NCBI GenBank assembly: GCA_963758295.1 | Contig: CAVWUU010000004.1 | Span: 1-64,000 of the forward strand | Length of the DNA: 64,000 nt | Source of the DNA: Candidatus Eremiobacteria bacterium | GTDB taxonomy: Bacteria; Vulcanimicrobiota; Vulcanimicrobiia; Vulcanimicrobiales; Vulcanimicrobiaceae | Direction of reading: 5' to 3' | In this document: one piece after another, positions 1-64,000 of the stretch | How positions within the stretch are numbered: position 1 is the stretch's first letter | Layout of the letters: each line of letters begins with the position of its first letter | The notes under the pieces: generated by a model | The model's input: only the letters and a program-made list of their open reading frames with translations | Databases searched by the model: none | What the model was told of the DNA's origin: nothing | Made by a program: the position numbers and the translations under genes

Positions 1-172
1 TACGCTGCACCGACGGAATGCTCGCTCCGAGGTAGCGGCTGATTTCGGCGGGGTAGGTTTCGTCGAGAACCGCAACGAGGATGAGGAGTGCGGTCCTCAT
101 TCGCGTGCCAAACAGCAGAGGGGCCGGTAGCTCCCAGGACGGCTTGTCATAGAATGGTATGCCGGACGACAT
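1..172 (-). CDS. winged helix-turn-helix (ArsR-like) protein, N-terminal part (runs off window)
   Basis: Manual translation from ATG 172: MSSGIPFYDKPSWELPAPLLFGTRMRTALLILVAVLDETYPAEISRYLGASIPSVQR, with an HTH-like 'PAEISRYLGASIPSVQR'; AGGAG RBS just upstream. Confidence 0.6.
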   Translation of the reverse strand, partial: MSSGIPFYDKPSWELPAPLLFGTRMRTALLILVAVLDETYPAEISRYLGASIPSVQR

Positions 173-268
173 AACTCAGTACTCCTGTTGGTGTACTTTA
201 CTATTCCGAAAAGTGTACCATGAGAGCGCGCCGCGGCACTAGCCCTTTATGCGTGAAGGCCGCGCTCC

Positions 269-277
269 TGCTACAAT
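269..277 (+). promoter_or_regulatory. putative extended -10 (TGnTACAAT) housekeeping promoter for the ECF operon
   Basis: TGCTACAAT about 80 nt upstream of the sigma start. Confidence 0.35.
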
Positions 278-305
278 AGTAAGGACTTGAGCTCGGCGCC
301 CGGCC

Positions 306-332
306 TGTCACATTCATGGCAGGCCGGCCGTT
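306..332 (+). promoter_or_regulatory. putative autoregulatory ECF promoter TGTCACA-N16-CGTT
   Basis: TGTCACA 306-312, exactly 16 nt, CGTT 329-332, directly before the RBS AAGGAGG (342-348); resembles the TGTCACA-N16-CGTC ECF consensus. Confidence 0.5.
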
Positions 333-357
333 GGGGAAACAAAGGAGGGGCCAAATC

Positions 358-876
358 GTGGAGGAGGTCTACCTCGCAACCCAATCCGCCGCCGGCGTCC
401 AGATTCGCGTCGAGTCCCTCGTTCGCGAGTATCAGACGAAACTTGCGCGCTATTTGCGTCGCATGGTCGGCGACAGTGAAGTCGCTTTGGATTTAACGCA
501 AGACGTATTCTTCGCCGCCTATCGCACGCTGCAATCCGACCCAAATCGGCCGCTCAATGCCGGCTGGCTGTACAAGACCGCGACGAACAGCGCTATCTCG
601 CATCTGCGCCGGAAGAAGATCATTCGGATGCTTCCGCTCGATCGCGATCACGACGAACGCTCGTGGCGTATCGACGAACAGAGTGCCGCGTCGGTCGATT
701 TGCAGGCCGCTCTTTCGCGACTGCCGGGAGATCAGGCCGCGGCCGTGCTGCTAACGAGCTACGCCGGCTACTCATCGCAAGAAGCCGCGACGATGCTTGG
801 CACATCCTCGGACGCCGTTCGCCAACGCGTCTGCCGGGCGATGAAAACCCTACGATCGATAATGACGGAGAAGTGA
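358..876 (+). CDS. ECF RNA polymerase sigma factor (sigma-70 group 4)
   Basis: Region 2 (DLTQDVF..WLYKTATNSAISHLRR) and region 4 (GYSSQEAATMLGTSSDAVRQRVCRA); GTG start after a strong SD. Confidence 0.92.
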   Translation: MEEVYLATQSAAGVQIRVESLVREYQTKLARYLRRMVGDSEVALDLTQDVFFAAYRTLQSDPNRPLNAGWLYKTATNSAISHLRRKKIIRMLPLDRDHDERSWRIDEQSAASVDLQAALSRLPGDQAAAVLLTSYAGYSSQEAATMLGTSSDAVRQRVCRAMKTLRSIMTEK

Positions 877-1905
877 GTGACTGACGGCTGCCAGCAGGCC
901 GAAGCGCTCGCCGGAGCAATTGCGCTCGGCGAAGCGACCGACGCAGAACGCGAACGATACCGCCGCCACATCGCGGCGTGTTCTTCGTGTTTGGGCGACC
1001 TTGGCGGCGAACGTGAGATCGAACGCGTCATGGCTTCGGTTTCCAATGCACGCGAAAGCGAGACGTGGGAACCGGTTCTCGCGTCCGTTCAATCGAAGGC
1101 ACAGCGGCGCCTGCGATCGTTCTTCCGATTGGGAACGACGATTGCGGCCATCGCCATCGCGCTTTCCTTCGGCATTCATTTTCTTATCGCGTCGGCGGTT
1201 AAGCAGACGGCGCAGGTTATTCCGGTACGCGTGGCTTCCGCAGATTCCATAACGCACGTAACGCTCGAACACCGGCCGCCCCAGCACGCCGCGAAGCCGC
1301 AGCCGCAAGCGCCTGCGCCTTCACCGCGGATGCTGGTCGTGCACAACGTGATCACGTTGAAAGCGCCGCCGCAACCGCACGCGGAAGCGATGCGTAACGC
1401 CTCCGTTGCCGTGCAACCGACGGAAACCAAGACCACGACGGTCGTTGCGCACAACGAGCCGGCGGAGTCGGATGGAAATTCCGACGTTCCGATTTGGCGC
1501 CGCGGCATCGATCCGATCCATCATCGCACCCCATCGGCGCAAGCGCCGCCTCCTACGCTGATCGGACGGGCCGAATCGATTGCGATGACCCCCAGCATGT
1601 CCGTGCGCGACGTCGTGCCGCTCGGCGGCGATGCCGCGATCAATCCCGAACCGCCCATGATCGCTTATCGCGAAGGCGCAGAAGGCACGACAGCATTCGA
1701 AGTGAGCATCGACGAACGCGGCGCGCCCACGAAGTGCACGATTACCAAATCTTCAGGGTATCTCGTGCTCGATGATGCCGTCTGCCGCGCCGCCATGAAA
1801 GCGCGCTTCTCCCCGAAACTCGTTAACGGCCGCGCGGTGCCCGGCATCTACCACGACGCTTTCACTTTCCGCAGCAGCGGAAATAACGAGGGGATCCAAC
1901 AGTAG
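877..1905 (+). CDS. zinc-binding anti-sigma factor (HxxxCxxC) + TM helix + Pro-rich linker + TonB C-terminal domain
   Basis: HIAACSSC ZAS motif; TM IAAIAIALSFGIHFLIA; C-terminal YREGAEGTTAFEVSIDERG..ITKSSGYLVLDDAVCRAAMKARFSP typical of TonB_C; abuts the sigma gene. Confidence 0.85.
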   Translation: MTDGCQQAEALAGAIALGEATDAERERYRRHIAACSSCLGDLGGEREIERVMASVSNARESETWEPVLASVQSKAQRRLRSFFRLGTTIAAIAIALSFGIHFLIASAVKQTAQVIPVRVASADSITHVTLEHRPPQHAAKPQPQAPAPSPRMLVVHNVITLKAPPQPHAEAMRNASVAVQPTETKTTTVVAHNEPAESDGNSDVPIWRRGIDPIHHRTPSAQAPPPTLIGRAESIAMTPSMSVRDVVPLGGDAAINPEPPMIAYREGAEGTTAFEVSIDERGAPTKCTITKSSGYLVLDDAVCRAAMKARFSPKLVNGRAVPGIYHDAFTFRSSGNNEGIQQ

Positions 1906-2258
1906 CCTCCGCTCTATGAGTGCCGGGCGCGCAGGGAGCAGGGTGTCTCGATGGGGAGCCGGCGCTCCGAGCGCATCGTGCGCTCGTCGTCGCCTGCGGC
2001 ACGCTTTTTCGCAACATTAAAATGAATATGGCTTCCTGCCAATTGCGAAAAAACGCGGGCCTCCGCTCTATGAGTGTCGGGCGCGCAGGGAGCAGGGTGT
2101 CTGGATGGGGAGCCGGCGCTCCGAGCGCATCGTGCGCTCGTCGTCGCCTGCGGCGCGCTTTTTCGCAACATTAAATTGAATATGGCCTCCTGCCAATTGC
2201 GAAAAAGCGCGAGCCTCCCCATCGAGACACCCTGCTCCCTGCGCGCCCGACACTCATA
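1905..2258. mobile_element. MITE-like element (2069-2258; 44-bp terminal inverted repeats, TA ends) preceded by a 154-bp tandem partial copy
   Basis: TATGAGTGTCGGGCGCGCAGGGAGCAGGGTGTCTGGATGGGGAG at 2069 is the reverse complement (1 mismatch) of 2215-2258; 1905-2058 is a near-identical direct copy of 2059-2212; internal IR GCGCTTTTTCGCAA..TTGCGAAAAAGCGC. Confidence 0.6.
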
Positions 2259-2264
2259 ACGCTC

Positions 2265-2573
2265 CATGTACATGCCTCGCAGCCGCTCGGCACCGAAAGT
2301 TTGCGACGCCCGCGTCATGTGACATGCCTCGCAGCCGCTCGGCGCCGAAAGTTTGCGACGCCCGCGTCATGTGACATGCCTCGCAGCCGCTCGGCGCCGA
2401 AAGTTTGCGACGCCCCCGTCATGTACATGCCTCGCAGCCGCTCGGCACCGAAAGTTTTGCGACGCCCGCGTCATGTACATGCCTCGCAGCCGCTCGGCAC
2501 CGAAAGTTTGCGACGCCCCCGTCATGTACATGCCTCGCAGCCGCTCGGCACCGAAAATTTGCGACGTCCCCGT
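2265..2573. repeat. tandem repeat, 6 x 51-52 bp
   Basis: Unit CATGTACATGCCTCGCAGCCGCTCGGCACCGAAAGTTTGCGACGCCCGCGT starting at 2265, 2316, 2368, 2420, 2472, 2523. Confidence 0.95.
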
Positions 2574-2961
2574 CATGCTGAGCTCGTCGAAGCACAGGCG
2601 CATCAAAAAAACCGCTGATATGCGCCCGTCCTTCGACTACGCGGCTACGCCGCTGCTCAGGATGACGGGAGAATGCGCGTCATGCGGAGTGTGTCGAAGT
2701 AAAAGCTGTGCTAATTTGAGGAAAGCCTACGACGCGGCTACGCCGCTGCTCACGATGACGGGGGAATGCGCGTCATGCGGAGTGTGTCGAAGTAAAAGCG
2801 CATTGCAACTGTGCTAATTTGAGCAAAGCCTACGACTAGGCGGCTACGCCGCGCTTACGATGACGGGGGAATGCGGGTCATACGGAGTGTGTCGAAGTAA
2901 AAGCTGTGCTGAATTTAAGCTAAGCCTTCGAACTAGCGGTTGCGCCGCTGCTCAAGATGAC
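2572..2961. repeat. array of four REP-like inverted doublets (REPIN/BIME-like)
   Basis: Left arms GTCATGC(T/G)GAG..GTCGAAG at 2572, 2679, 2772, 2877, paired with right arms CTTCGAC..GCTCA(G/C/A)GATGAC ending 2666, 2759, 2864, 2961. Confidence 0.75.
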
Positions 2962-3045
2962 GGTGTGCTTCGTCGCCGAGCGGCTGCGAGGCGTGCGGCT
3001 ATTGAGAATTGGGTGCGTGCGACACAGCGTAGAGCAACGACAATC

Positions 3046-3537
3046 CTAGTCGACGGATTTGCGGAAGAACGCGAACATCTTATCCGCTTCGGGCATGATG
3101 CGGAATTCCTCGAATCCCCAGCTCTTGGCTTGATTGATGGCGCGTGTGTTGTCCATCGAAAGCAAAAACGTGAGTGTTTTGACGTTGCGTTTCGTGGCGA
3201 TTCGTTGCACTTCGCCCACGAGTTCTGCGCCGACTTCGGGGGGCGCGTTCGCGCTCAAGCGCAGTCCTTCCATCATGGCGACGTCCATGCCGTTTGCCGC
3301 TTCGGGATCGTCATAGCCGATGGGAAGCTTAAAGACGAGCTGGACCATGCCGAGCAGTCCGCCATGATCTTCGGCGACGAGAATGACGCGGCGGCCGGCG
3401 CGCTGTTCGGTGAGCCACTTTACGATGCGCTGGTTCCAGGTCTCTTTGCCGGAGTTGCCCGAGACAACGCCATCCTTAGCTAAACGTTCGCAATCGCTCG
3501 CCTGAGCGAAGCGCAGAAAGATCTTTCGGGCGGCCAC
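3046..3537 (-). CDS. GNAT family N-acetyltransferase
   Basis: RVILVAEDHGGLLGMVQL...VGAELVGEV...NTRAINQAKSWGF GNAT-like pattern; start estimated at GTG 3537. Confidence 0.65.
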   Translation of the reverse strand: MAARKIFLRFAQASDCERLAKDGVVSGNSGKETWNQRIVKWLTEQRAGRRVILVAEDHGGLLGMVQLVFKLPIGYDDPEAANGMDVAMMEGLRLSANAPPEVGAELVGEVQRIATKRNVKTLTFLLSMDNTRAINQAKSWGFEEFRIMPEADKMFAFFRKSVD

Positions 3538-3601
3538 GGAGCCATCAATTCCCCAGGTGGGGAGAAAAGCACCTTTAACCGAATGCCGCCGCCGTATCCG
3601 T

Positions 3602-3961
3602 ATGCCGGCCTTCAAATTCTCGTTTTTTGCCGCTCCCGTCGCGATCGCCGTTTTAACGGCGTGCGCGCATCATGCCGCACAAACGACGGGCCGACCGATG
3701 GACGACAGCGTCGCTACACCGCCAGGCGCGAGTGCGCCGCACGGCGCGGCGCTCTTTGTAAAGAATTGCGCAGCCTGCCATGGCGAGCACGGTGCCGGCG
3801 GTCCGGTCGGGCCCGCATTGAAAAACGAGCGGAAGAAAAAAGACCGCGATGCCATCGTTACCGCGATCGAACATCCTGATCCGCCCATGCCCAAGCTTTT
3901 TCCGGGTGAGCTAAGCGCCCAAGACGTTTCCGACCTAACTGCTTACGTGGAGTCGCTCTAA
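3602..3961 (+). CDS. monoheme cytochrome c, probable lipoprotein
   Basis: CAACHG heme motif, distal Met in PPMPK, lipobox LTAC. Confidence 0.85.
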   Translation: MPAFKFSFFAAPVAIAVLTACAHHAAQTTGRPMDDSVATPPGASAPHGAALFVKNCAACHGEHGAGGPVGPALKNERKKKDRDAIVTAIEHPDPPMPKLFPGELSAQDVSDLTAYVESL

Positions 3962-3962
3962 C

Positions 3963-5385
3963 ATGACGCGGCCGATCGTCTATCGCTTCACGCGCGACCT
4001 TCGGCTAGACGATCATGCGGGACTCGCCGACGCGGCGGCGCACGGCGACGTCGTTCCCGTGCTTGTCATCGATCGAGCGCTCGAAAACCGCATTGGCAGT
4101 TCGCCGCGCCGCGCGGCGTTCTTTTGCGCAACGGTCGCGGCTCTCGATGCTTCGCTACGCGAACGCGGATCTCGTTTGCTTGTGCGCCGCGGACAGCTCG
4201 GATCGACGCTGAAAAGTATCGCGCGCGCCTGCAACGCAAACGGCGTAACGTGGAGCTGCGCTTACGACGCCGCATCGATGCACGCTGACGAGCGTTTGCA
4301 GTCCGAATTGGAAGAAGCGGGTTTACGCGCCGCCATCGTGCACGATGCTCCGGCGATTGCGCCCGAAGAAACCGCCGCAGCGCGGACAGACGGCCGCGGC
4401 TATCGCGCCTTCGCGCCTTACTTCGACGTTTGGAAAACCATGAGACCCGCGTCTTACGAAGCGCCGTTACTCATGCGTTTCGCGTCGACGGAATTGCAAA
4501 GTGAACCGCTGCCCGCGCCTCACGACTTCAACGCGCCGGAACGCGTCATCGAGGCGGGCGAACGTGCGGCGCTCGAGCGGCTGCGTCGCTTCTTAAACGA
4601 ACACGCCATGCAGTATGCGATTGCGATGACCGTGCCGAGCGATAGCGGCACGTCGCACCTTTCGGCTCATCTTTCATTCGGCTCTATTTCGGCCAGGCGC
4701 GTCGTTCGTGACTCGCTCGAACGCGTGGACGACCCGTTCTTGTTAAGTGAAGAACGATTATCGATTCGCGCGTTTCTGCGCTCGATAGCAATGCGGGATT
4801 TCTTTTTGCAACTTGCGTGGTTCGAGCCGCAGACCGACGTCCGAACCGCTGCAGGAGAAGATGCGCGGCTTCACTTTTGCGAAATCGCATCCCGCGCTCG
4901 AAGCATGGAAAGCCGGAAAGACGGGATTCCCGCTGGTTGATGCCGGCATGCGGCAATTGCATGAAACGGGATGGATGCATCCGCACGTGCGCGCCGTCGC
5001 CGCGTCGTTTTTGTGTTTCGATTTAGGCGTAAACTGGCGCGTCGGCTGCGACGAATGGGAACGGCGTCTGATAGAAGACGACCCGGCGCTTTCCATCGGC
5101 AACTGGCAGTGGATCGCGGGCGTCGGCGCCGACATGGCGCAGTATCCGCGTATTTACAATCCGCAACGGCAACGCCGGCGCTTCGATCCGGCGGGCGCTT
5201 ACGTAAAGCGGTGGGTGCCGGAACTTGCCCACGTTCCAGTCGGCTCGTGGCAATCAATCAAAGCAGGAGAGACGCAGCTCGCGCTGCCTCTCTTTGCTCG
5301 CAACGGCTATCCTCAGCCGATCGTCGATCATGAAGAGGCAGCGCGCGGATTTCTAAAACGCTACCGGGCTTTTCTCGAGCGTTAG
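3963..5385 (+). CDS. phrB: deoxyribodipyrimidine photolyase (one apparent frameshift near 4840)
   Basis: FTRDLRLDDH, TSHLSAHLSFG, WKAGKTGFPLVDAGMRQL..GWMH, NWQWIAG, RIYNP, split over ORFs 3963-4940 and 4813-5385. Confidence 0.88.
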
Positions 5386-5969
5386 CTCGCGGGAAGCCGC
5401 TCGTCGATCCAGTCGCTGATTAGCGGAACACGCACTTCGTCTCCGTGCCAGACCTTGATTCCGTAGAAGACGCTCGCCACTAAGAATAGCGGAATGAGGA
5501 AGGGGATGATGGCGCTGGCCGACCAGCCGAGGACGGGAATGTTGCTCGCAAGGCCGAGCAAGCCCCAGAAGGCCGCAAATCCGACGTTGAAACCGAGCGC
5601 TTGGAGCGCCTGCTTCTTTAAATAGCGCGATTGTTTGCGATCGAAGAGGCCAAGTAAGGCCAGCGGCCAGAGCGGATAGCCGAGCGCAACCAGCGCCCGC
5701 GACTCGATCGGGTCGCACGGCTCCGCGACGGTTACCGTCGCGCGGGCTTGCTGTTGCGGCGGGGGCGGAGGCGGCGGAGGCGCGGCGTTCGGCCGGGGCG
5801 GCACTTGTCCGTGCAGCTGTTGGCGTCCGCCGGTTGCAGCGTCGATTTTCTCCGCGAGGCGGCAGCTGGGGCACATCCCCCGGTCGTCGCGACACGTGGC
5901 ACAAATGGCTTTTCGGCACTCGATGCATGGTGCGATCGACGGAACGTTCGGGTGGAAGAAACAGTCCAT
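5382..5969 (-). CDS. membrane protein: N-terminal B-box-like Zn finger, poly-Pro linker, DUF4870/Tic20-like membrane domain
   Basis: CFFHP..CIECRKAICATC..CPSC; PPPPPPPP; hydrophobic C-terminal half ending RVPLISDW. Confidence 0.65.
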   Translation of the reverse strand: MDCFFHPNVPSIAPCIECRKAICATCRDDRGMCPSCRLAEKIDAATGGRQQLHGQVPPRPNAAPPPPPPPPQQQARATVTVAEPCDPIESRALVALGYPLWPLALLGLFDRKQSRYLKKQALQALGFNVGFAAFWGLLGLASNIPVLGWSASAIIPFLIPLFLVASVFYGIKVWHGDEVRVPLISDWIDERLPAS

Positions 5970-6059
5970 AACTTTTTGTGTTGCTCCGTTGGTACATCCA
6001 CACGTACCGCGCAAACGCGTGCAGGTTTCACGCGCCGTCGACCGCAAGTCCGGGGGCCG

Positions 6060-7808
6060 ATGACCCCACGCGAGACGCTGCGGCGCTTGGCCGCCGAAGC
6101 CAAACCTTACCTGCCGACGCTAGGAACAGCACTCGTCCTGAGCTGGGTCGCGGGCCTGCTGACTCTCGTTCCGCCCTTGGCGTTTCGCATCATCATCAAT
6201 AAGGTGCTCGCGCCGCCGAGGGGCACCCAGCCGGATCTTCACCTGTTCTACATCGCGCTGGTCGCCACGTTCGCGGCTCTCGTCATCGCCAACGTCTCGA
6301 CCTACGGCCAGACGTATTTCATGACGTGGACCGGCCAGAAGGTCATTGCGCACCTGCGACAACGCCTGTTCGAGCGTGTGCTGAACCTGCCCCTTGCGGA
6401 GTTCGACCGGTGGCGTCCGGGCGAGCTGATCGCCCGCTTTAACAGCGACATGCAGATGATGGGCGACGCCGTCGGCACGTCGCTGCCGCAGTTGCTCGTC
6501 GCGCTCATCACCTTTATTTCGTCCTTCGCCGCGATGGTTTACCTCGATTGGTTCCTTACCGTCACGCTGCTCGTTATGGCGCCGGTGATATCGCTCGCGG
6601 TGTCCCGCTTCCAAAAGCTCATCTCGACGAGCAACACCCGCGCGCAGCAGCGCATCGCGGACCTTTCCGCAAACCTGACCGAGGTGCTGCACGGCCAGCG
6701 CGTGGTGAAAGCATTTAACCGCGAAGCCTTCGAAGCATCACGCTTCCAGACGCGCAACGAAGACTACTTCGGCGCCTTCATGAAGGTCGCACAGCTCATT
6801 CAAACGCAGCCGCTCGTCGTCTCGACCATCATGACCCTTGGCGTCGTCGTGATCATGTGGCTTTCCGTTCGCGAAGTCTTGGTCGGCAGGCTCGACACCG
6901 GACGCGTCTTCCAATTCTGGCTGCTGCTTGTGAACTTGGTGAACCCGATGAACCGCGTCGCCGCATTCTTCGGTGATCTGACCAAAGCGCTCATCTCCTC
7001 GGGCCGCGTTTTCGAAATCATCGACCTTCCCGCCGAAGAACTCGACGCCTCGCACGCTGCCACAATGCCGTCGATCTCCGGCCAAATCGAATTCAACGAC
7101 GTCACGTTTTCTTACAAAAGCGACGAAGCACCGGCGCTCTACCGCGTCAACGCCGACATCGAACCGGGCGAGATCGTCGCCCTCGTCGGTCCGTCGGGCG
7201 CCGGCAAAACGACTATCGCGAATCTCGTCCCGCGCTTCTACCAACCGCAAGAAGGCCGCGTCCGCATCGACGGCATCGACATCGCCGCCGTTCGACTCGA
7301 TTCACTCCGCGCGCAGATTGCCATCGTGCCCCAAGATCCGCAACTCTTCCGTGCCACGATCCTCGAAAACATCCGCTACGGCCGCCTCGACGCCAGCGAC
7401 GAACAAGTCCGCCAAGCTGCAGTCGAAGCCAATGCCGACGAGTTCATCAGACAATTTCCCGATAGCTACGCAACAGAAGTCGGCGAGCGCGGCGTCCGCC
7501 TCTCCGGCGGCCAACGCCAACGTATCGCCATCGCCAGAGCGATACTGCGCAATCCGAGGATCCTCATATTAGACGAAGCCACGAGTGCCCTCGACACGCA
7601 CTCGGAGACGCTGATCGAGCAGGCGCTGGACCGCCTACTCCCCGGTCGAACGACACTTATCATCGCCCACCGGCTCTCGACCATCCGCCGCGCCAACAAA
7701 ATTCTTTACATCGAAAACGGCCGGGTGCTTGAAATCGGAACTCACGACGAGCTCTTGGCCCGCAACGGCCCCTATGCGAAGCTCCACGCAGCACAATTTA
7801 CATCTTAG
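6060..7808 (+). CDS. ABC transporter ATP-binding/permease (MsbA-like)
   Basis: 6-TM domain plus Walker A GPSGAGKT, signature LSGGQRQR, Walker B ILILDEATSALD. Confidence 0.92.
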   Translation: MTPRETLRRLAAEAKPYLPTLGTALVLSWVAGLLTLVPPLAFRIIINKVLAPPRGTQPDLHLFYIALVATFAALVIANVSTYGQTYFMTWTGQKVIAHLRQRLFERVLNLPLAEFDRWRPGELIARFNSDMQMMGDAVGTSLPQLLVALITFISSFAAMVYLDWFLTVTLLVMAPVISLAVSRFQKLISTSNTRAQQRIADLSANLTEVLHGQRVVKAFNREAFEASRFQTRNEDYFGAFMKVAQLIQTQPLVVSTIMTLGVVVIMWLSVREVLVGRLDTGRVFQFWLLLVNLVNPMNRVAAFFGDLTKALISSGRVFEIIDLPAEELDASHAATMPSISGQIEFNDVTFSYKSDEAPALYRVNADIEPGEIVALVGPSGAGKTTIANLVPRFYQPQEGRVRIDGIDIAAVRLDSLRAQIAIVPQDPQLFRATILENIRYGRLDASDEQVRQAAVEANADEFIRQFPDSYATEVGERGVRLSGGQRQRIAIARAILRNPRILILDEATSALDTHSETLIEQALDRLLPGRTTLIIAHRLSTIRRANKILYIENGRVLEIGTHDELLARNGPYAKLHAAQFTS

Positions 7809-7863
7809 CCTCAGCGAGCTGAGCGCTGCCACGGCGAGATATTTATCGGCGGTCGTCGCGGCC

Positions 7864-7891
7864 TCAAGCCGAGGAGCCGGAGCGCCGATAA
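7864..7891 (+). promoter_or_regulatory. sigma-28-type promoter of flgB (TCAAG-N15-GCCGATAA)
   Basis: Perfect -10 GCCGATAA at 7884-7891; ATG 8 nt downstream. Confidence 0.7.
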
Positions 7892-7899
7892 ATATCGAG

Positions 7900-8337
7900 A
7901 TGAACGACATCACTGGGGTTTCGTTTGGGCAAACAGTCGACTTGCTCGGGAATGCCGTTAAGGGCGCGGATCTAGAGCAGACGCAGATCGCGAATAATCT
8001 GGCGAACGTGAATACGCCGAATTACCGCCGGTCCACGACGTCGTTCAAGGAAGCGCTGCAGGCTTCGCTCGGGACGCCTTCTTCGGATGATACGATGGCG
8101 TTGAAGACTAACGATGACCGGCAGTTTTCGCTGGATGATTCGCAGCCGCCGGTGGCTTTCGATCCGCAGGCGACGGTAGATGACACGGTGCAGATGCGAA
8201 TGGATAAGAGCAACGTAGACATCGATCAAGAGTCGGCGAAGCTCTCCGCGAATTCCGGTTACGAGCAGACCATGACGCAGCTTCTCCAGGCGCAGTACAA
8301 GCGTCTCCGTGAAGCGATTCAGGAGCAGCCGAACTAA
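7900..8337 (+). CDS. flgB: flagellar basal-body rod protein FlgB
   Basis: IANNLANVNTPNYRR, RMDKSNVDIDQE. Confidence 0.93.
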   Translation: MNDITGVSFGQTVDLLGNAVKGADLEQTQIANNLANVNTPNYRRSTTSFKEALQASLGTPSSDDTMALKTNDDRQFSLDDSQPPVAFDPQATVDDTVQMRMDKSNVDIDQESAKLSANSGYEQTMTQLLQAQYKRLREAIQEQPN

Positions 8338-8807
8338 TGGGTTTTTACGATTCGTTCGAGATTAGCGCTTCGGGACTTTCGGCGGAGCGGTTGTCGATGG
8401 ACGTGATCGCGAATAATATCGCGAACGCGAATACGACGCGAACGCCGCAAGGCGGGGCGTTCAAACGCCAACTCGTGGTTTTCGCTCAGAAGCCGGGTGC
8501 CGTCGATCCTTCGAGCGATCCCAGCGATCCGTCGTCGGACGCGTTCGATCCGAATGCAGCGCCGAAGGCTCAGGTCGAAGGCGTTCAGGCACTTGGCATC
8601 ATCAACGATCAGAGCCCGGACCGTCTCGAGTTCGATCCGAGCAATCCGGAAGCGGATGCTCGTGGCTACGTTCACTATCCCAACGTGCAGGTCGTCAAAG
8701 AAATGGTAGACATGATGGCTGCCTCGCGCGCCTATGAAGCCAACGTCGCGGCGATTCAAGAGAATCGCAATATGAACAACGCGGCAATTTCGCTGCTGAA
8801 GAGCTAA
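8337..8807 (+). CDS. flgC: flagellar basal-body rod protein FlgC
   Basis: SASGLSAERLSMDVIANNIANANTTR, GYVHYPNV, EMVDMMAASRAYEAN. Confidence 0.96.
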   Translation: MGFYDSFEISASGLSAERLSMDVIANNIANANTTRTPQGGAFKRQLVVFAQKPGAVDPSSDPSDPSSDAFDPNAAPKAQVEGVQALGIINDQSPDRLEFDPSNPEADARGYVHYPNVQVVKEMVDMMAASRAYEANVAAIQENRNMNNAAISLLKS

Positions 8808-8816
8808 AGAAGTACG

Positions 8817-9182
8817 ATGGAAATCAATTCCTACGGGTCCTCGATGGGCAAGATTATGCCCGGCACGTTCGTTCCCGACATCTCGCCGGCCGGTCCGAAG
8901 TCCGAACCGCTGGGCGACGATGGCCTCGGCGGAGACGCCGTCGGCGGTGTCGGATCCGCTGCGGGTTCGTTCAAAGATACGGTCAAGTCGTTCCTGGACG
9001 ACGTGAACGACAAGCAGATTACGGCCGACCAGAAGTCGCAAGACCTCGCGCTGGGCAAGAGCAACGATCTCGAAGGCACGATCAAGTCGGTCGAAGAGGC
9101 CGGTCTGTCGATGCAGTTCACGCTGGCTATCCGGAATAAACTCCTGGACGCCTATACCGAAATCCAGCGGATGCAGGTTTAA
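8817..9182 (+). CDS. fliE: flagellar hook-basal body protein FliE
   Basis: C-terminal AGLSMQFTLAIRNKLLDAYTEIQRMQV. Confidence 0.93.
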   Translation: MEINSYGSSMGKIMPGTFVPDISPAGPKSEPLGDDGLGGDAVGGVGSAAGSFKDTVKSFLDDVNDKQITADQKSQDLALGKSNDLEGTIKSVEEAGLSMQFTLAIRNKLLDAYTEIQRMQV

Positions 9183-9227
9183 CGCTGCGGCTCGAATCCG
9201 CAGCCTCCGATAAGCTAACCCAGATCG

Positions 9228-9259
9228 CGGTCCGGACTAAAGTCCGGACCGTTTTTGTT
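9228..9259 (+). terminator. intrinsic terminator after fliE
   Basis: CGGTCCGGAC-TAAA-GTCCGGACCG followed by TTTTTGTT. Confidence 0.85.
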
Positions 9260-9304
9260 CGAAGTAGAAGATGTACCGGTTTGGTTTAACCGGTATCGTC
9301 GTAT

Positions 9305-9480
9305 GGCACTCATCGGCCGGATGCCGATGGGGTTGGAGAGCCGAGACGGCGTCCCCGCGCGAGCGGGGCGTAAACTTGCGGCAGGACGCCTTGGCACGAG
9401 AGCGAGGCCGCAGCGGGGACTGGACTGATTGAAAGTCTTCGCAATCCGGGGTAACCGGAACCGTTTCGTGCGGAGGTTTT
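9305..9480 (+). promoter_or_regulatory. structured 5' leader (or sRNA) upstream of flgF with GGA-loop hairpins
   Basis: CATCGGC-CGGAT-GCCGATG, CCCCGC-GCGA-GCGGGG, GGC-AGGAC-GCC; SD CGGAGG 9471-9476. Confidence 0.4.
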
Positions 9481-9485
9481 TTCTT

Positions 9486-10283
9486 TTGGTACGTGGCCTC
9501 TATACGGCCGCGAGCGGTGCGCTCGTAGCCCAGAGCATGGCCGACAACGTCGCGAATAATCTCGCGAACGTGAACACCAGCGGCTTTAAACAGTCGCTGT
9601 TGCAAGTGCAGTCGGCGCAGAGTATGGACATCTACCGGATCCAAACGGATCCCGGGCAGACGCAGGGGCGCGCGCTTCCCGGCGTCTCCGTCGCGCAATA
9701 CGTCGGTACGCTCGGCACGGGGTCGCAAATTTACGACACGCCCAACAGCTTCGAGCAAGGGCCGCTGCAGCAGACGGGCAACACGCTAGACGTCGCGATT
9801 TCCGGCTCGGCCAACGCGTTCTTCACGGTTGCAACGCCGCAAGGCGCACGCTACACGCGCAATGGCGAGTTCGCCGAGGATTCCAACGGCTACATCCGCA
9901 CGCAAGACGGCAACGCCGTGCTCTCGACGCAAGGCCGGCCGATTCAGCTGCAGTCGCAAGGCGCCGTTCAGATCGGCAAAGACGGCACCATCTCGCAGAA
10001 CGGCCGCCAGGTCGCGCAACTCCAGCTCACCGCGTTCAACAGCCTCGTAAACCTCCGGGCTGAAGGCGCAAACAATTTCGTCGTTTCCGGAAACGCCGGA
10101 CCGCGTGCAGCAACGGGCGCAACCGTCGAACAAGGCGCGCTTGAGAAGAGCAACGCCAATGTCGTTCGCTCGATGGTCGACCTAATCACCGCGGAACGCT
10201 GGTTCGACGCAAACGAAAAAGTCATCAAGACGCAAGACGACGCTACCAATCAGGCGATCACGCAAGTCGCCAGGACGCAATAA
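9486..10283 (+). CDS. flgF: flagellar basal-body rod protein FlgF
   Basis: (M)VRGLYTAASG, NNLANVNTSGFK, YTRNGEF, LEKSNANVV; TTG start after GGAGG. Confidence 0.9.
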   Translation: MVRGLYTAASGALVAQSMADNVANNLANVNTSGFKQSLLQVQSAQSMDIYRIQTDPGQTQGRALPGVSVAQYVGTLGTGSQIYDTPNSFEQGPLQQTGNTLDVAISGSANAFFTVATPQGARYTRNGEFAEDSNGYIRTQDGNAVLSTQGRPIQLQSQGAVQIGKDGTISQNGRQVAQLQLTAFNSLVNLRAEGANNFVVSGNAGPRAATGATVEQGALEKSNANVVRSMVDLITAERWFDANEKVIKTQDDATNQAITQVARTQ

Positions 10284-10300
10284 AAGGGAGTCACGGAACA

Positions 10301-11095
10301 ATGATGCGATCGCTTTATACTGCGGCCAGCGGCATGATTGCCCAGCAGTACAACATGGACACCATTTCCAACAACATCGCCAACGTCAACACGACGGGCT
10401 TCAAAGGCAACATGGCGCGGTTCCAGGATCTGGTGTACCAGCAAATCCAGGCTCCCGGTTCACCAGTAGGCGCGACGGTCGTTCCCGTCGGGCAGGACGT
10501 CGGACTCGGCGTCAAAGTCGCTTCGTCGGAGAAGGTTTTCACGCAGGGCTCGCTCGTGCAGACCAGCAATCCGCTCGACGCAGCGATCGAAGGCGACGGG
10601 TTCTTTCAAGTGACGATGCCCGACGGCACGACCGCGTACACGCGCGATGGTTCGTTCAAAGAAGACGCAAACGGCTCGATCGTTACGGCCGACGGCTACT
10701 TCTTGCAGCCGCAAATCACCATTCCGCAGAACGCGACCGCAGTCACGATCGGAAAAGACGGCACGGTAAGCGCGAGCGTTCCGGGCAGCAGTCAGCCCCA
10801 AACGCTAGGCCAAATCCAGCTTGCGCGTTTCGTGAACAACGCCGGCCTTTCTCCGGCCGGCGGCGGCAATCTGTATACGCAAACCGCCGCGAGCGGACCG
10901 CCCATCGTTTCGCAAGCCGGCCTCAACGGAGCGGGCGTGCTGCAAGGCGGTTACACCGAAAACTCCAACGTGCAAGTCGTCAACGAGATCGTCAACATGA
11001 TCGTCGCGCAGCGCGCGTACGAAGCGAACTCGAAGTCGATCGGTGCGGCGGACCAGATGCTCGCCACCGCCGTTCAACTTTCGCCGTTCCAATAA
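10301..11095 (+). CDS. flgG: flagellar basal-body distal rod protein FlgG
   Basis: MMRSLYTAASGMIAQQ, FQDLVYQ, GDGFFQV, YTRDGSF, MIVAQRAYEANSK. Confidence 0.96.
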   Translation: MMRSLYTAASGMIAQQYNMDTISNNIANVNTTGFKGNMARFQDLVYQQIQAPGSPVGATVVPVGQDVGLGVKVASSEKVFTQGSLVQTSNPLDAAIEGDGFFQVTMPDGTTAYTRDGSFKEDANGSIVTADGYFLQPQITIPQNATAVTIGKDGTVSASVPGSSQPQTLGQIQLARFVNNAGLSPAGGGNLYTQTAASGPPIVSQAGLNGAGVLQGGYTENSNVQVVNEIVNMIVAQRAYEANSKSIGAADQMLATAVQLSPFQ

Positions 11096-11106
11096 CGAGC
11101 AACTGA

Positions 11107-11832
11107 ATGATTCGCTTCGTCGTCGTCGCCGCCGTCGTCAGCGCGTTCGCCACGCTTGTGTGCGGGCCGTTGCCGGCGCGCGCGCTTTCGACGGCGACGC
11201 AGCGCATCGAAGGCAAGCGTATCGAAGCGCTTGCGAAGCCGCTCGTCACGCACGTTTCGTTAACCGGCGACGCCTCGCTGGTACCGGCATTTCCGATTCC
11301 GGATCAAACCGTTCCGGCGGGCCGCGTTTCGCTCGTCGCCGGCACGCCGGTGACGACGCCGTCGTACGTCAACGTACCGGTCGAAGTGGACCTCAACGGA
11401 AAGTACCTGCGCACGATTTTCGTCGGCTACCGCGTTCAGCAGTGGATTCGCACGGCTGTCGCGGCGCACGATCTCGTTCCGGGAACGGTTCTCGCCGACG
11501 GCGATCTTACGATTGCCCGCGTGCCGTACGGCGGCCAGCACGCGAACGGAACCCAAGTGCTTTTAGGGCGAAAGATTCTCGGCGCGATTCGCGCCGGCGC
11601 GCCGGTCGCGATCGAGCAAACCTTAACGAATCAAATCGTGAAGCCGGGAGCCAGTGTCGTCCTTATCGTACACGACGGCGGCGTTTCCGTTGCAGCCGAC
11701 GTCGTCGCCAGAACGGGCGGCGGCTTGGGCGACCAAATTTCCATTTACAATCCGCAGACGAACAAGACGCTTTCCGGCACGGTCATCGGCCCGGATCGCG
11801 TCGAGTTGAATCTCTCGGGAGACGTGCAGTGA
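11107..11832 (+). CDS. flgA: flagellar P-ring formation chaperone FlgA
   Basis: Signal peptide, SAF-like domain, C-terminal GGLGDQISIYNPQTNKTLSGTVIG; position between flgG and flgH. Confidence 0.88.
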   Translation: MIRFVVVAAVVSAFATLVCGPLPARALSTATQRIEGKRIEALAKPLVTHVSLTGDASLVPAFPIPDQTVPAGRVSLVAGTPVTTPSYVNVPVEVDLNGKYLRTIFVGYRVQQWIRTAVAAHDLVPGTVLADGDLTIARVPYGGQHANGTQVLLGRKILGAIRAGAPVAIEQTLTNQIVKPGASVVLIVHDGGVSVAADVVARTGGGLGDQISIYNPQTNKTLSGTVIGPDRVELNLSGDVQ

Positions 11833-12425
11833 TGTTTCGTAAAACGGCGATCGTGATGGCGGCTCTCCTGCTCGCGCCTTTAGCGGCGAGCGCTGATACG
11901 CTGTATCAGGCGGCTCCGCCGCCCGCGGGTCCCGGCCACCCGTTGCGCCTTGGGCCCGATCATCGCGCGCAGCAGATCGGCGATTTGGTGTACGTGCAGT
12001 TCGATTTCAACGACTCGAGCGCGCACACAAACAACTACGCGAGCAGCAAACAGTTCAACATGAGCGGCGGACCCGGGACGGGCCTTTTCAACGTCCTGTT
12101 GCTCCATAACACGAATTCGCTCACTGGACAGAGCGCAACGTCGACGGCGCAATCGGCCAACGGCGCCGATAGCTTCATTTCGACGATGATGGCGACGGTC
12201 ACGAACGTGCTGCCGAGCGGCGCCTTGGAGATCCAGGGCGACCAAGGCATCTCGATCAACGGCCGCCAGCAGACGCTGCACATCAGCGGCACGATCCGGC
12301 CGGAAGACATCGACAACTCGGACGCTATTTTGTCATCTCGCGTCGCAAACGCTCATGCCGAGTTCAAGGGTGACGATCAAAAGAATAAGGGTCTTCTTTC
12401 CCGGATCCTGAGCTGGCTTTTTTAG
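11832..12425 (+). CDS. flgH: flagellar L-ring protein FlgH
   Basis: DHRAQQIGDLV, VTNVLPSGALEIQG, ISGTIRPEDI, SSRVANA, KGLLSRILSWLF. Confidence 0.92.
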   Translation: MFRKTAIVMAALLLAPLAASADTLYQAAPPPAGPGHPLRLGPDHRAQQIGDLVYVQFDFNDSSAHTNNYASSKQFNMSGGPGTGLFNVLLLHNTNSLTGQSATSTAQSANGADSFISTMMATVTNVLPSGALEIQGDQGISINGRQQTLHISGTIRPEDIDNSDAILSSRVANAHAEFKGDDQKNKGLLSRILSWLF

Positions 12426-12435
12426 GTACCAAAAT

Positions 12436-13572
12436 ATGACCGCACGTTTCGCACGATCTCTCAAGGTTCTGAGCGCTCTCGCACTCGCATTCGCGACGGT
12501 GGGCGTGCCTGCGCACGCGCAATCGACCGGCATGTCGGTGCATGTGAAGGACATCGCGCACGTGCAGGGCGTCACGGGTAATCAGCTCGTCGGTTACGGC
12601 GTCGTCGTCGGCTTGCAAGGCACGGGCGATTCAACCTCGGTCATCTTCACGAGCCAGACGATTCAAAACATCCTGCAGAGCTTCGGCCTGACGGTGCAGC
12701 AGAACGCGGTTCGCACGCGTGACGTTGCGGCGGTCATCGTCACGGCCACGCTGCCGGCGTTCGCGCACTCCGGCGACAACGTCGATGTAAACGTCTCGGC
12801 GATGGGCGATTCGTCAAGCCTTCAGGGCGGCACGCTCGTGCTAACCGAGCTGAAAGGCGCAAACAATCTCGTGTATGCGACCGCGCAAGGATCGGTCTCC
12901 GTAGGCGGCTTCGTCGCCGGCTTTAGCGGCAGCTCGGTCAATAAGAATTACACCGGCGCCGGACGCATTCCGAACGGCGCGGTGATTGCGCGCGACATGA
13001 TCACGCCGCTGCAAAGCGATCAAAACGGCTTCAATTACGTGTTGACGACGCCGGACTATAAGACGGCGGCGAACCTAGCCTCCGTGCTGAACGGGCACTT
13101 CGGCGCTCGTACGGCCACCGCGCTTGACGCGGAAACCGTCCACGTCAACCTTCCGGGCGGCTATGGCAACAATCCCGTGCAGTTTCTTGCCGATGCGTCT
13201 GATCTGAGCTTCTCGCAAGACCAGCTGGCGAAGGTCGTCATGAACGAACGCACCGGAACGATCGTGTTCGGCGGGAATATCAAGCTCGCGCCCTGCGCCA
13301 TCGCGCACGGCGATCTCACGATCACCATTGCCACGCAGAATGAAGTCTCGCAGCCGAATCCGCTGAGTAACGGGCAAACGGCCCTACAGCAGAACAGCCA
13401 GATTCAAGCCACGGAACGCGGCAAACAGCTTACGTTCATCGCCGGGGCCGCGACGCTTTCGTCGGTCGTGCGCGCGCTCAACGCGCTGGGTGTTTCGCCC
13501 CGCGACTTGATTGCGATCGTGCAGGCTCTCCGCGCGTCCGGCTCGCTGCAAGCCGACCTGGAGATCATCTAA
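12436..13572 (+). CDS. flgI: flagellar P-ring protein FlgI
   Basis: NQLVGYGVVVGLQGTGD, SLQGGTL, NERTGTIV, ALNALGVSPRDLIAIVQAL..GSLQADLEII. Confidence 0.96.
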   Translation: MTARFARSLKVLSALALAFATVGVPAHAQSTGMSVHVKDIAHVQGVTGNQLVGYGVVVGLQGTGDSTSVIFTSQTIQNILQSFGLTVQQNAVRTRDVAAVIVTATLPAFAHSGDNVDVNVSAMGDSSSLQGGTLVLTELKGANNLVYATAQGSVSVGGFVAGFSGSSVNKNYTGAGRIPNGAVIARDMITPLQSDQNGFNYVLTTPDYKTAANLASVLNGHFGARTATALDAETVHVNLPGGYGNNPVQFLADASDLSFSQDQLAKVVMNERTGTIVFGGNIKLAPCAIAHGDLTITIATQNEVSQPNPLSNGQTALQQNSQIQATERGKQLTFIAGAATLSSVVRALNALGVSPRDLIAIVQALRASGSLQADLEII

Positions 13573-13931
13573 TGGCCGACTTCGGAAAGATCGGCGACGC
13601 GCTCAACGCTTCGAAGGCGCCGGAATATACTGCGGTTCAAAAGCAGGCGCTCTCGCGGCTTCACGACGCGACGACCCAGCTCGAGGGCGTCTTTCTACAG
13701 ATGGTTATGAGCGCGATGAACGACACCGTGCCGAAGGACTCGATCTTCGGCCAGGAGTCCTCGTCGGAACAAACGTGGGAAGGCATGCTCAGCGACGAGC
13801 GCGCGCAAGCAATTGCGAAGAGCGGCTCGCTCGGCATCGGCAAAATTCTCGAGCACCAGCTCAAGAATCAAGTGCTCGGCGACGCGCAACAGGAAGCGCA
13901 CACCGACGTTAACCGGAGGATCGACCCGTGA
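13572..13931 (+). CDS. flgJ: rod-binding protein FlgJ (rod-cap domain only)
   Basis: QLEGVFLQMVMSAM..GSLGIGKILEHQL; follows flgI. Confidence 0.82.
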   Translation: MADFGKIGDALNASKAPEYTAVQKQALSRLHDATTQLEGVFLQMVMSAMNDTVPKDSIFGQESSSEQTWEGMLSDERAQAIAKSGSLGIGKILEHQLKNQVLGDAQQEAHTDVNRRIDP

Positions 13932-14407
13932 CCGATTCTTGGGACAGTTTTGTGGGGGCGCTCACCGAGGAAGCCACGCTGCTGGTTGGGATGAACGAGT
14001 CCGCGCTCGGATTGACACGCGCACTGGTTGACGGAAACGCCGACACCATCATGGCGGCGGAACGCGAACTCGATGCGGCGCGGCGCGGCTACCAAGCGGC
14101 GTGCGGAAAACGTCGCGGTATGCAAGTGCGCGGCTTCGGAACGCTGACGCTTCGTCAAGTGTGCGGCTACGCACCGAAGAACTTACGCATGGCGATCAAC
14201 CAGCGGCTGGCCGAACTTTCGACCGGATCGATTCAGCTCGGTATCACGACCAATAACAACAAGGCACTCATCGCCAGCGGCATGGAGCGCCTGATGAAGA
14301 TGACGTCGGCTTTGCAAAAAGCTACGAACGACGGTCCCGGAACCTACAAGCGGCGCGGCTTCGTTCCGCCGCCGACCAACAGCGTCTTGGTGAGCAGCAA
14401 AGTATGA
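13928..14407 (+). CDS. flgN: flagellar export chaperone FlgN
   Basis: Helical 159 aa protein with a late NNNKALI motif, directly upstream of flgK. Confidence 0.7.
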   Translation: MTDSWDSFVGALTEEATLLVGMNESALGLTRALVDGNADTIMAAERELDAARRGYQAACGKRRGMQVRGFGTLTLRQVCGYAPKNLRMAINQRLAELSTGSIQLGITTNNNKALIASGMERLMKMTSALQKATNDGPGTYKRRGFVPPPTNSVLVSSKV

Positions 14408-16596
14408 CTTTCTTCCCGCAAGGTTCGTTCTTCGGCATCGACCTGATGAGCACGTCGCTGCAGTCGTACTCGGTAGCCGAGAACGTCACAGCCGACAACC
14501 TCTCGAACGTCAACACGCCGGGCGCGTCGCGCCAGCAAGTGCAGTTCAACGAAGCGCAACCCATTGCGGGTTCGCCTTTCATGTCCACGCACGTCGCCGG
14601 AACCGTCGGCGAAGGCGCCGTCATCCAAGAGATTCAACGCATTCATTCCGACGCGTATGACGCGCTTTTCCGCGGCGCATCTTCGTCGCAGAACTACTAC
14701 ACGACCCAGCAAAACATTCTTAGCGCCGTTCAGTCGACGCTCGGTGACCCGAACTCCGGCATCGCGACGCAGTACTCGCAGTTTCAAACGGCCGTCGCGC
14801 AGCTCGTTTCGCAAGCCTCGAGCGGGCAGAGTTCCACGGCGCGCGCAAACGTTTTGACGCAAGCTCAAGCGCTTACGAACTCGCTCAACAGCGCCTCGAA
14901 CGCGATCACGCAGCAGAAGGCTCAGACGCTGCAGCAAGGCGCCGCGATCGTCACGACGGTCAACGGTATCCTCGATCAGATCGCCGCGTTGAACGGACAG
15001 ATCCGCGCTTCGACGGCCGTCGGCGACAGCCCGAACACGTTTTCGGATCAGCGCGACTATCTCATCGATCAGCTTTCGCAGTATGTTTCGACGCAAACGT
15101 CGATCCAGAGCGACGGTTCGACGCTCGTCACGGTGAACGGCCAGGCGCTGGTAAACGATACCGTCGCGTATCATCTCGCCGCACCGGTGGTTGGCACGGC
15201 GGCGAACGGCACGCAAACGTTCAAGGTCGATTTCGCAACGACGCCACCGGCGCCGGCAAGCGCACCGGGCATCCCCCTAGGCAGCGGACAGCTTGCCGCG
15301 CTGCAAGACGTCTACAACAACAAGCTTTCGAACTACGGAACGCAACTCGACCAGTTCGCCTCGTCGCTCGCGACTGAGGTCAACCGCGTTACGCAATCGG
15401 GTTACGATGCCAACGGCCAGCCGGGAACCGCGCTGTTCCAGCCGATCGTTGCCTCGATGCCGATCACCGCAGGCAACATTCAAGTCGGAATCGCGAACCC
15501 CAACCAGTTACCGGTCGCGCTCGCCAATACGAGCGCCGGTAGCCTCGTGACTGCATTGAATTCCGCGAACAACAGCGTAGATACGTCGCAACCGATCGAC
15601 GGCTATGCGAGCCTCGCCAATCCGCCGGCCGCAGATAGCGCCGGACCGCCGGTTTCCGGGGGAACCTCCGGTACGCTGACGATTAGCGTCGACGGGCAAA
15701 CGCAGACGTTTGCCTATAGCACGAACGCGCTCGCAGCAGGACCGCCTGCGCCGAATGCCACGTCGATCAATCAGTTCATCCAGTCGTTCAATGCCGGCCA
15801 GTACGGCGTAACCGCGTCATTCGACACGAACTCTCAACGCATCGTGTTTCAGCGCGATCCTTCCAACGAGAATCTCGTGCTGCGCGGAAACCAGCAGTCG
15901 AGTCCGTCGACGCCGGACTTCACGATTGCCGATACGCCAACCGGCGGAGCGGGCATCTTGAGCGCACTCGGTGCTTCGGGAATCAACGGCGTTACGCAGA
16001 ACGCCGGCAACGCGTTCGGCGCGAATGATAACGGCGGCGCGAACGCGCTCGTCAAAATGTTCCAAGCGACGATCGGCGTGCCGGCGCTCGAAGCGAAGAG
16101 TCCAGTTGCGGCGGCCGCCGGTTCTCCCGTTACCGTGGCGCTCGTCGGCACTGGTGTTTCGAACATTCAAGTCGGGCAGGTGCTCACCCTCGACGCTCAG
16201 CCCGGAGGCGGTTCACCGCAAGAAAACGTCGTGGTGAGCTCGATCAGCGTCAATCCGATGACCGGCATCGAATCGGTGACGTTCACGCCGCAAAACGCGC
16301 ACGCCGCGAATTTCACGATCGCGTCGGCGCAGACGCAAACGTTGCAGCAGTTCTACGGCCAGACGATCACGCAAGTCGGCTTAGACACGCAGACGGCTAA
16401 GACCGGAACCTCGACGCAAACAACGCTTGCGAGCAATATCGATCAAGTACGGCAGAGCATCTCGGGCATCAATACCGACGAAGAAACGCAGAACTTGATC
16501 AAATACCAGAACGCCTATCAGGCGGCAGCAAAAACGATCAGTGTACTCAACCAGTTGTTGAACACGGTCATCACCGGACTCGGTGTCGGCGGGTAG
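14404..16596 (+). CDS. flgK: flagellar hook-associated protein 1 FlgK (with large insertion)
   Basis: ADNLSNVNTPGASRQ, DQRDYLIDQLS, SISGINTDEETQNLIKYQNAYQAAAK. Confidence 0.95.
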   Translation: MTFFPQGSFFGIDLMSTSLQSYSVAENVTADNLSNVNTPGASRQQVQFNEAQPIAGSPFMSTHVAGTVGEGAVIQEIQRIHSDAYDALFRGASSSQNYYTTQQNILSAVQSTLGDPNSGIATQYSQFQTAVAQLVSQASSGQSSTARANVLTQAQALTNSLNSASNAITQQKAQTLQQGAAIVTTVNGILDQIAALNGQIRASTAVGDSPNTFSDQRDYLIDQLSQYVSTQTSIQSDGSTLVTVNGQALVNDTVAYHLAAPVVGTAANGTQTFKVDFATTPPAPASAPGIPLGSGQLAALQDVYNNKLSNYGTQLDQFASSLATEVNRVTQSGYDANGQPGTALFQPIVASMPITAGNIQVGIANPNQLPVALANTSAGSLVTALNSANNSVDTSQPIDGYASLANPPAADSAGPPVSGGTSGTLTISVDGQTQTFAYSTNALAAGPPAPNATSINQFIQSFNAGQYGVTASFDTNSQRIVFQRDPSNENLVLRGNQQSSPSTPDFTIADTPTGGAGILSALGASGINGVTQNAGNAFGANDNGGANALVKMFQATIGVPALEAKSPVAAAAGSPVTVALVGTGVSNIQVGQVLTLDAQPGGGSPQENVVVSSISVNPMTGIESVTFTPQNAHAANFTIASAQTQTLQQFYGQTITQVGLDTQTAKTGTSTQTTLASNIDQVRQSISGINTDEETQNLIKYQNAYQAAAKTISVLNQLLNTVITGLGVGG

Positions 16597-16608
16597 GGAG
16601 GCTAACCG

Positions 16609-17949
16609 ATGCGTATTGCCACTTCGACGATCTATAACAATCAGTCGTCGTCAATCGACAACCTGGAAACGCTGTATCAGCAGCAGGGCCAGGAACTTTC
16701 CTCGGGCAAGTCGCTGAACGCGCCGTCGGACAATCCGATGGTCATCGCGCAAGACTTGGCCGTGCGAAATGACAGCGCCGTAACGACGCAAGTCGGGGCC
16801 AACCTGACAAGCCTCGGGAACGAGCTCACCACGGTCGACGGAGCGATGTCGAGCTTGACGAGCATCATGCAAAGCGCGCGCGCCATTGCGGTGCAGGGTG
16901 CGAGCGATACGCTCACGTCTTCGCAACAGCAGCAGATGTCGCAGCAAGTCGACCAGCTTCTTCAAGAAGCGGTGGGGCTTGCAAACACGCAGTATGGCGG
17001 CAAGTACGTCTTTTCGGGAACCAGTATCGCAACGACGCAGCCGCCGGTGCAAACGGTAGGAAGTCCGATTACGTCCGTGACGTCGCAAGGCAACGTCGTC
17101 CAGCAAACGCAAACGCTTCCGAACGGACAGCAAGTTACCGCCGGCGTCACGCTCCAGCAGGCGTTCAATTTTAATTCCCCGGACGGCTCCCCGGATGTGT
17201 TTCAGACCTTGATCAGCTTACGCGACACGCTTGCGAAAGGCACCGTGGTCGACAAGAGCCAGCAGCAAGTGAACCAGCCCGGTCAAGCTATCACCGCCGC
17301 GACGTCGCTCTCCAGCCTGGTAAGCGGAGCGTCGCCGCAAATGCTTGCGACGGCACTCCAGCCCGACTCCGCCGCGGTACCGCCGAACCCCGGTAACGTC
17401 ACGATCAACATCTCCGACGCATCGAATGCTGCGGGCGTGAACGTTACGTTCGACACGACCGCCGGCGGGGATACGATCGCATCGATGCTCGCAAAAATAA
17501 ACGCGCAGGCCGCGCCGCTTGGCATCAGCGCATCGTTCGATCCGAAGACGCAGCGCCTTATTTTAAACGGCGGCACGAACGATTTTCAGGTCAACGACGT
17601 TTCCAGTACGGGCGCGGGAACGACGGCCGGAAACTTTACGAAGGCCTTCGGCCTGACGAATCAAGCCGACATCGTAAACAATCTATCCACGCAGCTTGGC
17701 GATATAGACAAGACGCTCTCCGTTGCACTAAACGCTCGCACCGTGGTCGGATCGACGATTCAAACCACGCAAGCGCTTAGCAGCTCGGCAAGTGTCCAAG
17801 TGACAAACGATACGCAGGTGCAGTCGGGTTTGGAAGATGCCGATATAGCTAAGGTGGTTTCGCAGTTCTCACAAACGCAAACCGCGTTGCAGGCAGCATA
17901 TAGCACGACAAGCCGCCTCGAGCAAAAATCGCTCTTGGATTACCTCTAG
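16609..17949 (+). CDS. flgL: flagellar hook-associated protein 3 FlgL
   Basis: MRIATS..LSSGKSLNAPSDNP, ANTQYGGKYVFSG, LEDADIAK..ALQAAY..SLLDYL. Confidence 0.94.
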   Translation: MRIATSTIYNNQSSSIDNLETLYQQQGQELSSGKSLNAPSDNPMVIAQDLAVRNDSAVTTQVGANLTSLGNELTTVDGAMSSLTSIMQSARAIAVQGASDTLTSSQQQQMSQQVDQLLQEAVGLANTQYGGKYVFSGTSIATTQPPVQTVGSPITSVTSQGNVVQQTQTLPNGQQVTAGVTLQQAFNFNSPDGSPDVFQTLISLRDTLAKGTVVDKSQQQVNQPGQAITAATSLSSLVSGASPQMLATALQPDSAAVPPNPGNVTINISDASNAAGVNVTFDTTAGGDTIASMLAKINAQAAPLGISASFDPKTQRLILNGGTNDFQVNDVSSTGAGTTAGNFTKAFGLTNQADIVNNLSTQLGDIDKTLSVALNARTVVGSTIQTTQALSSSASVQVTNDTQVQSGLEDADIAKVVSQFSQTQTALQAAYSTTSRLEQKSLLDYL

Positions 17950-17959
17950 AGGTTTGAGG

Positions 17960-18433
17960 ATGAGTACAGTAATGGAGCAGACGATGGACACCGCGTTAAC
18001 TACCACCACGATGGAGTTTCCGCGATTTGGGGAGTGCACGTTCGGTGAAGCCGACATGATCGAATTGCCCTGGGGTTTGCCCGGTTTTCCTAGTCTGCGC
18101 CGTTGGCTCGCGCTCAACGTGGAGTCGCAAAGCAGCTTCGTCTGGCTCCAAAGCCTCGACGATGTCAGTGTTTCCCTGCCGACCGCCGACCCGTACATGA
18201 TCTTCGAGGACTACGACCCCAAGCTACCGTCGTACGCCGCGGCCGCGCTCGACATCACGAGCCCATCGGAATTCACGCTGCTTTGTGTCGTCGTGGTCAC
18301 GGAAAACGCCGAGGAGATGACCATGAACCTCTTCGCGCCGATCGTCGTGAATCTACGCACGCGTAAGGGCCGCCAAATCGTGCTCGAAAATTCCGGTTTC
18401 TCGGTGCGCCAGGCGATTCCGCGAAAAGCGTAA
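17960..18433 (+). CDS. fliW: flagellar assembly factor FliW
   Basis: PRFG, GLPGF, FVWLQSLD, DPY, TMNLFAPIVVN..GRQIVL. Confidence 0.93.
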   Translation: MSTVMEQTMDTALTTTTMEFPRFGECTFGEADMIELPWGLPGFPSLRRWLALNVESQSSFVWLQSLDDVSVSLPTADPYMIFEDYDPKLPSYAAAALDITSPSEFTLLCVVVVTENAEEMTMNLFAPIVVNLRTRKGRQIVLENSGFSVRQAIPRKA

Positions 18434-18513
18434 GACCCAGAACAAGGGGGGTCTTTCCGGACCCGCCAAGAACGCCTTCCATAGCGTTTTTCCCGCCATG
18501 GAGGGCATGTCCA

Positions 18514-18826
18514 ATGCTCGTGTCTGAGCCGCAAAATCAATCAGTCGATCATGATCGGCGACAACGTCCGTATCGTCGTCGTCGCCGTGGATCGCGATCA
18601 AGTCAAACTCGGCATCGAAGCTCCGCGAGAAGTTCCGGTCCACCGATCGGAAATCTATGAAGAGATCCAGCGCAGCAACCGCAGCGCTGCGGAGGCGCCT
18701 AACGTCGCCGCCGGCGGCGCCGAGGCCACGCCCGCAGCGCTCGGCGGCGCTACCCGCGCCCGCCTGCAGCCTCGCAAAAAAACCTCCCAAGAACCTAAAG
18801 TCGCTGTTCGCGGCTTCCGATACTAA
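18514..18826 (+). CDS. csrA: carbon storage regulator CsrA (one extra base near 18523)
   Basis: MLV/LSRKINQSIMIGDNVRIVVV..QVKLGIEAPREVPVHRSEIY after removing one base; C-terminal extension. Confidence 0.92.
18796..18823 (+). promoter_or_regulatory. sigma-28-type promoter of flagellin (TAAAG-N15-TCCGATAC)
   Basis: Matches the SigD/FliA consensus; lies within the 3' end of csrA. Confidence 0.8.
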
Positions 18827-18830
18827 TGAG

Positions 18831-18905
18831 GATGGGGAAAGGACGATCCCCATCTAGACTAGTCTCTACAAAAAAGCGCGCGTGATCAACGCGCATCATG
18901 GAGGA
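18831..18905 (+). promoter_or_regulatory. flagellin leader with two CsrA-type sites
   Basis: Hairpin GATGGGGA-AAGGACGA-TCCCCATC (AAGGA in the loop) and ATGGAGGA overlapping the SD. Confidence 0.7.
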
Positions 18906-18911
18906 ACATAC

Positions 18912-20197
18912 ATGTCAGGGTCTCAGCATCGCCAACAATCTGTTGGCGAACAACGTTCAGCTCAACCTGAACAAGAACCAGGAATCGCTCAAGAACATCG
19001 GTTACCCAACTGTCGTCGGGTCTGCGCATCAACAGCGCTTCAGATGATCCGTCGGGTCTTGCCATTGCGACCAACCTGCAAACGCAGGTCGACGGTTTCA
19101 ACCAGGCCGTGCAAAACGTTCAGAACGCGAACAACGCGGCGCAAGTCGCCCTCGGCGCGCTCTCGACGACCACCGACATCCTGCAGCGCATCCGCAGCCT
19201 CGCGGTCGAAGCGGCGTCGGACATCAACAGCAACAGCGACCGTGCAGAACCTGCAGTCGGAAGTTTCGCAGCTCTTGCTCGAAGTCAACCGCATCTCGCA
19301 GAACACGAACTTCAACGGTCAATCGCTGCTCGACGGCAGCCATGCCGGCTTCCAAGCGCGCGCGAACGCGTTCCTCGCCGTTATCGCGAACACGGCGCTC
19401 TCGACCAACGGCGGCATCGCCACGGCGAACGGCGTCAACTACGGCTTCCTCGCGGCAACCGTGACGGCGAACAGCGCGAACTTCCAGACGACGGTCGGCG
19501 GCAACGGCCGGTCATCGGCGGCACCGGTACGCGACGGTGACGGCACGATCGAACTGCAGGTGATCAACACCGGCGTTTCGATCGCAGTTCAAGAAACGTT
19601 CTTCGACAGCGCCACCGGTAAGGTCTCGCGTTTCGAGCACGCTCTACTCGGCGCGAAGCGCCGGTCTACGGCAGACGTTCGATAACGTAACGTTCAGCTC
19701 GGCGCGATCACCACGGCCGATGTCGGAACGACGGCGTACATCAAGGTCAGCCAGAACGTCGCTGCTCTGACGAACCCGAACAACCCGGCGTTCAACTTCC
19801 AGTCGGGCGCGAACGAAGGCGACGTCATCCAGGTCGGCATCCAGGCGACGAACACGCAGACCCTGCGTATCTCGAACGTCAACGTTGCGATCTCGTCGGC
19901 GAACAACCCGTCGATCGGCGCGGAAGATGCCATCGGTCAGATCGACAACGCCCTCGAAACGTTGCTCGTCGCAGCAAGCGCAGCTCGGTTCGGTTGTGGT
20001 CCGCTTGAACGAAGACGCGAACAACGACAACGTTGCGGCGGTCAACCTGCAGTCGTCGGAATCTTCGATCCGCGACCTCAACGTCGGCGCAAGCGACGAC
20101 CGAGTTCACGAAACTCCAGATCCTGGTCCAAGTCGGCACCTCGGTTCTGGCGCAGTCGAACTCGAACGCGCAAACGGTGCTCGGGCTCTTCCGTTAA
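18912..20197 (+). CDS. fliC: flagellin (multiple apparent indels, probably sequencing errors)
   Basis: Reconstructed across frames: ..LSSGLRINSASDDPSGLAIA..ILQRIRSLAVEAA..RISQNTNFNGQSLLDGS..FQSGANEG..SSIRDLNV..QVGTSVLAQSNSNAQTVLGLFR*. Confidence 0.93.
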
Positions 20198-20231
20198 TCG
20201 GAAGCCTACTAGCAAGCGAGCAATCGCAAAC

Positions 20232-20268
20232 AAGAGAGCCCGCTCCGGCGGGCTCTCTTTGCTTTTTC
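20232..20268 (+). terminator. intrinsic terminator after flagellin
   Basis: AAGAGAGCCCGC-TCCG-GCGGGCTCTCTT followed by TGCTTTTT. Confidence 0.88.
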
Positions 20269-20296
20269 TAACGGTAGCTCTGCCGGGTGCCGAAAA
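20269..20296 (+). promoter_or_regulatory. sigma-28-type promoter of the glycosyltransferase operon (TAACG-N15-GCCGAAAA)
   Basis: Directly after the terminator; ATG 20305 lies 8 nt after the -10; no SD. Confidence 0.6.
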
Positions 20297-20304
20297 CAGG
20301 TACG

Positions 20305-22359
20305 ATGCCTATTCGAGTCTCGTCGCAGCGCACGCCGCCTCCGGCGCAAAGGCCCTTCGATCTCCCCGCTCCTCCCGCCGGTTACCTTCAAAAGCCGGCC
20401 GGCTTGAGTTTGTGCATGATCGTCAAGAACGAAGAGCGGTTTTTGGAGCAGTGCCTTCGCAGCGTCGCGGATGTCGTCGACGAGATCTGTATCGTCGATA
20501 CCGGCTCGACGGATCGTACGATCGAGATTGCGAAATCGTTCGGCGCGAAAGTGGTCGAGCGCGAATGGCGTAACGATTTCGCGTGGGCGCGAAACGAAGC
20601 GCTTTCCATGGCGACTCGTCGATGGACGATTATGCTTGATGCGGACGAAGAACTTACGGTTGAATCGAAGTCCGCTTTACAGGTCTTAAAAGCCGCCCCC
20701 GCATTCCATACCGGCGTATGGGTTCGCTGTTACAACGAGTCGGACGATTACCGGGGAACGGGCGCCATGTCTCACGCGCTCGTGCGAATTTTTCCAACCT
20801 CGGAACGCATTGGCTTCCGTGGAATGATTCACGAGTTCGTTTCTCTCGATAACGGCACGGAAGGTCTAGGCGCGGTAATCGCTCCGATCTCCATCGTTCA
20901 TCACGGCTATTTGAAAGAGGTCGTCGAGTCTCGCGATAAGGCGAAGCGCAACTACGAGATCGTGCGTGCTGCCGCGGATGCCGACCCTTCCGATCCGTTC
21001 GCGTGGTTCAACGTTGGTTCGACCGCCTTCATGATGCGCGATTTCGAACAAGCGCGCGATGCGTTTGAGAAGATGCGTTCCCTCAACGGCAAAGCGCCGC
21101 GCGGTTTCATTTCGAATGGCTACGCGATTCTAGCGGAAGTGTACAGCGATAAGCTCGGCGATGCGGTTAAAGGAGAAGAGATAGCGCGAGGGGCGCTGGA
21201 GTTCTCTCCCCATTACGCCAACGCGCACTTTCAGTTAGGCAAGACGCTCGTCGCACAACAGCGTTACGATGAAGCCCGGGCTGCCTTTCTCGCCGCCATC
21301 GACGACGGGAAGTATTCGGCGCAGCAGTTCGTCGTCGACGATCAAGTCTCGATTTGGAAGGCGCATTCGGAAATCGGCGCAAGCTACGTGGCGCAGCAAG
21401 ATGACGCTTCCGCCATCGAATGGTTCCGTAAGGGCCTCGAAAACGCGCCGAAAGTCCAACCGCTGCGCTTAAACCTTGCGCGTGCTTTGGAGCGCACCGG
21501 CAAGACCGGCGAAGCGCTCGAGCTGTTCCGCGGCGTCTTTGAAGATTTTGGCGATGCGGCGGGTGCCGTCGATTACGTAAACTTTTTGCTGCGGCAGAAT
21601 CGCGGATCCGATGCAATCGACGTCATCGAAGCGGTGCACGCGACGCTCGACGACGAGACCGCCGTGCCGCTGCTTTACGCAGCCGCGCAAATTGCAGTGT
21701 CGCTCCAACGCGATGCACTGCGTTATCTGGAACTCGGCGCGGAACGGGATCCCGCAAACGCGGAGATTTTGAATTGGCTGGAGCCGTTGTATCGGGAGGG
21801 CGGCAATGAGGCGGCGCTCGCGCTGGTGCTCGAACGCGAAGCGGAAATCGAGCCCTCCACTGCTGCGCAATACCTTCGCCGCTCCTACCATGCGAACGTC
21901 GCTCGAGATTTCCAGTCCGGACTTGCATTTGCCGAACGTGGTTGCGAGGTCGATTCCGGCAACGAACATTTGCGATACAACGCCGCCGTTTCTGCCGCGG
22001 CGATCGGCGAACGGGAACGCGCCCTGGAGCACTTGCGCTTCGTGCAAACGGCTGGGACGCCCGTCTTTATTCCCGCTGAGATGCTTCGCGCCAACGTCCT
22101 ACAGAGTCTCGATCGCTATGATGAAGCCGTTGCGGCGGTCGAACGGATTCTTGCCAATGACGTCGCTAATGCCGAGGGCCTGCTTCTGCGCGCCGGCCTC
22201 TACGAAAAACTCGGCGATCTTCAAGGTGCGGAGACTTCCCTGCGTCGTTTGATGGAGACGGATCGGGGAACGGGCGCCGTTCACTTTGCGGGATTCTTGC
22301 TGCGCCACGGCCGTTTCGAAGATGCGGCGCGCGTGGCGGATGCCGCGCTCGGTAAGTAA
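20305..22359 (+). CDS. GT2 glycosyltransferase with TPR repeats (probable flagellin O-glycosyltransferase)
   Basis: LSLCMIVKNEE, IVDTGSTD, WRNDFAWARN, LDADE, IHE, HHGY, then TPR helices; directly downstream of flagellin. Confidence 0.88.
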   Translation: MPIRVSSQRTPPPAQRPFDLPAPPAGYLQKPAGLSLCMIVKNEERFLEQCLRSVADVVDEICIVDTGSTDRTIEIAKSFGAKVVEREWRNDFAWARNEALSMATRRWTIMLDADEELTVESKSALQVLKAAPAFHTGVWVRCYNESDDYRGTGAMSHALVRIFPTSERIGFRGMIHEFVSLDNGTEGLGAVIAPISIVHHGYLKEVVESRDKAKRNYEIVRAAADADPSDPFAWFNVGSTAFMMRDFEQARDAFEKMRSLNGKAPRGFISNGYAILAEVYSDKLGDAVKGEEIARGALEFSPHYANAHFQLGKTLVAQQRYDEARAAFLAAIDDGKYSAQQFVVDDQVSIWKAHSEIGASYVAQQDDASAIEWFRKGLENAPKVQPLRLNLARALERTGKTGEALELFRGVFEDFGDAAGAVDYVNFLLRQNRGSDAIDVIEAVHATLDDETAVPLLYAAAQIAVSLQRDALRYLELGAERDPANAEILNWLEPLYREGGNEAALALVLEREAEIEPSTAAQYLRRSYHANVARDFQSGLAFAERGCEVDSGNEHLRYNAAVSAAAIGERERALEHLRFVQTAGTPVFIPAEMLRANVLQSLDRYDEAVAAVERILANDVANAEGLLLRAGLYEKLGDLQGAETSLRRLMETDRGTGAVHFAGFLLRHGRFEDAARVADAALGK

Positions 22360-22368
22360 GAAACCGTC

Positions 22369-24992
22369 ATGGATTACTCCATTATCATCCCGGTCTTCAA
22401 CAAGGCCGATTTAACGAAGCGTTGCCTGGACACGTTGCCTGCGACGATTTCCGATGCCGGCACGGGCGAAGTAATCGTGGTCGATAATGCGTCCTCGGAT
22501 CATACGGCGCGTGTGCTGGCGGCGTATCCGTGGATCAAGGTGATTCGCAACGAGAAGAACCTCGGATTCGCCGGCGCAAACAATCAAGCTGCGCGTGTCG
22601 CTCGCGGCCGGTTTCTGGTTCTGTTGAACAACGACACAGAGCCGTGGCCGGGCTGGCTTGCATCGATGCTGCGAATTGTTCGTGAAGGGAACGTCGGCGC
22701 GGTGGGCGCGCGTTTGCTCTATCCGGACAAGACCTGCCAGCACGGTGGCGTCGTCGTAATGGGGAATCCATTCGGACGCCAAGACGCGCAACCGTTCCAT
22801 CATAATTTGCAGGTTCCGTTCAGCGACGAAGATGTGCGGCGAACCCGCGACCTTCAAATTGTTACCGGCGCCTGCCTCGTTACGCCGCGAGCGCTCTACG
22901 AAGAGCTAGGCGGCCTGGACGAGGGGTATTGGAACGGCTTCGAAGACGTTGACTACTGCCTGAAAGTTGGTGCGAAGGGCCTTCGCGTCGTTTACGACGG
23001 TGATGCGGTGCTGTATCACTTCGAATCGCAATCGGGCATTCAGCGTTTCCGCAAGTCGGCTTGGAATACGGAGCTCCTGGAACGCCGGTGGCGTGGAACG
23101 TTTCGCATGGACGCGTTGGCAATGAATTTACAGCGCCAATTAATCCGTTTTCCAATGCGCAGTTCACGCATGGGACTCAACTCCCTTATCATGGCGACGC
23201 CTAAGACGAACGTCGTCGTGCATGGAAGCGAGCCGGCTGAGGGACGCGCTCGGTTCGAGAAGAGCTTGCGTCGCAACTTTGCGCCGGTCGATCGAGTGAT
23301 GTGGGCAACCGGTGACGATGCGCTGGAAGTGGCGCGTGAAGCCATGCGGCTTCGCGGGTTGAGATACATTGCGTTCGTGCACGGCAAGGCGGCTGTAGAA
23401 GAAGGCTGGCTGGACGAACTTCTCCGCCAGGTAACGGCAACCCCGACCGCTATTGCCGCGACGTACGCTCCAGAACTCCCGCTGGGTGAAAACATCGCGA
23501 CTCTCGCGGGCGACGGCCGTTGCACGCTGGTCGGCCTCTTCACCATTCCTCAGCACATGACACTGAACCGTTCGATACAATTCAGGGTTCCGTCGCAGAT
23601 TTGCTCTTGCGAATGATTCCGCATGGCTTCGGCACCCGTGGCGTGGGCAAAGCGGTAGCAACCGTACCGCCCCCGTCGGACGATGCAGCCTTTATGGCAA
23701 AACACGAGATCGCGCTGCGGCACGTCGTCGATCCGGACCCCAACGCCGTTGAGGGAGTGTTAAAGCGCCGCCCACGCCGCGAGCGCGGCTTCGTGTCGAT
23801 CGTGACGCTCAGTTGGAATGCGCCGCAGTTCACGAAGATGGCGCTCGAATCGATCGCGCGTTACACGAGCGAACCCTACGAGGTTATCGTCGTGGATAAC
23901 GGCTCCGGACCGGAAACACTCGAGATGCTGCGCGCTATCGACGATCCGCACGTTCGCGTGATTTACAACGAAACGAACCGCGGATTTGGCGGCGGTAATA
24001 ACGACGGCATCGCAGCGGCCAACGGCGATTATATCGTCGTGCTCAACAACGACGTGATCGTTACCGAGCATTGGCTCGACGCATTGCTCGATCCGTTCGA
24101 TCGCATGCCCGGAGTGGGCGTTACCGCGCCCCGAAGCAACAAGATCGTGGGCGATCAAGAAGTCATCGACGCGTCGTATAACGATCTGGAAGGGATGCAT
24201 GCGTATGCACGCGAGCGCGCCCGCCGTTTCGCGAAGCGTGGTTTCCTGACCGATCGCGCCATCGGGTTTTGCCTTTGCCTGGATCGCCGCGTGATCGAAC
24301 AGATCGGCGGGTTCGACGAACGGTTCGGGATGGGGAACTTCGAAGACGACGATCTGTGCATTCGTATCCGGGCCGCCGGTTACGAAATCTACGTCGCGGA
24401 CGATTGTTTCATCCATCACTTTGGAAGCCAGTCTTTCGTCGCGAACAAAGTCGACTACGCGGCGACGATGCAGACGAACTGGACAAAATTTTCCCAGAAG
24501 TGGGGATATCCGGCGACTTATCCGACCAACGGTTACGACCCGCGCAAGGCGATCGTGGGTGGGTTCGATCGAGAGAAGCACTACTTTGCGCTGCCTTCCA
24601 ACGCGCCGGCTTCTGCGTCCGACGTTCCCGAAAACGTGGCACCCGCGCCGGACGTGCTTTTCGCGGCCGGAGTGGACAACGAAAAAACTTGGGCCGAGAC
24701 GGCGGAGTTCGTGAAACGCTATCTCCAGGCATTCGAGGGCCGCAGCGACGTGGTGCTTCACATCGCAACAACCGGCGAGCCGGTTGCGGAGGTCATTGCG
24801 CGCCGCATTTTCCGCATGCTCGAGAAGCTCGAGATGGCGCCGGAGTGCAGTCCTGATGTCGAGATCAGCGACGAGCAAGACCTGCACGCATGGCGCTCCG
24901 CGCTCGAAGCGCGGGCGCTTTTCGACGTAGCCGGCATCGACGATCGCAGCCCGAGTTCTCTCCGGCGCTTGGTGGAAGGAGCGCACGCGTGA
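22369..24992 (+). CDS. two-domain GT2 glycosyltransferase (apparent frameshift near 23570)
   Basis: Domain 1 VVDNASSD/LLNND/GFEDVDYCL (ORF 22369-23616); domain 2 VVDNGS/VLNND/NFEDDDLC (ORF 23520-24992). Confidence 0.8.
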
Positions 24993-26956
24993 GAACGCAC
25001 GACCGCTTTGCTTATCTCGTTCCCAAATATACTTCCGCCCGGGTTCGCGAGCTCGTGCGCGCGGAGCATCTCGTGGCCGCGCGCTTCGAACCGGTCTATT
25101 CCATCCGTTACGAAGCCTACATGGATCTGCTCTTCGAAAAAGACGGCACGTGGCTTATCGTTTCGATGTTGCGAGTGGACGGCGTAGCGCTCATGGTCCC
25201 CGAGAACCCTCCGGTCACGTGGCCGCTGGCATACGAACCGTTCGCCGGACCGTGTACCGAAGCGATCGAGGAACGCCTTACGCCGTTCTTGCGCGCCGGA
25301 GCGACGGCGCGGCTTGTCAACGACGAAGCGGTTCGATTTTTTCGCGACGAGCCGCAGCTGCGCGAAACGTTCGAAGCGGCGCGGTCGGCGTCAATGCTCG
25401 GTGCGGCGCCGTATCCTGAGGTCCTGAAGCACCTTGCTCCAGCGGTCTATGGGCTGCGGTTCGCTGACGGTCGCCGCGCCGCGTTGCGCGGGCCGGATGC
25501 CGGAAACTTTGCGGCGATTCTTTCGAACCGCAGCGATGCGCTTGACGTCGATACGCTCGATCCGGCGCGCGATGCGCTTACGCGCAGATGGTTCGGCGGC
25601 TTAACGCTCGGCACGATCGCGCACGATACGCCGTATGGCGTTTACGCCGGCGAACGACGCGGTGCCGTACCGGCGGAACATGCTATTTATACCGGCGAGT
25701 CGCTTGACGGTGAGCGAGCGGTACAGCTTGCGGAGCCGATTCCGACTGATGTGGTGGTTTCGTTCGACACGCAGGACGCTCCGGCCGCATTGACGTTTTC
25801 CGTGGCATCGTCAAAAGTCGCGCCACGTCCATCCGTGTTGTGCGAACCGGCTGCCGGCGGCGGTTCCGGCGGACGGATCCGGCTGGTCGTTCGTGACGAG
25901 GCGATGCGCTTTCAAGATGCCGACGTCGATGCGGCGCGTGCCCTGGAAGGCCGTTTACGAGCCGAAGGATTCGACGCGCAAATTTCGATCGCGTCGCGTG
26001 TCGACGTTTCGCAGACCGACCTTATTCATGTCTTCGATCTTCGTCACGGCATTTCGATGGTCGAAATGTTGCGAGATGCCGAGGCGGCGCGCGTTCCCGT
26101 CGTCGTGACGCCTTATGCGGACGACCGGAAGAGTGAAGCGAGTTCGGGCTGTTCGGGCTCCGTGATAATTCCTCGTTGCAGCAACGACACGATCGTTTTC
26201 GATGAATACATGAGCGCGTTCGCGCGGCGAAAGATTTCGAACCTCAACCAGGCGTCTTGGTACGACGAAGTTTCCAGCGTGTTGCTGGCGCGCGCGTCGA
26301 GTGCCGTGGTGGCGTCTGCGGCGGAAGGTGATTTCTTGAAGACGCGCTTCGGCTACGGCGGCACGACCGTGCCCGTGGCAGCCATCGTGCCGGTTCCGGC
26401 GCCCGCTGACGATATCGCCGGGCTTGTGGGTCCGGATGAATTCGTGCTGATTCACGGGCCTATCGAACCGCGCATGAACCAGGTTTCCGCAGTCGTCGCT
26501 GCGCGCCGCGAGGGACTTCCGCTCCTCGTGCTCGGTCCTGTAGCCGACGTGGAATTTTATCGCTACCTCAACGAGGTCGCCGGACCGTCGGTCGTACTCC
26601 TGCGGGACGAAGAACTCACGGAAGAAGAAGTCGCCGGCATTTACGGACGTGCACGCATCGTTGCCGACGTGTCGTGGTCGGCGCGTGGGCTGCACCGCTT
26701 GGCTCGAGGCGCTGCATGCGGAGCCGCCGTTGTGGCGCCGGCCGCCGGCTATGCCTACGACGTATGGGGCGAAATGGCGTCCCTCGTCGATCCGGCCGAT
26801 CTCGAATCCATCCGGCGGGGTCTTCGCCGCGCGTGGGACCAGCAGCCCCGATTCGGGGGCACGCTCGCAGCCCGCACGATCGAACGATGCGACCCGTTCG
26901 GAACCCTGGTCGCCGTCGTTTCGGCCTACCAGCAAGCCAGCGCCGTGCCCGCCTAA
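24989..26956 (+). CDS. putative glycosyltransferase (divergent GT4-like C-terminal half)
   Basis: HGPIEPRMNQ..LPLLVLG..IYGRARIV..ACGAAVV..VDPADLESIRRGL resembles a GT-B fold; GTG overlaps the upstream stop. Confidence 0.6.
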   Translation: MRTHDRFAYLVPKYTSARVRELVRAEHLVAARFEPVYSIRYEAYMDLLFEKDGTWLIVSMLRVDGVALMVPENPPVTWPLAYEPFAGPCTEAIEERLTPFLRAGATARLVNDEAVRFFRDEPQLRETFEAARSASMLGAAPYPEVLKHLAPAVYGLRFADGRRAALRGPDAGNFAAILSNRSDALDVDTLDPARDALTRRWFGGLTLGTIAHDTPYGVYAGERRGAVPAEHAIYTGESLDGERAVQLAEPIPTDVVVSFDTQDAPAALTFSVASSKVAPRPSVLCEPAAGGGSGGRIRLVVRDEAMRFQDADVDAARALEGRLRAEGFDAQISIASRVDVSQTDLIHVFDLRHGISMVEMLRDAEAARVPVVVTPYADDRKSEASSGCSGSVIIPRCSNDTIVFDEYMSAFARRKISNLNQASWYDEVSSVLLARASSAVVASAAEGDFLKTRFGYGGTTVPVAAIVPVPAPADDIAGLVGPDEFVLIHGPIEPRMNQVSAVVAARREGLPLLVLGPVADVEFYRYLNEVAGPSVVLLRDEELTEEEVAGIYGRARIVADVSWSARGLHRLARGAACGAAVVAPAAGYAYDVWGEMASLVDPADLESIRRGLRRAWDQQPRFGGTLAARTIERCDPFGTLVAVVSAYQQASAVPA

Positions 26957-26981
26957 ATTGGCACGGCCACCGTGCCGATTT
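26954..26981 (+). promoter_or_regulatory. sigma-28-type promoter of flaG-fliD-fliS (TAAAT-N15-GCCGATTT)
   Basis: Consensus match at the expected position for the cap operon. Confidence 0.72.
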
Positions 26982-27016
26982 TAAGAAGTAGACGGATTTG
27001 AAGGAGATCGAGCCAC

Positions 27017-27379
27017 ATGGAAGTTCAACCGGCTCCCGCCCCAGGAAGCGATATCGTGGTGAGCGGTGGTACCGGACCGGAGATCGCTGCTGCGGCGCCC
27101 GCCGCGACAGCGCCTGTTTCTGCAGAAGCTCCTGCTTCGGGGCAGCAGCACGACGGTACGCTAACGCCCGCCATTGCCAAACTTTTCGCACCGACCGGCA
27201 TCGTCGACGCGGGAGACTTAAACGTTTCCTATCGGGTGCTAAGCGACCATGAAATCGTGACGGTGTTCACCGATCCTAAGACCGGCAAAGAAGTCACGCA
27301 GGTTCCCTCGGAAGCCATGATCGGACTCGCGGAGTTTTTCGATCAGCACCAGGGCGTCACGTTCGACAAGAGCGCGTAG
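27017..27379 (+). CDS. flaG: flagellar protein FlaG
   Basis: VFTDPKTGKEVTQVPSEAMI..GVTFDKSA; upstream of fliD. Confidence 0.85.
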   Translation: MEVQPAPAPGSDIVVSGGTGPEIAAAAPAATAPVSAEAPASGQQHDGTLTPAIAKLFAPTGIVDAGDLNVSYRVLSDHEIVTVFTDPKTGKEVTQVPSEAMIGLAEFFDQHQGVTFDKSA

Positions 27380-27391
27380 GGTAGGAGTAGA

Positions 27392-29407
27392 GTGTCAAGT
27401 TCAGTTCCCGGAACGAACGTTCCGCCGATTTCCTTTCCCGGCATTTCGTCGGGCATCGACTACAACGCGATCATCACGAAGCTGACGTCGCTGACGCTGC
27501 AGCAAAACGTCACGTTGAACTCGCAAATCGCGACGCTCAACTCCGCGAACGCCGAGCTGATCAAGATCAACAACATGATCTCGTCGGTGCAAAAGGCCCT
27601 TAGTGCGCTCTCCGATCCTTCGATTTTTTCGGCGTATTCCGCTACGTCGAGCGATTCGAACTCGGCAAGTGCCAGTGCGATCGCTGGAGCAACGCCGGTT
27701 CCGGGAACGTATCGGGTTCTGAATTCGACGGAAGCCACGTCCACGACTGTTACGAATAACCCGGCGGCCGGCCACAGTATCACGGACGGCGGCTCGGATA
27801 ACCTCCAGTTGTCGAAGTCCTATCTCGCCGTTACGCCGGTGAACGGCGCGAGCGGCAACTCGACAATTACCGTGAACGGCGTCCAAGTCTCGTACAATGT
27901 AAACGTCGACTCCGTGCAGACCGTCCTTTCAAAAATTCAAACCCAAGTGCGCGCGGCGACCGGCGACGCCTCGTTCACTGCCGCGCTTAACGCGTCGGGT
28001 GAGGTAACGATCTCATCGACGAACAAGCCGCTCACACTTGGCAGCGCAAGCGACAGCGGCAACTTTCTTGCGGCGTTCAAGCTCTCGACGGCGCAGATCA
28101 ATAACACGGTGAGCAGCGGCAGCGTAACGAGCACGTCGAACATCGGCGGCATCAATCAAGCAGCCGCCTTCAACAGCGCGAACGGCGCCGGCTACGTGAC
28201 GCCGGTTACGTCGGGATTCTTCACGATCAACGGCGTGCAGATCAACATTGACGCGGCGAACGACAACACCGCTTCGATCGTGGCGCGCATCAATGCGAGC
28301 AGCGCCGGCGTTACCGCCACGTACGACGCGACTGCCAACAAGATTTCGCTCACAGCAAATGCGACGGGGCCGCAAAGCATTGTCGTCGGCGGTGCGAGCG
28401 ATACGAGTAATTTCCTCACGGCAGCCGGCCTAACGACGGCCGGCGGGGCGACGTCGCAGGTCGGAACGCAGGCTTCGGTGCAGGTCCAGAATCCCACGGG
28501 CGCCATCTCGACCGTTTACAGCAACTCCAACCAAGTGACTAACGCTATCCCGGGCGTTCAACTAAACGTTTACGGGTTCACGTCGCCGTACACCGTGACC
28601 GTCGGCCAGGATAATTCGAAGCTCATTTCGGCCCTCAATACGTTCGTTTCCAGCTATAACTCCGCGATCACCGAGATCAATAACGCAACCGAACCGCCGG
28701 CCGTCATCACGCCTACGCCCGGCTCTTCGACCACCGCGACCTCGGCTTCAGTCGGCGGCGGCGTCCTCTGGTCGAACTCGAACATCAAAGACGTCAAGGA
28801 CCGGCTCACCAATATCGTCTCCGGCTTCTTCGGCGCCGCGCAAAAGATGAATTCCGGTTCGTACACGAATTCCACGCCGCAATACGGATCGCTCTCGGCG
28901 ATCGGCCTACAGGTCAGCAGCACGTTTACCGTGCTGCAAACTTCGAGCAACGCCGGCCAGAACTCGTCGAGCTTGTCATCAAGTAACCCCGTTACAACGC
29001 AGCAATTGCAAGGCACCGATGGAACGCTGCAGGCACTGAACGTCTCGCAACTCACTGCCGCGCTGGCAGCGAATCCGAGCCAAGTGCAGCAAATTTTCCA
29101 AGGCGCGAACAGTTTGACGACGCAGCTCGGAACGTATCTGGGTCAAGTCACCGGGTTGCCGACAATGCTAAACGCCGGGCTCGTCGGAACGCTGCCCGTG
29201 GGCGGCGTGGCGATCATTCAGGGATTCGAAAACACGAATACCGATTCGATCGCGTCGCTTTCGAGCCGCATCCAGCAAGTTACGGACAACGCCAACATGC
29301 AGGCCAATATGCTCCGCCAAGAGTTCGTTTCCACCGAAGGGACGATGGCCCAGCTTCAGGCGTTGCAAGGCCAGCTCTCCGGATTCTTCAAGTCATCGGG
29401 TAGTTAA
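27392..29407 (+). CDS. fliD: flagellar filament cap protein FliD
   Basis: FPGISSGIDYNAIITKL, SNQVTNAIPGV, FVSSYN, LSAIGL, C-terminal LRQEF..MAQLQ. Confidence 0.92.
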   Translation: MSSSVPGTNVPPISFPGISSGIDYNAIITKLTSLTLQQNVTLNSQIATLNSANAELIKINNMISSVQKALSALSDPSIFSAYSATSSDSNSASASAIAGATPVPGTYRVLNSTEATSTTVTNNPAAGHSITDGGSDNLQLSKSYLAVTPVNGASGNSTITVNGVQVSYNVNVDSVQTVLSKIQTQVRAATGDASFTAALNASGEVTISSTNKPLTLGSASDSGNFLAAFKLSTAQINNTVSSGSVTSTSNIGGINQAAAFNSANGAGYVTPVTSGFFTINGVQINIDAANDNTASIVARINASSAGVTATYDATANKISLTANATGPQSIVVGGASDTSNFLTAAGLTTAGGATSQVGTQASVQVQNPTGAISTVYSNSNQVTNAIPGVQLNVYGFTSPYTVTVGQDNSKLISALNTFVSSYNSAITEINNATEPPAVITPTPGSSTTATSASVGGGVLWSNSNIKDVKDRLTNIVSGFFGAAQKMNSGSYTNSTPQYGSLSAIGLQVSSTFTVLQTSSNAGQNSSSLSSSNPVTTQQLQGTDGTLQALNVSQLTAALAANPSQVQQIFQGANSLTTQLGTYLGQVTGLPTMLNAGLVGTLPVGGVAIIQGFENTNTDSIASLSSRIQQVTDNANMQANMLRQEFVSTEGTMAQLQALQGQLSGFFKSSGS

Positions 29408-29416
29408 AGTAGATTC

Positions 29417-29860
29417 ATGAAAACTTCGGTCGAGCAGAAATATCTCGAGACGTCGATCGCGACCGCATCGAAAGAAGATCTAATCGTCAAGATCTTCGAC
29501 GTGCTTATCGTTGCCGCGCAGCAGGCTCACGAAAAGCTCGTGTACGATCGGGACGACATCACGGGGATTCATAAGGCATTGCTGCGGGCCCAACGGGCGT
29601 GCGCGCTGCTGATGGGTTCGCTCGACATGAAGATCGGCGGCGATCTGTCCGTGAACCTCTTCCGGGTTTATGAGTTTTGGCATCACGAACTCGTGATGGC
29701 AAACATGCAAAAGGACCCGACGCGAGTGGAGCGTTTGCTTCCGGATTTCAAAGACTATCGCGAGACCTGGAATAAGGCCGTCGCGCAGTTCAAAACAATG
29801 AAAAACGCGCAAGCCAAGGCGCAGAGCGCCGGAGGTTCGACCTTTGCCGCCGTTGGGTAA
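29417..29860 (+). CDS. fliS: flagellin export chaperone FliS
   Basis: YLETSIATASKEDLI, LMGSLDMKIGGDLSVNLFRVYEF, RETW. Confidence 0.92.
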   Translation: MKTSVEQKYLETSIATASKEDLIVKIFDVLIVAAQQAHEKLVYDRDDITGIHKALLRAQRACALLMGSLDMKIGGDLSVNLFRVYEFWHHELVMANMQKDPTRVERLLPDFKDYRETWNKAVAQFKTMKNAQAKAQSAGGSTFAAVG

Positions 29861-30242
29861 CGCCGGGCGCGAAGCGATCGACGCGGTCGCCCGGGAAATC
29901 AATGCGCTATCCGCGATGTGCGAGGAAATCGACGCGGGTTTGAAGGCGCACGATTGGGCGCGCATGGACACCGCGATTGCGGACTCGCGCCGCATCACTC
30001 ACGCGCTCGAAGAAGCGATGGCCGAAGCCGGGCCGTATCGCGACGATCGCTTCGACGCCGCCGTCTTTCAGCGGCTGCAAGAGATTTACTCGTTTCGCGA
30101 TGACCGCTTGAGGACGCTGACGCAATTTCACGAAGAACTCGGCGAGCGTCTGCGCCAGCTCTCGCGCTGGAAAGGCTACGCGCGTTCGATCGGCTCGAGC
30201 GAAGCGCCGCGCGGCTTGAGCGCGCTCGACAGCCTTCGCTAG
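29853..30242 (+). CDS. hypothetical helical protein, FliT-like by position
   Basis: About 130 aa helical ORF overlapping the fliS stop. Confidence 0.5.
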   Translation: MGNAGREAIDAVAREINALSAMCEEIDAGLKAHDWARMDTAIADSRRITHALEEAMAEAGPYRDDRFDAAVFQRLQEIYSFRDDRLRTLTQFHEELGERLRQLSRWKGYARSIGSSEAPRGLSALDSLR

Positions 30243-30261
30243 CGAAGAAGAAGCAACAGCT

Positions 30262-31875
30262 TTATTGGCCGGCCGCGTTTGCAAACGCGGTCACGAGGGC
30301 GCGCGCCGCCGCGTCGAGTTGCGCGTCGGTTTGAAAGAGCACGCCGGTCGTCCGATCGATACGAAGCCGGACGAAAAGCTTTTGGAGTGTCGTCATCGCC
30401 GTTTGCGCGTAGACGCGCAGCGCATTCTCGAGCGCCGCACCCGCCGCTGAATCCGACGCAATGCCGGCAATGCGTTGCGCTTGCAACGCGAGCGTGAGTT
30501 GACGCGCTTTCACGAAATCCCAGCGCGCGCGGCCTTCGTTGATCTTCGCCAGCACCGCGAGCGTCGGTTCCGAAAGCTCCGTCTGCAATAGGACGACATC
30601 CTTCGGCGGTGCAATCTCTTCGATCGCCGCCGGACGAATCGAACTGAGGTTCGCAAGCAATTCGCCGGCGTATTCCGCGATCGGCTCTTTTTTGCCGAGG
30701 CGCTCGTGCAGTTGCATCCGATGCAGAACTTGCGACTGTGCATCCAGGTGCCGTTTGAGTCCAAGGCCGTCGTTGCCGATTCCGTCTGTCGAACATGCGA
30801 GCGCGCTGCCGAAAATGCAGTGACTCAGAATGGTCGGTACCTTCGAGCCGTTGAAGGTGCGATCGAAGAACGCAATCGTCGTCCGGTCGAAGCGCCCGTA
30901 AAGCATGACCGCTTCGCGCACCGGGGGTGCAACAGGTTCCGGTTCGGGTGGCGGCTCGGAGGCACGTTCCGGCTTCGGTTCCGGCTCAGGTTCACGCTGC
31001 GGCTCCGGCAACGGCGGTTCCGGCTCCGGTGCCGGTGGCGCGGGCGGTTCAATTTCGGGCTCAGGGGAGGACTGCGGCTCGGAAACCGGCGCCGGCTGCG
31101 GCTCCGGTTCGCGTTGCGGCTCGGATTGCGGCTGCGGCTCGACGACGACCGGTTGCGGACGCGCGGGCGAGAGCGCCGCGTTGGCCGCTTCGTGCACGAT
31201 GATCTCTTGCTCGTCCAGTTCGTAGAATGGTAACTCGTCGGCCGGAATCTCGACCGGGATCAGCGGTTTGGGCGCATAGAGGCCCGGTCCGGCGCGTTCC
31301 AATTCGGCGGCGAACGCCGCGACGGACTTGCCTTTGCGATCGATTTTTAGATTGCGTGCTCCAACGACGGCGGCGCCGCCCGCGCGGACGGTTGGGATCA
31401 CAAGCAGGGCGTTATTGCCAAGGCGAACGCCAAGCTTCCATACGAACGTCTTGCGGTCGCCGGGAGCGATTTCACCGACGTCCAGCCCGTCGTGGAAGAA
31501 CTGGTCTGCCGTCTCGTCGGCCATCGGCCGGCCGTCCTGGACGAACGACCCGGGACGGAATCCCGCACCGGCCGGAATCGGCACGACGACCGCCACTTTT
31601 CGAGCCGAGGCGGCGCCTTCGTTGGCGACGCTCAGCGAAACGGTGACTACCGCGCCAGGAATAACGCCCGATGGCGGGGTGGCTGAAGCCTGCACGGCAA
31701 GCACGGCGCTGCGTCCCACCGGCGGCTGCACGTCATCGAGCGTCGCTGCGCCCGGCTCGGGAGCGAGCCGCGTTTGCCACGCCGTCGGCTGCGGCGTCGC
31801 AAGCCCAAGCGAAACGCGCTGCAGCTCGATGAGCCGCATGTCGGCGCTAACTTCGAAATCCGGTTCGGTGTTCAT
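30262..31875 (-). CDS. hypothetical protein with DUF11-like beta domain and Pro/Glu-rich linker
   Basis: PGAVVTVSLSVANEG..VVVPIPAGAGFRPGS..VGEIAPG; EPQPQSEPQREPEP repeats. Confidence 0.6.
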   Translation of the reverse strand: MNTEPDFEVSADMRLIELQRVSLGLATPQPTAWQTRLAPEPGAATLDDVQPPVGRSAVLAVQASATPPSGVIPGAVVTVSLSVANEGAASARKVAVVVPIPAGAGFRPGSFVQDGRPMADETADQFFHDGLDVGEIAPGDRKTFVWKLGVRLGNNALLVIPTVRAGGAAVVGARNLKIDRKGKSVAAFAAELERAGPGLYAPKPLIPVEIPADELPFYELDEQEIIVHEAANAALSPARPQPVVVEPQPQSEPQREPEPQPAPVSEPQSSPEPEIEPPAPPAPEPEPPLPEPQREPEPEPKPERASEPPPEPEPVAPPVREAVMLYGRFDRTTIAFFDRTFNGSKVPTILSHCIFGSALACSTDGIGNDGLGLKRHLDAQSQVLHRMQLHERLGKKEPIAEYAGELLANLSSIRPAAIEEIAPPKDVVLLQTELSEPTLAVLAKINEGRARWDFVKARQLTLALQAQRIAGIASDSAAGAALENALRVYAQTAMTTLQKLFVRLRIDRTTGVLFQTDAQLDAAARALVTAFANAAGQ

Positions 31876-32813
31876 TACGCCCGCCGGGCGAAGAGTCTCG
31901 CGAAGAACCCGAGTGGCCGTTCGGCATTGGAAGGCGCGCTCACAGCAGCGGATTCGGCTGCGACCGGCTCGGCGGCCGGCGGTTTCGATCTTTCCGTGAG
32001 GCCGCGTGCACGAATCGATGCACGCACGTGGTCTTCAAGCACGAGCGTACTCGCGCGGTCGGCCGCCTCTTGCATAGCGGCGTGCGCCAGCATCATCAGA
32101 CGACGTGGAACGCCGTCGCCCGCTTCAATGAGCAGCGCTCGCGCTTCAGGCGAAAACAACTGCGTGCCCGGCGCTAAGCCCGCACGCGTTAGGCGATAAT
32201 CGAGCACCGCAAGCGACGTTGCTTCATCCAAAGGTTCCAGGCGAATCCAGGCGTCGACGCGGTCGGCCAAATTGCCCTTCTCGTTGATGCCGGCTTCCAG
32301 TTCGTCTTGGCCGAATAGCAGAATATTCAATAGCTTGCGCTGCGGAACGTGATAGTTCAACAGGAGGCGCAACGCTTCGAGATTCTCTTCGCTAAGGTTT
32401 TGCGCTTCGTCTAAGATCAACACCAGCGTGCGCTTTTCGAGTACGGCGGTTTCGAAGAAGAAGTTCTTCAGCGCGTTCTTGAGCGCGGCGCTCGAGCGCG
32501 GCGGAAGCGCGAGCCCGAATACGCGGCCGATTGCGATGAGAAATTCGCTCTCGGTCGCAAAGGTCGGATCGAGAATCTTCCCGAGAACGACGCGATCGTC
32601 GGCAAGCAGTTCTTGTTCCAACGCGGTACTGAGACTTGTTTTGCCGGTGCCCGGCGCGCCGAGAACGACCGTGAGGCCACGAGACGCGTCGACCGAATCC
32701 GAAAGGCGTTCTTTCGCCTTTTTCAACGCGCCCAGTTCGCAATAAAAATAAGGATCGGCGGTATCTAGAAACGGGTCACGTTCCAGGCCGAAAAAACCGT
32801 AAAACCTTGACAT
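31875..32813 (-). CDS. ExeA/GspA-family AAA+ ATPase
   Basis: FFGLERDPF, GAPGTGKT, LILDEAQNL, LLFGQDEL, GVPRRL. Confidence 0.88.
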   Translation of the reverse strand: MSRFYGFFGLERDPFLDTADPYFYCELGALKKAKERLSDSVDASRGLTVVLGAPGTGKTSLSTALEQELLADDRVVLGKILDPTFATESEFLIAIGRVFGLALPPRSSAALKNALKNFFFETAVLEKRTLVLILDEAQNLSEENLEALRLLLNYHVPQRKLLNILLFGQDELEAGINEKGNLADRVDAWIRLEPLDEATSLAVLDYRLTRAGLAPGTQLFSPEARALLIEAGDGVPRRLMMLAHAAMQEAADRASTLVLEDHVRASIRARGLTERSKPPAAEPVAAESAAVSAPSNAERPLGFFARLFARRA

Positions 32814-32850
32814 TGGCTGGGACGCTACTTTAGACCACGGCAGCCAAAGC

Positions 32851-33678
32851 TCATTGTGCGGCCCGCTGCGTAATCGCGTCCATCAGGCGTTCGACTTCCG
32901 CGAGCGGGAACGGAACGCCGATCGCGCGTCCTTCGACCGGTGCGTGAAAGTCAGTACCGCCGGTAATAAGCAGCCCTCGCTCGCGTGCTTTACGGGTGAG
33001 CGCTTCGACCATTTCCGGCGTAGCGGTTGGATGGACGACTTCGATCCCGTCGGCGCCCAGCTCCAAAAGCTCGTCTAAAGCCTCCGCGGTCCGCAAACGA
33101 GCCGGGTGTGCGACCACGGCGACCCCGCCCGACCGATGGATCAAGTCGATGATCTGTTCCGACGTGAGCCGGACGAGTGCCACGTAGGCGTCGCCCTCGT
33201 CGGCCAGGTAGCGGTCGAACGCCTCTTGGACTGTTGCCACGATGCCCTTTACCATCAGGGCCCGAGCCAGGTGCGGCCGTCCCAAGCTCACCGCGCCCGC
33301 CGCTTGGCGTTCGACGTCGGCGAGGGTAACTGCGGCGCCCCGAGCTTGCATAGCCTCAACCATCGCCGCCATGCGCCCTTTGCGTGCTGCCCGTTGTTCG
33401 TTTAGGGCGCTGAGCAAAGGCGACAAAGCGCTTGTTATGCCGTAGGCTAGCAGATGAACCGTGTGCCCGGCATGGTGTGAATCAACCTCTAGCGCCGGAA
33501 TGCACCGTACGGGAGGCGGCGCGTCTAGCGGGTAAGCATCGGTGCCGTCGTGATCGGAAATCGAGAAGAAATCGAGCTTTCGGTCGCTTATTTCCGATAG
33601 CAAACGTTCCTTGCTCCAAATGCCGTCGGAGAAGGTCGTGTGCATGTGTAAATCAACGAGAACCGTTCCGCTCGACAT
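32851..33678 (-). CDS. PHP-domain phosphoesterase (YciV/TrpH-like; candidate 3',5'-bisphosphate nucleotidase)
   Basis: DLHMHTTFSDG, SDHD, VHLLAYG, GRPHLARAL, AHP, DGIEVVH, TGGTDFH. Confidence 0.9.
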   Translation of the reverse strand: MSSGTVLVDLHMHTTFSDGIWSKERLLSEISDRKLDFFSISDHDGTDAYPLDAPPPVRCIPALEVDSHHAGHTVHLLAYGITSALSPLLSALNEQRAARKGRMAAMVEAMQARGAAVTLADVERQAAGAVSLGRPHLARALMVKGIVATVQEAFDRYLADEGDAYVALVRLTSEQIIDLIHRSGGVAVVAHPARLRTAEALDELLELGADGIEVVHPTATPEMVEALTRKARERGLLITGGTDFHAPVEGRAIGVPFPLAEVERLMDAITQRAAQ

Positions 33679-33698
33679 GCGCATAGAAGACCTGATTC

Positions 33699-33726
33699 CT
33701 AAGCTATCGGCGCGCCTTGCCGATTC
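33699..33726 (+). promoter_or_regulatory. sigma-28-type promoter of cysD-cysNC-tauE (CTAAG-N15-GCCGATTC)
   Basis: ATG 33736 lies 9 nt after the -10; no SD. Confidence 0.6.
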
Positions 33727-33731
33727 ATTAA
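33704..33731 (-). promoter_or_regulatory. sigma-28-type promoter of the PHP gene (TTAAT-N15-GCCGATAG), overlapping the cysD promoter
   Basis: Reverse strand reads TTAATGAATCGGCAAGGCGCGCCGATAG. Confidence 0.6.
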
Positions 33732-33735
33732 ACGC

Positions 33736-34545
33736 ATGTCATCCTCGCCGTTCTCCTATTTGGACGAGCTGGAAGCCCGCACGATCTTTATTCTGCGGGA
33801 AGCCTTTTCGTGCGTGACGCCGCTCGCAATGCTTTGGTCGATCGGCAAAGATTCCACGGCGTTGCTGTGGATGGTACGCAAGGCTTTTCTCGGCGAAGTG
33901 CCGTTCCCGGTCGTTCTTCTGGATACCGGAATGGAATTCGACGAAGTATACGCATTCCGCGATCGTCTCGTTCGTGAGTGGCAGCTGCCCGTCGCGAACG
34001 AGCTCTGTCCACCCGAACATACCGTCGATCAGACTTTGCCGCCCGCTTCGCGGCACGCCGCACGCAAAACGGCCGGCTTGCGATCGCTGCTCGCCCGGGA
34101 AAACTATCGCGGCATCATCCTCGGCATTCGTCGGGACGAACAAGCGATTCGCGCGAAAGAGCGGATCTTCAGTCCACGCAATGCCGACGGGTCATGGGAT
34201 CCGCGCTCGCAGCCGCCGGAGCTTTGGGACTACTATCCCTACGATATTCCCGACGGTGCGCACGTGCGCATTCATCCGCTGCTGCATTGGACGGAACTCG
34301 ATATTTGGCGCTACACGCTGCGCGAAAACATTCCATACGTGCCGTTGTATCTCGCTCAAAACGGGAAGCGTTACCGGTCGCTCGGTGAAAGCAACATCAC
34401 GTTCCCTATCGACAGCGCAGCCGACACCGTCGAGAAAATCATCGCCGAGTTAGAAGTAACACGGCAGCCCGAACGCGCCGGACGCGCGATGGACAGCGAA
34501 AGCGAGGACGCCTTCGAGCGTTTGCGTACGTCGGGGTACATGTGA
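33736..34545 (+). CDS. cysD: sulfate adenylyltransferase subunit 2 (CysD/NodP)
   Basis: LDELEARTIFILREA, WSIGKDS, GIRRDEQAIRAKERIFSPR, QPPELW, HVRIHPLLHWTELDIW, RYRSLG. Confidence 0.95.
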   Translation: MSSSPFSYLDELEARTIFILREAFSCVTPLAMLWSIGKDSTALLWMVRKAFLGEVPFPVVLLDTGMEFDEVYAFRDRLVREWQLPVANELCPPEHTVDQTLPPASRHAARKTAGLRSLLARENYRGIILGIRRDEQAIRAKERIFSPRNADGSWDPRSQPPELWDYYPYDIPDGAHVRIHPLLHWTELDIWRYTLRENIPYVPLYLAQNGKRYRSLGESNITFPIDSAADTVEKIIAELEVTRQPERAGRAMDSESEDAFERLRTSGYM

Positions 34546-36389
34546 AACAACTTCGCATCGTTATGGTCGGCGACGTCGATGCCGGCAAATCCACTATTCT
34601 CGGCCGCCTGCTGGTGGATCTCGAACAAGTCACGCCGGAGAAACTTGCGGAACTGGAATCTTCGAGTTCGAAGCGCGGCGTTCCGATCGAGTACTCGTTC
34701 TTGCTGGATGCTTTTCAGTTGGAACGCGACCAAGCCATCACGCTCGACGTTTCGCGCGTTTGGGTTCGTACTGCGGACGCTGATTTCGTCTTCGTCGATG
34801 CGCCGGGTCATCGGGAGCTCATTCGCAATCTGCTAAGTGGAGCGTCCGAAGTGGACGCGCCGGTTATGGTTGTTGCGGCGGACGAAGGCATCACCTTGCA
34901 AACGCGCCGCCAGGCGCTCTTTCTGCAGTGGCTCGGTTTCCGTGACATCCTCGTAACGATTAATAAGCTCGATCTTGCAGAGAATCCGAAAGCCCAGTTC
35001 GAACGCCGGGCAACGGAAATTCGTGAATTTCTCGCGCAGCTAGACATCGCTCCCTATGAAATCGTGCCGGTTGCCGCTCGCAACGGCGATAACATCGTTC
35101 ACCGTGGCAAGTTGACGGAGTGGTGGAAGGGCCCGACGCTAGTCGAAGCGCTTTCGCGCCTCGATCGCCGGGAGTTCAGCAGCGACGGACCATTGCGTTT
35201 CGTCGTGCAAGACGTGTACCGCCGCGAAAATACGCGCCTCGTGGTTGGCCGCATCGAAAGCGGATCGCTTAGCCGCGGCGAGCACATCACGTTTTGGCCG
35301 CTTCAAACCGGCGCCCGCGTGCAGCGCATCGTGCAGTGGCCCGAGGAAGCAGAAACCGCTTCGTGCGGATCCGCCGTCGCAATTGAATTGGATGCCCGTG
35401 TCTTCGTCGACCGCGGCGCGGTTGCAAGTCGCGCGAGCGATGCGCCGGAGCTCGGCCATGTCGTCCAAACGCGTATCGTCTGGCTAGGCGCCGACCCCAT
35501 TTGCGCGGGCGAAACGCTACGTCTACGTCTGGGCACGCGTGAAATTCCCGTTACGCTTCAACGCATTGACGAAGTCATCGATCCCGACACCGTCGAGCCG
35601 CGGCCCGGAGATACCCTTTCGAGCGGCGACGTCGCGGTCGTAACGCTAGTGTCCCGCGAATTGATCGCGGCCGACGTTAATCTCGAAGGTTCGAGCGTCG
35701 CGCGGTTCGTGCTCGCTCGTAACGGCGCAATTGTTGCCGGCGGCAAGATCGATGCGGTAGTCGGGCGCGCTCGCGGTGAAGGCGCCACGAACGTCGTAGC
35801 CATGACGTCTTCCGTCGATAGCGAGGAGCGCGGCCGTCGCAACGGCCACAGCGGCGGAGTGTTTTGGCTGACCGGTTTGCCGAGCGCCGGAAAATCGACG
35901 CTCGCCATGGCGACGCAGCGCATGCTGTTCGAACGCGGCCGACACGTGTACGTGCTCGACGGCGATACGCTGCGTACGACCCTGAACGTGGACCTTGGCT
36001 TCTCCGACGAAGATCGGGCGGAGAACGTTCGCCGCACGGCCGCCGTTGCAGGCGTCTTCGCGGATGCGGGCTTCATCGTGATTTGCGCGCTGATCTCCCC
36101 GTTCGCTGCGGATCGCGAACTTGCGCGCGCCGCCTATCCGAACGGCTTCTTCGAAATCTACGTGGAGTGCGATCTTGCGACGGCCGAGCGGCGTGACGTA
36201 AAGGGCCACTATCAGCGCGCTCGCCGCGGAGAACTCGCGCACTTCACCGGCATCTCGTCGCCGTACGAAGTGCCCGGAACGCCGGAACTGCGCGTTAACA
36301 CGGCTTCGTCGAGCATCGAGGAATCGGCTGCGCATCTCCTCGAGTTTATCGAGGACCGCGTGATGGAACGGCAAGCCGTTCTGCGGTGA
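34542..36389 (+). CDS. cysNC: bifunctional sulfate adenylyltransferase subunit 1 / APS kinase (CysNC/NodQ)
   Basis: GTPase GDVDAGKST, DAPGH, NKLD; kinase WLTGLPSAGKST, LDGD, ENVRR, FTGISSPYE. Confidence 0.94.
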   Translation: MKQLRIVMVGDVDAGKSTILGRLLVDLEQVTPEKLAELESSSSKRGVPIEYSFLLDAFQLERDQAITLDVSRVWVRTADADFVFVDAPGHRELIRNLLSGASEVDAPVMVVAADEGITLQTRRQALFLQWLGFRDILVTINKLDLAENPKAQFERRATEIREFLAQLDIAPYEIVPVAARNGDNIVHRGKLTEWWKGPTLVEALSRLDRREFSSDGPLRFVVQDVYRRENTRLVVGRIESGSLSRGEHITFWPLQTGARVQRIVQWPEEAETASCGSAVAIELDARVFVDRGAVASRASDAPELGHVVQTRIVWLGADPICAGETLRLRLGTREIPVTLQRIDEVIDPDTVEPRPGDTLSSGDVAVVTLVSRELIAADVNLEGSSVARFVLARNGAIVAGGKIDAVVGRARGEGATNVVAMTSSVDSEERGRRNGHSGGVFWLTGLPSAGKSTLAMATQRMLFERGRHVYVLDGDTLRTTLNVDLGFSDEDRAENVRRTAAVAGVFADAGFIVICALISPFAADRELARAAYPNGFFEIYVECDLATAERRDVKGHYQRARRGELAHFTGISSPYEVPGTPELRVNTASSSIEESAAHLLEFIEDRVMERQAVLR

Positions 36390-37145
36390 AAATCGCGCTT
36401 ATCGGGTTCGTCGTCGGAGTATGCATCTCGTACTCCGGCGTCGGCGCCGGTTCTTTAACCACGCCGCTCATCATGTTGCTGCTCGGCTACAATGCGAGCA
36501 CGGCAATCGGCTCCGACCTGCTCTTCAGCCTCGGCACGAAGATCGTCGCGTTTCTAACGCACGTTCGCGCGCGTACGATCGACTATAGCGCCCTGCTTTG
36601 GCTGTCGCTCGGCGGCGTTCCAGGCGCCGTTCTCGGCGTCGTAATTACGGGTTGGCTGCACGCGCATCTCTCACTGGATGCCGTGGATCACGCGTTGCGC
36701 GTCGCGCTCGGTATCGCGCTGGTCGTTTCGGCCGGCGCCGTCGCGTTCACGCATACGCTTTCGCCCGGCGAACCGGCCGATTCGCGCGCGCTTCCGCGCA
36801 TGCCGCTCGCGACAATCGGGTTTATTGTTGGGACGCTCGTAAGCATCACTTCGATCGGCAGCGGCTCCTTGACGCTCCCGCTGCTTCTCCTCATGCTTTC
36901 CACGGCGCAGCTGCGGCGGCTTGTCGGCACGGACGTGGCCTTTGCCGTGGTGTTGCTCGTGCCGGCGATTCTGGGGCATTGGAAACTCGGCGACGTCAAC
37001 GTTCACTTGGCGACGCTGCTTCTTGCCGGATCCATTCCGGGCGTCCTCATCGGAACGCCGCTTGCCCGGCGTTTGCCCGAACGTGCATTCCGCATAGGTT
37101 TGGCGATAATTCTTTGCACCGTCGGTGCAAAAAATGGCGTTTTAA
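36386..37145 (+). CDS. TauE/SafE (DUF81) sulfur-anion transporter
   Basis: Two GVGAG/SIGSG repeats, AIGSDL/LVGTDV; true stop probably TAA 37143-37145 after one extra A in the A-run near 37130. Confidence 0.85.
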
Positions 37146-38014
37146 CGTCCGCGTTTGCGCGCCGTAATAGCGAAGCTCGTTGCCCGCGTCAATTGCGGGG
37201 GCAGCGCGTTCGCGGCGGCGGCGGCTTGTATGGTTCTTGCGCTAGCACGAAGTGCTTCGGCGCTCGACGCGTCGAACCAGCGGTACGAAGCAAGATCGAC
37301 GTCCAGATCGAGTCTCGCAATCGTTATATCGCAATTCAGGGCTTGAATGACGGAAGCCACTTGCGGCAATGTAACATAGTTAAATTCGCCGATGCCGCCG
37401 CTAGGCCGGCCGAAAAGTTCAAGCCATAGTTCGGCAACGGGCCGCGACGCAAAAGGGGGCCACGGCATCTCGTAATGCGCTTCAAAAGGACCGCGATAAT
37501 CGGGTGCCCATAGGACGATAGCGCCGCCCGGTTTGGTTACGCGTACCAATTCGTAGAGGACCGACGCCACATCCGACACGTGTTCGATAAACTGGTGGCC
37601 CATCACGATATCAAACGTATTGCTTTCGAATTCCAGAGCCGACGCGTCGCCCTGGCGAATGTGCTGCTGCCATTCGCCGGGATATCCGTACACGGCCGTT
37701 TTCGCATGCGCTACAGCAAGCCTCCGCTCGCTATTGTCGATGCCGTAGGCATCATACCCGCGCTCGAGCATGGAGTAGAGAAACGTGGCAGTGCCGCAAC
37801 CGACTTCGAGAAATCGCAGCGGTAACGAAGGAAGAGCCATTCCGATCGCCGCTTCCAATTCGTTAAAAAGCCTATCGTGCGCGCCTCGGTCCGCAAGGAT
37901 ATGGCGAGCCCTGACAAGCGCAGCTTCGGCAAAGCCGAATTTCGCGTTGTCTTCGTCGATGAGCGCCTCAACGGCGCGCTCCAAGGTCGCTTTAGCTTCT
38001 TTCTCCTCCGGCAT
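37142..38014 (-). CDS. class I SAM-dependent methyltransferase
   Basis: FLEVGCGTA, GID, GDASALEFESNTFDIV, EHV, RVTKPGG. Confidence 0.9.
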   Translation of the reverse strand: MPEEKEAKATLERAVEALIDEDNAKFGFAEAALVRARHILADRGAHDRLFNELEAAIGMALPSLPLRFLEVGCGTATFLYSMLERGYDAYGIDNSERRLAVAHAKTAVYGYPGEWQQHIRQGDASALEFESNTFDIVMGHQFIEHVSDVASVLYELVRVTKPGGAIVLWAPDYRGPFEAHYEMPWPPFASRPVAELWLELFGRPSGGIGEFNYVTLPQVASVIQALNCDITIARLDLDVDLASYRWFDASSAEALRASARTIQAAAAANALPPQLTRATSFAITARKRGR

Positions 38015-38055
38015 GCGGGGGAGTTCCGGTGCTCGCCGCCGGGCCCTTCCACGGC

Positions 38056-38083
38056 TGAAGAGCACCCGGATTTTAACCGATAA
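38056..38083 (+). promoter_or_regulatory. sigma-28-type promoter of the sulfotransferase operon (TGAAG-N15-ACCGATAA)
   Basis: GTG 38091 lies 7 nt after the -10; no SD. Confidence 0.6.
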
Positions 38084-38090
38084 CTCGTTA

Positions 38091-39056
38091 GTGAATAGGC
38101 CGCAAATTATCGTTGTTTTGGGGATGCATCGCTCCGGCACATCGGTTACGACGAATCTTCTCAATGCGTTCGGTGTTCCGTTGAGCGACGACCTCATGGA
38201 GGCCACTCAAGACAACGCGAAGGGATACTTCGAATCTAGAGAAATTTCGCGAGTACAAGACGCGATCTTGGATTCAATGGGCATGTTGTGGCGGACCAGC
38301 AGCCTAGTCGTCCCGTTTCCGCGAAATTGGTGGCATGCACCCGTGGTTCAACAGCACAAGCGCGAACTGGCCCAAATCGTTCGCCGCGAAATGGATCGGC
38401 ACGGCGGCCTTTGGGGCTTCAAAGATCCTCGAACGGCGCGGCTGCTGCCTGTTTGGATCGAGATCTTTCAGGAGTTCGGAATCGATGCAAAGTACGTCCT
38501 CGTCACACGCCATCCGGTCGATGTGGCGAAGTCGCTATTCGCCCGCGAGCAAATCGATCCGATGCACGCGGAGATCATGTGGTTGGAGCACAATGCCGAC
38601 GCACTGCTCCACTTAAACGGCAACATCCACGCTTTAGTCGACTATCGCGGCTGGATCGAAACGCCGGTCGAACAGGCGCAATACATGATTCGCGAATTGG
38701 GCATTGACGCCAGCTATTCGCAAGATGAGTTGCAGTCGATCGTAAAAAGCGTCGTTTCGTCCGACCTGCGCCATCACTTGACCGCGCAGAATACGTACCA
38801 GCTGCCGTTTACCCACCCCATGTACGAAGCGCTGTTGCGGCGTGACAAAACCAATGCCAAGAGCCTAGCCGAAGTTTTCAACATTTCGCGCGGTTTTACG
38901 CAGGTTATCCTGGCGCAGGCCAAGCGCTCCGCCGAAGCGCAAACGCAACAACTTCACGCTATGCTTCAAGCTTCTCACGGAAAAGTTGCAGAGCTGGAAG
39001 CAAAGCTCGCCGCTGCTTCCTTTAGATCCGGGACCGCCGTTGCCAATGACGCCTGA
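38091..39056 (+). CDS. PAPS-dependent sulfotransferase family protein
   Basis: 5'-PSB loop VLGMHRSGTS, NAKGYFE, WGFKDPRT, 3'-PB RHPVDVAKSL; C-terminal coiled coil. Confidence 0.85.
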   Translation: MNRPQIIVVLGMHRSGTSVTTNLLNAFGVPLSDDLMEATQDNAKGYFESREISRVQDAILDSMGMLWRTSSLVVPFPRNWWHAPVVQQHKRELAQIVRREMDRHGGLWGFKDPRTARLLPVWIEIFQEFGIDAKYVLVTRHPVDVAKSLFAREQIDPMHAEIMWLEHNADALLHLNGNIHALVDYRGWIETPVEQAQYMIRELGIDASYSQDELQSIVKSVVSSDLRHHLTAQNTYQLPFTHPMYEALLRRDKTNAKSLAEVFNISRGFTQVILAQAKRSAEAQTQQLHAMLQASHGKVAELEAKLAAASFRSGTAVANDA

Positions 39057-40647
39057 AGATTTGCGCCGTGCCCTGCAAGATTGCGCAGATGTCGATGAAT
39101 CGATGGTTGCGGCGCAGTTAAGCGACGGCGCTGCGGATGTGCGCACGCTGGCGCAAGCTGCAATCGCGCGTACGAAGATCCGTCAGGCTTTGGAGAGCTG
39201 CGCACGTTTGGCCGAACTGCAAGGGTACTCGGATCAAGCAACGCTCGGCGCCGTCGAGCGCCTCGCGCAAATATCGGACGTTGACGTGCCGTATCTCGCC
39301 ACGCTAAAGGGCCTGGGGCTCCAAGCTGCTAAGGCCGGCCAGGTCGACCGCGCAATGGATTTGTTGCAAGGAACGGTTTCACGGGCAATTGCCGCCGGGC
39401 AGCGTCGCGATTCGAAATCGCGCCAGGCGATGCGTTTCACCTACGACCCCGAGATCGGTGGGGCGATTCAGTTGCTTGCGCGGCAGTTCAGCGGACCAAA
39501 CACCGAGCCAAAAGCACGAAGCCCGTTGCGGCTCGTCGTCGTTTCGTCGGGATTGCAAGATGAAGATGCGCCGAGCATCGTGACGCTAAAAAGAAGTGTG
39601 GCATTTCGTCAAGCCGGTTTCGAAATCGAAATCGTCTCTACCGAGCTCGGGAACAGCAACGGAACCGCCATGCTTAGCAAGGCTTTGGCGGTGGGAATTC
39701 CGTTCACACCCATCCCGCCCGGAACATGGCGCCAGCGCGTCGCATGGACGACGAATTTCTTTGCCGCCAACGCCGCGGATGCGGTGATGTACGAAGCTTC
39801 GGGGATGGACCTCTTCGCGCAACTCTTGGCCGCCATACGCATGGCGCCCGTGCAGGTGTGGGGCAACAAGGGCTTTGAACCGCAGGCGGGAGCCTACGAG
39901 ATCGTCGCTCAGAATCTAAGCCCGAACCAAGAGCGCGAAACGCGTTGGCCCGGCGTTTCGAAATTCTATGGCGCCGCCATTGCGTTGGCGGACGAAATCG
40001 ACGCGGCGGTTCCGTTCGAGCGGGCCGAACTCAATCTGCCCTCCGACGCGATCGTGCTCGGAACGTTCGGCCGGACGGAGAAATGTATTTCCGACACGTA
40101 CATCCAGGCTCTTTCGGAAATCTTACGTAGCGATCCGCGAACGCAGCTGCTCCTGGCGGGGCCGGACAATCTCAAACAGATCGAGCTTATCCTCGAGCGC
40201 TTTAACGCAGCAGGTGTAAGAGACCGCGTCCATTATCTCGGTCGCCGCCAAAGCGATGCAGCGCGCTTGGTAAAAACGCTGGATATCTACTGTGACACCC
40301 ACCCGTGGCCCGGCGGACAGAGCCTCCAGGACGCGATGCAGGCCGGTGTGCCGATCGTAGCAATGCGAAAACCTTCGGGATCCACTTTGGATGCGAACGG
40401 CGTATCGGTTAGCGAAGTGGCCGATGTGCTGCTCGGCGGCCTTGTCGAACTCGCGGATTCCGGCGACGTTGCATCTTACGTTCGCATAGCGCTTGCATTA
40501 GCGGCGGACGGCGAATTGCGCCGGCACGTTGGAGCACGGGTTCGGGAAAAGGCCGTGACGCAATGCAGTCTCCGCGTTTCGACCGATAAGCTTGCGGCCG
40601 ACATGATGGAGCTGATCGAGCGACGTCGCCCCGCGTTGAATGTCTAG
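39046..40647 (+). CDS. glycosyltransferase, O-GlcNAc transferase/HMW1C (GT41)-like catalytic half
   Basis: LAAIRMAPVQV, VLGTFGRTEKCI, LDIYCDTHPWPGGQSLQDAMQAGVPIV, YVRIALALAAD. Confidence 0.72.
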   Translation: MTPEDLRRALQDCADVDESMVAAQLSDGAADVRTLAQAAIARTKIRQALESCARLAELQGYSDQATLGAVERLAQISDVDVPYLATLKGLGLQAAKAGQVDRAMDLLQGTVSRAIAAGQRRDSKSRQAMRFTYDPEIGGAIQLLARQFSGPNTEPKARSPLRLVVVSSGLQDEDAPSIVTLKRSVAFRQAGFEIEIVSTELGNSNGTAMLSKALAVGIPFTPIPPGTWRQRVAWTTNFFAANAADAVMYEASGMDLFAQLLAAIRMAPVQVWGNKGFEPQAGAYEIVAQNLSPNQERETRWPGVSKFYGAAIALADEIDAAVPFERAELNLPSDAIVLGTFGRTEKCISDTYIQALSEILRSDPRTQLLLAGPDNLKQIELILERFNAAGVRDRVHYLGRRQSDAARLVKTLDIYCDTHPWPGGQSLQDAMQAGVPIVAMRKPSGSTLDANGVSVSEVADVLLGGLVELADSGDVASYVRIALALAADGELRRHVGARVREKAVTQCSLRVSTDKLAADMMELIERRRPALNV

Positions 40648-41158
40648 CTGTTCGATTCGGCCCGTTGCGGAGGCCGACTTCGCTCGATGGTTGACGTGGA
40701 TTAACCGCCCGGACGTCATGGATGGCCTGGACCGCGCCATCCTCGCGACGCCGGACGGACACCGGCAGTATATCGAACGTCACTTCGGTCCTGGCGGTTT
40801 TCCATGCTTTGCAATCGAGGCCGGCGATGGTACCTACGTCGGAAATATTTGGTTATGGGATGTCCATCCGCGTCACCGGCGCGCCGAAGTGCGGCTGTTT
40901 ATCGGCGACGCCCGATATCGCGGGCGCGGAATAGGCCGCGACGCGATCGTCCTACTATGCGAGTACGCGTTCGCCGAAGGCAGTCTTCACAAGCTGTACG
41001 CCTACGTTCACGAAGGCAATGAGTCGTCGAGGCGCGCCTTTGAAGCCGCCGGCTTTTCTGTTGAGGCCACGTTGGTCGAAGAAGCCGTGCGCGACGGCCG
41101 CTTCACGAACGTTTTTCGAATGGCTCGGGTAAGCTCGGACCGCTCCGCCGATAGCTAG
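40640..41158 (+). CDS. GNAT N-acetyltransferase (RimJ/RimL/PseH-like)
   Basis: YRGRGIG, LHKLYAYVHEGNESSRRAFEAAGF. Confidence 0.88.
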   Translation: MSSCSIRPVAEADFARWLTWINRPDVMDGLDRAILATPDGHRQYIERHFGPGGFPCFAIEAGDGTYVGNIWLWDVHPRHRRAEVRLFIGDARYRGRGIGRDAIVLLCEYAFAEGSLHKLYAYVHEGNESSRRAFEAAGFSVEATLVEEAVRDGRFTNVFRMARVSSDRSADS

Positions 41159-42300
41159 AGGGGCACCGCGGGCCGGGCAACTTCGGCGAGCGCTTCACAG
41201 ACGGTTTCGATCATCGCCTCGCCCATCTGGGGAAAGATCGGCAATCGAGCCAGTCTCCCGCTGAGCGAGTCCGTAAAGGTCATCGCTCCGGAAAGACGCC
41301 CGTATCGGCGCCCGGCCGGCGAAGAATGCAGCGGGATGTAGTGAAACAGCGCGTTGATACCACGCGTGCGAAGCTCTTGTAGTGCGCGATCCCTCGCTTC
41401 GTTATCCGCAAAGAGCACGTAGTAAATATGGCCGTTATGTTCGACGCCCCGCGGAATGATGGGGCGCCGGATTAGACCCGCAGCTTCGAGCGTCTCGAGC
41501 CGCTTGTGATACGCGTTCCACGTCGAGAGACGATCGGATATCAATGCGCCGGCGTGTTCGAGCTGTGCCCAAAGAAATGCGGCGACGATGTCGCTTGGCA
41601 AATACGACGAGCCCGCATCCACCCAGGTGTATTTGTCTACTTGGCCGCGGATGAATTTCGAGCGGTCCGTCCCCTTTTCACGGATGATCTCCGCGCGCTC
41701 GATGTACGTGGGATCGTTGACGAGCAGCGCACCGCCCTCGCCGGATATTAGATTTTTCGTCTCGTGAAAGCTCAGCGCTCCGAGCGCGCCGATTGATCCC
41801 AATTCTCGACCGCCGTATCGGGAACCGACTGCTTGTGCGGCGTCCTCAACGAGCGCAATACCGTAACGGGCCGCGATCTCTTGCAGCACCGACATCTCGC
41901 AGGGGACGCCCGCGTAGTGAACGGCAACGATAGCCTTGGTTCGCGGCGTAATGGCGGCCTCGACGAGCCGCTCGTCGAGATTGAGCGTGTCTTCCCGGAT
42001 GTCGACGAATACCGGCGTAGCACCCCGAAGAACGAACGCGTTCGCCGTGGAGACGAAGGTATACGATGGCATGATAACTTCGTCGCCCGGCCCAATATCC
42101 AGCAACAGCGCCATCATCTCGAGCGCCGCGGTGCACGAATGTGTGAGAAGCGCCGCCGAGGCACCGGTACGCTCCACCAGCCACTTATGAATGCGTTTGG
42201 TAAACGGGCCGTCACCGGAAGTATGCGCTTGTGCCACGGCTTCGGCGATGTATTCGAGTTCCTTGCCCGTAGCATACGGACGGTTAAAGGGTACTTGCAT
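41155..42300 (-). CDS. wecE: dTDP-4-amino-4,6-dideoxygalactose transaminase (DegT family)
   Basis: VPFNRP, LTHSCTAALEM, MPSYTFVSTANAF, EDAAQ, SFHETKN, GEGG, EKGTDRS..VDKYTW, FHYIPLH. Confidence 0.93.
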   Translation of the reverse strand: MQVPFNRPYATGKELEYIAEAVAQAHTSGDGPFTKRIHKWLVERTGASAALLTHSCTAALEMMALLLDIGPGDEVIMPSYTFVSTANAFVLRGATPVFVDIREDTLNLDERLVEAAITPRTKAIVAVHYAGVPCEMSVLQEIAARYGIALVEDAAQAVGSRYGGRELGSIGALGALSFHETKNLISGEGGALLVNDPTYIERAEIIREKGTDRSKFIRGQVDKYTWVDAGSSYLPSDIVAAFLWAQLEHAGALISDRLSTWNAYHKRLETLEAAGLIRRPIIPRGVEHNGHIYYVLFADNEARDRALQELRTRGINALFHYIPLHSSPAGRRYGRLSGAMTFTDSLSGRLARLPIFPQMGEAMIETVCEALAEVARPAVPL

Positions 42301-43018
42301 GCGCGCTTTCGATCCGAAGGAGATGGTGAGGGGCATCCGGGCCGGTCATCATAAGCAAATCGACGATGGAGACGAACGGAGCGAACTCCCCGTGAAGTTG
42401 CGGATAGGCTGCATACGTATAATCGATGTACTCCAACGCTATGCCGGCGTCCGTAAATTGCTGCGGCTCGATGTAGCTGCGGGCAGAAGGCCCGCTGATG
42501 TAGCGCGTTGCGCCGGCTTGTTGTAACGTTGCGATGAGGCGCTGCGTTTTTGCGCCGGAAATTCGCAGTTCAGATGAACGAACGAAACGAGGCTTGAGGC
42601 CGAGGGCATCGGCAATTCGAATCGTGAGACCAATGGTGAAGTCCGCTAATCGATGTGCCTCGCCGGAAACGGCATCCGTTAAGAGAGAAAATGCCCAATC
42701 GAAATGTGGCGCGCGCCGGTAGGCGTGACGAATTGCTTCAAGATGCTTTCGTTGCCAATTGCTGCGATTGTCTATTTCGACGGCATTTATCGCCACATGC
42801 TCCTGAACGTTTCCTTTCGCATGCGTGGGAATGGTAATCCACTGAAGCCCGGTCGCCGTCTTGATCTGGTTTCGATTGCGCCAACCGTGTTTATCGTATT
42901 GCACGTCGTCGTAAAAGACAAACGTATCCGCGCGCCTGATGAGGTCGAAATATCCGCGCCAAGGAAGATACGACGGCTGCACGACCACGACGGTCTGCTC
43001 AGCCGCTGACGAAGCCAC
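42284..43018 (-). CDS. WbqC-like family protein
   Basis: QPSYLPWRGYF, FYDDVQY..WRNRN, YISGPSARSY, SIVDLLM. Confidence 0.9.
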   Translation of the reverse strand: MASSAAEQTVVVVQPSYLPWRGYFDLIRRADTFVFYDDVQYDKHGWRNRNQIKTATGLQWITIPTHAKGNVQEHVAINAVEIDNRSNWQRKHLEAIRHAYRRAPHFDWAFSLLTDAVSGEAHRLADFTIGLTIRIADALGLKPRFVRSSELRISGAKTQRLIATLQQAGATRYISGPSARSYIEPQQFTDAGIALEYIDYTYAAYPQLHGEFAPFVSIVDLLMMTGPDAPHHLLRIESAHASTL

Positions 43019-43020
43019 GA

Positions 43021-43752
43021 TTACGCCGGCGTGAGCTGATGCTGAGACGCCACCAGCTGTGTGGCGCGGTAGAGCGACTCGAATTGACCCGCGTCGGTCC
43101 ACCAACCGTCAAGGACGTCGTAGTACAAATCGCCTTCTTTGATATAGGCGTTGTTGACGTCGGTGATTTCGAGTTCGCCGCGGTCCGACGGCTTGAGCCG
43201 CTTGCAGAAGTCGAAAACGCGACGGTCGTACATGTAGATGCCGGTAACGGCGTACGAGCTCTTCGGCTGTTTCGGCTTTTCCTCGATACGCACGATGCGG
43301 TCACCGTCGAGTTCGGGACAGCCAAAGCGCTCCGGATCGTTTACTTCCTTAAGTAGAATGCGCGCACCGGAATCTTGTTCTTCAAACTTGCGAACGTACG
43401 GCGTGATGTCATCTTGGATGATGTTGTCGCCCAAAATGACCGCGATGCGCTGGCCTTCCGCGAAGTGTTCGCACAACTTGAGCGCGTCGGCGATGCCGCC
43501 TTCACCCTCTTGGTACGTGTAGTAAATGTCTTTCAGGCCGAATTCTTTGCCGTTGCCCAGAAGCCGCAGAAAGTCGCCGGCAGAGTTGCCGCCGGTAACG
43601 ATCATGATGTCCTTGATGCCGGCACGGACGAGCGTCTCGATCGGATAGTAGATCATCGGCTTGTCGTAAATCGGCAGCAGATGTTTGTTTGTAACCTTCG
43701 TCAGCGGCCGCAAACGCGAACCGAGACCACCGGCAAGAATAACGCCCTTCAT
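43021..43752 (-). CDS. rmlA: glucose-1-phosphate thymidylyltransferase
   Basis: GVILAGGLGSRLRPLT..KHLLPIYDKPMIYY, EEKP, RGELEITD, WTDAG. Confidence 0.93.
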   Translation of the reverse strand: MKGVILAGGLGSRLRPLTKVTNKHLLPIYDKPMIYYPIETLVRAGIKDIMIVTGGNSAGDFLRLLGNGKEFGLKDIYYTYQEGEGGIADALKLCEHFAEGQRIAVILGDNIIQDDITPYVRKFEEQDSGARILLKEVNDPERFGCPELDGDRIVRIEEKPKQPKSSYAVTGIYMYDRRVFDFCKRLKPSDRGELEITDVNNAYIKEGDLYYDVLDGWWTDAGQFESLYRATQLVASQHQLTPA

Positions 43753-43760
43753 ATGTTCCT

Positions 43761-44770
43761 TTAGCGATGCGCGTACTGGCGCTTGTAGTAATCCAGAAAT
43801 TCGCCCGACTTCAGCGGTCGCCACCATGCTTCGTTGGTGCGATACCAATCGATGGTGGAGCGTAAGCCTTCATCGAAGTTCATTCGCGGCGGCCCATCCG
43901 AGTGCGCGCGCCTTCGTGGTATCAACCGCATAGCGGCGATCGTGGCCTGCGCGGTCCGTCAACGTGGCGAACGTGCGTGTCCATCGAGCGCCCGCAGCCC
44001 TCGACGAGCAATTGCGTGATCTCCATGTTGGTGCGCGGATTGCCGCCCCCGATGTTGTAAATGTTTCCAAGTTCGCCGTGCTCGAGCACGTGCATGATGC
44101 CGCGCGCGTGATCTTCCACATAGAGCCAATCGCGAATCTGCAGCCCGTCGCCGTACACCGGAACGGTTTGATCGTCGAGCAGGTTCGTGACGAACAGCGG
44201 AATGAGCTTTTCGGGATACTGATACGGACCGTACGTGTTGCTGCCGCGCGTAATGAGTACCGGCGTCTTGAAGGTCGTCCAATAGGCGAGCACTTGCAGA
44301 TCGCCGCCGGCTTTGCTGGCCGAATAGGGGCTGCGCGGATGAAGGCCGTCGGTCTCTACCGACTCGCCTTCCGAAACGTCGCCGTACACTTCGTCGGTCG
44401 AAACTTGCACGTAGCGCGGAATGCCGTGCGCGCGAACCGCTTCGAGCAGCACGTGCGTTCCGAGGATATCGGTGCGCAAGAAATGCTTCGGGATCGAGGA
44501 TCGACCGGTCGACGTGCGTTTCCGCCGCGAAATTCACGATCGCGTCGACGCCGCTCGCCGATCGCGTGCGCGACGGCCGCCGCGATCGCAAATGTCGCCG
44601 CGAACGAACCGGTAGCGCGGGTCGTGCTCGAGGTCGGCACATTCGCCGGGTTGCCGGCATACGTCATCGCGTCGAGATTCGACGATCTCGAGATCTGGGC
44701 GCTCGCGGAGCGCGAGGCGGATGAAGTTCGAGCCGATGAACCCGAGGCCGCCGGTTACTAGCCAGCGCAT
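43761..44770 (-). CDS. rmlB: dTDP-glucose 4,6-dehydratase (multiple indels)
   Basis: VTGGLGFIGSNF, NFAAETHVDRSI, STDEVYG, PYSASK, YQYPEKLIP, RDWLYVEDH, GHDRRYA across frames. Confidence 0.92.
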
Positions 44771-44890
44771 CCGGCATCTTTCGGCGGCATTCGGCCGCCG
44801 TACGGCTGGACCTACGCTCGCTGTGAAGGCGCGTCCGGCTATACTTCGCGGACGTTGCTGCGCTTCTGACGCGGCGCTGTAATTTCACTA

Positions 44891-44972
44891 CGCCCGGCAC
44901 GGAGGCCGGGCGAGATGGTCCCACTAGACACGGCCGCACCGCCAGGATGGCACGCGGCCGGGACCAGAAAGG
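44891..44972 (+). promoter_or_regulatory. structured rpsB leader
   Basis: Hairpin CGCCCGGC-ACGGAG-GCCGGGCG and nested stems TGGTCC/GGACCA, CGGCCGC/GCGGCCG ending just before the SD. Confidence 0.45.
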
Positions 44973-44980
44973 AGTACTCC

Positions 44981-45764
44981 ATGTCCGTCGTTACCATGCG
45001 CGAACTGCTCGAAGCCGGCGTCCACTTCGGTCACCAGACCCGCCGCTGGAACCCGAAGATGAAGCCGTACATCTTCCAAGAGCGCAACGGCATCTACATC
45101 ATCGATCTCGCGCTGACCGTGCAGAAGCTGCGCGAGACCTACGAAGTCGTCAAGCAGATGGCGCGCGAGGGCAAAGTCATTCTTTTCGTCGGCACCAAGA
45201 AGCAAGCGCAGGACGTCGTTCGCGAAGAGGCCGAGCGCGCCGGCACGTTACTTCATCAACCAGCGCTGGCTCGGCGGCACGCTGACCAACTTCTCGACGA
45301 TTCAAAAGCGCATCGCGCGCCTGCGCGAACTCGAGAGCATGAAGGCTCAGGGCGATTTCGACCGCCTGCCCAAAAAAGAAGTCGCGAAGCTGCAGGACGA
45401 GATGAACAAGCTCGAGCGCTTCCTCGGCGGCATCAAAGACATGCACCGCCTGCCCGACGCCGTCTTCATCGTCGATCCGAAGAAAGAGCGCATCGCCGTG
45501 CTCGAAGCGCGCAAGCTGAAGATTCCGATCATCGCCGTCATCGACACGAACTGCGATCCCGACGAAATCGACTATCCGATCCCGGGCAACGACGATGCGA
45601 TTCGCGCCGTCAAGCTGATGGTCGGCAAGATCGCCGACGCGATCATCGAGGGCCGGACCGAGAGCGAAAGCGCCGATGGACGCCACGAGAGCCGCGTACG
45701 CGCGAGCCGCTACGAGGAAGCGCCGACCGCGCCACGCTCGCCGAAGCCGAGAGCCGCCGCCTAG
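44981..45764 (+). CDS. rpsB: 30S ribosomal protein S2 (indels)
   Basis: [45 protein letters not shown]. Confidence 0.97.
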
Positions 45765-45800
45765 CTGCAAGCACGTCACTTCGAAACTGGAGAGATACTG

Positions 45801-46411
45801 GTGTCCACGCAACGTCGTATCAACCCAAAGCCGACGAAATCAAAGCGCTGCGCGAAGAGACCAGCGCGCCGATGATGGATTGCCGCAAGGCGCTCATCGA
45901 AGCCGGCGGCGACATCGCGAAGGCCAAGGCGCTGCTGCTCGAACGCGGCGCCGCGCAGGCCGAGAAGAAGGCCGACCGCATCGCCAACGAAGGCCTCGTC
46001 ACCAGCTACATTCACGCCGGCGGCAAGATCGGCGTGCTGGTGGAGGTCAACAGCGAAACCGACTTCGTCGCGCGCAACCCGAAGTTCGCCGAACTGGCGC
46101 GCGACATCGCGATGCACATCGCGGCGATGTCGCCGCAGTACCTCGACCGCGCCAGCGTTCCGGCCGACGTCGTCGACGCAGCGAGGCGGAGTTCCGCAGC
46201 GGCGGTGCCCGCCGGCAAGCCGCCCGACGTCGCCGAGAAGATCGTCGAAGGCAAGCTGAACAAATGGTACGAGGAGCACGTGCTGCTCGACCAGCCGTTC
46301 GTCAAAGACGATTCGCTCTAGCGTGGGCGACCTCATCAACGCCGCGGTCGGAGCGCTCGGCGAGAAGATCAAGGTCCGCCGCTTCACGAAGTTCGCGCTC
46401 GGGAGAACTAG
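45801..46411 (+). CDS. tsf: elongation factor Ts, short type (indels)
   Basis: [54 protein letters not shown]. Confidence 0.95.
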
Positions 46412-47172
<761 letters not shown>

Positions 47173-47185
47173 GAGGAGCATAACG

Positions 47186-47744
47186 ATGGCAGACGTTTTT
47201 CAAAGACGTCGAAGTCGAAGATGAACAAGTGCGTCGAAGCGACGCGCTCCGAGTTCGCGTCGATTCGCACCGGCCGCGCGACGCCCGCGCTGCTCGACCG
47301 GCTGCACGTCGAAGCCTACGGCCAAGCCGTTCCGCTCAAGCAAGTCGCCGGCGTATCGACGCCCGACGCGCGCACGCTCGTCATTACCGCCTGGGACAAG
47401 GGCGTCGTCGGCGACATCCGAAAGGCGATCGAAAAGAGCGACCTCGGGCTGACGCCCAACATCGACGGCACGGCGATTCGCCTTGATCGTTCCGCCGCTC
47501 AACGAAGAGCGCCGCAAAGACCTCGTCAAAGTCGTCAAAAAGAAGGCCGAAGACGGCAAGATCGCCGTTCGCAACGTGCGCCACAAAGCGCACGACGATC
47601 TCAAGACGCCAGCTAAAGAGCGGCGAGATCACCGAAGACGACAACAAGCGCATGCAAGATCAGCTGCAAAAGCTGACCGACCGCTACGTCAAGGAAATCG
47701 ACGCGCTGGTCGCCGCCAAAGAAAAAGAGATCATGGAAGTCTAG
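47186..47744 (+). CDS. frr: ribosome recycling factor (indels)
   Basis: [43 protein letters not shown]. Confidence 0.95.
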
Positions 47745-47748
47745 CTGC

Positions 47749-47971
47749 ATGGCGATCGGACGACTCTGATGCTGATGCCGGAAGTCGACGCGCGGCGCGC
47801 CCTTGCGGGCCGCCGCGTGCGTTTTTCGGTGCTCGCGCCGTTCGGCCGCTGGCTCGGCTGCGGGACGCTGCGCGTGCTTCGCGCGTCGCGGATCCGCGCG
47901 ACGAAGAGACGCCGTGGAACTCGATCTGCGGCTACGAATCGTACGAGCGACTGGAACTGCCGACGCGATGA
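47749..47971 (+). CDS. small hypothetical protein (indels)
   Basis: Short ORF-like stretch between frr and uppS ending [14 protein letters not shown]. Confidence 0.3.
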
Positions 47972-48714
47972 CGATCGCTCGATGCGCAAGCCGCAGCTGC
48001 CGTCGAACTCGATCCGAGCGCGTTCCCGCGCCACGTCGCGATCATCATGGACGGCAACCGCCGCTGGGCCAAGCGCCGCGGCTGCCGGCGATCGAAGGCC
48101 ATCGCCGCGGCATCGTCGCGCTGCGGCGAAGTCACGCGCGCCGCCAGCGAGCTCGGCATCGAAGTCGTTGACCGTCTACGGATTTTCCACCGAAAACTGG
48201 AATCGCGACGCGCGCGAGATTTCGCTGCTGTTCGACCTGTGCGTGTATTTCGCGCGCAACGAACTCGCCGAACTGCAGCCGCAACAACGTTCGCGTTCGC
48301 GTCATCGGCGATTGGGAGTCGCTGCCGCCGCGTCCGCGCGCCGCGCTGGCGCGACCTGCAGGCGCAGACCGCGCGCAACACCGGCTTGCTGCTGAACCTC
48401 GCCGTGAACTATAGTTCGCGCGCCGAGCTGGAGCGCGCCGATCACGCGCCATCGCCGTCGACGTCGCCGCCGGCAGGCTCGACGCTCGCGGACGATCGAC
48501 GAAGCGCTGATCGGCGCTATCTCTACACCGCCGGACTTGCCCGACCTCGATCTGCTGATCCGCCCGGGCGGCGAGCACCGGCTTTCGAACTTTTTGCTGT
48601 ATCAGGCTGCCTACGCCGAACTCGTGATGACCGACGTCTTTTGGCCCGACTTTTCGGCGGAGATTTCGTCAGCGCGTTGCGCGAATATCGGCAGCGAAGC
48701 GCCGACGGCCGTGA
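47968..48714 (+). CDS. uppS: undecaprenyl/polyprenyl diphosphate synthase (indels)
   Basis: [55 protein letters not shown]. Confidence 0.93.
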
Positions 48715-49553
48715 CAGGCGGCTTCGGCGGCAGCGTGACGCTGCGCCGCGTCGTCGTCGGCCTGATCGTTGCGGCGTCATCGGCCTGGGCTGCGTAGCTG
48801 TCCCGTGGGCGTTCTACGTGCTTGCTCCTCGGAATCGGCTTGGCGCGCTTTACGAACTCAACGCGCTGTGCGAGATCAAAGGCCAGCCGCTCGAGTATCC
48901 GGTCGCGGTCGCTGGGCGTGTTCGCCTACGTCGTGCTGGCCGGCTTCGGCGTGCTGCACAAATGGGAAGGCGTGCTGCTGGCCGGCATCGTGATCGCGGC
49001 GTTCTGGATCGGCATGTACGGCGAGCAGAAGGGCTATTTCGCGCGCACCGCCTACACGCTGCTGGCCGTGCTGTACATCGGCAAGCTGCTGACGTACTTC
49101 GTGTTCGTCCGCGCAGATCGCGGGCAACGGACTGTGGTTGACGTTCTACGTCGATCGTGCTGATCGCGCTGACCGACATTTTCGGATGGTCATCGGCACG
49201 ATTGCCGGGCGGCATCCAGCTGACCAAAATTCGCCGAAAAAAACGGTCGAAGGTTCGGTCGGCGCGCTGGTCGTCGTGACGGCTGTCGCGACCGCCGCGA
49301 CGCTGCGTTCCGCAGCTGCATTTGCTGTGGTGGCAAGGCGCGGTGCTCGGGTCTGTTGACGTGCGTCGCCGCGCAAGCCGGCGACCTGGTCGAGTCGGCG
49401 CTCAAACGCGACGCCGGCGTGAAGGATGCCGGGGACGATGATTGTCGGTCACGGCGGCGTGCTGGACCGCTTCGACTCGTATCTTGTTCGGCGGCATGGC
49501 GTTTTTCGGCAACGCTGCACGTCGCTTGGGAGTGTCTGCAGGTGCCATCGTGA
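48711..49553 (+). CDS. cdsA: phosphatidate cytidylyltransferase (indels)
   Basis: [35 protein letters not shown]. Confidence 0.92.
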
Positions 49554-50751
49554 ACGCGCCGGCGCATCGCGATTCTCGGCTTCGACCGGCTCGATCGGCA
49601 CGCAAGCGCTCGACGTGATCGCCGCGCATCCCGATCGCTTCGAAGTCGTCGGGCTCGCCGCCGGACGCAACGTCGATCGTTGCTGCGCGAGCAAGTCGCA
49701 GCGCTTCGATCCGCGAGATCGCGACGACGGCGCGACGACGGTCCCGACGGGCTGCTGCGCGTCGCGGTCGAGAGCGAACCCGACATCGTGCTGGCCGCGA
49801 CCGACGGCGCGGTCGCGTTCGATGCCGTGTTTGCGGCGGTCGAACGCGGCATCGATATCGCCGTCGCGAACAAAGAACTGATCGTCGCTGCCGGCGAGCT
49901 GTTGATGGCTGCGCGCTGCGCCGCAGCGGATCGTGCATTGCTGCCGGTCGACAGCGAACACAGCGCGATCTTTCAGTGTCTGGTCGGCGAAGACGCGCGA
50001 GTCGTGTGCGCGCGATCGTGTTGACCGCGTCGGGCGGCCCGTTCTGGCGCTGTCCGCCGAGCGAAATCGCGAACGCGCGGCCGTCGACGCGGCGCTTGGC
50101 GCATCCGACGTGGCGCATGGGAACGAAAAACACGATCGATTCGGCGACGATGATGAACAAAGGGCTGGAAGTCATCGAAGCCAGCCGGCTGTTCGGCGTT
50201 GCCGGGCGAGCGGGTGCGTATCGTGGTGCACCCGCAGTCGATCGCCCACGGTTTCGTGGTCTTCACCGACGGCAGCGTGAAGGCGCAGCTGGCTGCGCCC
50301 GGACATGCGCGTGCCGATCGGCTATGCGCTCGCCTATCCCGACCGGCTCGCCTTCGCGCGACGCTGCGGCGGCCCTCAGGTGCCGGCAGGATGACGTCGG
50401 TACTGGCGGCGCTCGGGGGCCCAGCTCGGCGAGGCCGCCGCTGCGCTACGATTTCGAGACCGCCCGATCCGGAGCGTTTCCCGTGCGTGCGCTTGGCCTA
50501 CGAGGCGCTTGCCGCCGGGGGCACGGCGCCGGCGGTGCTTTCGGCCGCAAACGAAGTCGCGGTCAAGGCGTTTGTCGAAGGGAAGATCGCGTTCGGCAGC
50601 GATCGCCGATCGTCATCGAAGCGGCGATGGCCGAAACGGACCGCAGCGCGAACTCGACGCTCGAGGCGGTGCGAGCCGCCGACCGCGAGCGCTCGCAGCG
50701 CCGCCGAACGCGATCGTGCATACGCATCGAAAGGATCATCGTGTCTGCTAG
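49550..50751 (+). CDS. dxr: 1-deoxy-D-xylulose 5-phosphate reductoisomerase (indels)
   Basis: [64 protein letters not shown]. Confidence 0.94.
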
Positions 50752-51884
50752 CCGTCGTAACTCGCTCGGCATCGAGAAAGTCGTCACGTTTCTGGTCATG
50801 CTTGTCGGTGCTCGTCGTGCTGCACGAATTCGGCCACTTTATCGTCGCGCGCCGCAACGGCGTGCGCGTCAACGAGTTCGCGGTCGGCATGGGCCCAAGC
50901 TCTTCGGCTGGACCAGCCCGCGCAGCGGCACGCTGTATTCGGTGCGCGCGCTGCCGATCGGCGGCTACTGCGCGATGCAAGGTGAGGACGGCAAGACGTC
51001 CGAGGCCGAGCAGCAGCGCGAGTTCCGCGACGCGACCGCAACCGCGCAAAGACGATAATTTCCAGGCGCAAATCGCCTGGCAGCGGCTGGCGATCGTGCT
51101 GGCCGGCCCGGTCGCCAACTTCGTTCTGTGCTTTGCTGATCTTGCTGGTCGGCGCGCTGCGTTCGGCGTTGCCAGCGACAACGGCGCCGCAGCCGGTCGT
51201 CGGAATCTGGTCGCGGGCTCGCCGGCCGCGGCTCGCCGGCCTGCAGCCCGGCGATCGCATCGTCGCACTCGACGGCACGGACGCGACGTCACGAACGGCA
51301 GCGCGCTCGATCGACACGATTCATGCATCGCTCGGCAAGAAGCTCGACCTCGATGTACCAGCGCAACGGCGAGCGCACCGAGGTCGCACGTCGTGCCGCA
51401 ACCGTGTCCGCACGATGCCGCGAAGAAGGGCTGCATCGGCTTTCGCCGGTGCCCGTGTACGAGCGCGTCGGTCGTGCAAGGCGATCAGCACGAGCGCCGA
51501 CGCAGTTCGGCGACATCGCCGATCAAACGGTCGGCAGCATCGGCTGCTCGTGACGCATTCACGACAGTACGCGCCGCAAATTCCGGCGCCGATCGGCATG
51601 GGCCAGGTCGCCGCGACGGTCCAGGATTGGGGCTGGGGACCGTACTTCTGGCTGGCCGCGACGATTTCGTTTGCGCTCGGGCTTGTTCAATCTGCTGCCG
51701 ATTCCCGGCGCTCGACGGCGGCCGCGCCGCGTTCATCGTCGCCGAGATGGTGCGCGGAAAGCCGGTCGATCCGGAAAAAGAAGCGATGGTGCATATCGCC
51801 GGATTCGCCGCGCTGATGGCGTTGATGCTGTTCGTCGCGTTCCACGACATCGCCCGCATCGCTAGCGGAAACGGAGTCATGTAG
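50741..51884 (+). CDS. rseP: RseP-like M50 intramembrane zinc metalloprotease with PDZ domain (indels)
   Basis: HEFGH, LPIGGYC, LAGPVAN, AGLQPGD, FNLLPIPALDGG. Confidence 0.9.
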
Positions 51885-51888
51885 TCCG

Positions 51889-53034
51889 ATGTTGCGTTTG
51901 CGCCGCAAGAGCAAGCCGATCTTTCTGCAAAACAAGACCGGCAAAGCCGACGCGAAGAGCGTTTGGATCGGCGGCGATCATCCGATCGCCGTTCAGTCGA
52001 TGACGACGACCGATACCGCCGACGCCGACAAGACGCTCGAGCAGATTTACGGGCTCGCGATGGAAGGCTGCGAAGTCGTTCGCGTCACCGTGAAGGATCC
52101 GCCCGATGCCGCCGGACTGCCGGCGATCGTGCATCGCTCGCCGGTTCCGATCGTTGCCGACATTCATTTCGATCACAAGATGGCGCTCGCCGCGATCGAA
52201 GCCGGCGTCGCGAAACTGCGCCTGAATCCGGGCAACATTCGCGATCCGAAGAAGGTCGCCGAAGTCGTCACCGCCGCGAAAGCAGCGCGGCATTCCGATT
52301 CGCGTCGGCGTCAACATGGGTTCGCTCGCGCCGGATCTGGAGAAGACGCTCGGCCACACCGCCGAAGCGATGGTCGCAGTCGGCGCTGCGCCACGTCGAG
52401 ATGCTCGAAGAGCACGGCCACACCGACATCGCGATTTCGCTCAAAGCGCACGACGTCCTGACGACGGTCGCGGCGTACCGTTTGATGGATCGGCGGCTGC
52501 GCGAACGCGAGACGCCGTACGCGCTGCATCTCGGCATCACCGAAGCGGGCATGCTGCGCGACGGCACGATCAAGTCGTCGATCGGTCTGGGCATTTTGCT
52601 GTTCGAAGGCATCGGCGACACGATGCGCGTTTCGCTGGCCGCCGATCCGGTCGAAGAAGTTCCGGTTTGCTGGGGCATTCTGAAATCGCTCGGCTTGCGC
52701 GAAAAGGGCTTCGAAATTACGGCGTGCCCGTCGTGCGGCCGCGCCGAGATTTCGGTGCTCGAACTCGGCCGCGCCGTCGAAGCGATCGCAAAGTCGTATA
52801 GCGCGCCGGTGAAAGTCGCGGTCATGGGCTGCGTCGTCAACGGTCCCGGCGAATCGAAGATGGCCGACGTCGGCGTCGCCGGCGGCAAAGGCAAGGGCGC
52901 GATCTATCGCGCCGGCGAGCTGGTCGGCACGTATCCGGAGAGCGAACTGCTCGGCATGCTGCGCCTCGAAATCGAAAAAGTCATCGCCGAAAAGTATCCC
53001 GACTACGCTGCACGAGATCGGCCGTGCGTCGTGA
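51889..53034 (+). CDS. ispG: 4-hydroxy-3-methylbut-2-en-1-yl diphosphate synthase (indels)
   Basis: PIAVQSMT, VADIHFD, RLNPGNI, LHLGITEAG, GIGDTMRVSL, CPSCGR, MGCVVNGPGE. Confidence 0.95.
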
Positions 53035-53514
53035 CGTACCGCCGGCCGGCTTGGCAAACGCTGTACGCTGACCGCGGTCGTCGCGCTCGTGGCTTCGGCG
53101 CTGCTGGCGTTCTCGCGTCCGGTCGAGATGATGGTCGACGGCCAGCGCGTCGAAAGCGACGTTCCGCCGGTGACAACCGCGTCCGATAACGTCTTCGTTC
53201 CGCTGCGTTCGATCGCCGAGCGCTCGGCGCCGCACGCGATCAGATGCCAAGGCGGGCGCATCGACGTCATGCGCGGCAACGCAATCGCTGCGCCTGAGAG
53301 TCGGCGACACGCACGCCACGGTCAACGGCGAGCCGATGACGCTGAAGCACGCGCCGTTTCGCGTGCGCGGCCGCGTGATGGTCGGACTCGACGCCGTCGC
53401 GCGCGCGTTCGACGTGCACGTCAACTACGATCCGCGGCACCGCGCGCATCGACGTTCGTCACCCCGGCATCGGTGAAGCCCCCACGCCCGATAACAAACG
53501 CCACCGCCGAGTAA
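53031..53514 (+). CDS. copper amine oxidase N-terminal (stalk) domain protein (indels)
   Basis: VDGQRVESDVPP..VFVPLRSIAE..APFRVRGRVMV. Confidence 0.65.
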
Positions 53515-53536
53515 CGCTCGTCAGCGTGACGAGGAG

Positions 53537-55072
53537 TTAAGCTTCGCGCAAAGTCCCTCCGGTTCTTCGACCGGGACGACGTCGTCCGGGTTCGATTTGC
53601 GGAAGCCGTACGCAGAAGAAGAAGATCAGGCCGACGACGAGCGCGATCAGGAACCACGTCCACGTCGTGCGCGAAAGGCCGAAGACCGCGAGAAACAGCG
53701 AAAGCACGATGCCGAGGATCGGAAAGAGCGGTACGAACGGCACGCGGAAACTGCGCGGCAGATCCGGCTTGCGTTTGCGCAAGATACAGCACGCCGGCGC
53801 AGACGACCGTAAACGCGATCAGCGTGCCGATATTGACGAGATTCAGCAGATCGTTCAGCGGGACGATCAGCGCTAGAACGGCGACCGCGACGCCGGTGAT
53901 CATCGTCGTGCGCAGCGGCGTTTTGAAACGCGGATGGATCTCGGCGACGGCCGGCGGCAGCATCTCATCGCGCGCCATCACGTAAAAGATTCGCGACTGG
54001 CCCAGCAGCGAACTCAGCGCGACGCTGGTCGTTCCGGCGAGCACGCCGATCGTGATGACCCAGTTCAGCAACGGCATGTGCAGCGGCGCCAGCGCGTACA
54101 CGAGCGGATTCTTGATCGGCACGTGATTCCACGGCACCGCGCCGACCAGGACGATGGCGGTCGCGCAATAGATGATCGTGCCGATCGCGAGCGCACCGAT
54201 GACGCCGACCGGCACGTCGAACTGCGGATTCTTACATTCTTCGGCCGTCGTCGTCGCGGTGTCGAAGCCGATGTAACTGAAGAAGACGAACGCGCCGATC
54301 GCGATGATGCCGTACGGCTGCGCCGACGACGAGTAGTCCGCCATGCCGCCGAACGGGTCGCAGCGTTCCCCAGCCGATCGGATTGAAATTGTGCAAAGTG
54401 CTCCGGATGAAACAGCGCAACGCCGGCGACGACGAAGACGATGAGCGCCGAAATCTTCAGCACGACGAAGATATTGTTGGTCGTCGCCGATTCGCGAATG
54501 CCGATCGAAAGCAGGACGCTCAGAGCCGATGACGAAGAGCGCGCCGACGAGATCGCATTGCGAATGCAGCAGATCCCAACTTGCCGGGATGCCACCACGG
54601 ACCGTTGAATGATGAGGTTCGACTGTTGCGCCCACGCCGGCAACGCGAAGCCGATCGTCTTGAAAACGTCCTGCAGCGACGCCGAGAATTGCTGCGCGAC
54701 GGGCGCGGCGCTGATGCCGTATTCGAAGATCAGCGCGAAGCCGATGATCCACGCGAAGAGTTTGCCCATCGTCGCGTACGCGTACGTGTACGCACTGCCT
54801 GCAACCGGCACCATCGCGCCGAGCTCGGCATAACAGAGCGCGGCGAAAAACGACGTTAGGCCGGCGAGCAAGATACGAGATGATGACGGCCGGACCCGCA
54901 CCTTTGACGCCCGGTGCCGATCGTCGTGAAAATGCCGCCGCCGATCATCGTCCCGAGGCCGATCGCGACGAGGTCTTTGGCCGTGAGCGCGCGGCGCAGA
55001 ATTGCGGCGCGATGCAAGCTCGCGCAGCTTGTCGACGTTGGTCGTCGCAAACAGTTGGGAGACGAAAGACAT
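53537..55072 (-). CDS. APC-family amino acid permease (indels)
   Basis: IGLGTMIGGGIF, CYAELGAMVPVAGSAYTY, FFSYIGFD, QSRIFYVMARD, NIGTL, FRVPFVP. Confidence 0.92.
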
Positions 55073-55124
55073 TCCGCGACGGTTCGCAAGGAAGCGCGCA
55101 GCGTCCCCCCGGAACTCCGGTCAC

Positions 55125-55673
55125 ATGGACCCGTATAAACGCGTTGCCGCCCGCGAGATTTATCGCAATCCCTGGCTCGCGGTCGAAGTGCACGATATGG
55201 TCCATCCGACGGGCGTTCGTGGCGAACACCTTGTCGTCGCGACGCCGCGGGCCGTCGCCGTGCTCGTAGAAGACGGCGAACACTTCATTCTTGCCTCGCA
55301 GCCGCGCTTCGCGGCGGGACGACACGTGCTTGAAGTGGTGAAGGGCGGCGCAGAAGAAGGCGAATCGGCGCTCGAGGCGGCTCAACGCGAACTGATGGAA
55401 GAGTTGGGCTTGGCCGCTTCCGATTGGACGCCGCTTGGCGAAGTCTTCGAGATTCCGTCAATTGTCGCACCCGCCGTAACCATCTTCCTCGCTGCCGGCG
55501 TGTCGCAGTGCGAGACCAATCCTGAAGAAGTGGAGTCGATCTCGCCGGTGCGCGTGCCGATTGAAGAAGTGCTCGGCGGTCCCATGACGGGCGAAATCGA
55601 GGACGCGATCACGATGGCTGCGCTATTCCGTTACCTCATGCGTCCCGGAGCTATAGCCGGCGCTGGTAACTGA
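55125..55673 (+). CDS. NUDIX hydrolase (ADP-ribose pyrophosphatase-like)
   Basis: Nudix box GGAEEGESALEAAQRELMEELG. Confidence 0.9.
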   Translation: MDPYKRVAAREIYRNPWLAVEVHDMVHPTGVRGEHLVVATPRAVAVLVEDGEHFILASQPRFAAGRHVLEVVKGGAEEGESALEAAQRELMEELGLAASDWTPLGEVFEIPSIVAPAVTIFLAAGVSQCETNPEEVESISPVRVPIEEVLGGPMTGEIEDAITMAALFRYLMRPGAIAGAGN

Positions 55674-58354
55674 AGTAGATGCTGCGGGTACGGGAGCCCG
55701 AAGCGCTCGGTTGCATTTGCGCCGGTATACGGCGCATACGAAGCCGCGGTTGCGTAAGAGTTCAGCGGCAGCGGTACGCCCTCATAGCGCAATCCTCGAA
55801 TGTCCGCCCACTGATTGAAAAGGTTCGAAACCGTTACGGAAACCGTCGCGTCTTTGAGCGGATAACTCAAGCGCAGGTCGCTGTAGTCGTAAGCCGGCAA
55901 TGCTTTGGTATTATTGACGCTCACCGCATGCAACGTGTAGCGGACGTTCAATCCGCCGGAAAACGTTTGATCGATGGCGCCGGTAAAAGTGTGCAGCGGA
56001 AGCCGGGGCAATTGATCGCCGGGAACGAGCGTTTCATTCGCCTGCAACAATGACGCATTGGCGTTTAACAGGACGGTCGAGCTCAGCGCCCAGTCGTAGT
56101 CCACGAAAAGGCGGCGCGTCACACGCATCCGGCCGGAAAGGTCGGCGCCCGTCGCGCGTAGAGTTCCAACGTTGAAATTTCCCGAAACGCCCAGTAGCGC
56201 AGCCGAACTTCCCGCTCCGCACTTCGCGTCAATTTGGGCGCTCACGGACGCTAGATAGGCCGGATCGATAAACGCCGTGCCCGTTTGGGAAAGCGGCACG
56301 ATCGTGCTGTAGAGCTTGTTGAAGACGTTCACGTCGTACACCGAAAGCTGCGTTTCCGAATCGGCGAACCAGCGATGAGCGAAGCCGGCTTCCAAATCTA
56401 CGCCGCGTTCCGGCTGCAAGAGCGATGAAGGTGCCGAGCCGATCGAGTTGAGGCTGCTGCACGCAATGGGCGTTCCACCGCCCGCACCGCCGGGCGGCGC
56501 TTCGATGAACGGCTCTTCCAGCATGTCGGAACTCGGCTGCGTCGTCGTCGCGCCAAACGACGCCCGCACAACGTCGCGCGGCGACGCGCGATAGACGAAC
56601 GCAAGACGCGGATCGACATAAGACGAATTCGTCGCCGACGCGTGTTTCACCCAAAGATTGAGATAAGCAGTGAGCGGCGACCGTTCGGAGTGAAATGCAT
56701 CGCTAACGAAGTACGCCGTTTCGTAGTCGGTCGGCGATCCTTGCGTCACTTTGAACGCGCGGTTCACCGCCCGAATCAAGTAGGCATTGTCCAGATAGCT
56801 GGCGCCCAACGTGAGATCGTTGCCCGAAGAAACGAACGTCGTGGTTGCAATCGCACCGGTAGAAGTGACTTGCGAGCTCTTGGAGTTGCCGTTGTCACCG
56901 AGCGCGTCGTGGAACGGTAGGTTGAACCGGCGATCGGCGTTAGTGCCATAGCGGGAGCTGAAGAGTTGGAAGTCTTGCGCGCTGCGTAGACCTTCGTGGC
57001 GATAGGATAAATCCTCATCGTTAAGTTGCAGCGCCTGCCATGAGGGCCCGGCGCCCTGCCAGCCGGCGTTGAACTGCGCGTATTGCTGCGGCGTCTGGCA
57101 GCGCGTTCCGCCGTCGGGAGTACCGCCCGGCGCCGTGCCGTTGGGAGCACCGTTAGCATTCGTTGCCGTAAACATTCCGGCGCCGCACGGATCGCTCGGT
57201 TTTTTTGAGGCAAGCAGCTGTTGCGCGAACGCGAGTGCGGGGGCATAGTCCAGGTAATCGCCGTCGCCGTTTCCCGTCTTATCGTTCCAATAGGAAGCGA
57301 TCGTCGAGGCAAACGTTAAAGCGTTGGCATCGTTGAACCGGTAGCGCAGCTTCGCGAGACCCGCACGGGAAACGGCGCTCGAATCGTCGCGGTAGACGCC
57401 CAACGAACGCACGGCCGGATCGGTTGCCGATTGATCGTACGCCGCATTCGATTGATAAAGATAGTCGTTGCGTAAGGGACCGTCGAGACCGCTCACCCCA
57501 TACGCAAGCGCGTACCCCAAGCGTCCACTCGTCCCCGTCATCGTTGCATTCGTCGCAAGTTTGTCGAACGTCCCGTAGCCTTGTGTTACCGAAACTTCTT
57601 GGCCGGGAGTCGGATCGATCGTTTGGAAATTTACGACGCCTCCGATTGCGTTCACGCCGAGTAAATCGCTGCCGCCGGACCCGTAGAGCACTTGCGCGTT
57701 CCGAAACGGAAAGACGGGCGAGAGCTGGTAGTTGTATCCGCCTTTGATCCCGTAGCCGATCGGGTGTCCGTCGATCGCGGCCACCGTTTCCAATGTGCCG
57801 ATGCCGCGAACGCTGAGGTTGATGTCGTCGGAAAGGGCGGCGGTGTCGCCGGTAATGCCGTTGTTCACCGCGGGCAATTCCCGAAGCGCATCGCCTGCGC
57901 GCGTTACACCGCGGCGCAGGAGTTCTTCAGTGTTGAGCGTGCGGCTAAACGTGCTCGTTTTTGCAAGCGTATCGGTTGGATGCGCTGCCGTAACGGCGAT
58001 CACGTGCAGTTCTTGCGTTGCACGCTGAAGCGGCACCGTGGTGATCAGCCGTTCGCCGCCGCGCAGACGTAAGACGTCGGAAATTACGGGTTGATATCCC
58101 TCGTGCGTTACCGCGACGCGATGGTCGCCCGGTGCGAGGGCGGGAAATTCGAAGCGGCCCGCGTTGTCGGTCGTCCTCGCAACACCGCCGTCAAGACGTA
58201 CCGTGGCAGACTCAACCGGCACGCCGTCCGTTGCATCGACAACCGTTCCGGCGATAGTGGACGGTGCGCTTTGCGCGCGAGCGAAATTCGGAGATAGCAG
58301 GAGGGCCGCCGCCAACAATCCGGCGGCGACGTTTTGCGCAGGCCGAGCGAACAT
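55651..58354 (-). CDS. TonB-dependent receptor with N-terminal carboxypeptidase-regulatory-like domain
   Basis: Signal peptide, IAGTVVD.., plug LSVRG..IDGHP..AIGGVVNF, DPRLAF, LQPERG, VSNLFN; removing one C near 55688 gives a beta-strand end GLPYRSIYFSYQRRL*. Confidence 0.88.
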
Positions 58355-58950
58355 TACGCGGGCGGCGTCGTGCCGGCGTTCCATAAATATTCGGGTACGC
58401 CGAGTTCCGCGTTAATCCAGCGAGCCCATACGAAAAGCGCATCCGAGAGGCGGTTCAAGTAGCGAACCGTTTCCCCAGAAACGCCTTCGTCTTCGTCGCG
58501 CAACGTGACCAGCAGGCGTTCCGCGCGGCGGCAGATCGTGCGCGCGAGGTGAAGGAAGGCTCCGGCCTGCGAGCCGCCCGGATGAATGAAGTTGTCGAGC
58601 GGAGCCAGGTCGGCTTGAGCCTCGTCGATGGCGCGTTCGAGGGCTTTGGCGTCGTCTTGCGTTGTGAGCGGCATGCCCTCCCAGCGGTTCTGCGGAAGCG
58701 TCGCGAGGTCACTCCCAAGATTGAAGAGAGCATCTTGCGTCCACGCTAGCCAATCGTCGAGGCGTTTCACGCGTGGGCGATCGAGCTGCGGCCGCATTTC
58801 GGCGCGGGCGAGGCCGATCGCGCTTGAAAGCTCATCGACCGTGCCATACGTCTCGATACGGAGCGAGTTTTTCTTCACGCGCTGGCCGCCGACGAGACCG
58901 GTCGTACCGTTATCGCCCGTGCGCGTATAGATTCGGGTCAGCTTGGGCAT
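58354..58950 (-). CDS. pduO: ATP:cob(I)alamin adenosyltransferase (PduO type)
   Basis: IYTRTGDNGTTGL, YGTVDELSS, FIHPGG, ARTICRRAER, YLNRLSDALF. Confidence 0.95.
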   Translation of the reverse strand: MPKLTRIYTRTGDNGTTGLVGGQRVKKNSLRIETYGTVDELSSAIGLARAEMRPQLDRPRVKRLDDWLAWTQDALFNLGSDLATLPQNRWEGMPLTTQDDAKALERAIDEAQADLAPLDNFIHPGGSQAGAFLHLARTICRRAERLLVTLRDEDEGVSGETVRYLNRLSDALFVWARWINAELGVPEYLWNAGTTPPA

Positions 58951-58989
58951 GCCGCCGATTTCGAGCAGGCGCGGTGGGCGGCCCGCTAG

Positions 58990-60450
<1,461 letters not shown>

Positions 60451-60467
<17 letters not shown>

Positions 60468-60993
60468 AGGCGCGCTGACGCTTGCGCTCGCCGTTTTGCC
60501 GGCGATCGCGTTTGCGAAGGCTCCGACCGTAGCCGACCTCGACGCGGCAAACCGGTCGGCGGGAAATCGCAAGGAGCTAGCGCAGCGCGTGGGCGAAGCG
60601 GTCTTCAAGACCGAGTGGCCCGCGCAAATCTTTCGCGTTTCGGCGAATAGCATTGGTTCGCACGTCGTGATCGGCCTCGGCCTCTACGGCGTGAAGTTTC
60701 ATCGTCCGATGACGAAGGTCGACTTCAGCGCCGAGGTGGCCGACCTCGTGAAGCGTTCGTTTGCGGCGGTGCCCGAAGCGGAAGAAGTAGATGTATGGAC
60801 GGTCGTGCCGGTCAGCGTGGGCAAAGGCGTAGTCGTGTCAGGCGATCTCGCGCAGCCCACGACGCGCACCGTTTTTACCGTGGCCGTGCCCCGCAGCGAC
60901 GCGCCCGACGTGTCGGCAACCTCGCTGCTACGCCGTTCCGGCATTTACTGGGACGAGGAATGGGCGCGCACGGCTTTCGAAAAGGCAGGCTAG
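60451..60993 (+). CDS. secreted hypothetical protein
   Basis: Signal-like LTLALAVLPAIAFA; in operon between proS and the M16 peptidase. Confidence 0.6.
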
Positions 60994-62250
60994 ATGGATA
61001 GAAAAACCACGCTGTCCAGCGGCCTCCGCATTTTGACCGAAACGATGCCTGCTGTCCGCTCCGCCAGCATCGGCATCTGGGCCGACGTCGGTTCTTCCTT
61101 GGAAGTCAAAGATCAGCGAGGCATCTCGCACCTAGTCGAGCATATGCTCTTCAAGGGCACCGATGGCCGTTCGGCACGCGATATCGCCGAAACGATGGAC
61201 GGCGTCGGCGGCAATCTGAATGCGTTCACGGATAAAGAGACGACGTGTTACTACGCGAAAGTGATCGATCGCCACGTGCCTCTCGCGCTGGACGTTCTTT
61301 CCGACATGTTCCTTCACTCGACGTTCGACGCGTCGGAGCTTGCGAAAGAGCAGAAGGTCGTGCTCGAAGAGATCAAGATGTACGAAGACTCGCCCGACGA
61401 GTTGATCCACGATCTCTTTTTGCAAACGATGTGGAGCGGTTCGAATCTCGGCGAACCTACTATCGGCTTCAACGACACCGTCACGCGCATTACACCGGAC
61501 GACCTTCGCGCGCATATGAAGAACCATTACGCGCCGAATTCCGTTGTGGTTGCGGCGGCTGGGAACGTCGACCACGACCAGTTTTGCGAGCTGGTGTCCA
61601 CGTACTTCAAAGATTTCAAAGGCTCGTGCGAACTCCCACCGCCTGACGCGCCTTCTACGACGCCCGCACAACTGGTACGCCAAAAAGATAGCGAACAAGC
61701 CTACGTTGTTGTCGGCTCCCGCGGCCTCTCCGTGCGAGACGATCGCCGCTTCGCGCTCTCGGTGCTGGATACGATTTTAGGCGGCGGCATGTCGAGCCGG
61801 CTCTTTCAGGAGATTCGCGAGAAGCGCGGACTGGTCTATACGGTCTATTCGTTTCAAGCGGCGTATCGCGCCGCGGGCCTCTTCGGGATTTTTGCGGGCA
61901 CGTCGGCCGAAAACGTGCAGCCGTGCATCGACGTGATCGCCGAGCAGCTTGCGGCATTGCGAAAAATAAGCGTCACGCAAGCCGAATTGACGCTCGCAAA
62001 AGAGCATATCAAGGGGAGCCTTACGCTTGCGCTCGAATCGAGTTCGAGCCGCATGATCCGCCTCGGCCGTAACGAGTTCGCGCTCGGACGGCAGATGACA
62101 CCGGAAGAAATCGAAGAGCGCGTCGACGCCGTCGACGTGGAAGACGTTCAGGCGATCGCGTCGGAACTCTTTAGCGAAGAGCAACTAGGGCTTTGCATCC
62201 TCGGACCGGTCGACGAGGCTTCCATCGCTTGGAATCGTGACGCCGCCTAG
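60994..62250 (+). CDS. M16 (pitrilysin) family zinc peptidase
   Basis: HLVEHMLFKG, NAFT, LGGGMSSRLFQEIREKRGLVY. Confidence 0.94.
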   Translation: MDRKTTLSSGLRILTETMPAVRSASIGIWADVGSSLEVKDQRGISHLVEHMLFKGTDGRSARDIAETMDGVGGNLNAFTDKETTCYYAKVIDRHVPLALDVLSDMFLHSTFDASELAKEQKVVLEEIKMYEDSPDELIHDLFLQTMWSGSNLGEPTIGFNDTVTRITPDDLRAHMKNHYAPNSVVVAAAGNVDHDQFCELVSTYFKDFKGSCELPPPDAPSTTPAQLVRQKDSEQAYVVVGSRGLSVRDDRRFALSVLDTILGGGMSSRLFQEIREKRGLVYTVYSFQAAYRAAGLFGIFAGTSAENVQPCIDVIAEQLAALRKISVTQAELTLAKEHIKGSLTLALESSSSRMIRLGRNEFALGRQMTPEEIEERVDAVDVEDVQAIASELFSEEQLGLCILGPVDEASIAWNRDAA

Positions 62251-63130
62251 CGCCGCCCTTCCGCTCGAGCCGGCTCTGTGGAGCGGCAAAGTCATCGGTG
62301 CAATGCTCATCACGTTTATCGTGCAGGGCATTACCATTGGCGCTTACGCTGCGCGGCTTGCGGGCGTCCAAACCCGTCGCATCGCGACCTCAATTTCGCT
62401 TTTCAATCTTTTCGTTACGCTCGGGCGGCTCGCGACGCTATTCTCGGTGTTCTTCGTTGCGCCGCTGGCGGACGACGCCGGAAACGCAATAGCGAAATAC
62501 GGCAACAATCCGGTGTCGGTCGCCGCATGGCAGCATACCTATGAGTGGCAATTGCGCCTCATCATTGCGGCGGGAACGCTCGGGATGGTAGTCTTCGCGC
62601 TGTTCCTACCGATGTTCACGTATCTGTTCCGGCGCGGCGTCCATTCGTTTGAAATGCGCGGTTCGGTCCCACATTCACTCGCGCAGCTGCTGAAGCCGAA
62701 AAACCTCATGGAAGTTTTGCGGTCGGAGCGGTTGCCCAGCTGGAGCGAGATCCGCGCCTTCGACGTGCGAGCCATTCCTAAGCGCCTGCTGATTTTCAAC
62801 GTGCTCGTGACGGGCGTTTACGCCATCGGCGTTCCGGCCGCATTCCTCGCCTCGGTCTACGCCGGCAGCGCGGCCCGCACGGCCACGAGCCTTTCCGGCG
62901 TTATCAACGGCGTCGGAACCATCGCGTTCACCCTGTTTGTCGACCCGACGTCCTCGATGATCACCGATCAAGCCGTCCATGGACGGCGCACCATCGAGGA
63001 AGTTCGTGCGATGGTGTTCTATCTCTCGTTAACGGCTATCTTGGGAACCCTGCTCTCGCAGGTGTTCTTTTATCCGGCGGCCGTCGTTATCGAATATGTG
63101 GCCCGATTTGCAGTTCACTTTCATTTTTAA
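62237..63130 (+). CDS. amj: lipid II flippase Amj (DUF2837) family
   Basis: AYAARLAGVQTRRIATSISLFN, YAIGV, RTATSLSGVINGVGTI..VDP, GTLLSQ. Confidence 0.8.
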   Translation: MTPPSAALPLEPALWSGKVIGAMLITFIVQGITIGAYAARLAGVQTRRIATSISLFNLFVTLGRLATLFSVFFVAPLADDAGNAIAKYGNNPVSVAAWQHTYEWQLRLIIAAGTLGMVVFALFLPMFTYLFRRGVHSFEMRGSVPHSLAQLLKPKNLMEVLRSERLPSWSEIRAFDVRAIPKRLLIFNVLVTGVYAIGVPAAFLASVYAGSAARTATSLSGVINGVGTIAFTLFVDPTSSMITDQAVHGRRTIEEVRAMVFYLSLTAILGTLLSQVFFYPAAVVIEYVARFAVHFHF

Positions 63131-63774
63131 GCGTTTTGCCGCACTTGCGCTCGCGGCCGTGTCCCTGAGCGGCTGCGCGGGATCGGTTCAAAACTGGATC
63201 GTCGATACGCGCGTCCATCAGGGCGACGTAGCGCTGGATCACGGCAACGTCCGCGATGCGGAGCTATCGTATCAACTCGCGCTGCGCGTCGATCCGACGA
63301 ACCAGCGTGCCCGTGCCGGGTACATTCAGGCCGCTGCCGATCTCGCGCAGGCCGAATATGCGCAAGGACAATTCGACGAAGCATTGGCGACGATCGATAA
63401 CGCGCTGAAATTCGACGCTTCGAACGTGCGGCTTTCGGGCGAAAAGACGTCGATCGAACAGGCAAAGCTAAAGCGCGAAATCGTCATTTCCAACTATCCG
63501 ACGTACCGACGAAGCCGGCGTGCAAATCCAGCGGGCTTACGAGCAGCTCGACCTGACGAACAAAGCGATTCTGGCAAACCTAAAGCGCTTCGGCTATACG
63601 TACGACGCAGCGGATCTAACGACCGCGATCAAACGCAGCTACGAGCTTGAAATCGAACTTGCCAAGAACACGAATCGGCTGATTACCTATCGCCAGGTCG
63701 TCGATTCCGGCGTGCCCGAGAGCACGCATGAGTCGACGACGTCCAACGCAGCGTCGCTGCTGCCGCTGCCGTAA
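63096..63774 (+). CDS. TPR-containing lipoprotein (one indel near 63510)
   Basis: Lipobox LSGC, TPR helices YQLALRVDP, FDEALATIDNALKFD. Confidence 0.65.
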
Positions 63775-64000
63775 TGATTCGCATCTGGGTGGAGCACTTA
63801 CCGCTTATCCCAGGTGCGATATTAACCGTTGGGGCCTTCGTGGCTGTTTCGATCGGCTTTGCGGCGCTCGCACAGCGATTTGCAAATCGCGAAGTTTTCC
63901 GCGAGCACAACGACTTAGCGGGATTTATTTTTGCGGTGATCGGGGTCATCTACGCGGTGCTCCTCGCCTTCACGGCCGTCGGCGTCTGGGAACGCTTTTC
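63774..64000 (+). CDS. DUF4239-like membrane protein, N-terminal part
   Basis: HNDLAGFIFAVIGVIYAVLLAFTAVGVWERF. Confidence 0.65.
   Translation, partial: MIRIWVEHLPLIPGAILTVGAFVAVSIGFAALAQRFANREVFREHNDLAGFIFAVIGVIYAVLLAFTAVGVWERF

Follow-up and report, generated by a model that had tools for sequence, protein, structure and literature searches.

Background

In rhizobia NodP/NodQ work with NodH in Nod-factor sulfation, and Xanthomonas has RaxP/RaxQ together with RaxST. Flagellin glycosylation islands with a soluble GT2-TPR transferase are another known type, Listeria GmaR being an example; in the literature we found no characterised island of this type with PAPS synthesis or a sulfotransferase, and no report of a sulfated flagellar filament in bacteria. 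Sulfated N-glycans are reported for the archaellins and the S-layer of haloarchaea, together with two sulfotransferases in Halobacterium salinarum (PMC11980604). The type B flagellin glycan of Clostridioides difficile is capped with a taurine-containing sulfonated peptidyl-amide, which the authors call unique in bacterial flagellar glycosylation (PMC5207245).

The flagellin-glycosylation-type island

We analysed a window of 64,000 nucleotides from the Eremiobacterota genome of an uncultured soil bacterium. The assembly is 82% complete and contains many frameshifts; our searches were run in six frames, reading through stops. An earlier note, made from the letters of this DNA, had described a cluster of sulfation genes close to fliD/fliS, and its observation is confirmed: family matches place cysD, cysNC, the TauE/SafE transporter, the sulfotransferase with the GMHRSGTS motif, the PHP gene and fliD/fliS where it had put them, and its list missed one gene, a class I SAM-dependent methyltransferase (37142..38014, reverse strand) between TauE and the sulfotransferase and divergent from the latter. 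Its interpretation, sulfation of the flagellin glycan in step with filament assembly, is partly supported. Our analysis suggests, with a confidence somewhat above even, that the cluster is a self-contained sulfation module within a flagellin glycosylation island.

The flagellin gene fliC (18913..20197, forward strand) is split over several frames in the assembly by homopolymer indels. Immediately 3' of it lies a soluble GT2 plus TPR glycosyltransferase (20287..22359, forward) with the architecture of a protein glycosyltransferase, followed on the same strand by two more soluble GT2 glycosyltransferases (22369..24992, namely 22369-23616 and an ORF at 23520-24992), a 688-aa protein without a Pfam or NCBIfam match (24890..26956), whose GT4-like language-model features are a lead only, and flaG, fliD and fliS (27017..29860). 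On the reverse strand, a 537-aa protein and an AAA_22/ExeA-like ATPase (30262..32813) form a pair that is kept beside fliS in relatives; the former gives a weak DUF11 match. Beyond the sulfation genes are dTDP-4-amino-4,6-dideoxyhexose genes (41155..44660, reverse), i.e. a WecE-type aminotransferase, a WbqC-like protein, RmlA and RmlB, broken up by assembly indels. The order fliC, GT2-TPR, GT2, GT2, flaG, fliD, fliS, then sulfation and sugar genes and finally rpsB is kept in the relatives G003, G014, G016 and L029-L032, and in L030 and L031 cysD-cysNC-TauE-sulfotransferase are contiguous and in the same direction, 3.6 kb after fliS. These observations support the placing of the sulfation cluster in a flagellin-glycosylation-type island that is kept between fliS and rpsB.

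The module might instead sulfate another surface glycan or glycoprotein (LPS, EPS, S-layer or another exported protein), the stretch from fliS to rpsB being a variable glycan hot spot that merely adjoins flagellar genes. We hold this to be rather unlikely. The gene content of the island does differ between relatives, and the island includes two conserved uncharacterised genes, for the 537-aa protein and the ExeA-like ATPase, which would fit such a hot spot. Against it stand the GT2-TPR gene and the further glycosyltransferases directly 3' of fliC, and the solubility of the island enzymes. Among 28 checked proteins of the island and its flanks, from flgI to rpsB, hydrophobic segments were found only in TauE, in a signal-like stretch of FlgI and in one stretch of CysNC; all island enzymes except TauE are soluble. 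We looked in the island for a flippase, a polymerase, an ABC exporter, a polyprenyl-phosphate transferase and a lipid-carrier glycosyltransferase, and found none.

PAPS synthesis and its use

The gene cysD, for the small subunit of sulfate adenylyltransferase (33736..34545, forward; NF003587, 302.8 bits against a cut-off of 195), is followed by a cysN-cysC fusion (34542..36389, forward) whose GTP_EFTU and APS_kinase domains join the GTPase subunit of ATP sulfurylase to the APS kinase that would make PAPS. The catalytic motifs are intact in CysD (the PP-loop SIGKDS), CysN (GDVDAGKS, DAPG and NKLD) and CysC (GLPSAGKS). The next gene (36386..37429, forward; 143 bits) encodes a TauE/SafE (TSUP) anion permease with six hydrophobic segments, for which we propose sulfate uptake; its ORF ends at 37429, but the family match stops at 37132. 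For sulfate uptake, no profile match to SulP was found, and none to CysT above its cut-off.

The window holds no PAPS reductase or sulfite reductase, as the earlier note had remarked, and our search of the whole 82%-complete assembly for PAPS/APS reductase, sulfite reductase and sat found none. The one PAPS_reduct-family match is cysD itself, there is no NIR_SIR match, and the only real APS kinase is cysNC. The earlier note had asked whether a separate assimilatory sat/cysH/cysI set lies elsewhere, and these results support the view that the PAPS genes are not for assimilation in this genome. Neither cysH, sulfite reductase nor sat was found in the other five genomes of the genus (NIR_SIR in 0/5); G002, G003 and G005 have no cysH-type PAPS_reduct match, and that of G001 and G004 is only cysD-like, beside cysN and cysC. 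The same holds for G041-G043, which carry the sulfotransferase and cysDNC beside fliS (NIR_SIR in 0/3, no cysH-type match, PAPS_reduct matches of cysD type only). Since no reductive branch was found in this genome, PAPS most likely feeds sulfation only, not cysteine synthesis.

That the cys genes belong to ordinary sulfate assimilation, with an incidental sulfotransferase, is thus very improbable; an APS kinase domain, a paralog of PAP-phosphatase type and the sulfotransferase also accompany them. What can be said for it is that the assembly is just 82% complete, and that the search of G014 found no sulfate-activating enzyme or ATP sulfurylase but the island cysDNC, which, with cysH and sulfite reductase elsewhere in the genome, probably serves assimilation there as well. 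A dedicated PAPS module, as first proposed, fits this genome, but G014 shows that it is not always private. Nor is it always coupled to the sulfotransferase: in G016 cysD-cysNC-TauE lie inside the island, yet no member of this sulfotransferase family is detectable.

The PHP-family phosphoesterase (32851..33684, reverse) had been linked to PAP recycling. It scores 136.7 bits with the NCBIfam pAp phosphatase NF041577 and 133.6 bits with RNase RNM, both below the cut-offs. Its relatives by sequence in the PDB are 7ug9, 9etk, 3e0f and 2yb1 (E 1e-26 to 2e-23), and the metal-binding His/Asp motifs HxH and DFH are present. It is an extra paralog: a second, housekeeping copy in the genome is 33% identical to it, and the housekeeping type occurs in 39 of 40 relatives. 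The tie to PAPS genes recurs elsewhere, close orthologs adjoining cysDNC in G003 and L029 and sat-cysC in G040 and G035. The last two settings are non-flagellar, with Sulfotransfer_1/3 genes within ~4 kb, and no flagellin was found in either genome. These clusters count for the sulfation of another glycan, and at the same time, as sat-cysC-sulfotransferase clusters of two other lineages, they support a PAP-clearing role. A counter-example is L131, whose 63%-identical ortholog belongs to a methyltransferase/GT2 island; none of the genes within 6 kb of it is a cys gene. Judging by its family and its gene neighbourhoods, we propose that the paralog clears PAP (3'-phosphoadenosine 5'-phosphate).

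The sulfotransferase operon

The PAPS-type sulfotransferase (38091..39056, forward; Sulfotransfer_3, 30.1 bits against a cut-off of 27) has the GMHRSGTS loop and a long C-terminal helix. An alignment of 23 homologs shows little or no variation in GMHRSGTS, FKDPRT and R140/P142/S148. Its AlphaFold model has a mean pLDDT of 92.6, with 68 residues in the C-terminal helix, and its best Foldseek matches in the PDB are sulfotransferases, 4gox, TPST2 (3ap3) and CurM (4gbm), followed by Stf1, Stf9 and Stf0. The query TM-scores are 0.41-0.44 for the best matches and 0.34-0.38 for Stf0, Stf1 and Stf9. With the PAPS-binding motifs present, we are confident that the modelled fold is that of a sulfotransferase. 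Its sequence has no match in the PDB, and the TM-score is below 0.5 to every solved sulfotransferase, which marks a separate family without a solved structure.

A soluble GT-B glycosyltransferase (39046..40647, forward) starts 11 nt before the end of the sulfotransferase gene. It had been called GT41-like; GT-B stands, but the solved proteins closest to it in sequence, XcOGT of family GT41 (E 2e-4) and SPINDLY, lend GT41 likeness only slight support. The start of a GNAT N-acetyltransferase gene (40640..41158, forward) overlaps the glycosyltransferase stop, and because of this overlap we assign it to the sulfotransferase operon.

Instead of a sugar, the enzyme might modify side chains in flagellin or in some other protein of the flagellum, much like RaxST and the tyrosylprotein sulfotransferases. 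The structural matches at ranks 2 and 4-10 (E ~1e-5) are human and tick tyrosylprotein sulfotransferases, and the modelled C-terminal helix could dock on a partner. However, the TM-scores are modest (0.39-0.49) and a sulfotransferase domain of polyketide type ranks first; translational coupling links the gene to the glycosyltransferase and GNAT genes, amino-sugar genes adjoin, and fusions to glycosyltransferases occur in distant members of the family. We consider a side-chain target improbable.

The wider family bears on the choice of glycan. The sulfotransferase is rare among kin (2 of 40 relatives), which counts against the flagellar reading. Its family as a whole is largely non-flagellar: of 79 related loci, just six showed flagellar genes in a tblastn search. 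Distant members that we sampled belong to polysaccharide loci, of the O-antigen/ABC-transporter kind or another (Vibrio, Methylotetracoccus, Azospirillum and Paenibacillus), some fused to WbsX/GT multi-domain O-antigen enzymes and adjoining Wzm/Wzt. Such settings favour a non-flagellar glycan. Two distant members are near flagellar genes, L038 beside fliW-csrA, in a fusion with TPR and methyltransferase parts, and L070 near a flagellin gene. The closest orthologs (44-81% identity) point the other way, all lying ~10 kb or less from fliD/fliS or adjoining rpsB at the other end of the island.

Sigma-28-type promoter motifs

In the 51-bp divergent control region between PHP and cysD, overlapping sigma-28-type motifs on both strands form an inverted repeat (33700..33730); the cysD motif (33700-33726, forward) matches 9 of 12 consensus positions and the PHP motif (33704-33730, reverse) 10 of 12, and owing to the overlap they are not independent of each other. 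The sulfotransferase motif (38056..38083, forward), TGAA-N16-AACCGATAA, matches 10 of 12. The genome encodes FliA (250.7 bits against a cut-off of 189.6). Sites with at least 9 of 12 positions near a gene start were found for 40 of 2796 ORF-called genes, and those with at least 10 of 12 for 17, which include four flagellar genes (fliC, flaG, fliF and fliK) and PHP. The sites of fliC (18796..18823, forward; TAAAG...tCCGATAc) and flaG (26954..26981, forward) both match 10 of 12, the former being kept in G003 and G014 (3/3 loci), and the flgB site matches 11 of 12.

Genome-wide we observed 586 sites, against ~650 per simulated genome (second-order Markov), i.e. no more than simulated, so the case for promoters is built on where the sites lie and how they are conserved. 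The sulfotransferase site reaches at least 9 of 12 in five of eight orthologous loci, which also speaks against a non-flagellar glycan, with the CCGAT core in seven. The cysD site is present in three of seven orthologous loci and missing in four, and the PHP site is present in two of five and missing in three. Judged by sequence, the three motifs are supported as rare, correctly placed and like the genome's own flgB, fliC, flaG, fliF and fliK sites. The claim that all these genes are behind sigma-28 promoters is overstated, as it holds no further than this genus plus a single other genome.

The boxes could also be an operator, a regulator-bound inverted repeat, or another signal, with the module expressed outside the flagellar hierarchy. 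We judge this reading less likely than not; it concerns promoter control alone, is compatible with the flagellin-glycan explanation, and its probability is judged apart from the others. The two sites of the control region are mutual reverse complements (CTATCGG...GCCGATTC), and in L029 the boxes of the cysD site are conserved while the spacer has diverged, which fits an operator equally well. The -10 boxes end 7-10 nt before the cysD and sulfotransferase start codons (7 nt for the latter), which leaves no room for a leader or ribosome-binding site. Moreover, simulated sequence has sites of such quality at least as often, and non-flagellar genes, GH43, GH125 and Uma2 among others, bear equally good ones. 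On the other side are FliA itself, the same motif before the five flagellar genes, and the sulfotransferase site, which lies outside any inverted repeat and recurs with a TAAC -35 box in G014 and L029.

Proposed sulfation route

Our favoured explanation, with the flagellin glycan as the presumed acceptor, would run as follows. The TSUP permease would import sulfate, and CysD and CysN-CysC, assigned at family level with intact motifs, would make APS and then PAPS. The flagellin glycan would be built in the cytoplasm by the neighbouring soluble glycosyltransferases, and the soluble sulfotransferase may move the sulfo group onto a sugar of this glycan or onto its nucleotide-sugar precursor. The extra PHP-family paralog would remove the inhibitory by-product PAP, as its family and gene context suggest, and the sigma-28-type promoters predicted before PHP, cysD and the sulfotransferase might co-activate the module with the flagellar genes. 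An activated-sulfate kit inside a flagellar glycan island thus predicts a sulfated filament; if true, this would be a bacterial flagellar filament bearing sulfate, made via PAPS.

Comparison with known systems

The module resembles NodPQ-NodH and RaxPQ-RaxST in having a CysD/CysN-CysC-type PAPS synthase beside a sulfotransferase, supplying it and not cysteine synthesis. It differs in lying within a flagellar glycosylation island, in adding a TSUP permease and a PHP-type PAP-phosphatase candidate, and in being preceded by sigma-28-type motifs; its sulfotransferase belongs to a different, structurally unsolved family than NodH and RaxST, and its acceptor is our inference. The PHP protein is of the same family as the Cv1693-type 3',5'-nucleoside bisphosphate phosphatase (PDB 2yb1, E 2e-23) and E. 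coli YciV/RNase AM (PDB 7ug9, E 1e-26), but its NF041577 score falls well short of the equivalog cut-off (400), and the genome has it in addition to the housekeeping copy, as a paralog restricted to its lineage whose link to PAPS genes comes from gene context only. As in GmaR-type islands, a GT2 plus TPR gene adjoins the flagellin gene, and soluble glycosyltransferases and nucleotide-sugar genes lie between fliC and fliD/fliS.

With the haloarchaeal archaellins the predicted product would share a sulfated glycan on the protein of a motility filament. That system is archaeal, with an N-linked, lipid-carrier based, membrane-assembled glycan, and its filament has no relation to that of bacteria, whereas the bacterial route predicted here would use soluble enzymes in the cytoplasm and be of O-glycosylation type. 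The C. difficile glycan is likewise a bacterial flagellin O-glycan whose amino-dideoxyhexose bears an acidic group containing sulfur. That group is a sulfonate arriving as taurine and thus needs neither PAPS nor a sulfotransferase, whereas the PAPS pathway of this locus predicts a sulfate ester or sulfamate.

Organization of the island

The assembly comprises 3.03 Mb in 6 contigs and is rated 82% complete; contig C4 begins with the 64-kb window. As the ORFs of the window show, the assembly is full of homopolymer frameshifts and single-base indels. For example, fliC (18913-20197, i.e. about 18.9-20.2 kb) is spread over several reading frames with an additional G directly 3' of the start codon, and rmlB is fragmented (43870-44660), rpsB and tsf are joined in one ORF (44915-46321), and dxr and rseP pieces are joined likewise (50199-51884). 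In all four places the pattern hints at homopolymer errors of long-read sequencing, not at pseudogenes. Because the assembly is frameshifted, all claims of absence below were based on six-frame searches reading through stops.

The genes in the window are ordered as flgB-C, fliE, flgF-G-(A)-H-I, then flgK, flgL, fliW, csrA and fliC. After fliC come a GT2-TPR gene, two more GT2 genes and a gene for a 688-aa protein whose resemblance to GT4 is seen in language-model features alone, followed by flaG, fliD, fliS and a 132-aa uncharacterised ORF. On the reverse strand lie a 537-aa protein and an AAA_22/ExeA-like ATPase (30262-32813) and the PHP phosphoesterase (32851-33684). The forward-strand genes cysD (33736-34545), cysN-cysC (34542-36389) and TauE (36386 onward) are joined by 4-nt overlaps according to the ORF coordinates, and stop-to-start overlaps join the genes of the sulfotransferase (38091-39056), a GT-B transferase (39046-40647) and a GNAT protein (40640-41158), also on the forward strand, so the two sets form two tight operons. 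Reverse-strand genes for a WecE-type aminotransferase (579 bits, cut-off 375), WbqC, RmlA and RmlB precede rpsB and tsf. The gene identities and positions reported in the earlier note hold overall, and its list lacked one gene, a class I SAM methyltransferase (37142-38014, reverse strand) that separates TauE from the sulfotransferase, converging with the former and diverging from the latter. The last ~290 nt of the TauE ORF, which overlap the methyltransferase gene, are probably not real coding sequence. Orthologs of the methyltransferase are found in the relative G003 (80% identical) and at the locus L029 (42%).

The 537-aa protein has a weak DUF11 match and no hydrophobic segment, and is paired with the ExeA-like ATPase. 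The pair is kept directly after fliS in G003, G014, G016, L029-L032 and the metagenome locus L131, and a conserved motif, ACAATGA(G/C)TTT ... TCTAA, lies upstream of the ATPase gene. A second flagellin gene, apparently intact, is located far from the flagellar cluster (C4:1153222-1153602); the relatives likewise have two to four flagellin-family genes.

PAPS synthesis, probably for sulfation rather than assimilation

CysD has a PAPS_reduct domain (113.7 bits), matches NF003587 with 302.8 bits (cut-off 195) and carries the canonical PP-loop motif as SIGKDS. The CysN-CysC fusion has GTP_EFTU (108.6 bits) and APS_kinase (195.2 bits) domains, with the G1 (GDVDAGKS), G3 (DAPG) and G4 (NKLD) motifs present in CysN and the kinase P-loop GLPSAGKS in CysC; the whole protein scores 511.9 bits against NF004035, below the cut-off of 715. 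The TauE/SafE (TSUP) permease scores 143.1 bits against a cut-off of 32.6 and has six hydrophobic segments. TauE-family genes occur at five loci in the genome, one of them in the cluster; no SulP was found in the genome, and no CysT above the cut-off. The TauE copy in the cluster is a plausible candidate sulfate importer.

The earlier note had asked for a separate assimilatory gene set to be sought elsewhere in the genome, and no match of the cysH, NIR_SIR or sat type was found. The single PAPS_reduct-family match is cysD itself, the six-frame search of the 82% complete genome gave neither an NIR_SIR sulfite reductase nor sat, and cysNC is the only real APS kinase. NIR_SIR was detected in 8 of the 40 relatives (these counts take in the unpublished genomes G004 and G036, on which no conclusion depends by itself) and in none of the five other genomes of the genus. 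Three further genomes with the sulfotransferase and cysDNC beside fliS (G041-G043) also gave no NIR_SIR match, and their PAPS_reduct matches are all of the cysD type. The relative G014, whose genome is a single contig rated 95% complete, differs in having cysH and a sulfite reductase together at ~250 kb; no sat was found in it, and the cysDNC of its island is the sole full-length match. This module probably feeds both sulfation and assimilation there. For the genome under study, the view that the PAPS module serves sulfation and not assimilation is well supported, and we hold it to be very probable. The locus would represent a lineage that kept PAPS synthesis after the loss of sulfate reduction.

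The sulfotransferase and its family

In an alignment of 23 homologs, GMHRSGTS is invariant, as are R140, P142 and V145; S148 is conserved in at least 90% and FKDPRT is kept. We take GMHRSGTS to be the 5'-phosphosulfate loop and the R140/P142/V145/S148 region to be the 3'-phosphate motif of PAPS binding. The protein scores 30.1 bits against Sulfotransfer_3 (cut-off 27). Its AlphaFold model has a pLDDT of 92.6, and the best Foldseek matches in PDB are sulfotransferases (E 2e-7 to 1e-3, TM 0.33-0.49), the solved structural look-alikes being the olefin-synthase and CurM sulfotransferase domains, TPST1/2, Stf1, Stf9 and Stf0. A profile search of the PDB sequences gave no match, and 938 database proteins, nearly all unnamed, belong to the family at E <=1e-5. 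Judged by its motifs and predicted fold, the protein is a real PAPS-type sulfotransferase of a structurally unsolved family.

Distant homologs (at most 41% identical) are mostly in polysaccharide loci; here Pfam was run on 91 of the 126 prepared ORFs from 9 of 12 loci, leaving out L085, L077, L035 and parts of L052 and L106. The Azospirillum homolog adjoins Wzm/Wzt and cysD-cysNC, the Paenibacillus homologs lie within proteins of about 1000 aa beside ABC-sulfotransferase fusions, and some homologs, in Vibrio and Methylotetracoccus, are fused to WbsX/GT1/GT2 proteins beside Wzm/Wzt. Two distant homologs are in flagellar loci: L038 has fliW, csrA and then a sulfotransferase-TPR-methyltransferase fusion, and L070 has a flagellin gene nearby. 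Since the distant homologs are mostly in polysaccharide loci and the close ones in flagellar islands, the family looks like one of glycan sulfotransferases generally, with an apparent flagellar-island branch in Eremiobacterota.

In Vibrio sp. (L052) and Methylotetracoccus oryzae (L073) the distant homolog forms the N-terminus of a WbsX/GT1/GT2 megaprotein of 1470-1650 aa. The Vibrio gene adjoins Wzm/Wzt, and a sulfatase gene is near the Methylotetracoccus one. The Vibrio arrangement suggests sulfation of ABC-transporter-dependent O-antigens.

The flagellin glycan as the proposed acceptor

The acceptor of the sulfotransferase is inferred from gene context. A GT2-TPR enzyme is encoded directly after fliC, with the architecture of protein glycosyltransferases such as GmaR; its best NCBIfam match is the SunS family, below the cut-off. 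Encoded in the island are five soluble proteins of the glycosyltransferase type and a full dTDP-4-amino-4,6-dideoxyhexose route, plus a GNAT. These soluble glycosyltransferase and nucleotide-sugar genes lie amid fliC, flaG, fliD and fliS, in an order kept in relatives. Among the 28 proteins from flgI to rpsB, transmembrane-like segments were found only in TauE, not counting single stretches in FlgI (signal-like) and CysNC, and the island has no Und-P transferase, flippase, polymerase or exporter. PAPS is cytoplasmic, and so is flagellin O-glycosylation. The GT2-TPR gene after fliC, the soluble enzymes, the absence of lipid-carrier machinery from the island and the cytoplasmic location of PAPS together favour the flagellin glycan, which is the best reading on these circumstantial grounds of gene content. 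The GT-B transferase had been labelled GT41-like, a tentative label for which only residues 340-519 give a weak match, to XcOGT (E 2e-4) and SPINDLY (E 0.1); by Pfam the protein has Glyco_trans_1_4 and Glycos_transf_1 and no TPR.

A PHP-family paralog as candidate PAP phosphatase

PAP clearing is usually assigned to CysQ. The PHP protein of the cluster scores 136.7 bits against NF041577 (cut-off 400), and RNase RNM is nearly equal with 133.6 bits. By these scores it belongs to the family alongside YciV/RNase AM and the Cv1693 PAP phosphatase, below the equivalog thresholds. Another PHP copy in the genome (C4:954023-954796) is 33% identical and of a type found, at 25-39% identity, in 39 of the 40 relatives. 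The cluster protein has few close orthologs, i.e. those in G003 (84%), L029 (61%), G040 (56%), G035 (52%) and the unpublished G004 (49%).

Among the six PHP loci with at least 52% identity and with flanks, five are beside cysDNC or sat-cysC, namely those of the window, G003, L029, G040 and G035, which are kin and not independent. In G040 and G035, which are of another family and in which no flagellin was found, the PHP paralog is directly beside cysC, with sat and Sulfotransfer_1/3 genes within about 4 kb. The sixth, L131 (63% identical), is among methyltransferase and GT2 genes near the AAA_22/537-aa pair, and cys genes are absent within 6 kb of it, so the link between PHP and PAPS genes is not universal. 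In a metagenome scan with the PHP protein, 4 of the 80 loci kept are close (62-63% identical), one of them with useful flanks. For the PHP loci we ran Pfam on 25 of the 48 prepared ORFs plus four ORFs of the own genome. The repeated company of PHP with PAPS genes supports a putative PAP-phosphatase role, and the locus nominates this paralog as a candidate PAP-clearing enzyme of sulfation modules. The compact sets of sat, cysC and PHP with nearby Sulfotransfer_1/3 genes in the non-flagellated relatives G040 (locus L123) and G035 (locus L124) constitute, by their gene content, the phylum's second kind of sulfation module.

Distribution of the island among relatives

The sulfotransferase occurs in 2 of the 40 relatives, G003 (81% identity) and G014 (51%). 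G003 carries the entire cluster. In G014 the sulfotransferase and cysD-cysNC-TauE lie between fliS and rpsB, accompanied by different sugar genes (a TylF methyltransferase and GT2); PHP, methyltransferase and GT-B genes of the window type are missing there. Of the 79 loci taken from contigs of one genome per species, the four with the closest sulfotransferases (44-59% identity) all carry fliD and fliS, and three of these four also carry cysD-cysNC. L029 additionally has PHP, the methyltransferase, GT-B, wecE, wbqC and rmlA, and in L030 and L031 cysD-cysNC-TauE-sulfotransferase form a single contiguous run. A flagellin match was obtained for 18 of the 40 relatives; 2 of these 18 have the sulfotransferase, against 0 of the 22 others, numbers too small to weigh.

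The cysD-cysNC pair also occurs apart from this sulfotransferase, and a family profile search of five cysDNC-bearing relatives gave 0 of 5. For the surroundings of cysDNC in relatives, Pfam was run on 56 of the 102 prepared ORFs. G016 has the same island, with cysD-cysNC-TauE at the position it takes in G014, and no detectable member of this sulfotransferase family. G018 and G023 (CysD about 68-70%, CysNC 42-45% identity) and G007, with a more distant pair (CysD 34%, CysNC 37-38%), have the genes in housekeeping surroundings, and in G008 the pair is beside sugar-modification genes. Within the genus, the AAA_22 anchor is present in G001 and was not found in G002 or G005.

Four uncharacterised ORFs of the G016 island were considered as possible sulfotransferases and rejected, with hhalign probabilities below 1% against the family profile; six uncharacterised ORFs of this genome gave no Pfam match at E up to 1. 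In G014, csrA is preceded by a tandem pair of fliW genes (L021 13233-14297).

Sigma-28-type sites

The genome encodes FliA (250.7 bits, cut-off 189.6). The sigma-28 consensus used is TAAA-N15-GCCGATAA. Exact TAAA-N14-16-GCCGATAA has no match in the window, and GCCGATA alone is not enriched there (12 observed vs 8.9 expected); we therefore scored partial matches to TAAA-N14-16-GCCGATAA that have an intact CCGAT core and at least three of the four bases of the -35 box. The sites of cysD, PHP and the sulfotransferase, which the earlier note had read as sigma-28 promoters, score 9, 10 and 10 of 12. The window has six sites that are intergenic, in the right orientation and near a gene start, i.e. 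those of flgB, fliC, flaG, cysD, PHP and the sulfotransferase; the rest are intragenic.

Genome-wide there are 586 sites of at least 9/12 and 169 of at least 10/12, no excess over the similar numbers in Markov-simulated sequence. Near gene starts, sites of at least 9/12 were found for 40 of 2796 ORF-called genes and sites of at least 10/12 for 17; the sulfotransferase is missing from this count, since a longer ORF starting upstream had been called in its place. We annotated 11 of the 17 genes, namely fliC, flaG, fliF, fliK, PHP, an HD-GYP-type gene, GH43, GH125, Uma2, a response regulator and an uncharacterised protein. A site of 11/12 lies just upstream of flgB (7864-7891, forward strand), and given this site and the similar ones before fliF and fliK on C4, the motif in this organism is not confined to late flagellar genes. 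Among orthologous loci, a site of at least 9/12 precedes the sulfotransferase in 5 of 8 (the core in 7 of 8), cysD in 3 of 7, PHP in 2 of 5, fliC in 3 of 3 and flaG in 2 of 3.

Two overlapping sigma-28-type motifs on opposite strands form an inverted repeat in the 51-bp spacer between PHP and cysD (33685-33735). In L029 both boxes are kept, the spacer has diverged and the divergent gene is another one (a 362-aa uncharacterised ORF). Because the two sites overlap as an inverted repeat, the spacer could possibly be an operator instead. From the sites described, sigma-28 control of the module is plausible, and we would call it somewhat more likely than not.

For cysD and the sulfotransferase, the end of the -10 box is 7-10 nt away from the start codon, which, if the boxes are functional, would imply leaderless mRNAs. 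Genome-wide, a spacing of 5-12 nt to the start codon (10 of 150 sites) forms no clear peak, and the leaderless idea may hold for the sulfotransferase and cysD loci, the only ones on which it is based. The sequence xCCGATAx ends about 7-9 nt before the inferred sulfotransferase start in six loci, i.e. the window (38076-38093), L016, L029, L030, L031 and L033, and several of these starts are GTG. The only perfect 12/12 site of the genome ends 7 nt before a 167-aa ORF without a Pfam match (C2:280441-280978). When the region 32800-39100 was sought among sequencing runs, no RNA run was found, and a small share of its words was present in two soil DNA runs.

Comparison with known systems

We slightly favour the whole chain from the sulfation module to the flagellin glycan, which the earlier note had proposed as a flagellum-coupled system. 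A broader reading, to which we would give somewhat less than an even chance, joins the predicted parts into a flagellum-timed cassette of sulfate import, PAPS synthesis, transfer to the flagellin glycan and dedicated PHP-type PAP clearance. Such a cassette would put sulfate esters on the filament in some bacteria and be the only use of activated sulfate where assimilation was lost, possibly through leaderless mRNAs made from sigma-28 promoters with a -10 box ending 7-10 nt ahead of the start codon. Motility, phage attachment and immune recognition are shaped by the glycans of flagellin, and sulfate esters, if present, would give the filament surface a strong negative charge. Although the organism is uncultured, recombinant proteins would allow a test of the prediction. 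Vulcanimicrobium alpinus, the one cultured Eremiobacterota, offers no test bed because it reportedly has no flagellin gene (PMC9758169).

In a full-text literature search, neither a sulfated glycan on bacterial flagellin nor a PAPS pathway under FliA control was found to be described. In the available part of a study on Alteromonas, sulfotransferases are mentioned only in O-chain islands (PMC3542563). The nearest cases to a sulfated bacterial filament are archaeal filaments and a taurine cap: Halobacterium salinarum has sulfotransferases for the N-glycan of its archaellins (PMC11980604), and the type B flagellin of C. difficile carries a taurine-containing sulfonated cap, which its authors call unique in bacterial flagellar glycosylation (PMC5207245). 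The locus would combine two known kinds of gene sets, i.e. flagellin glycosylation islands and NodPQH-type sulfation modules.
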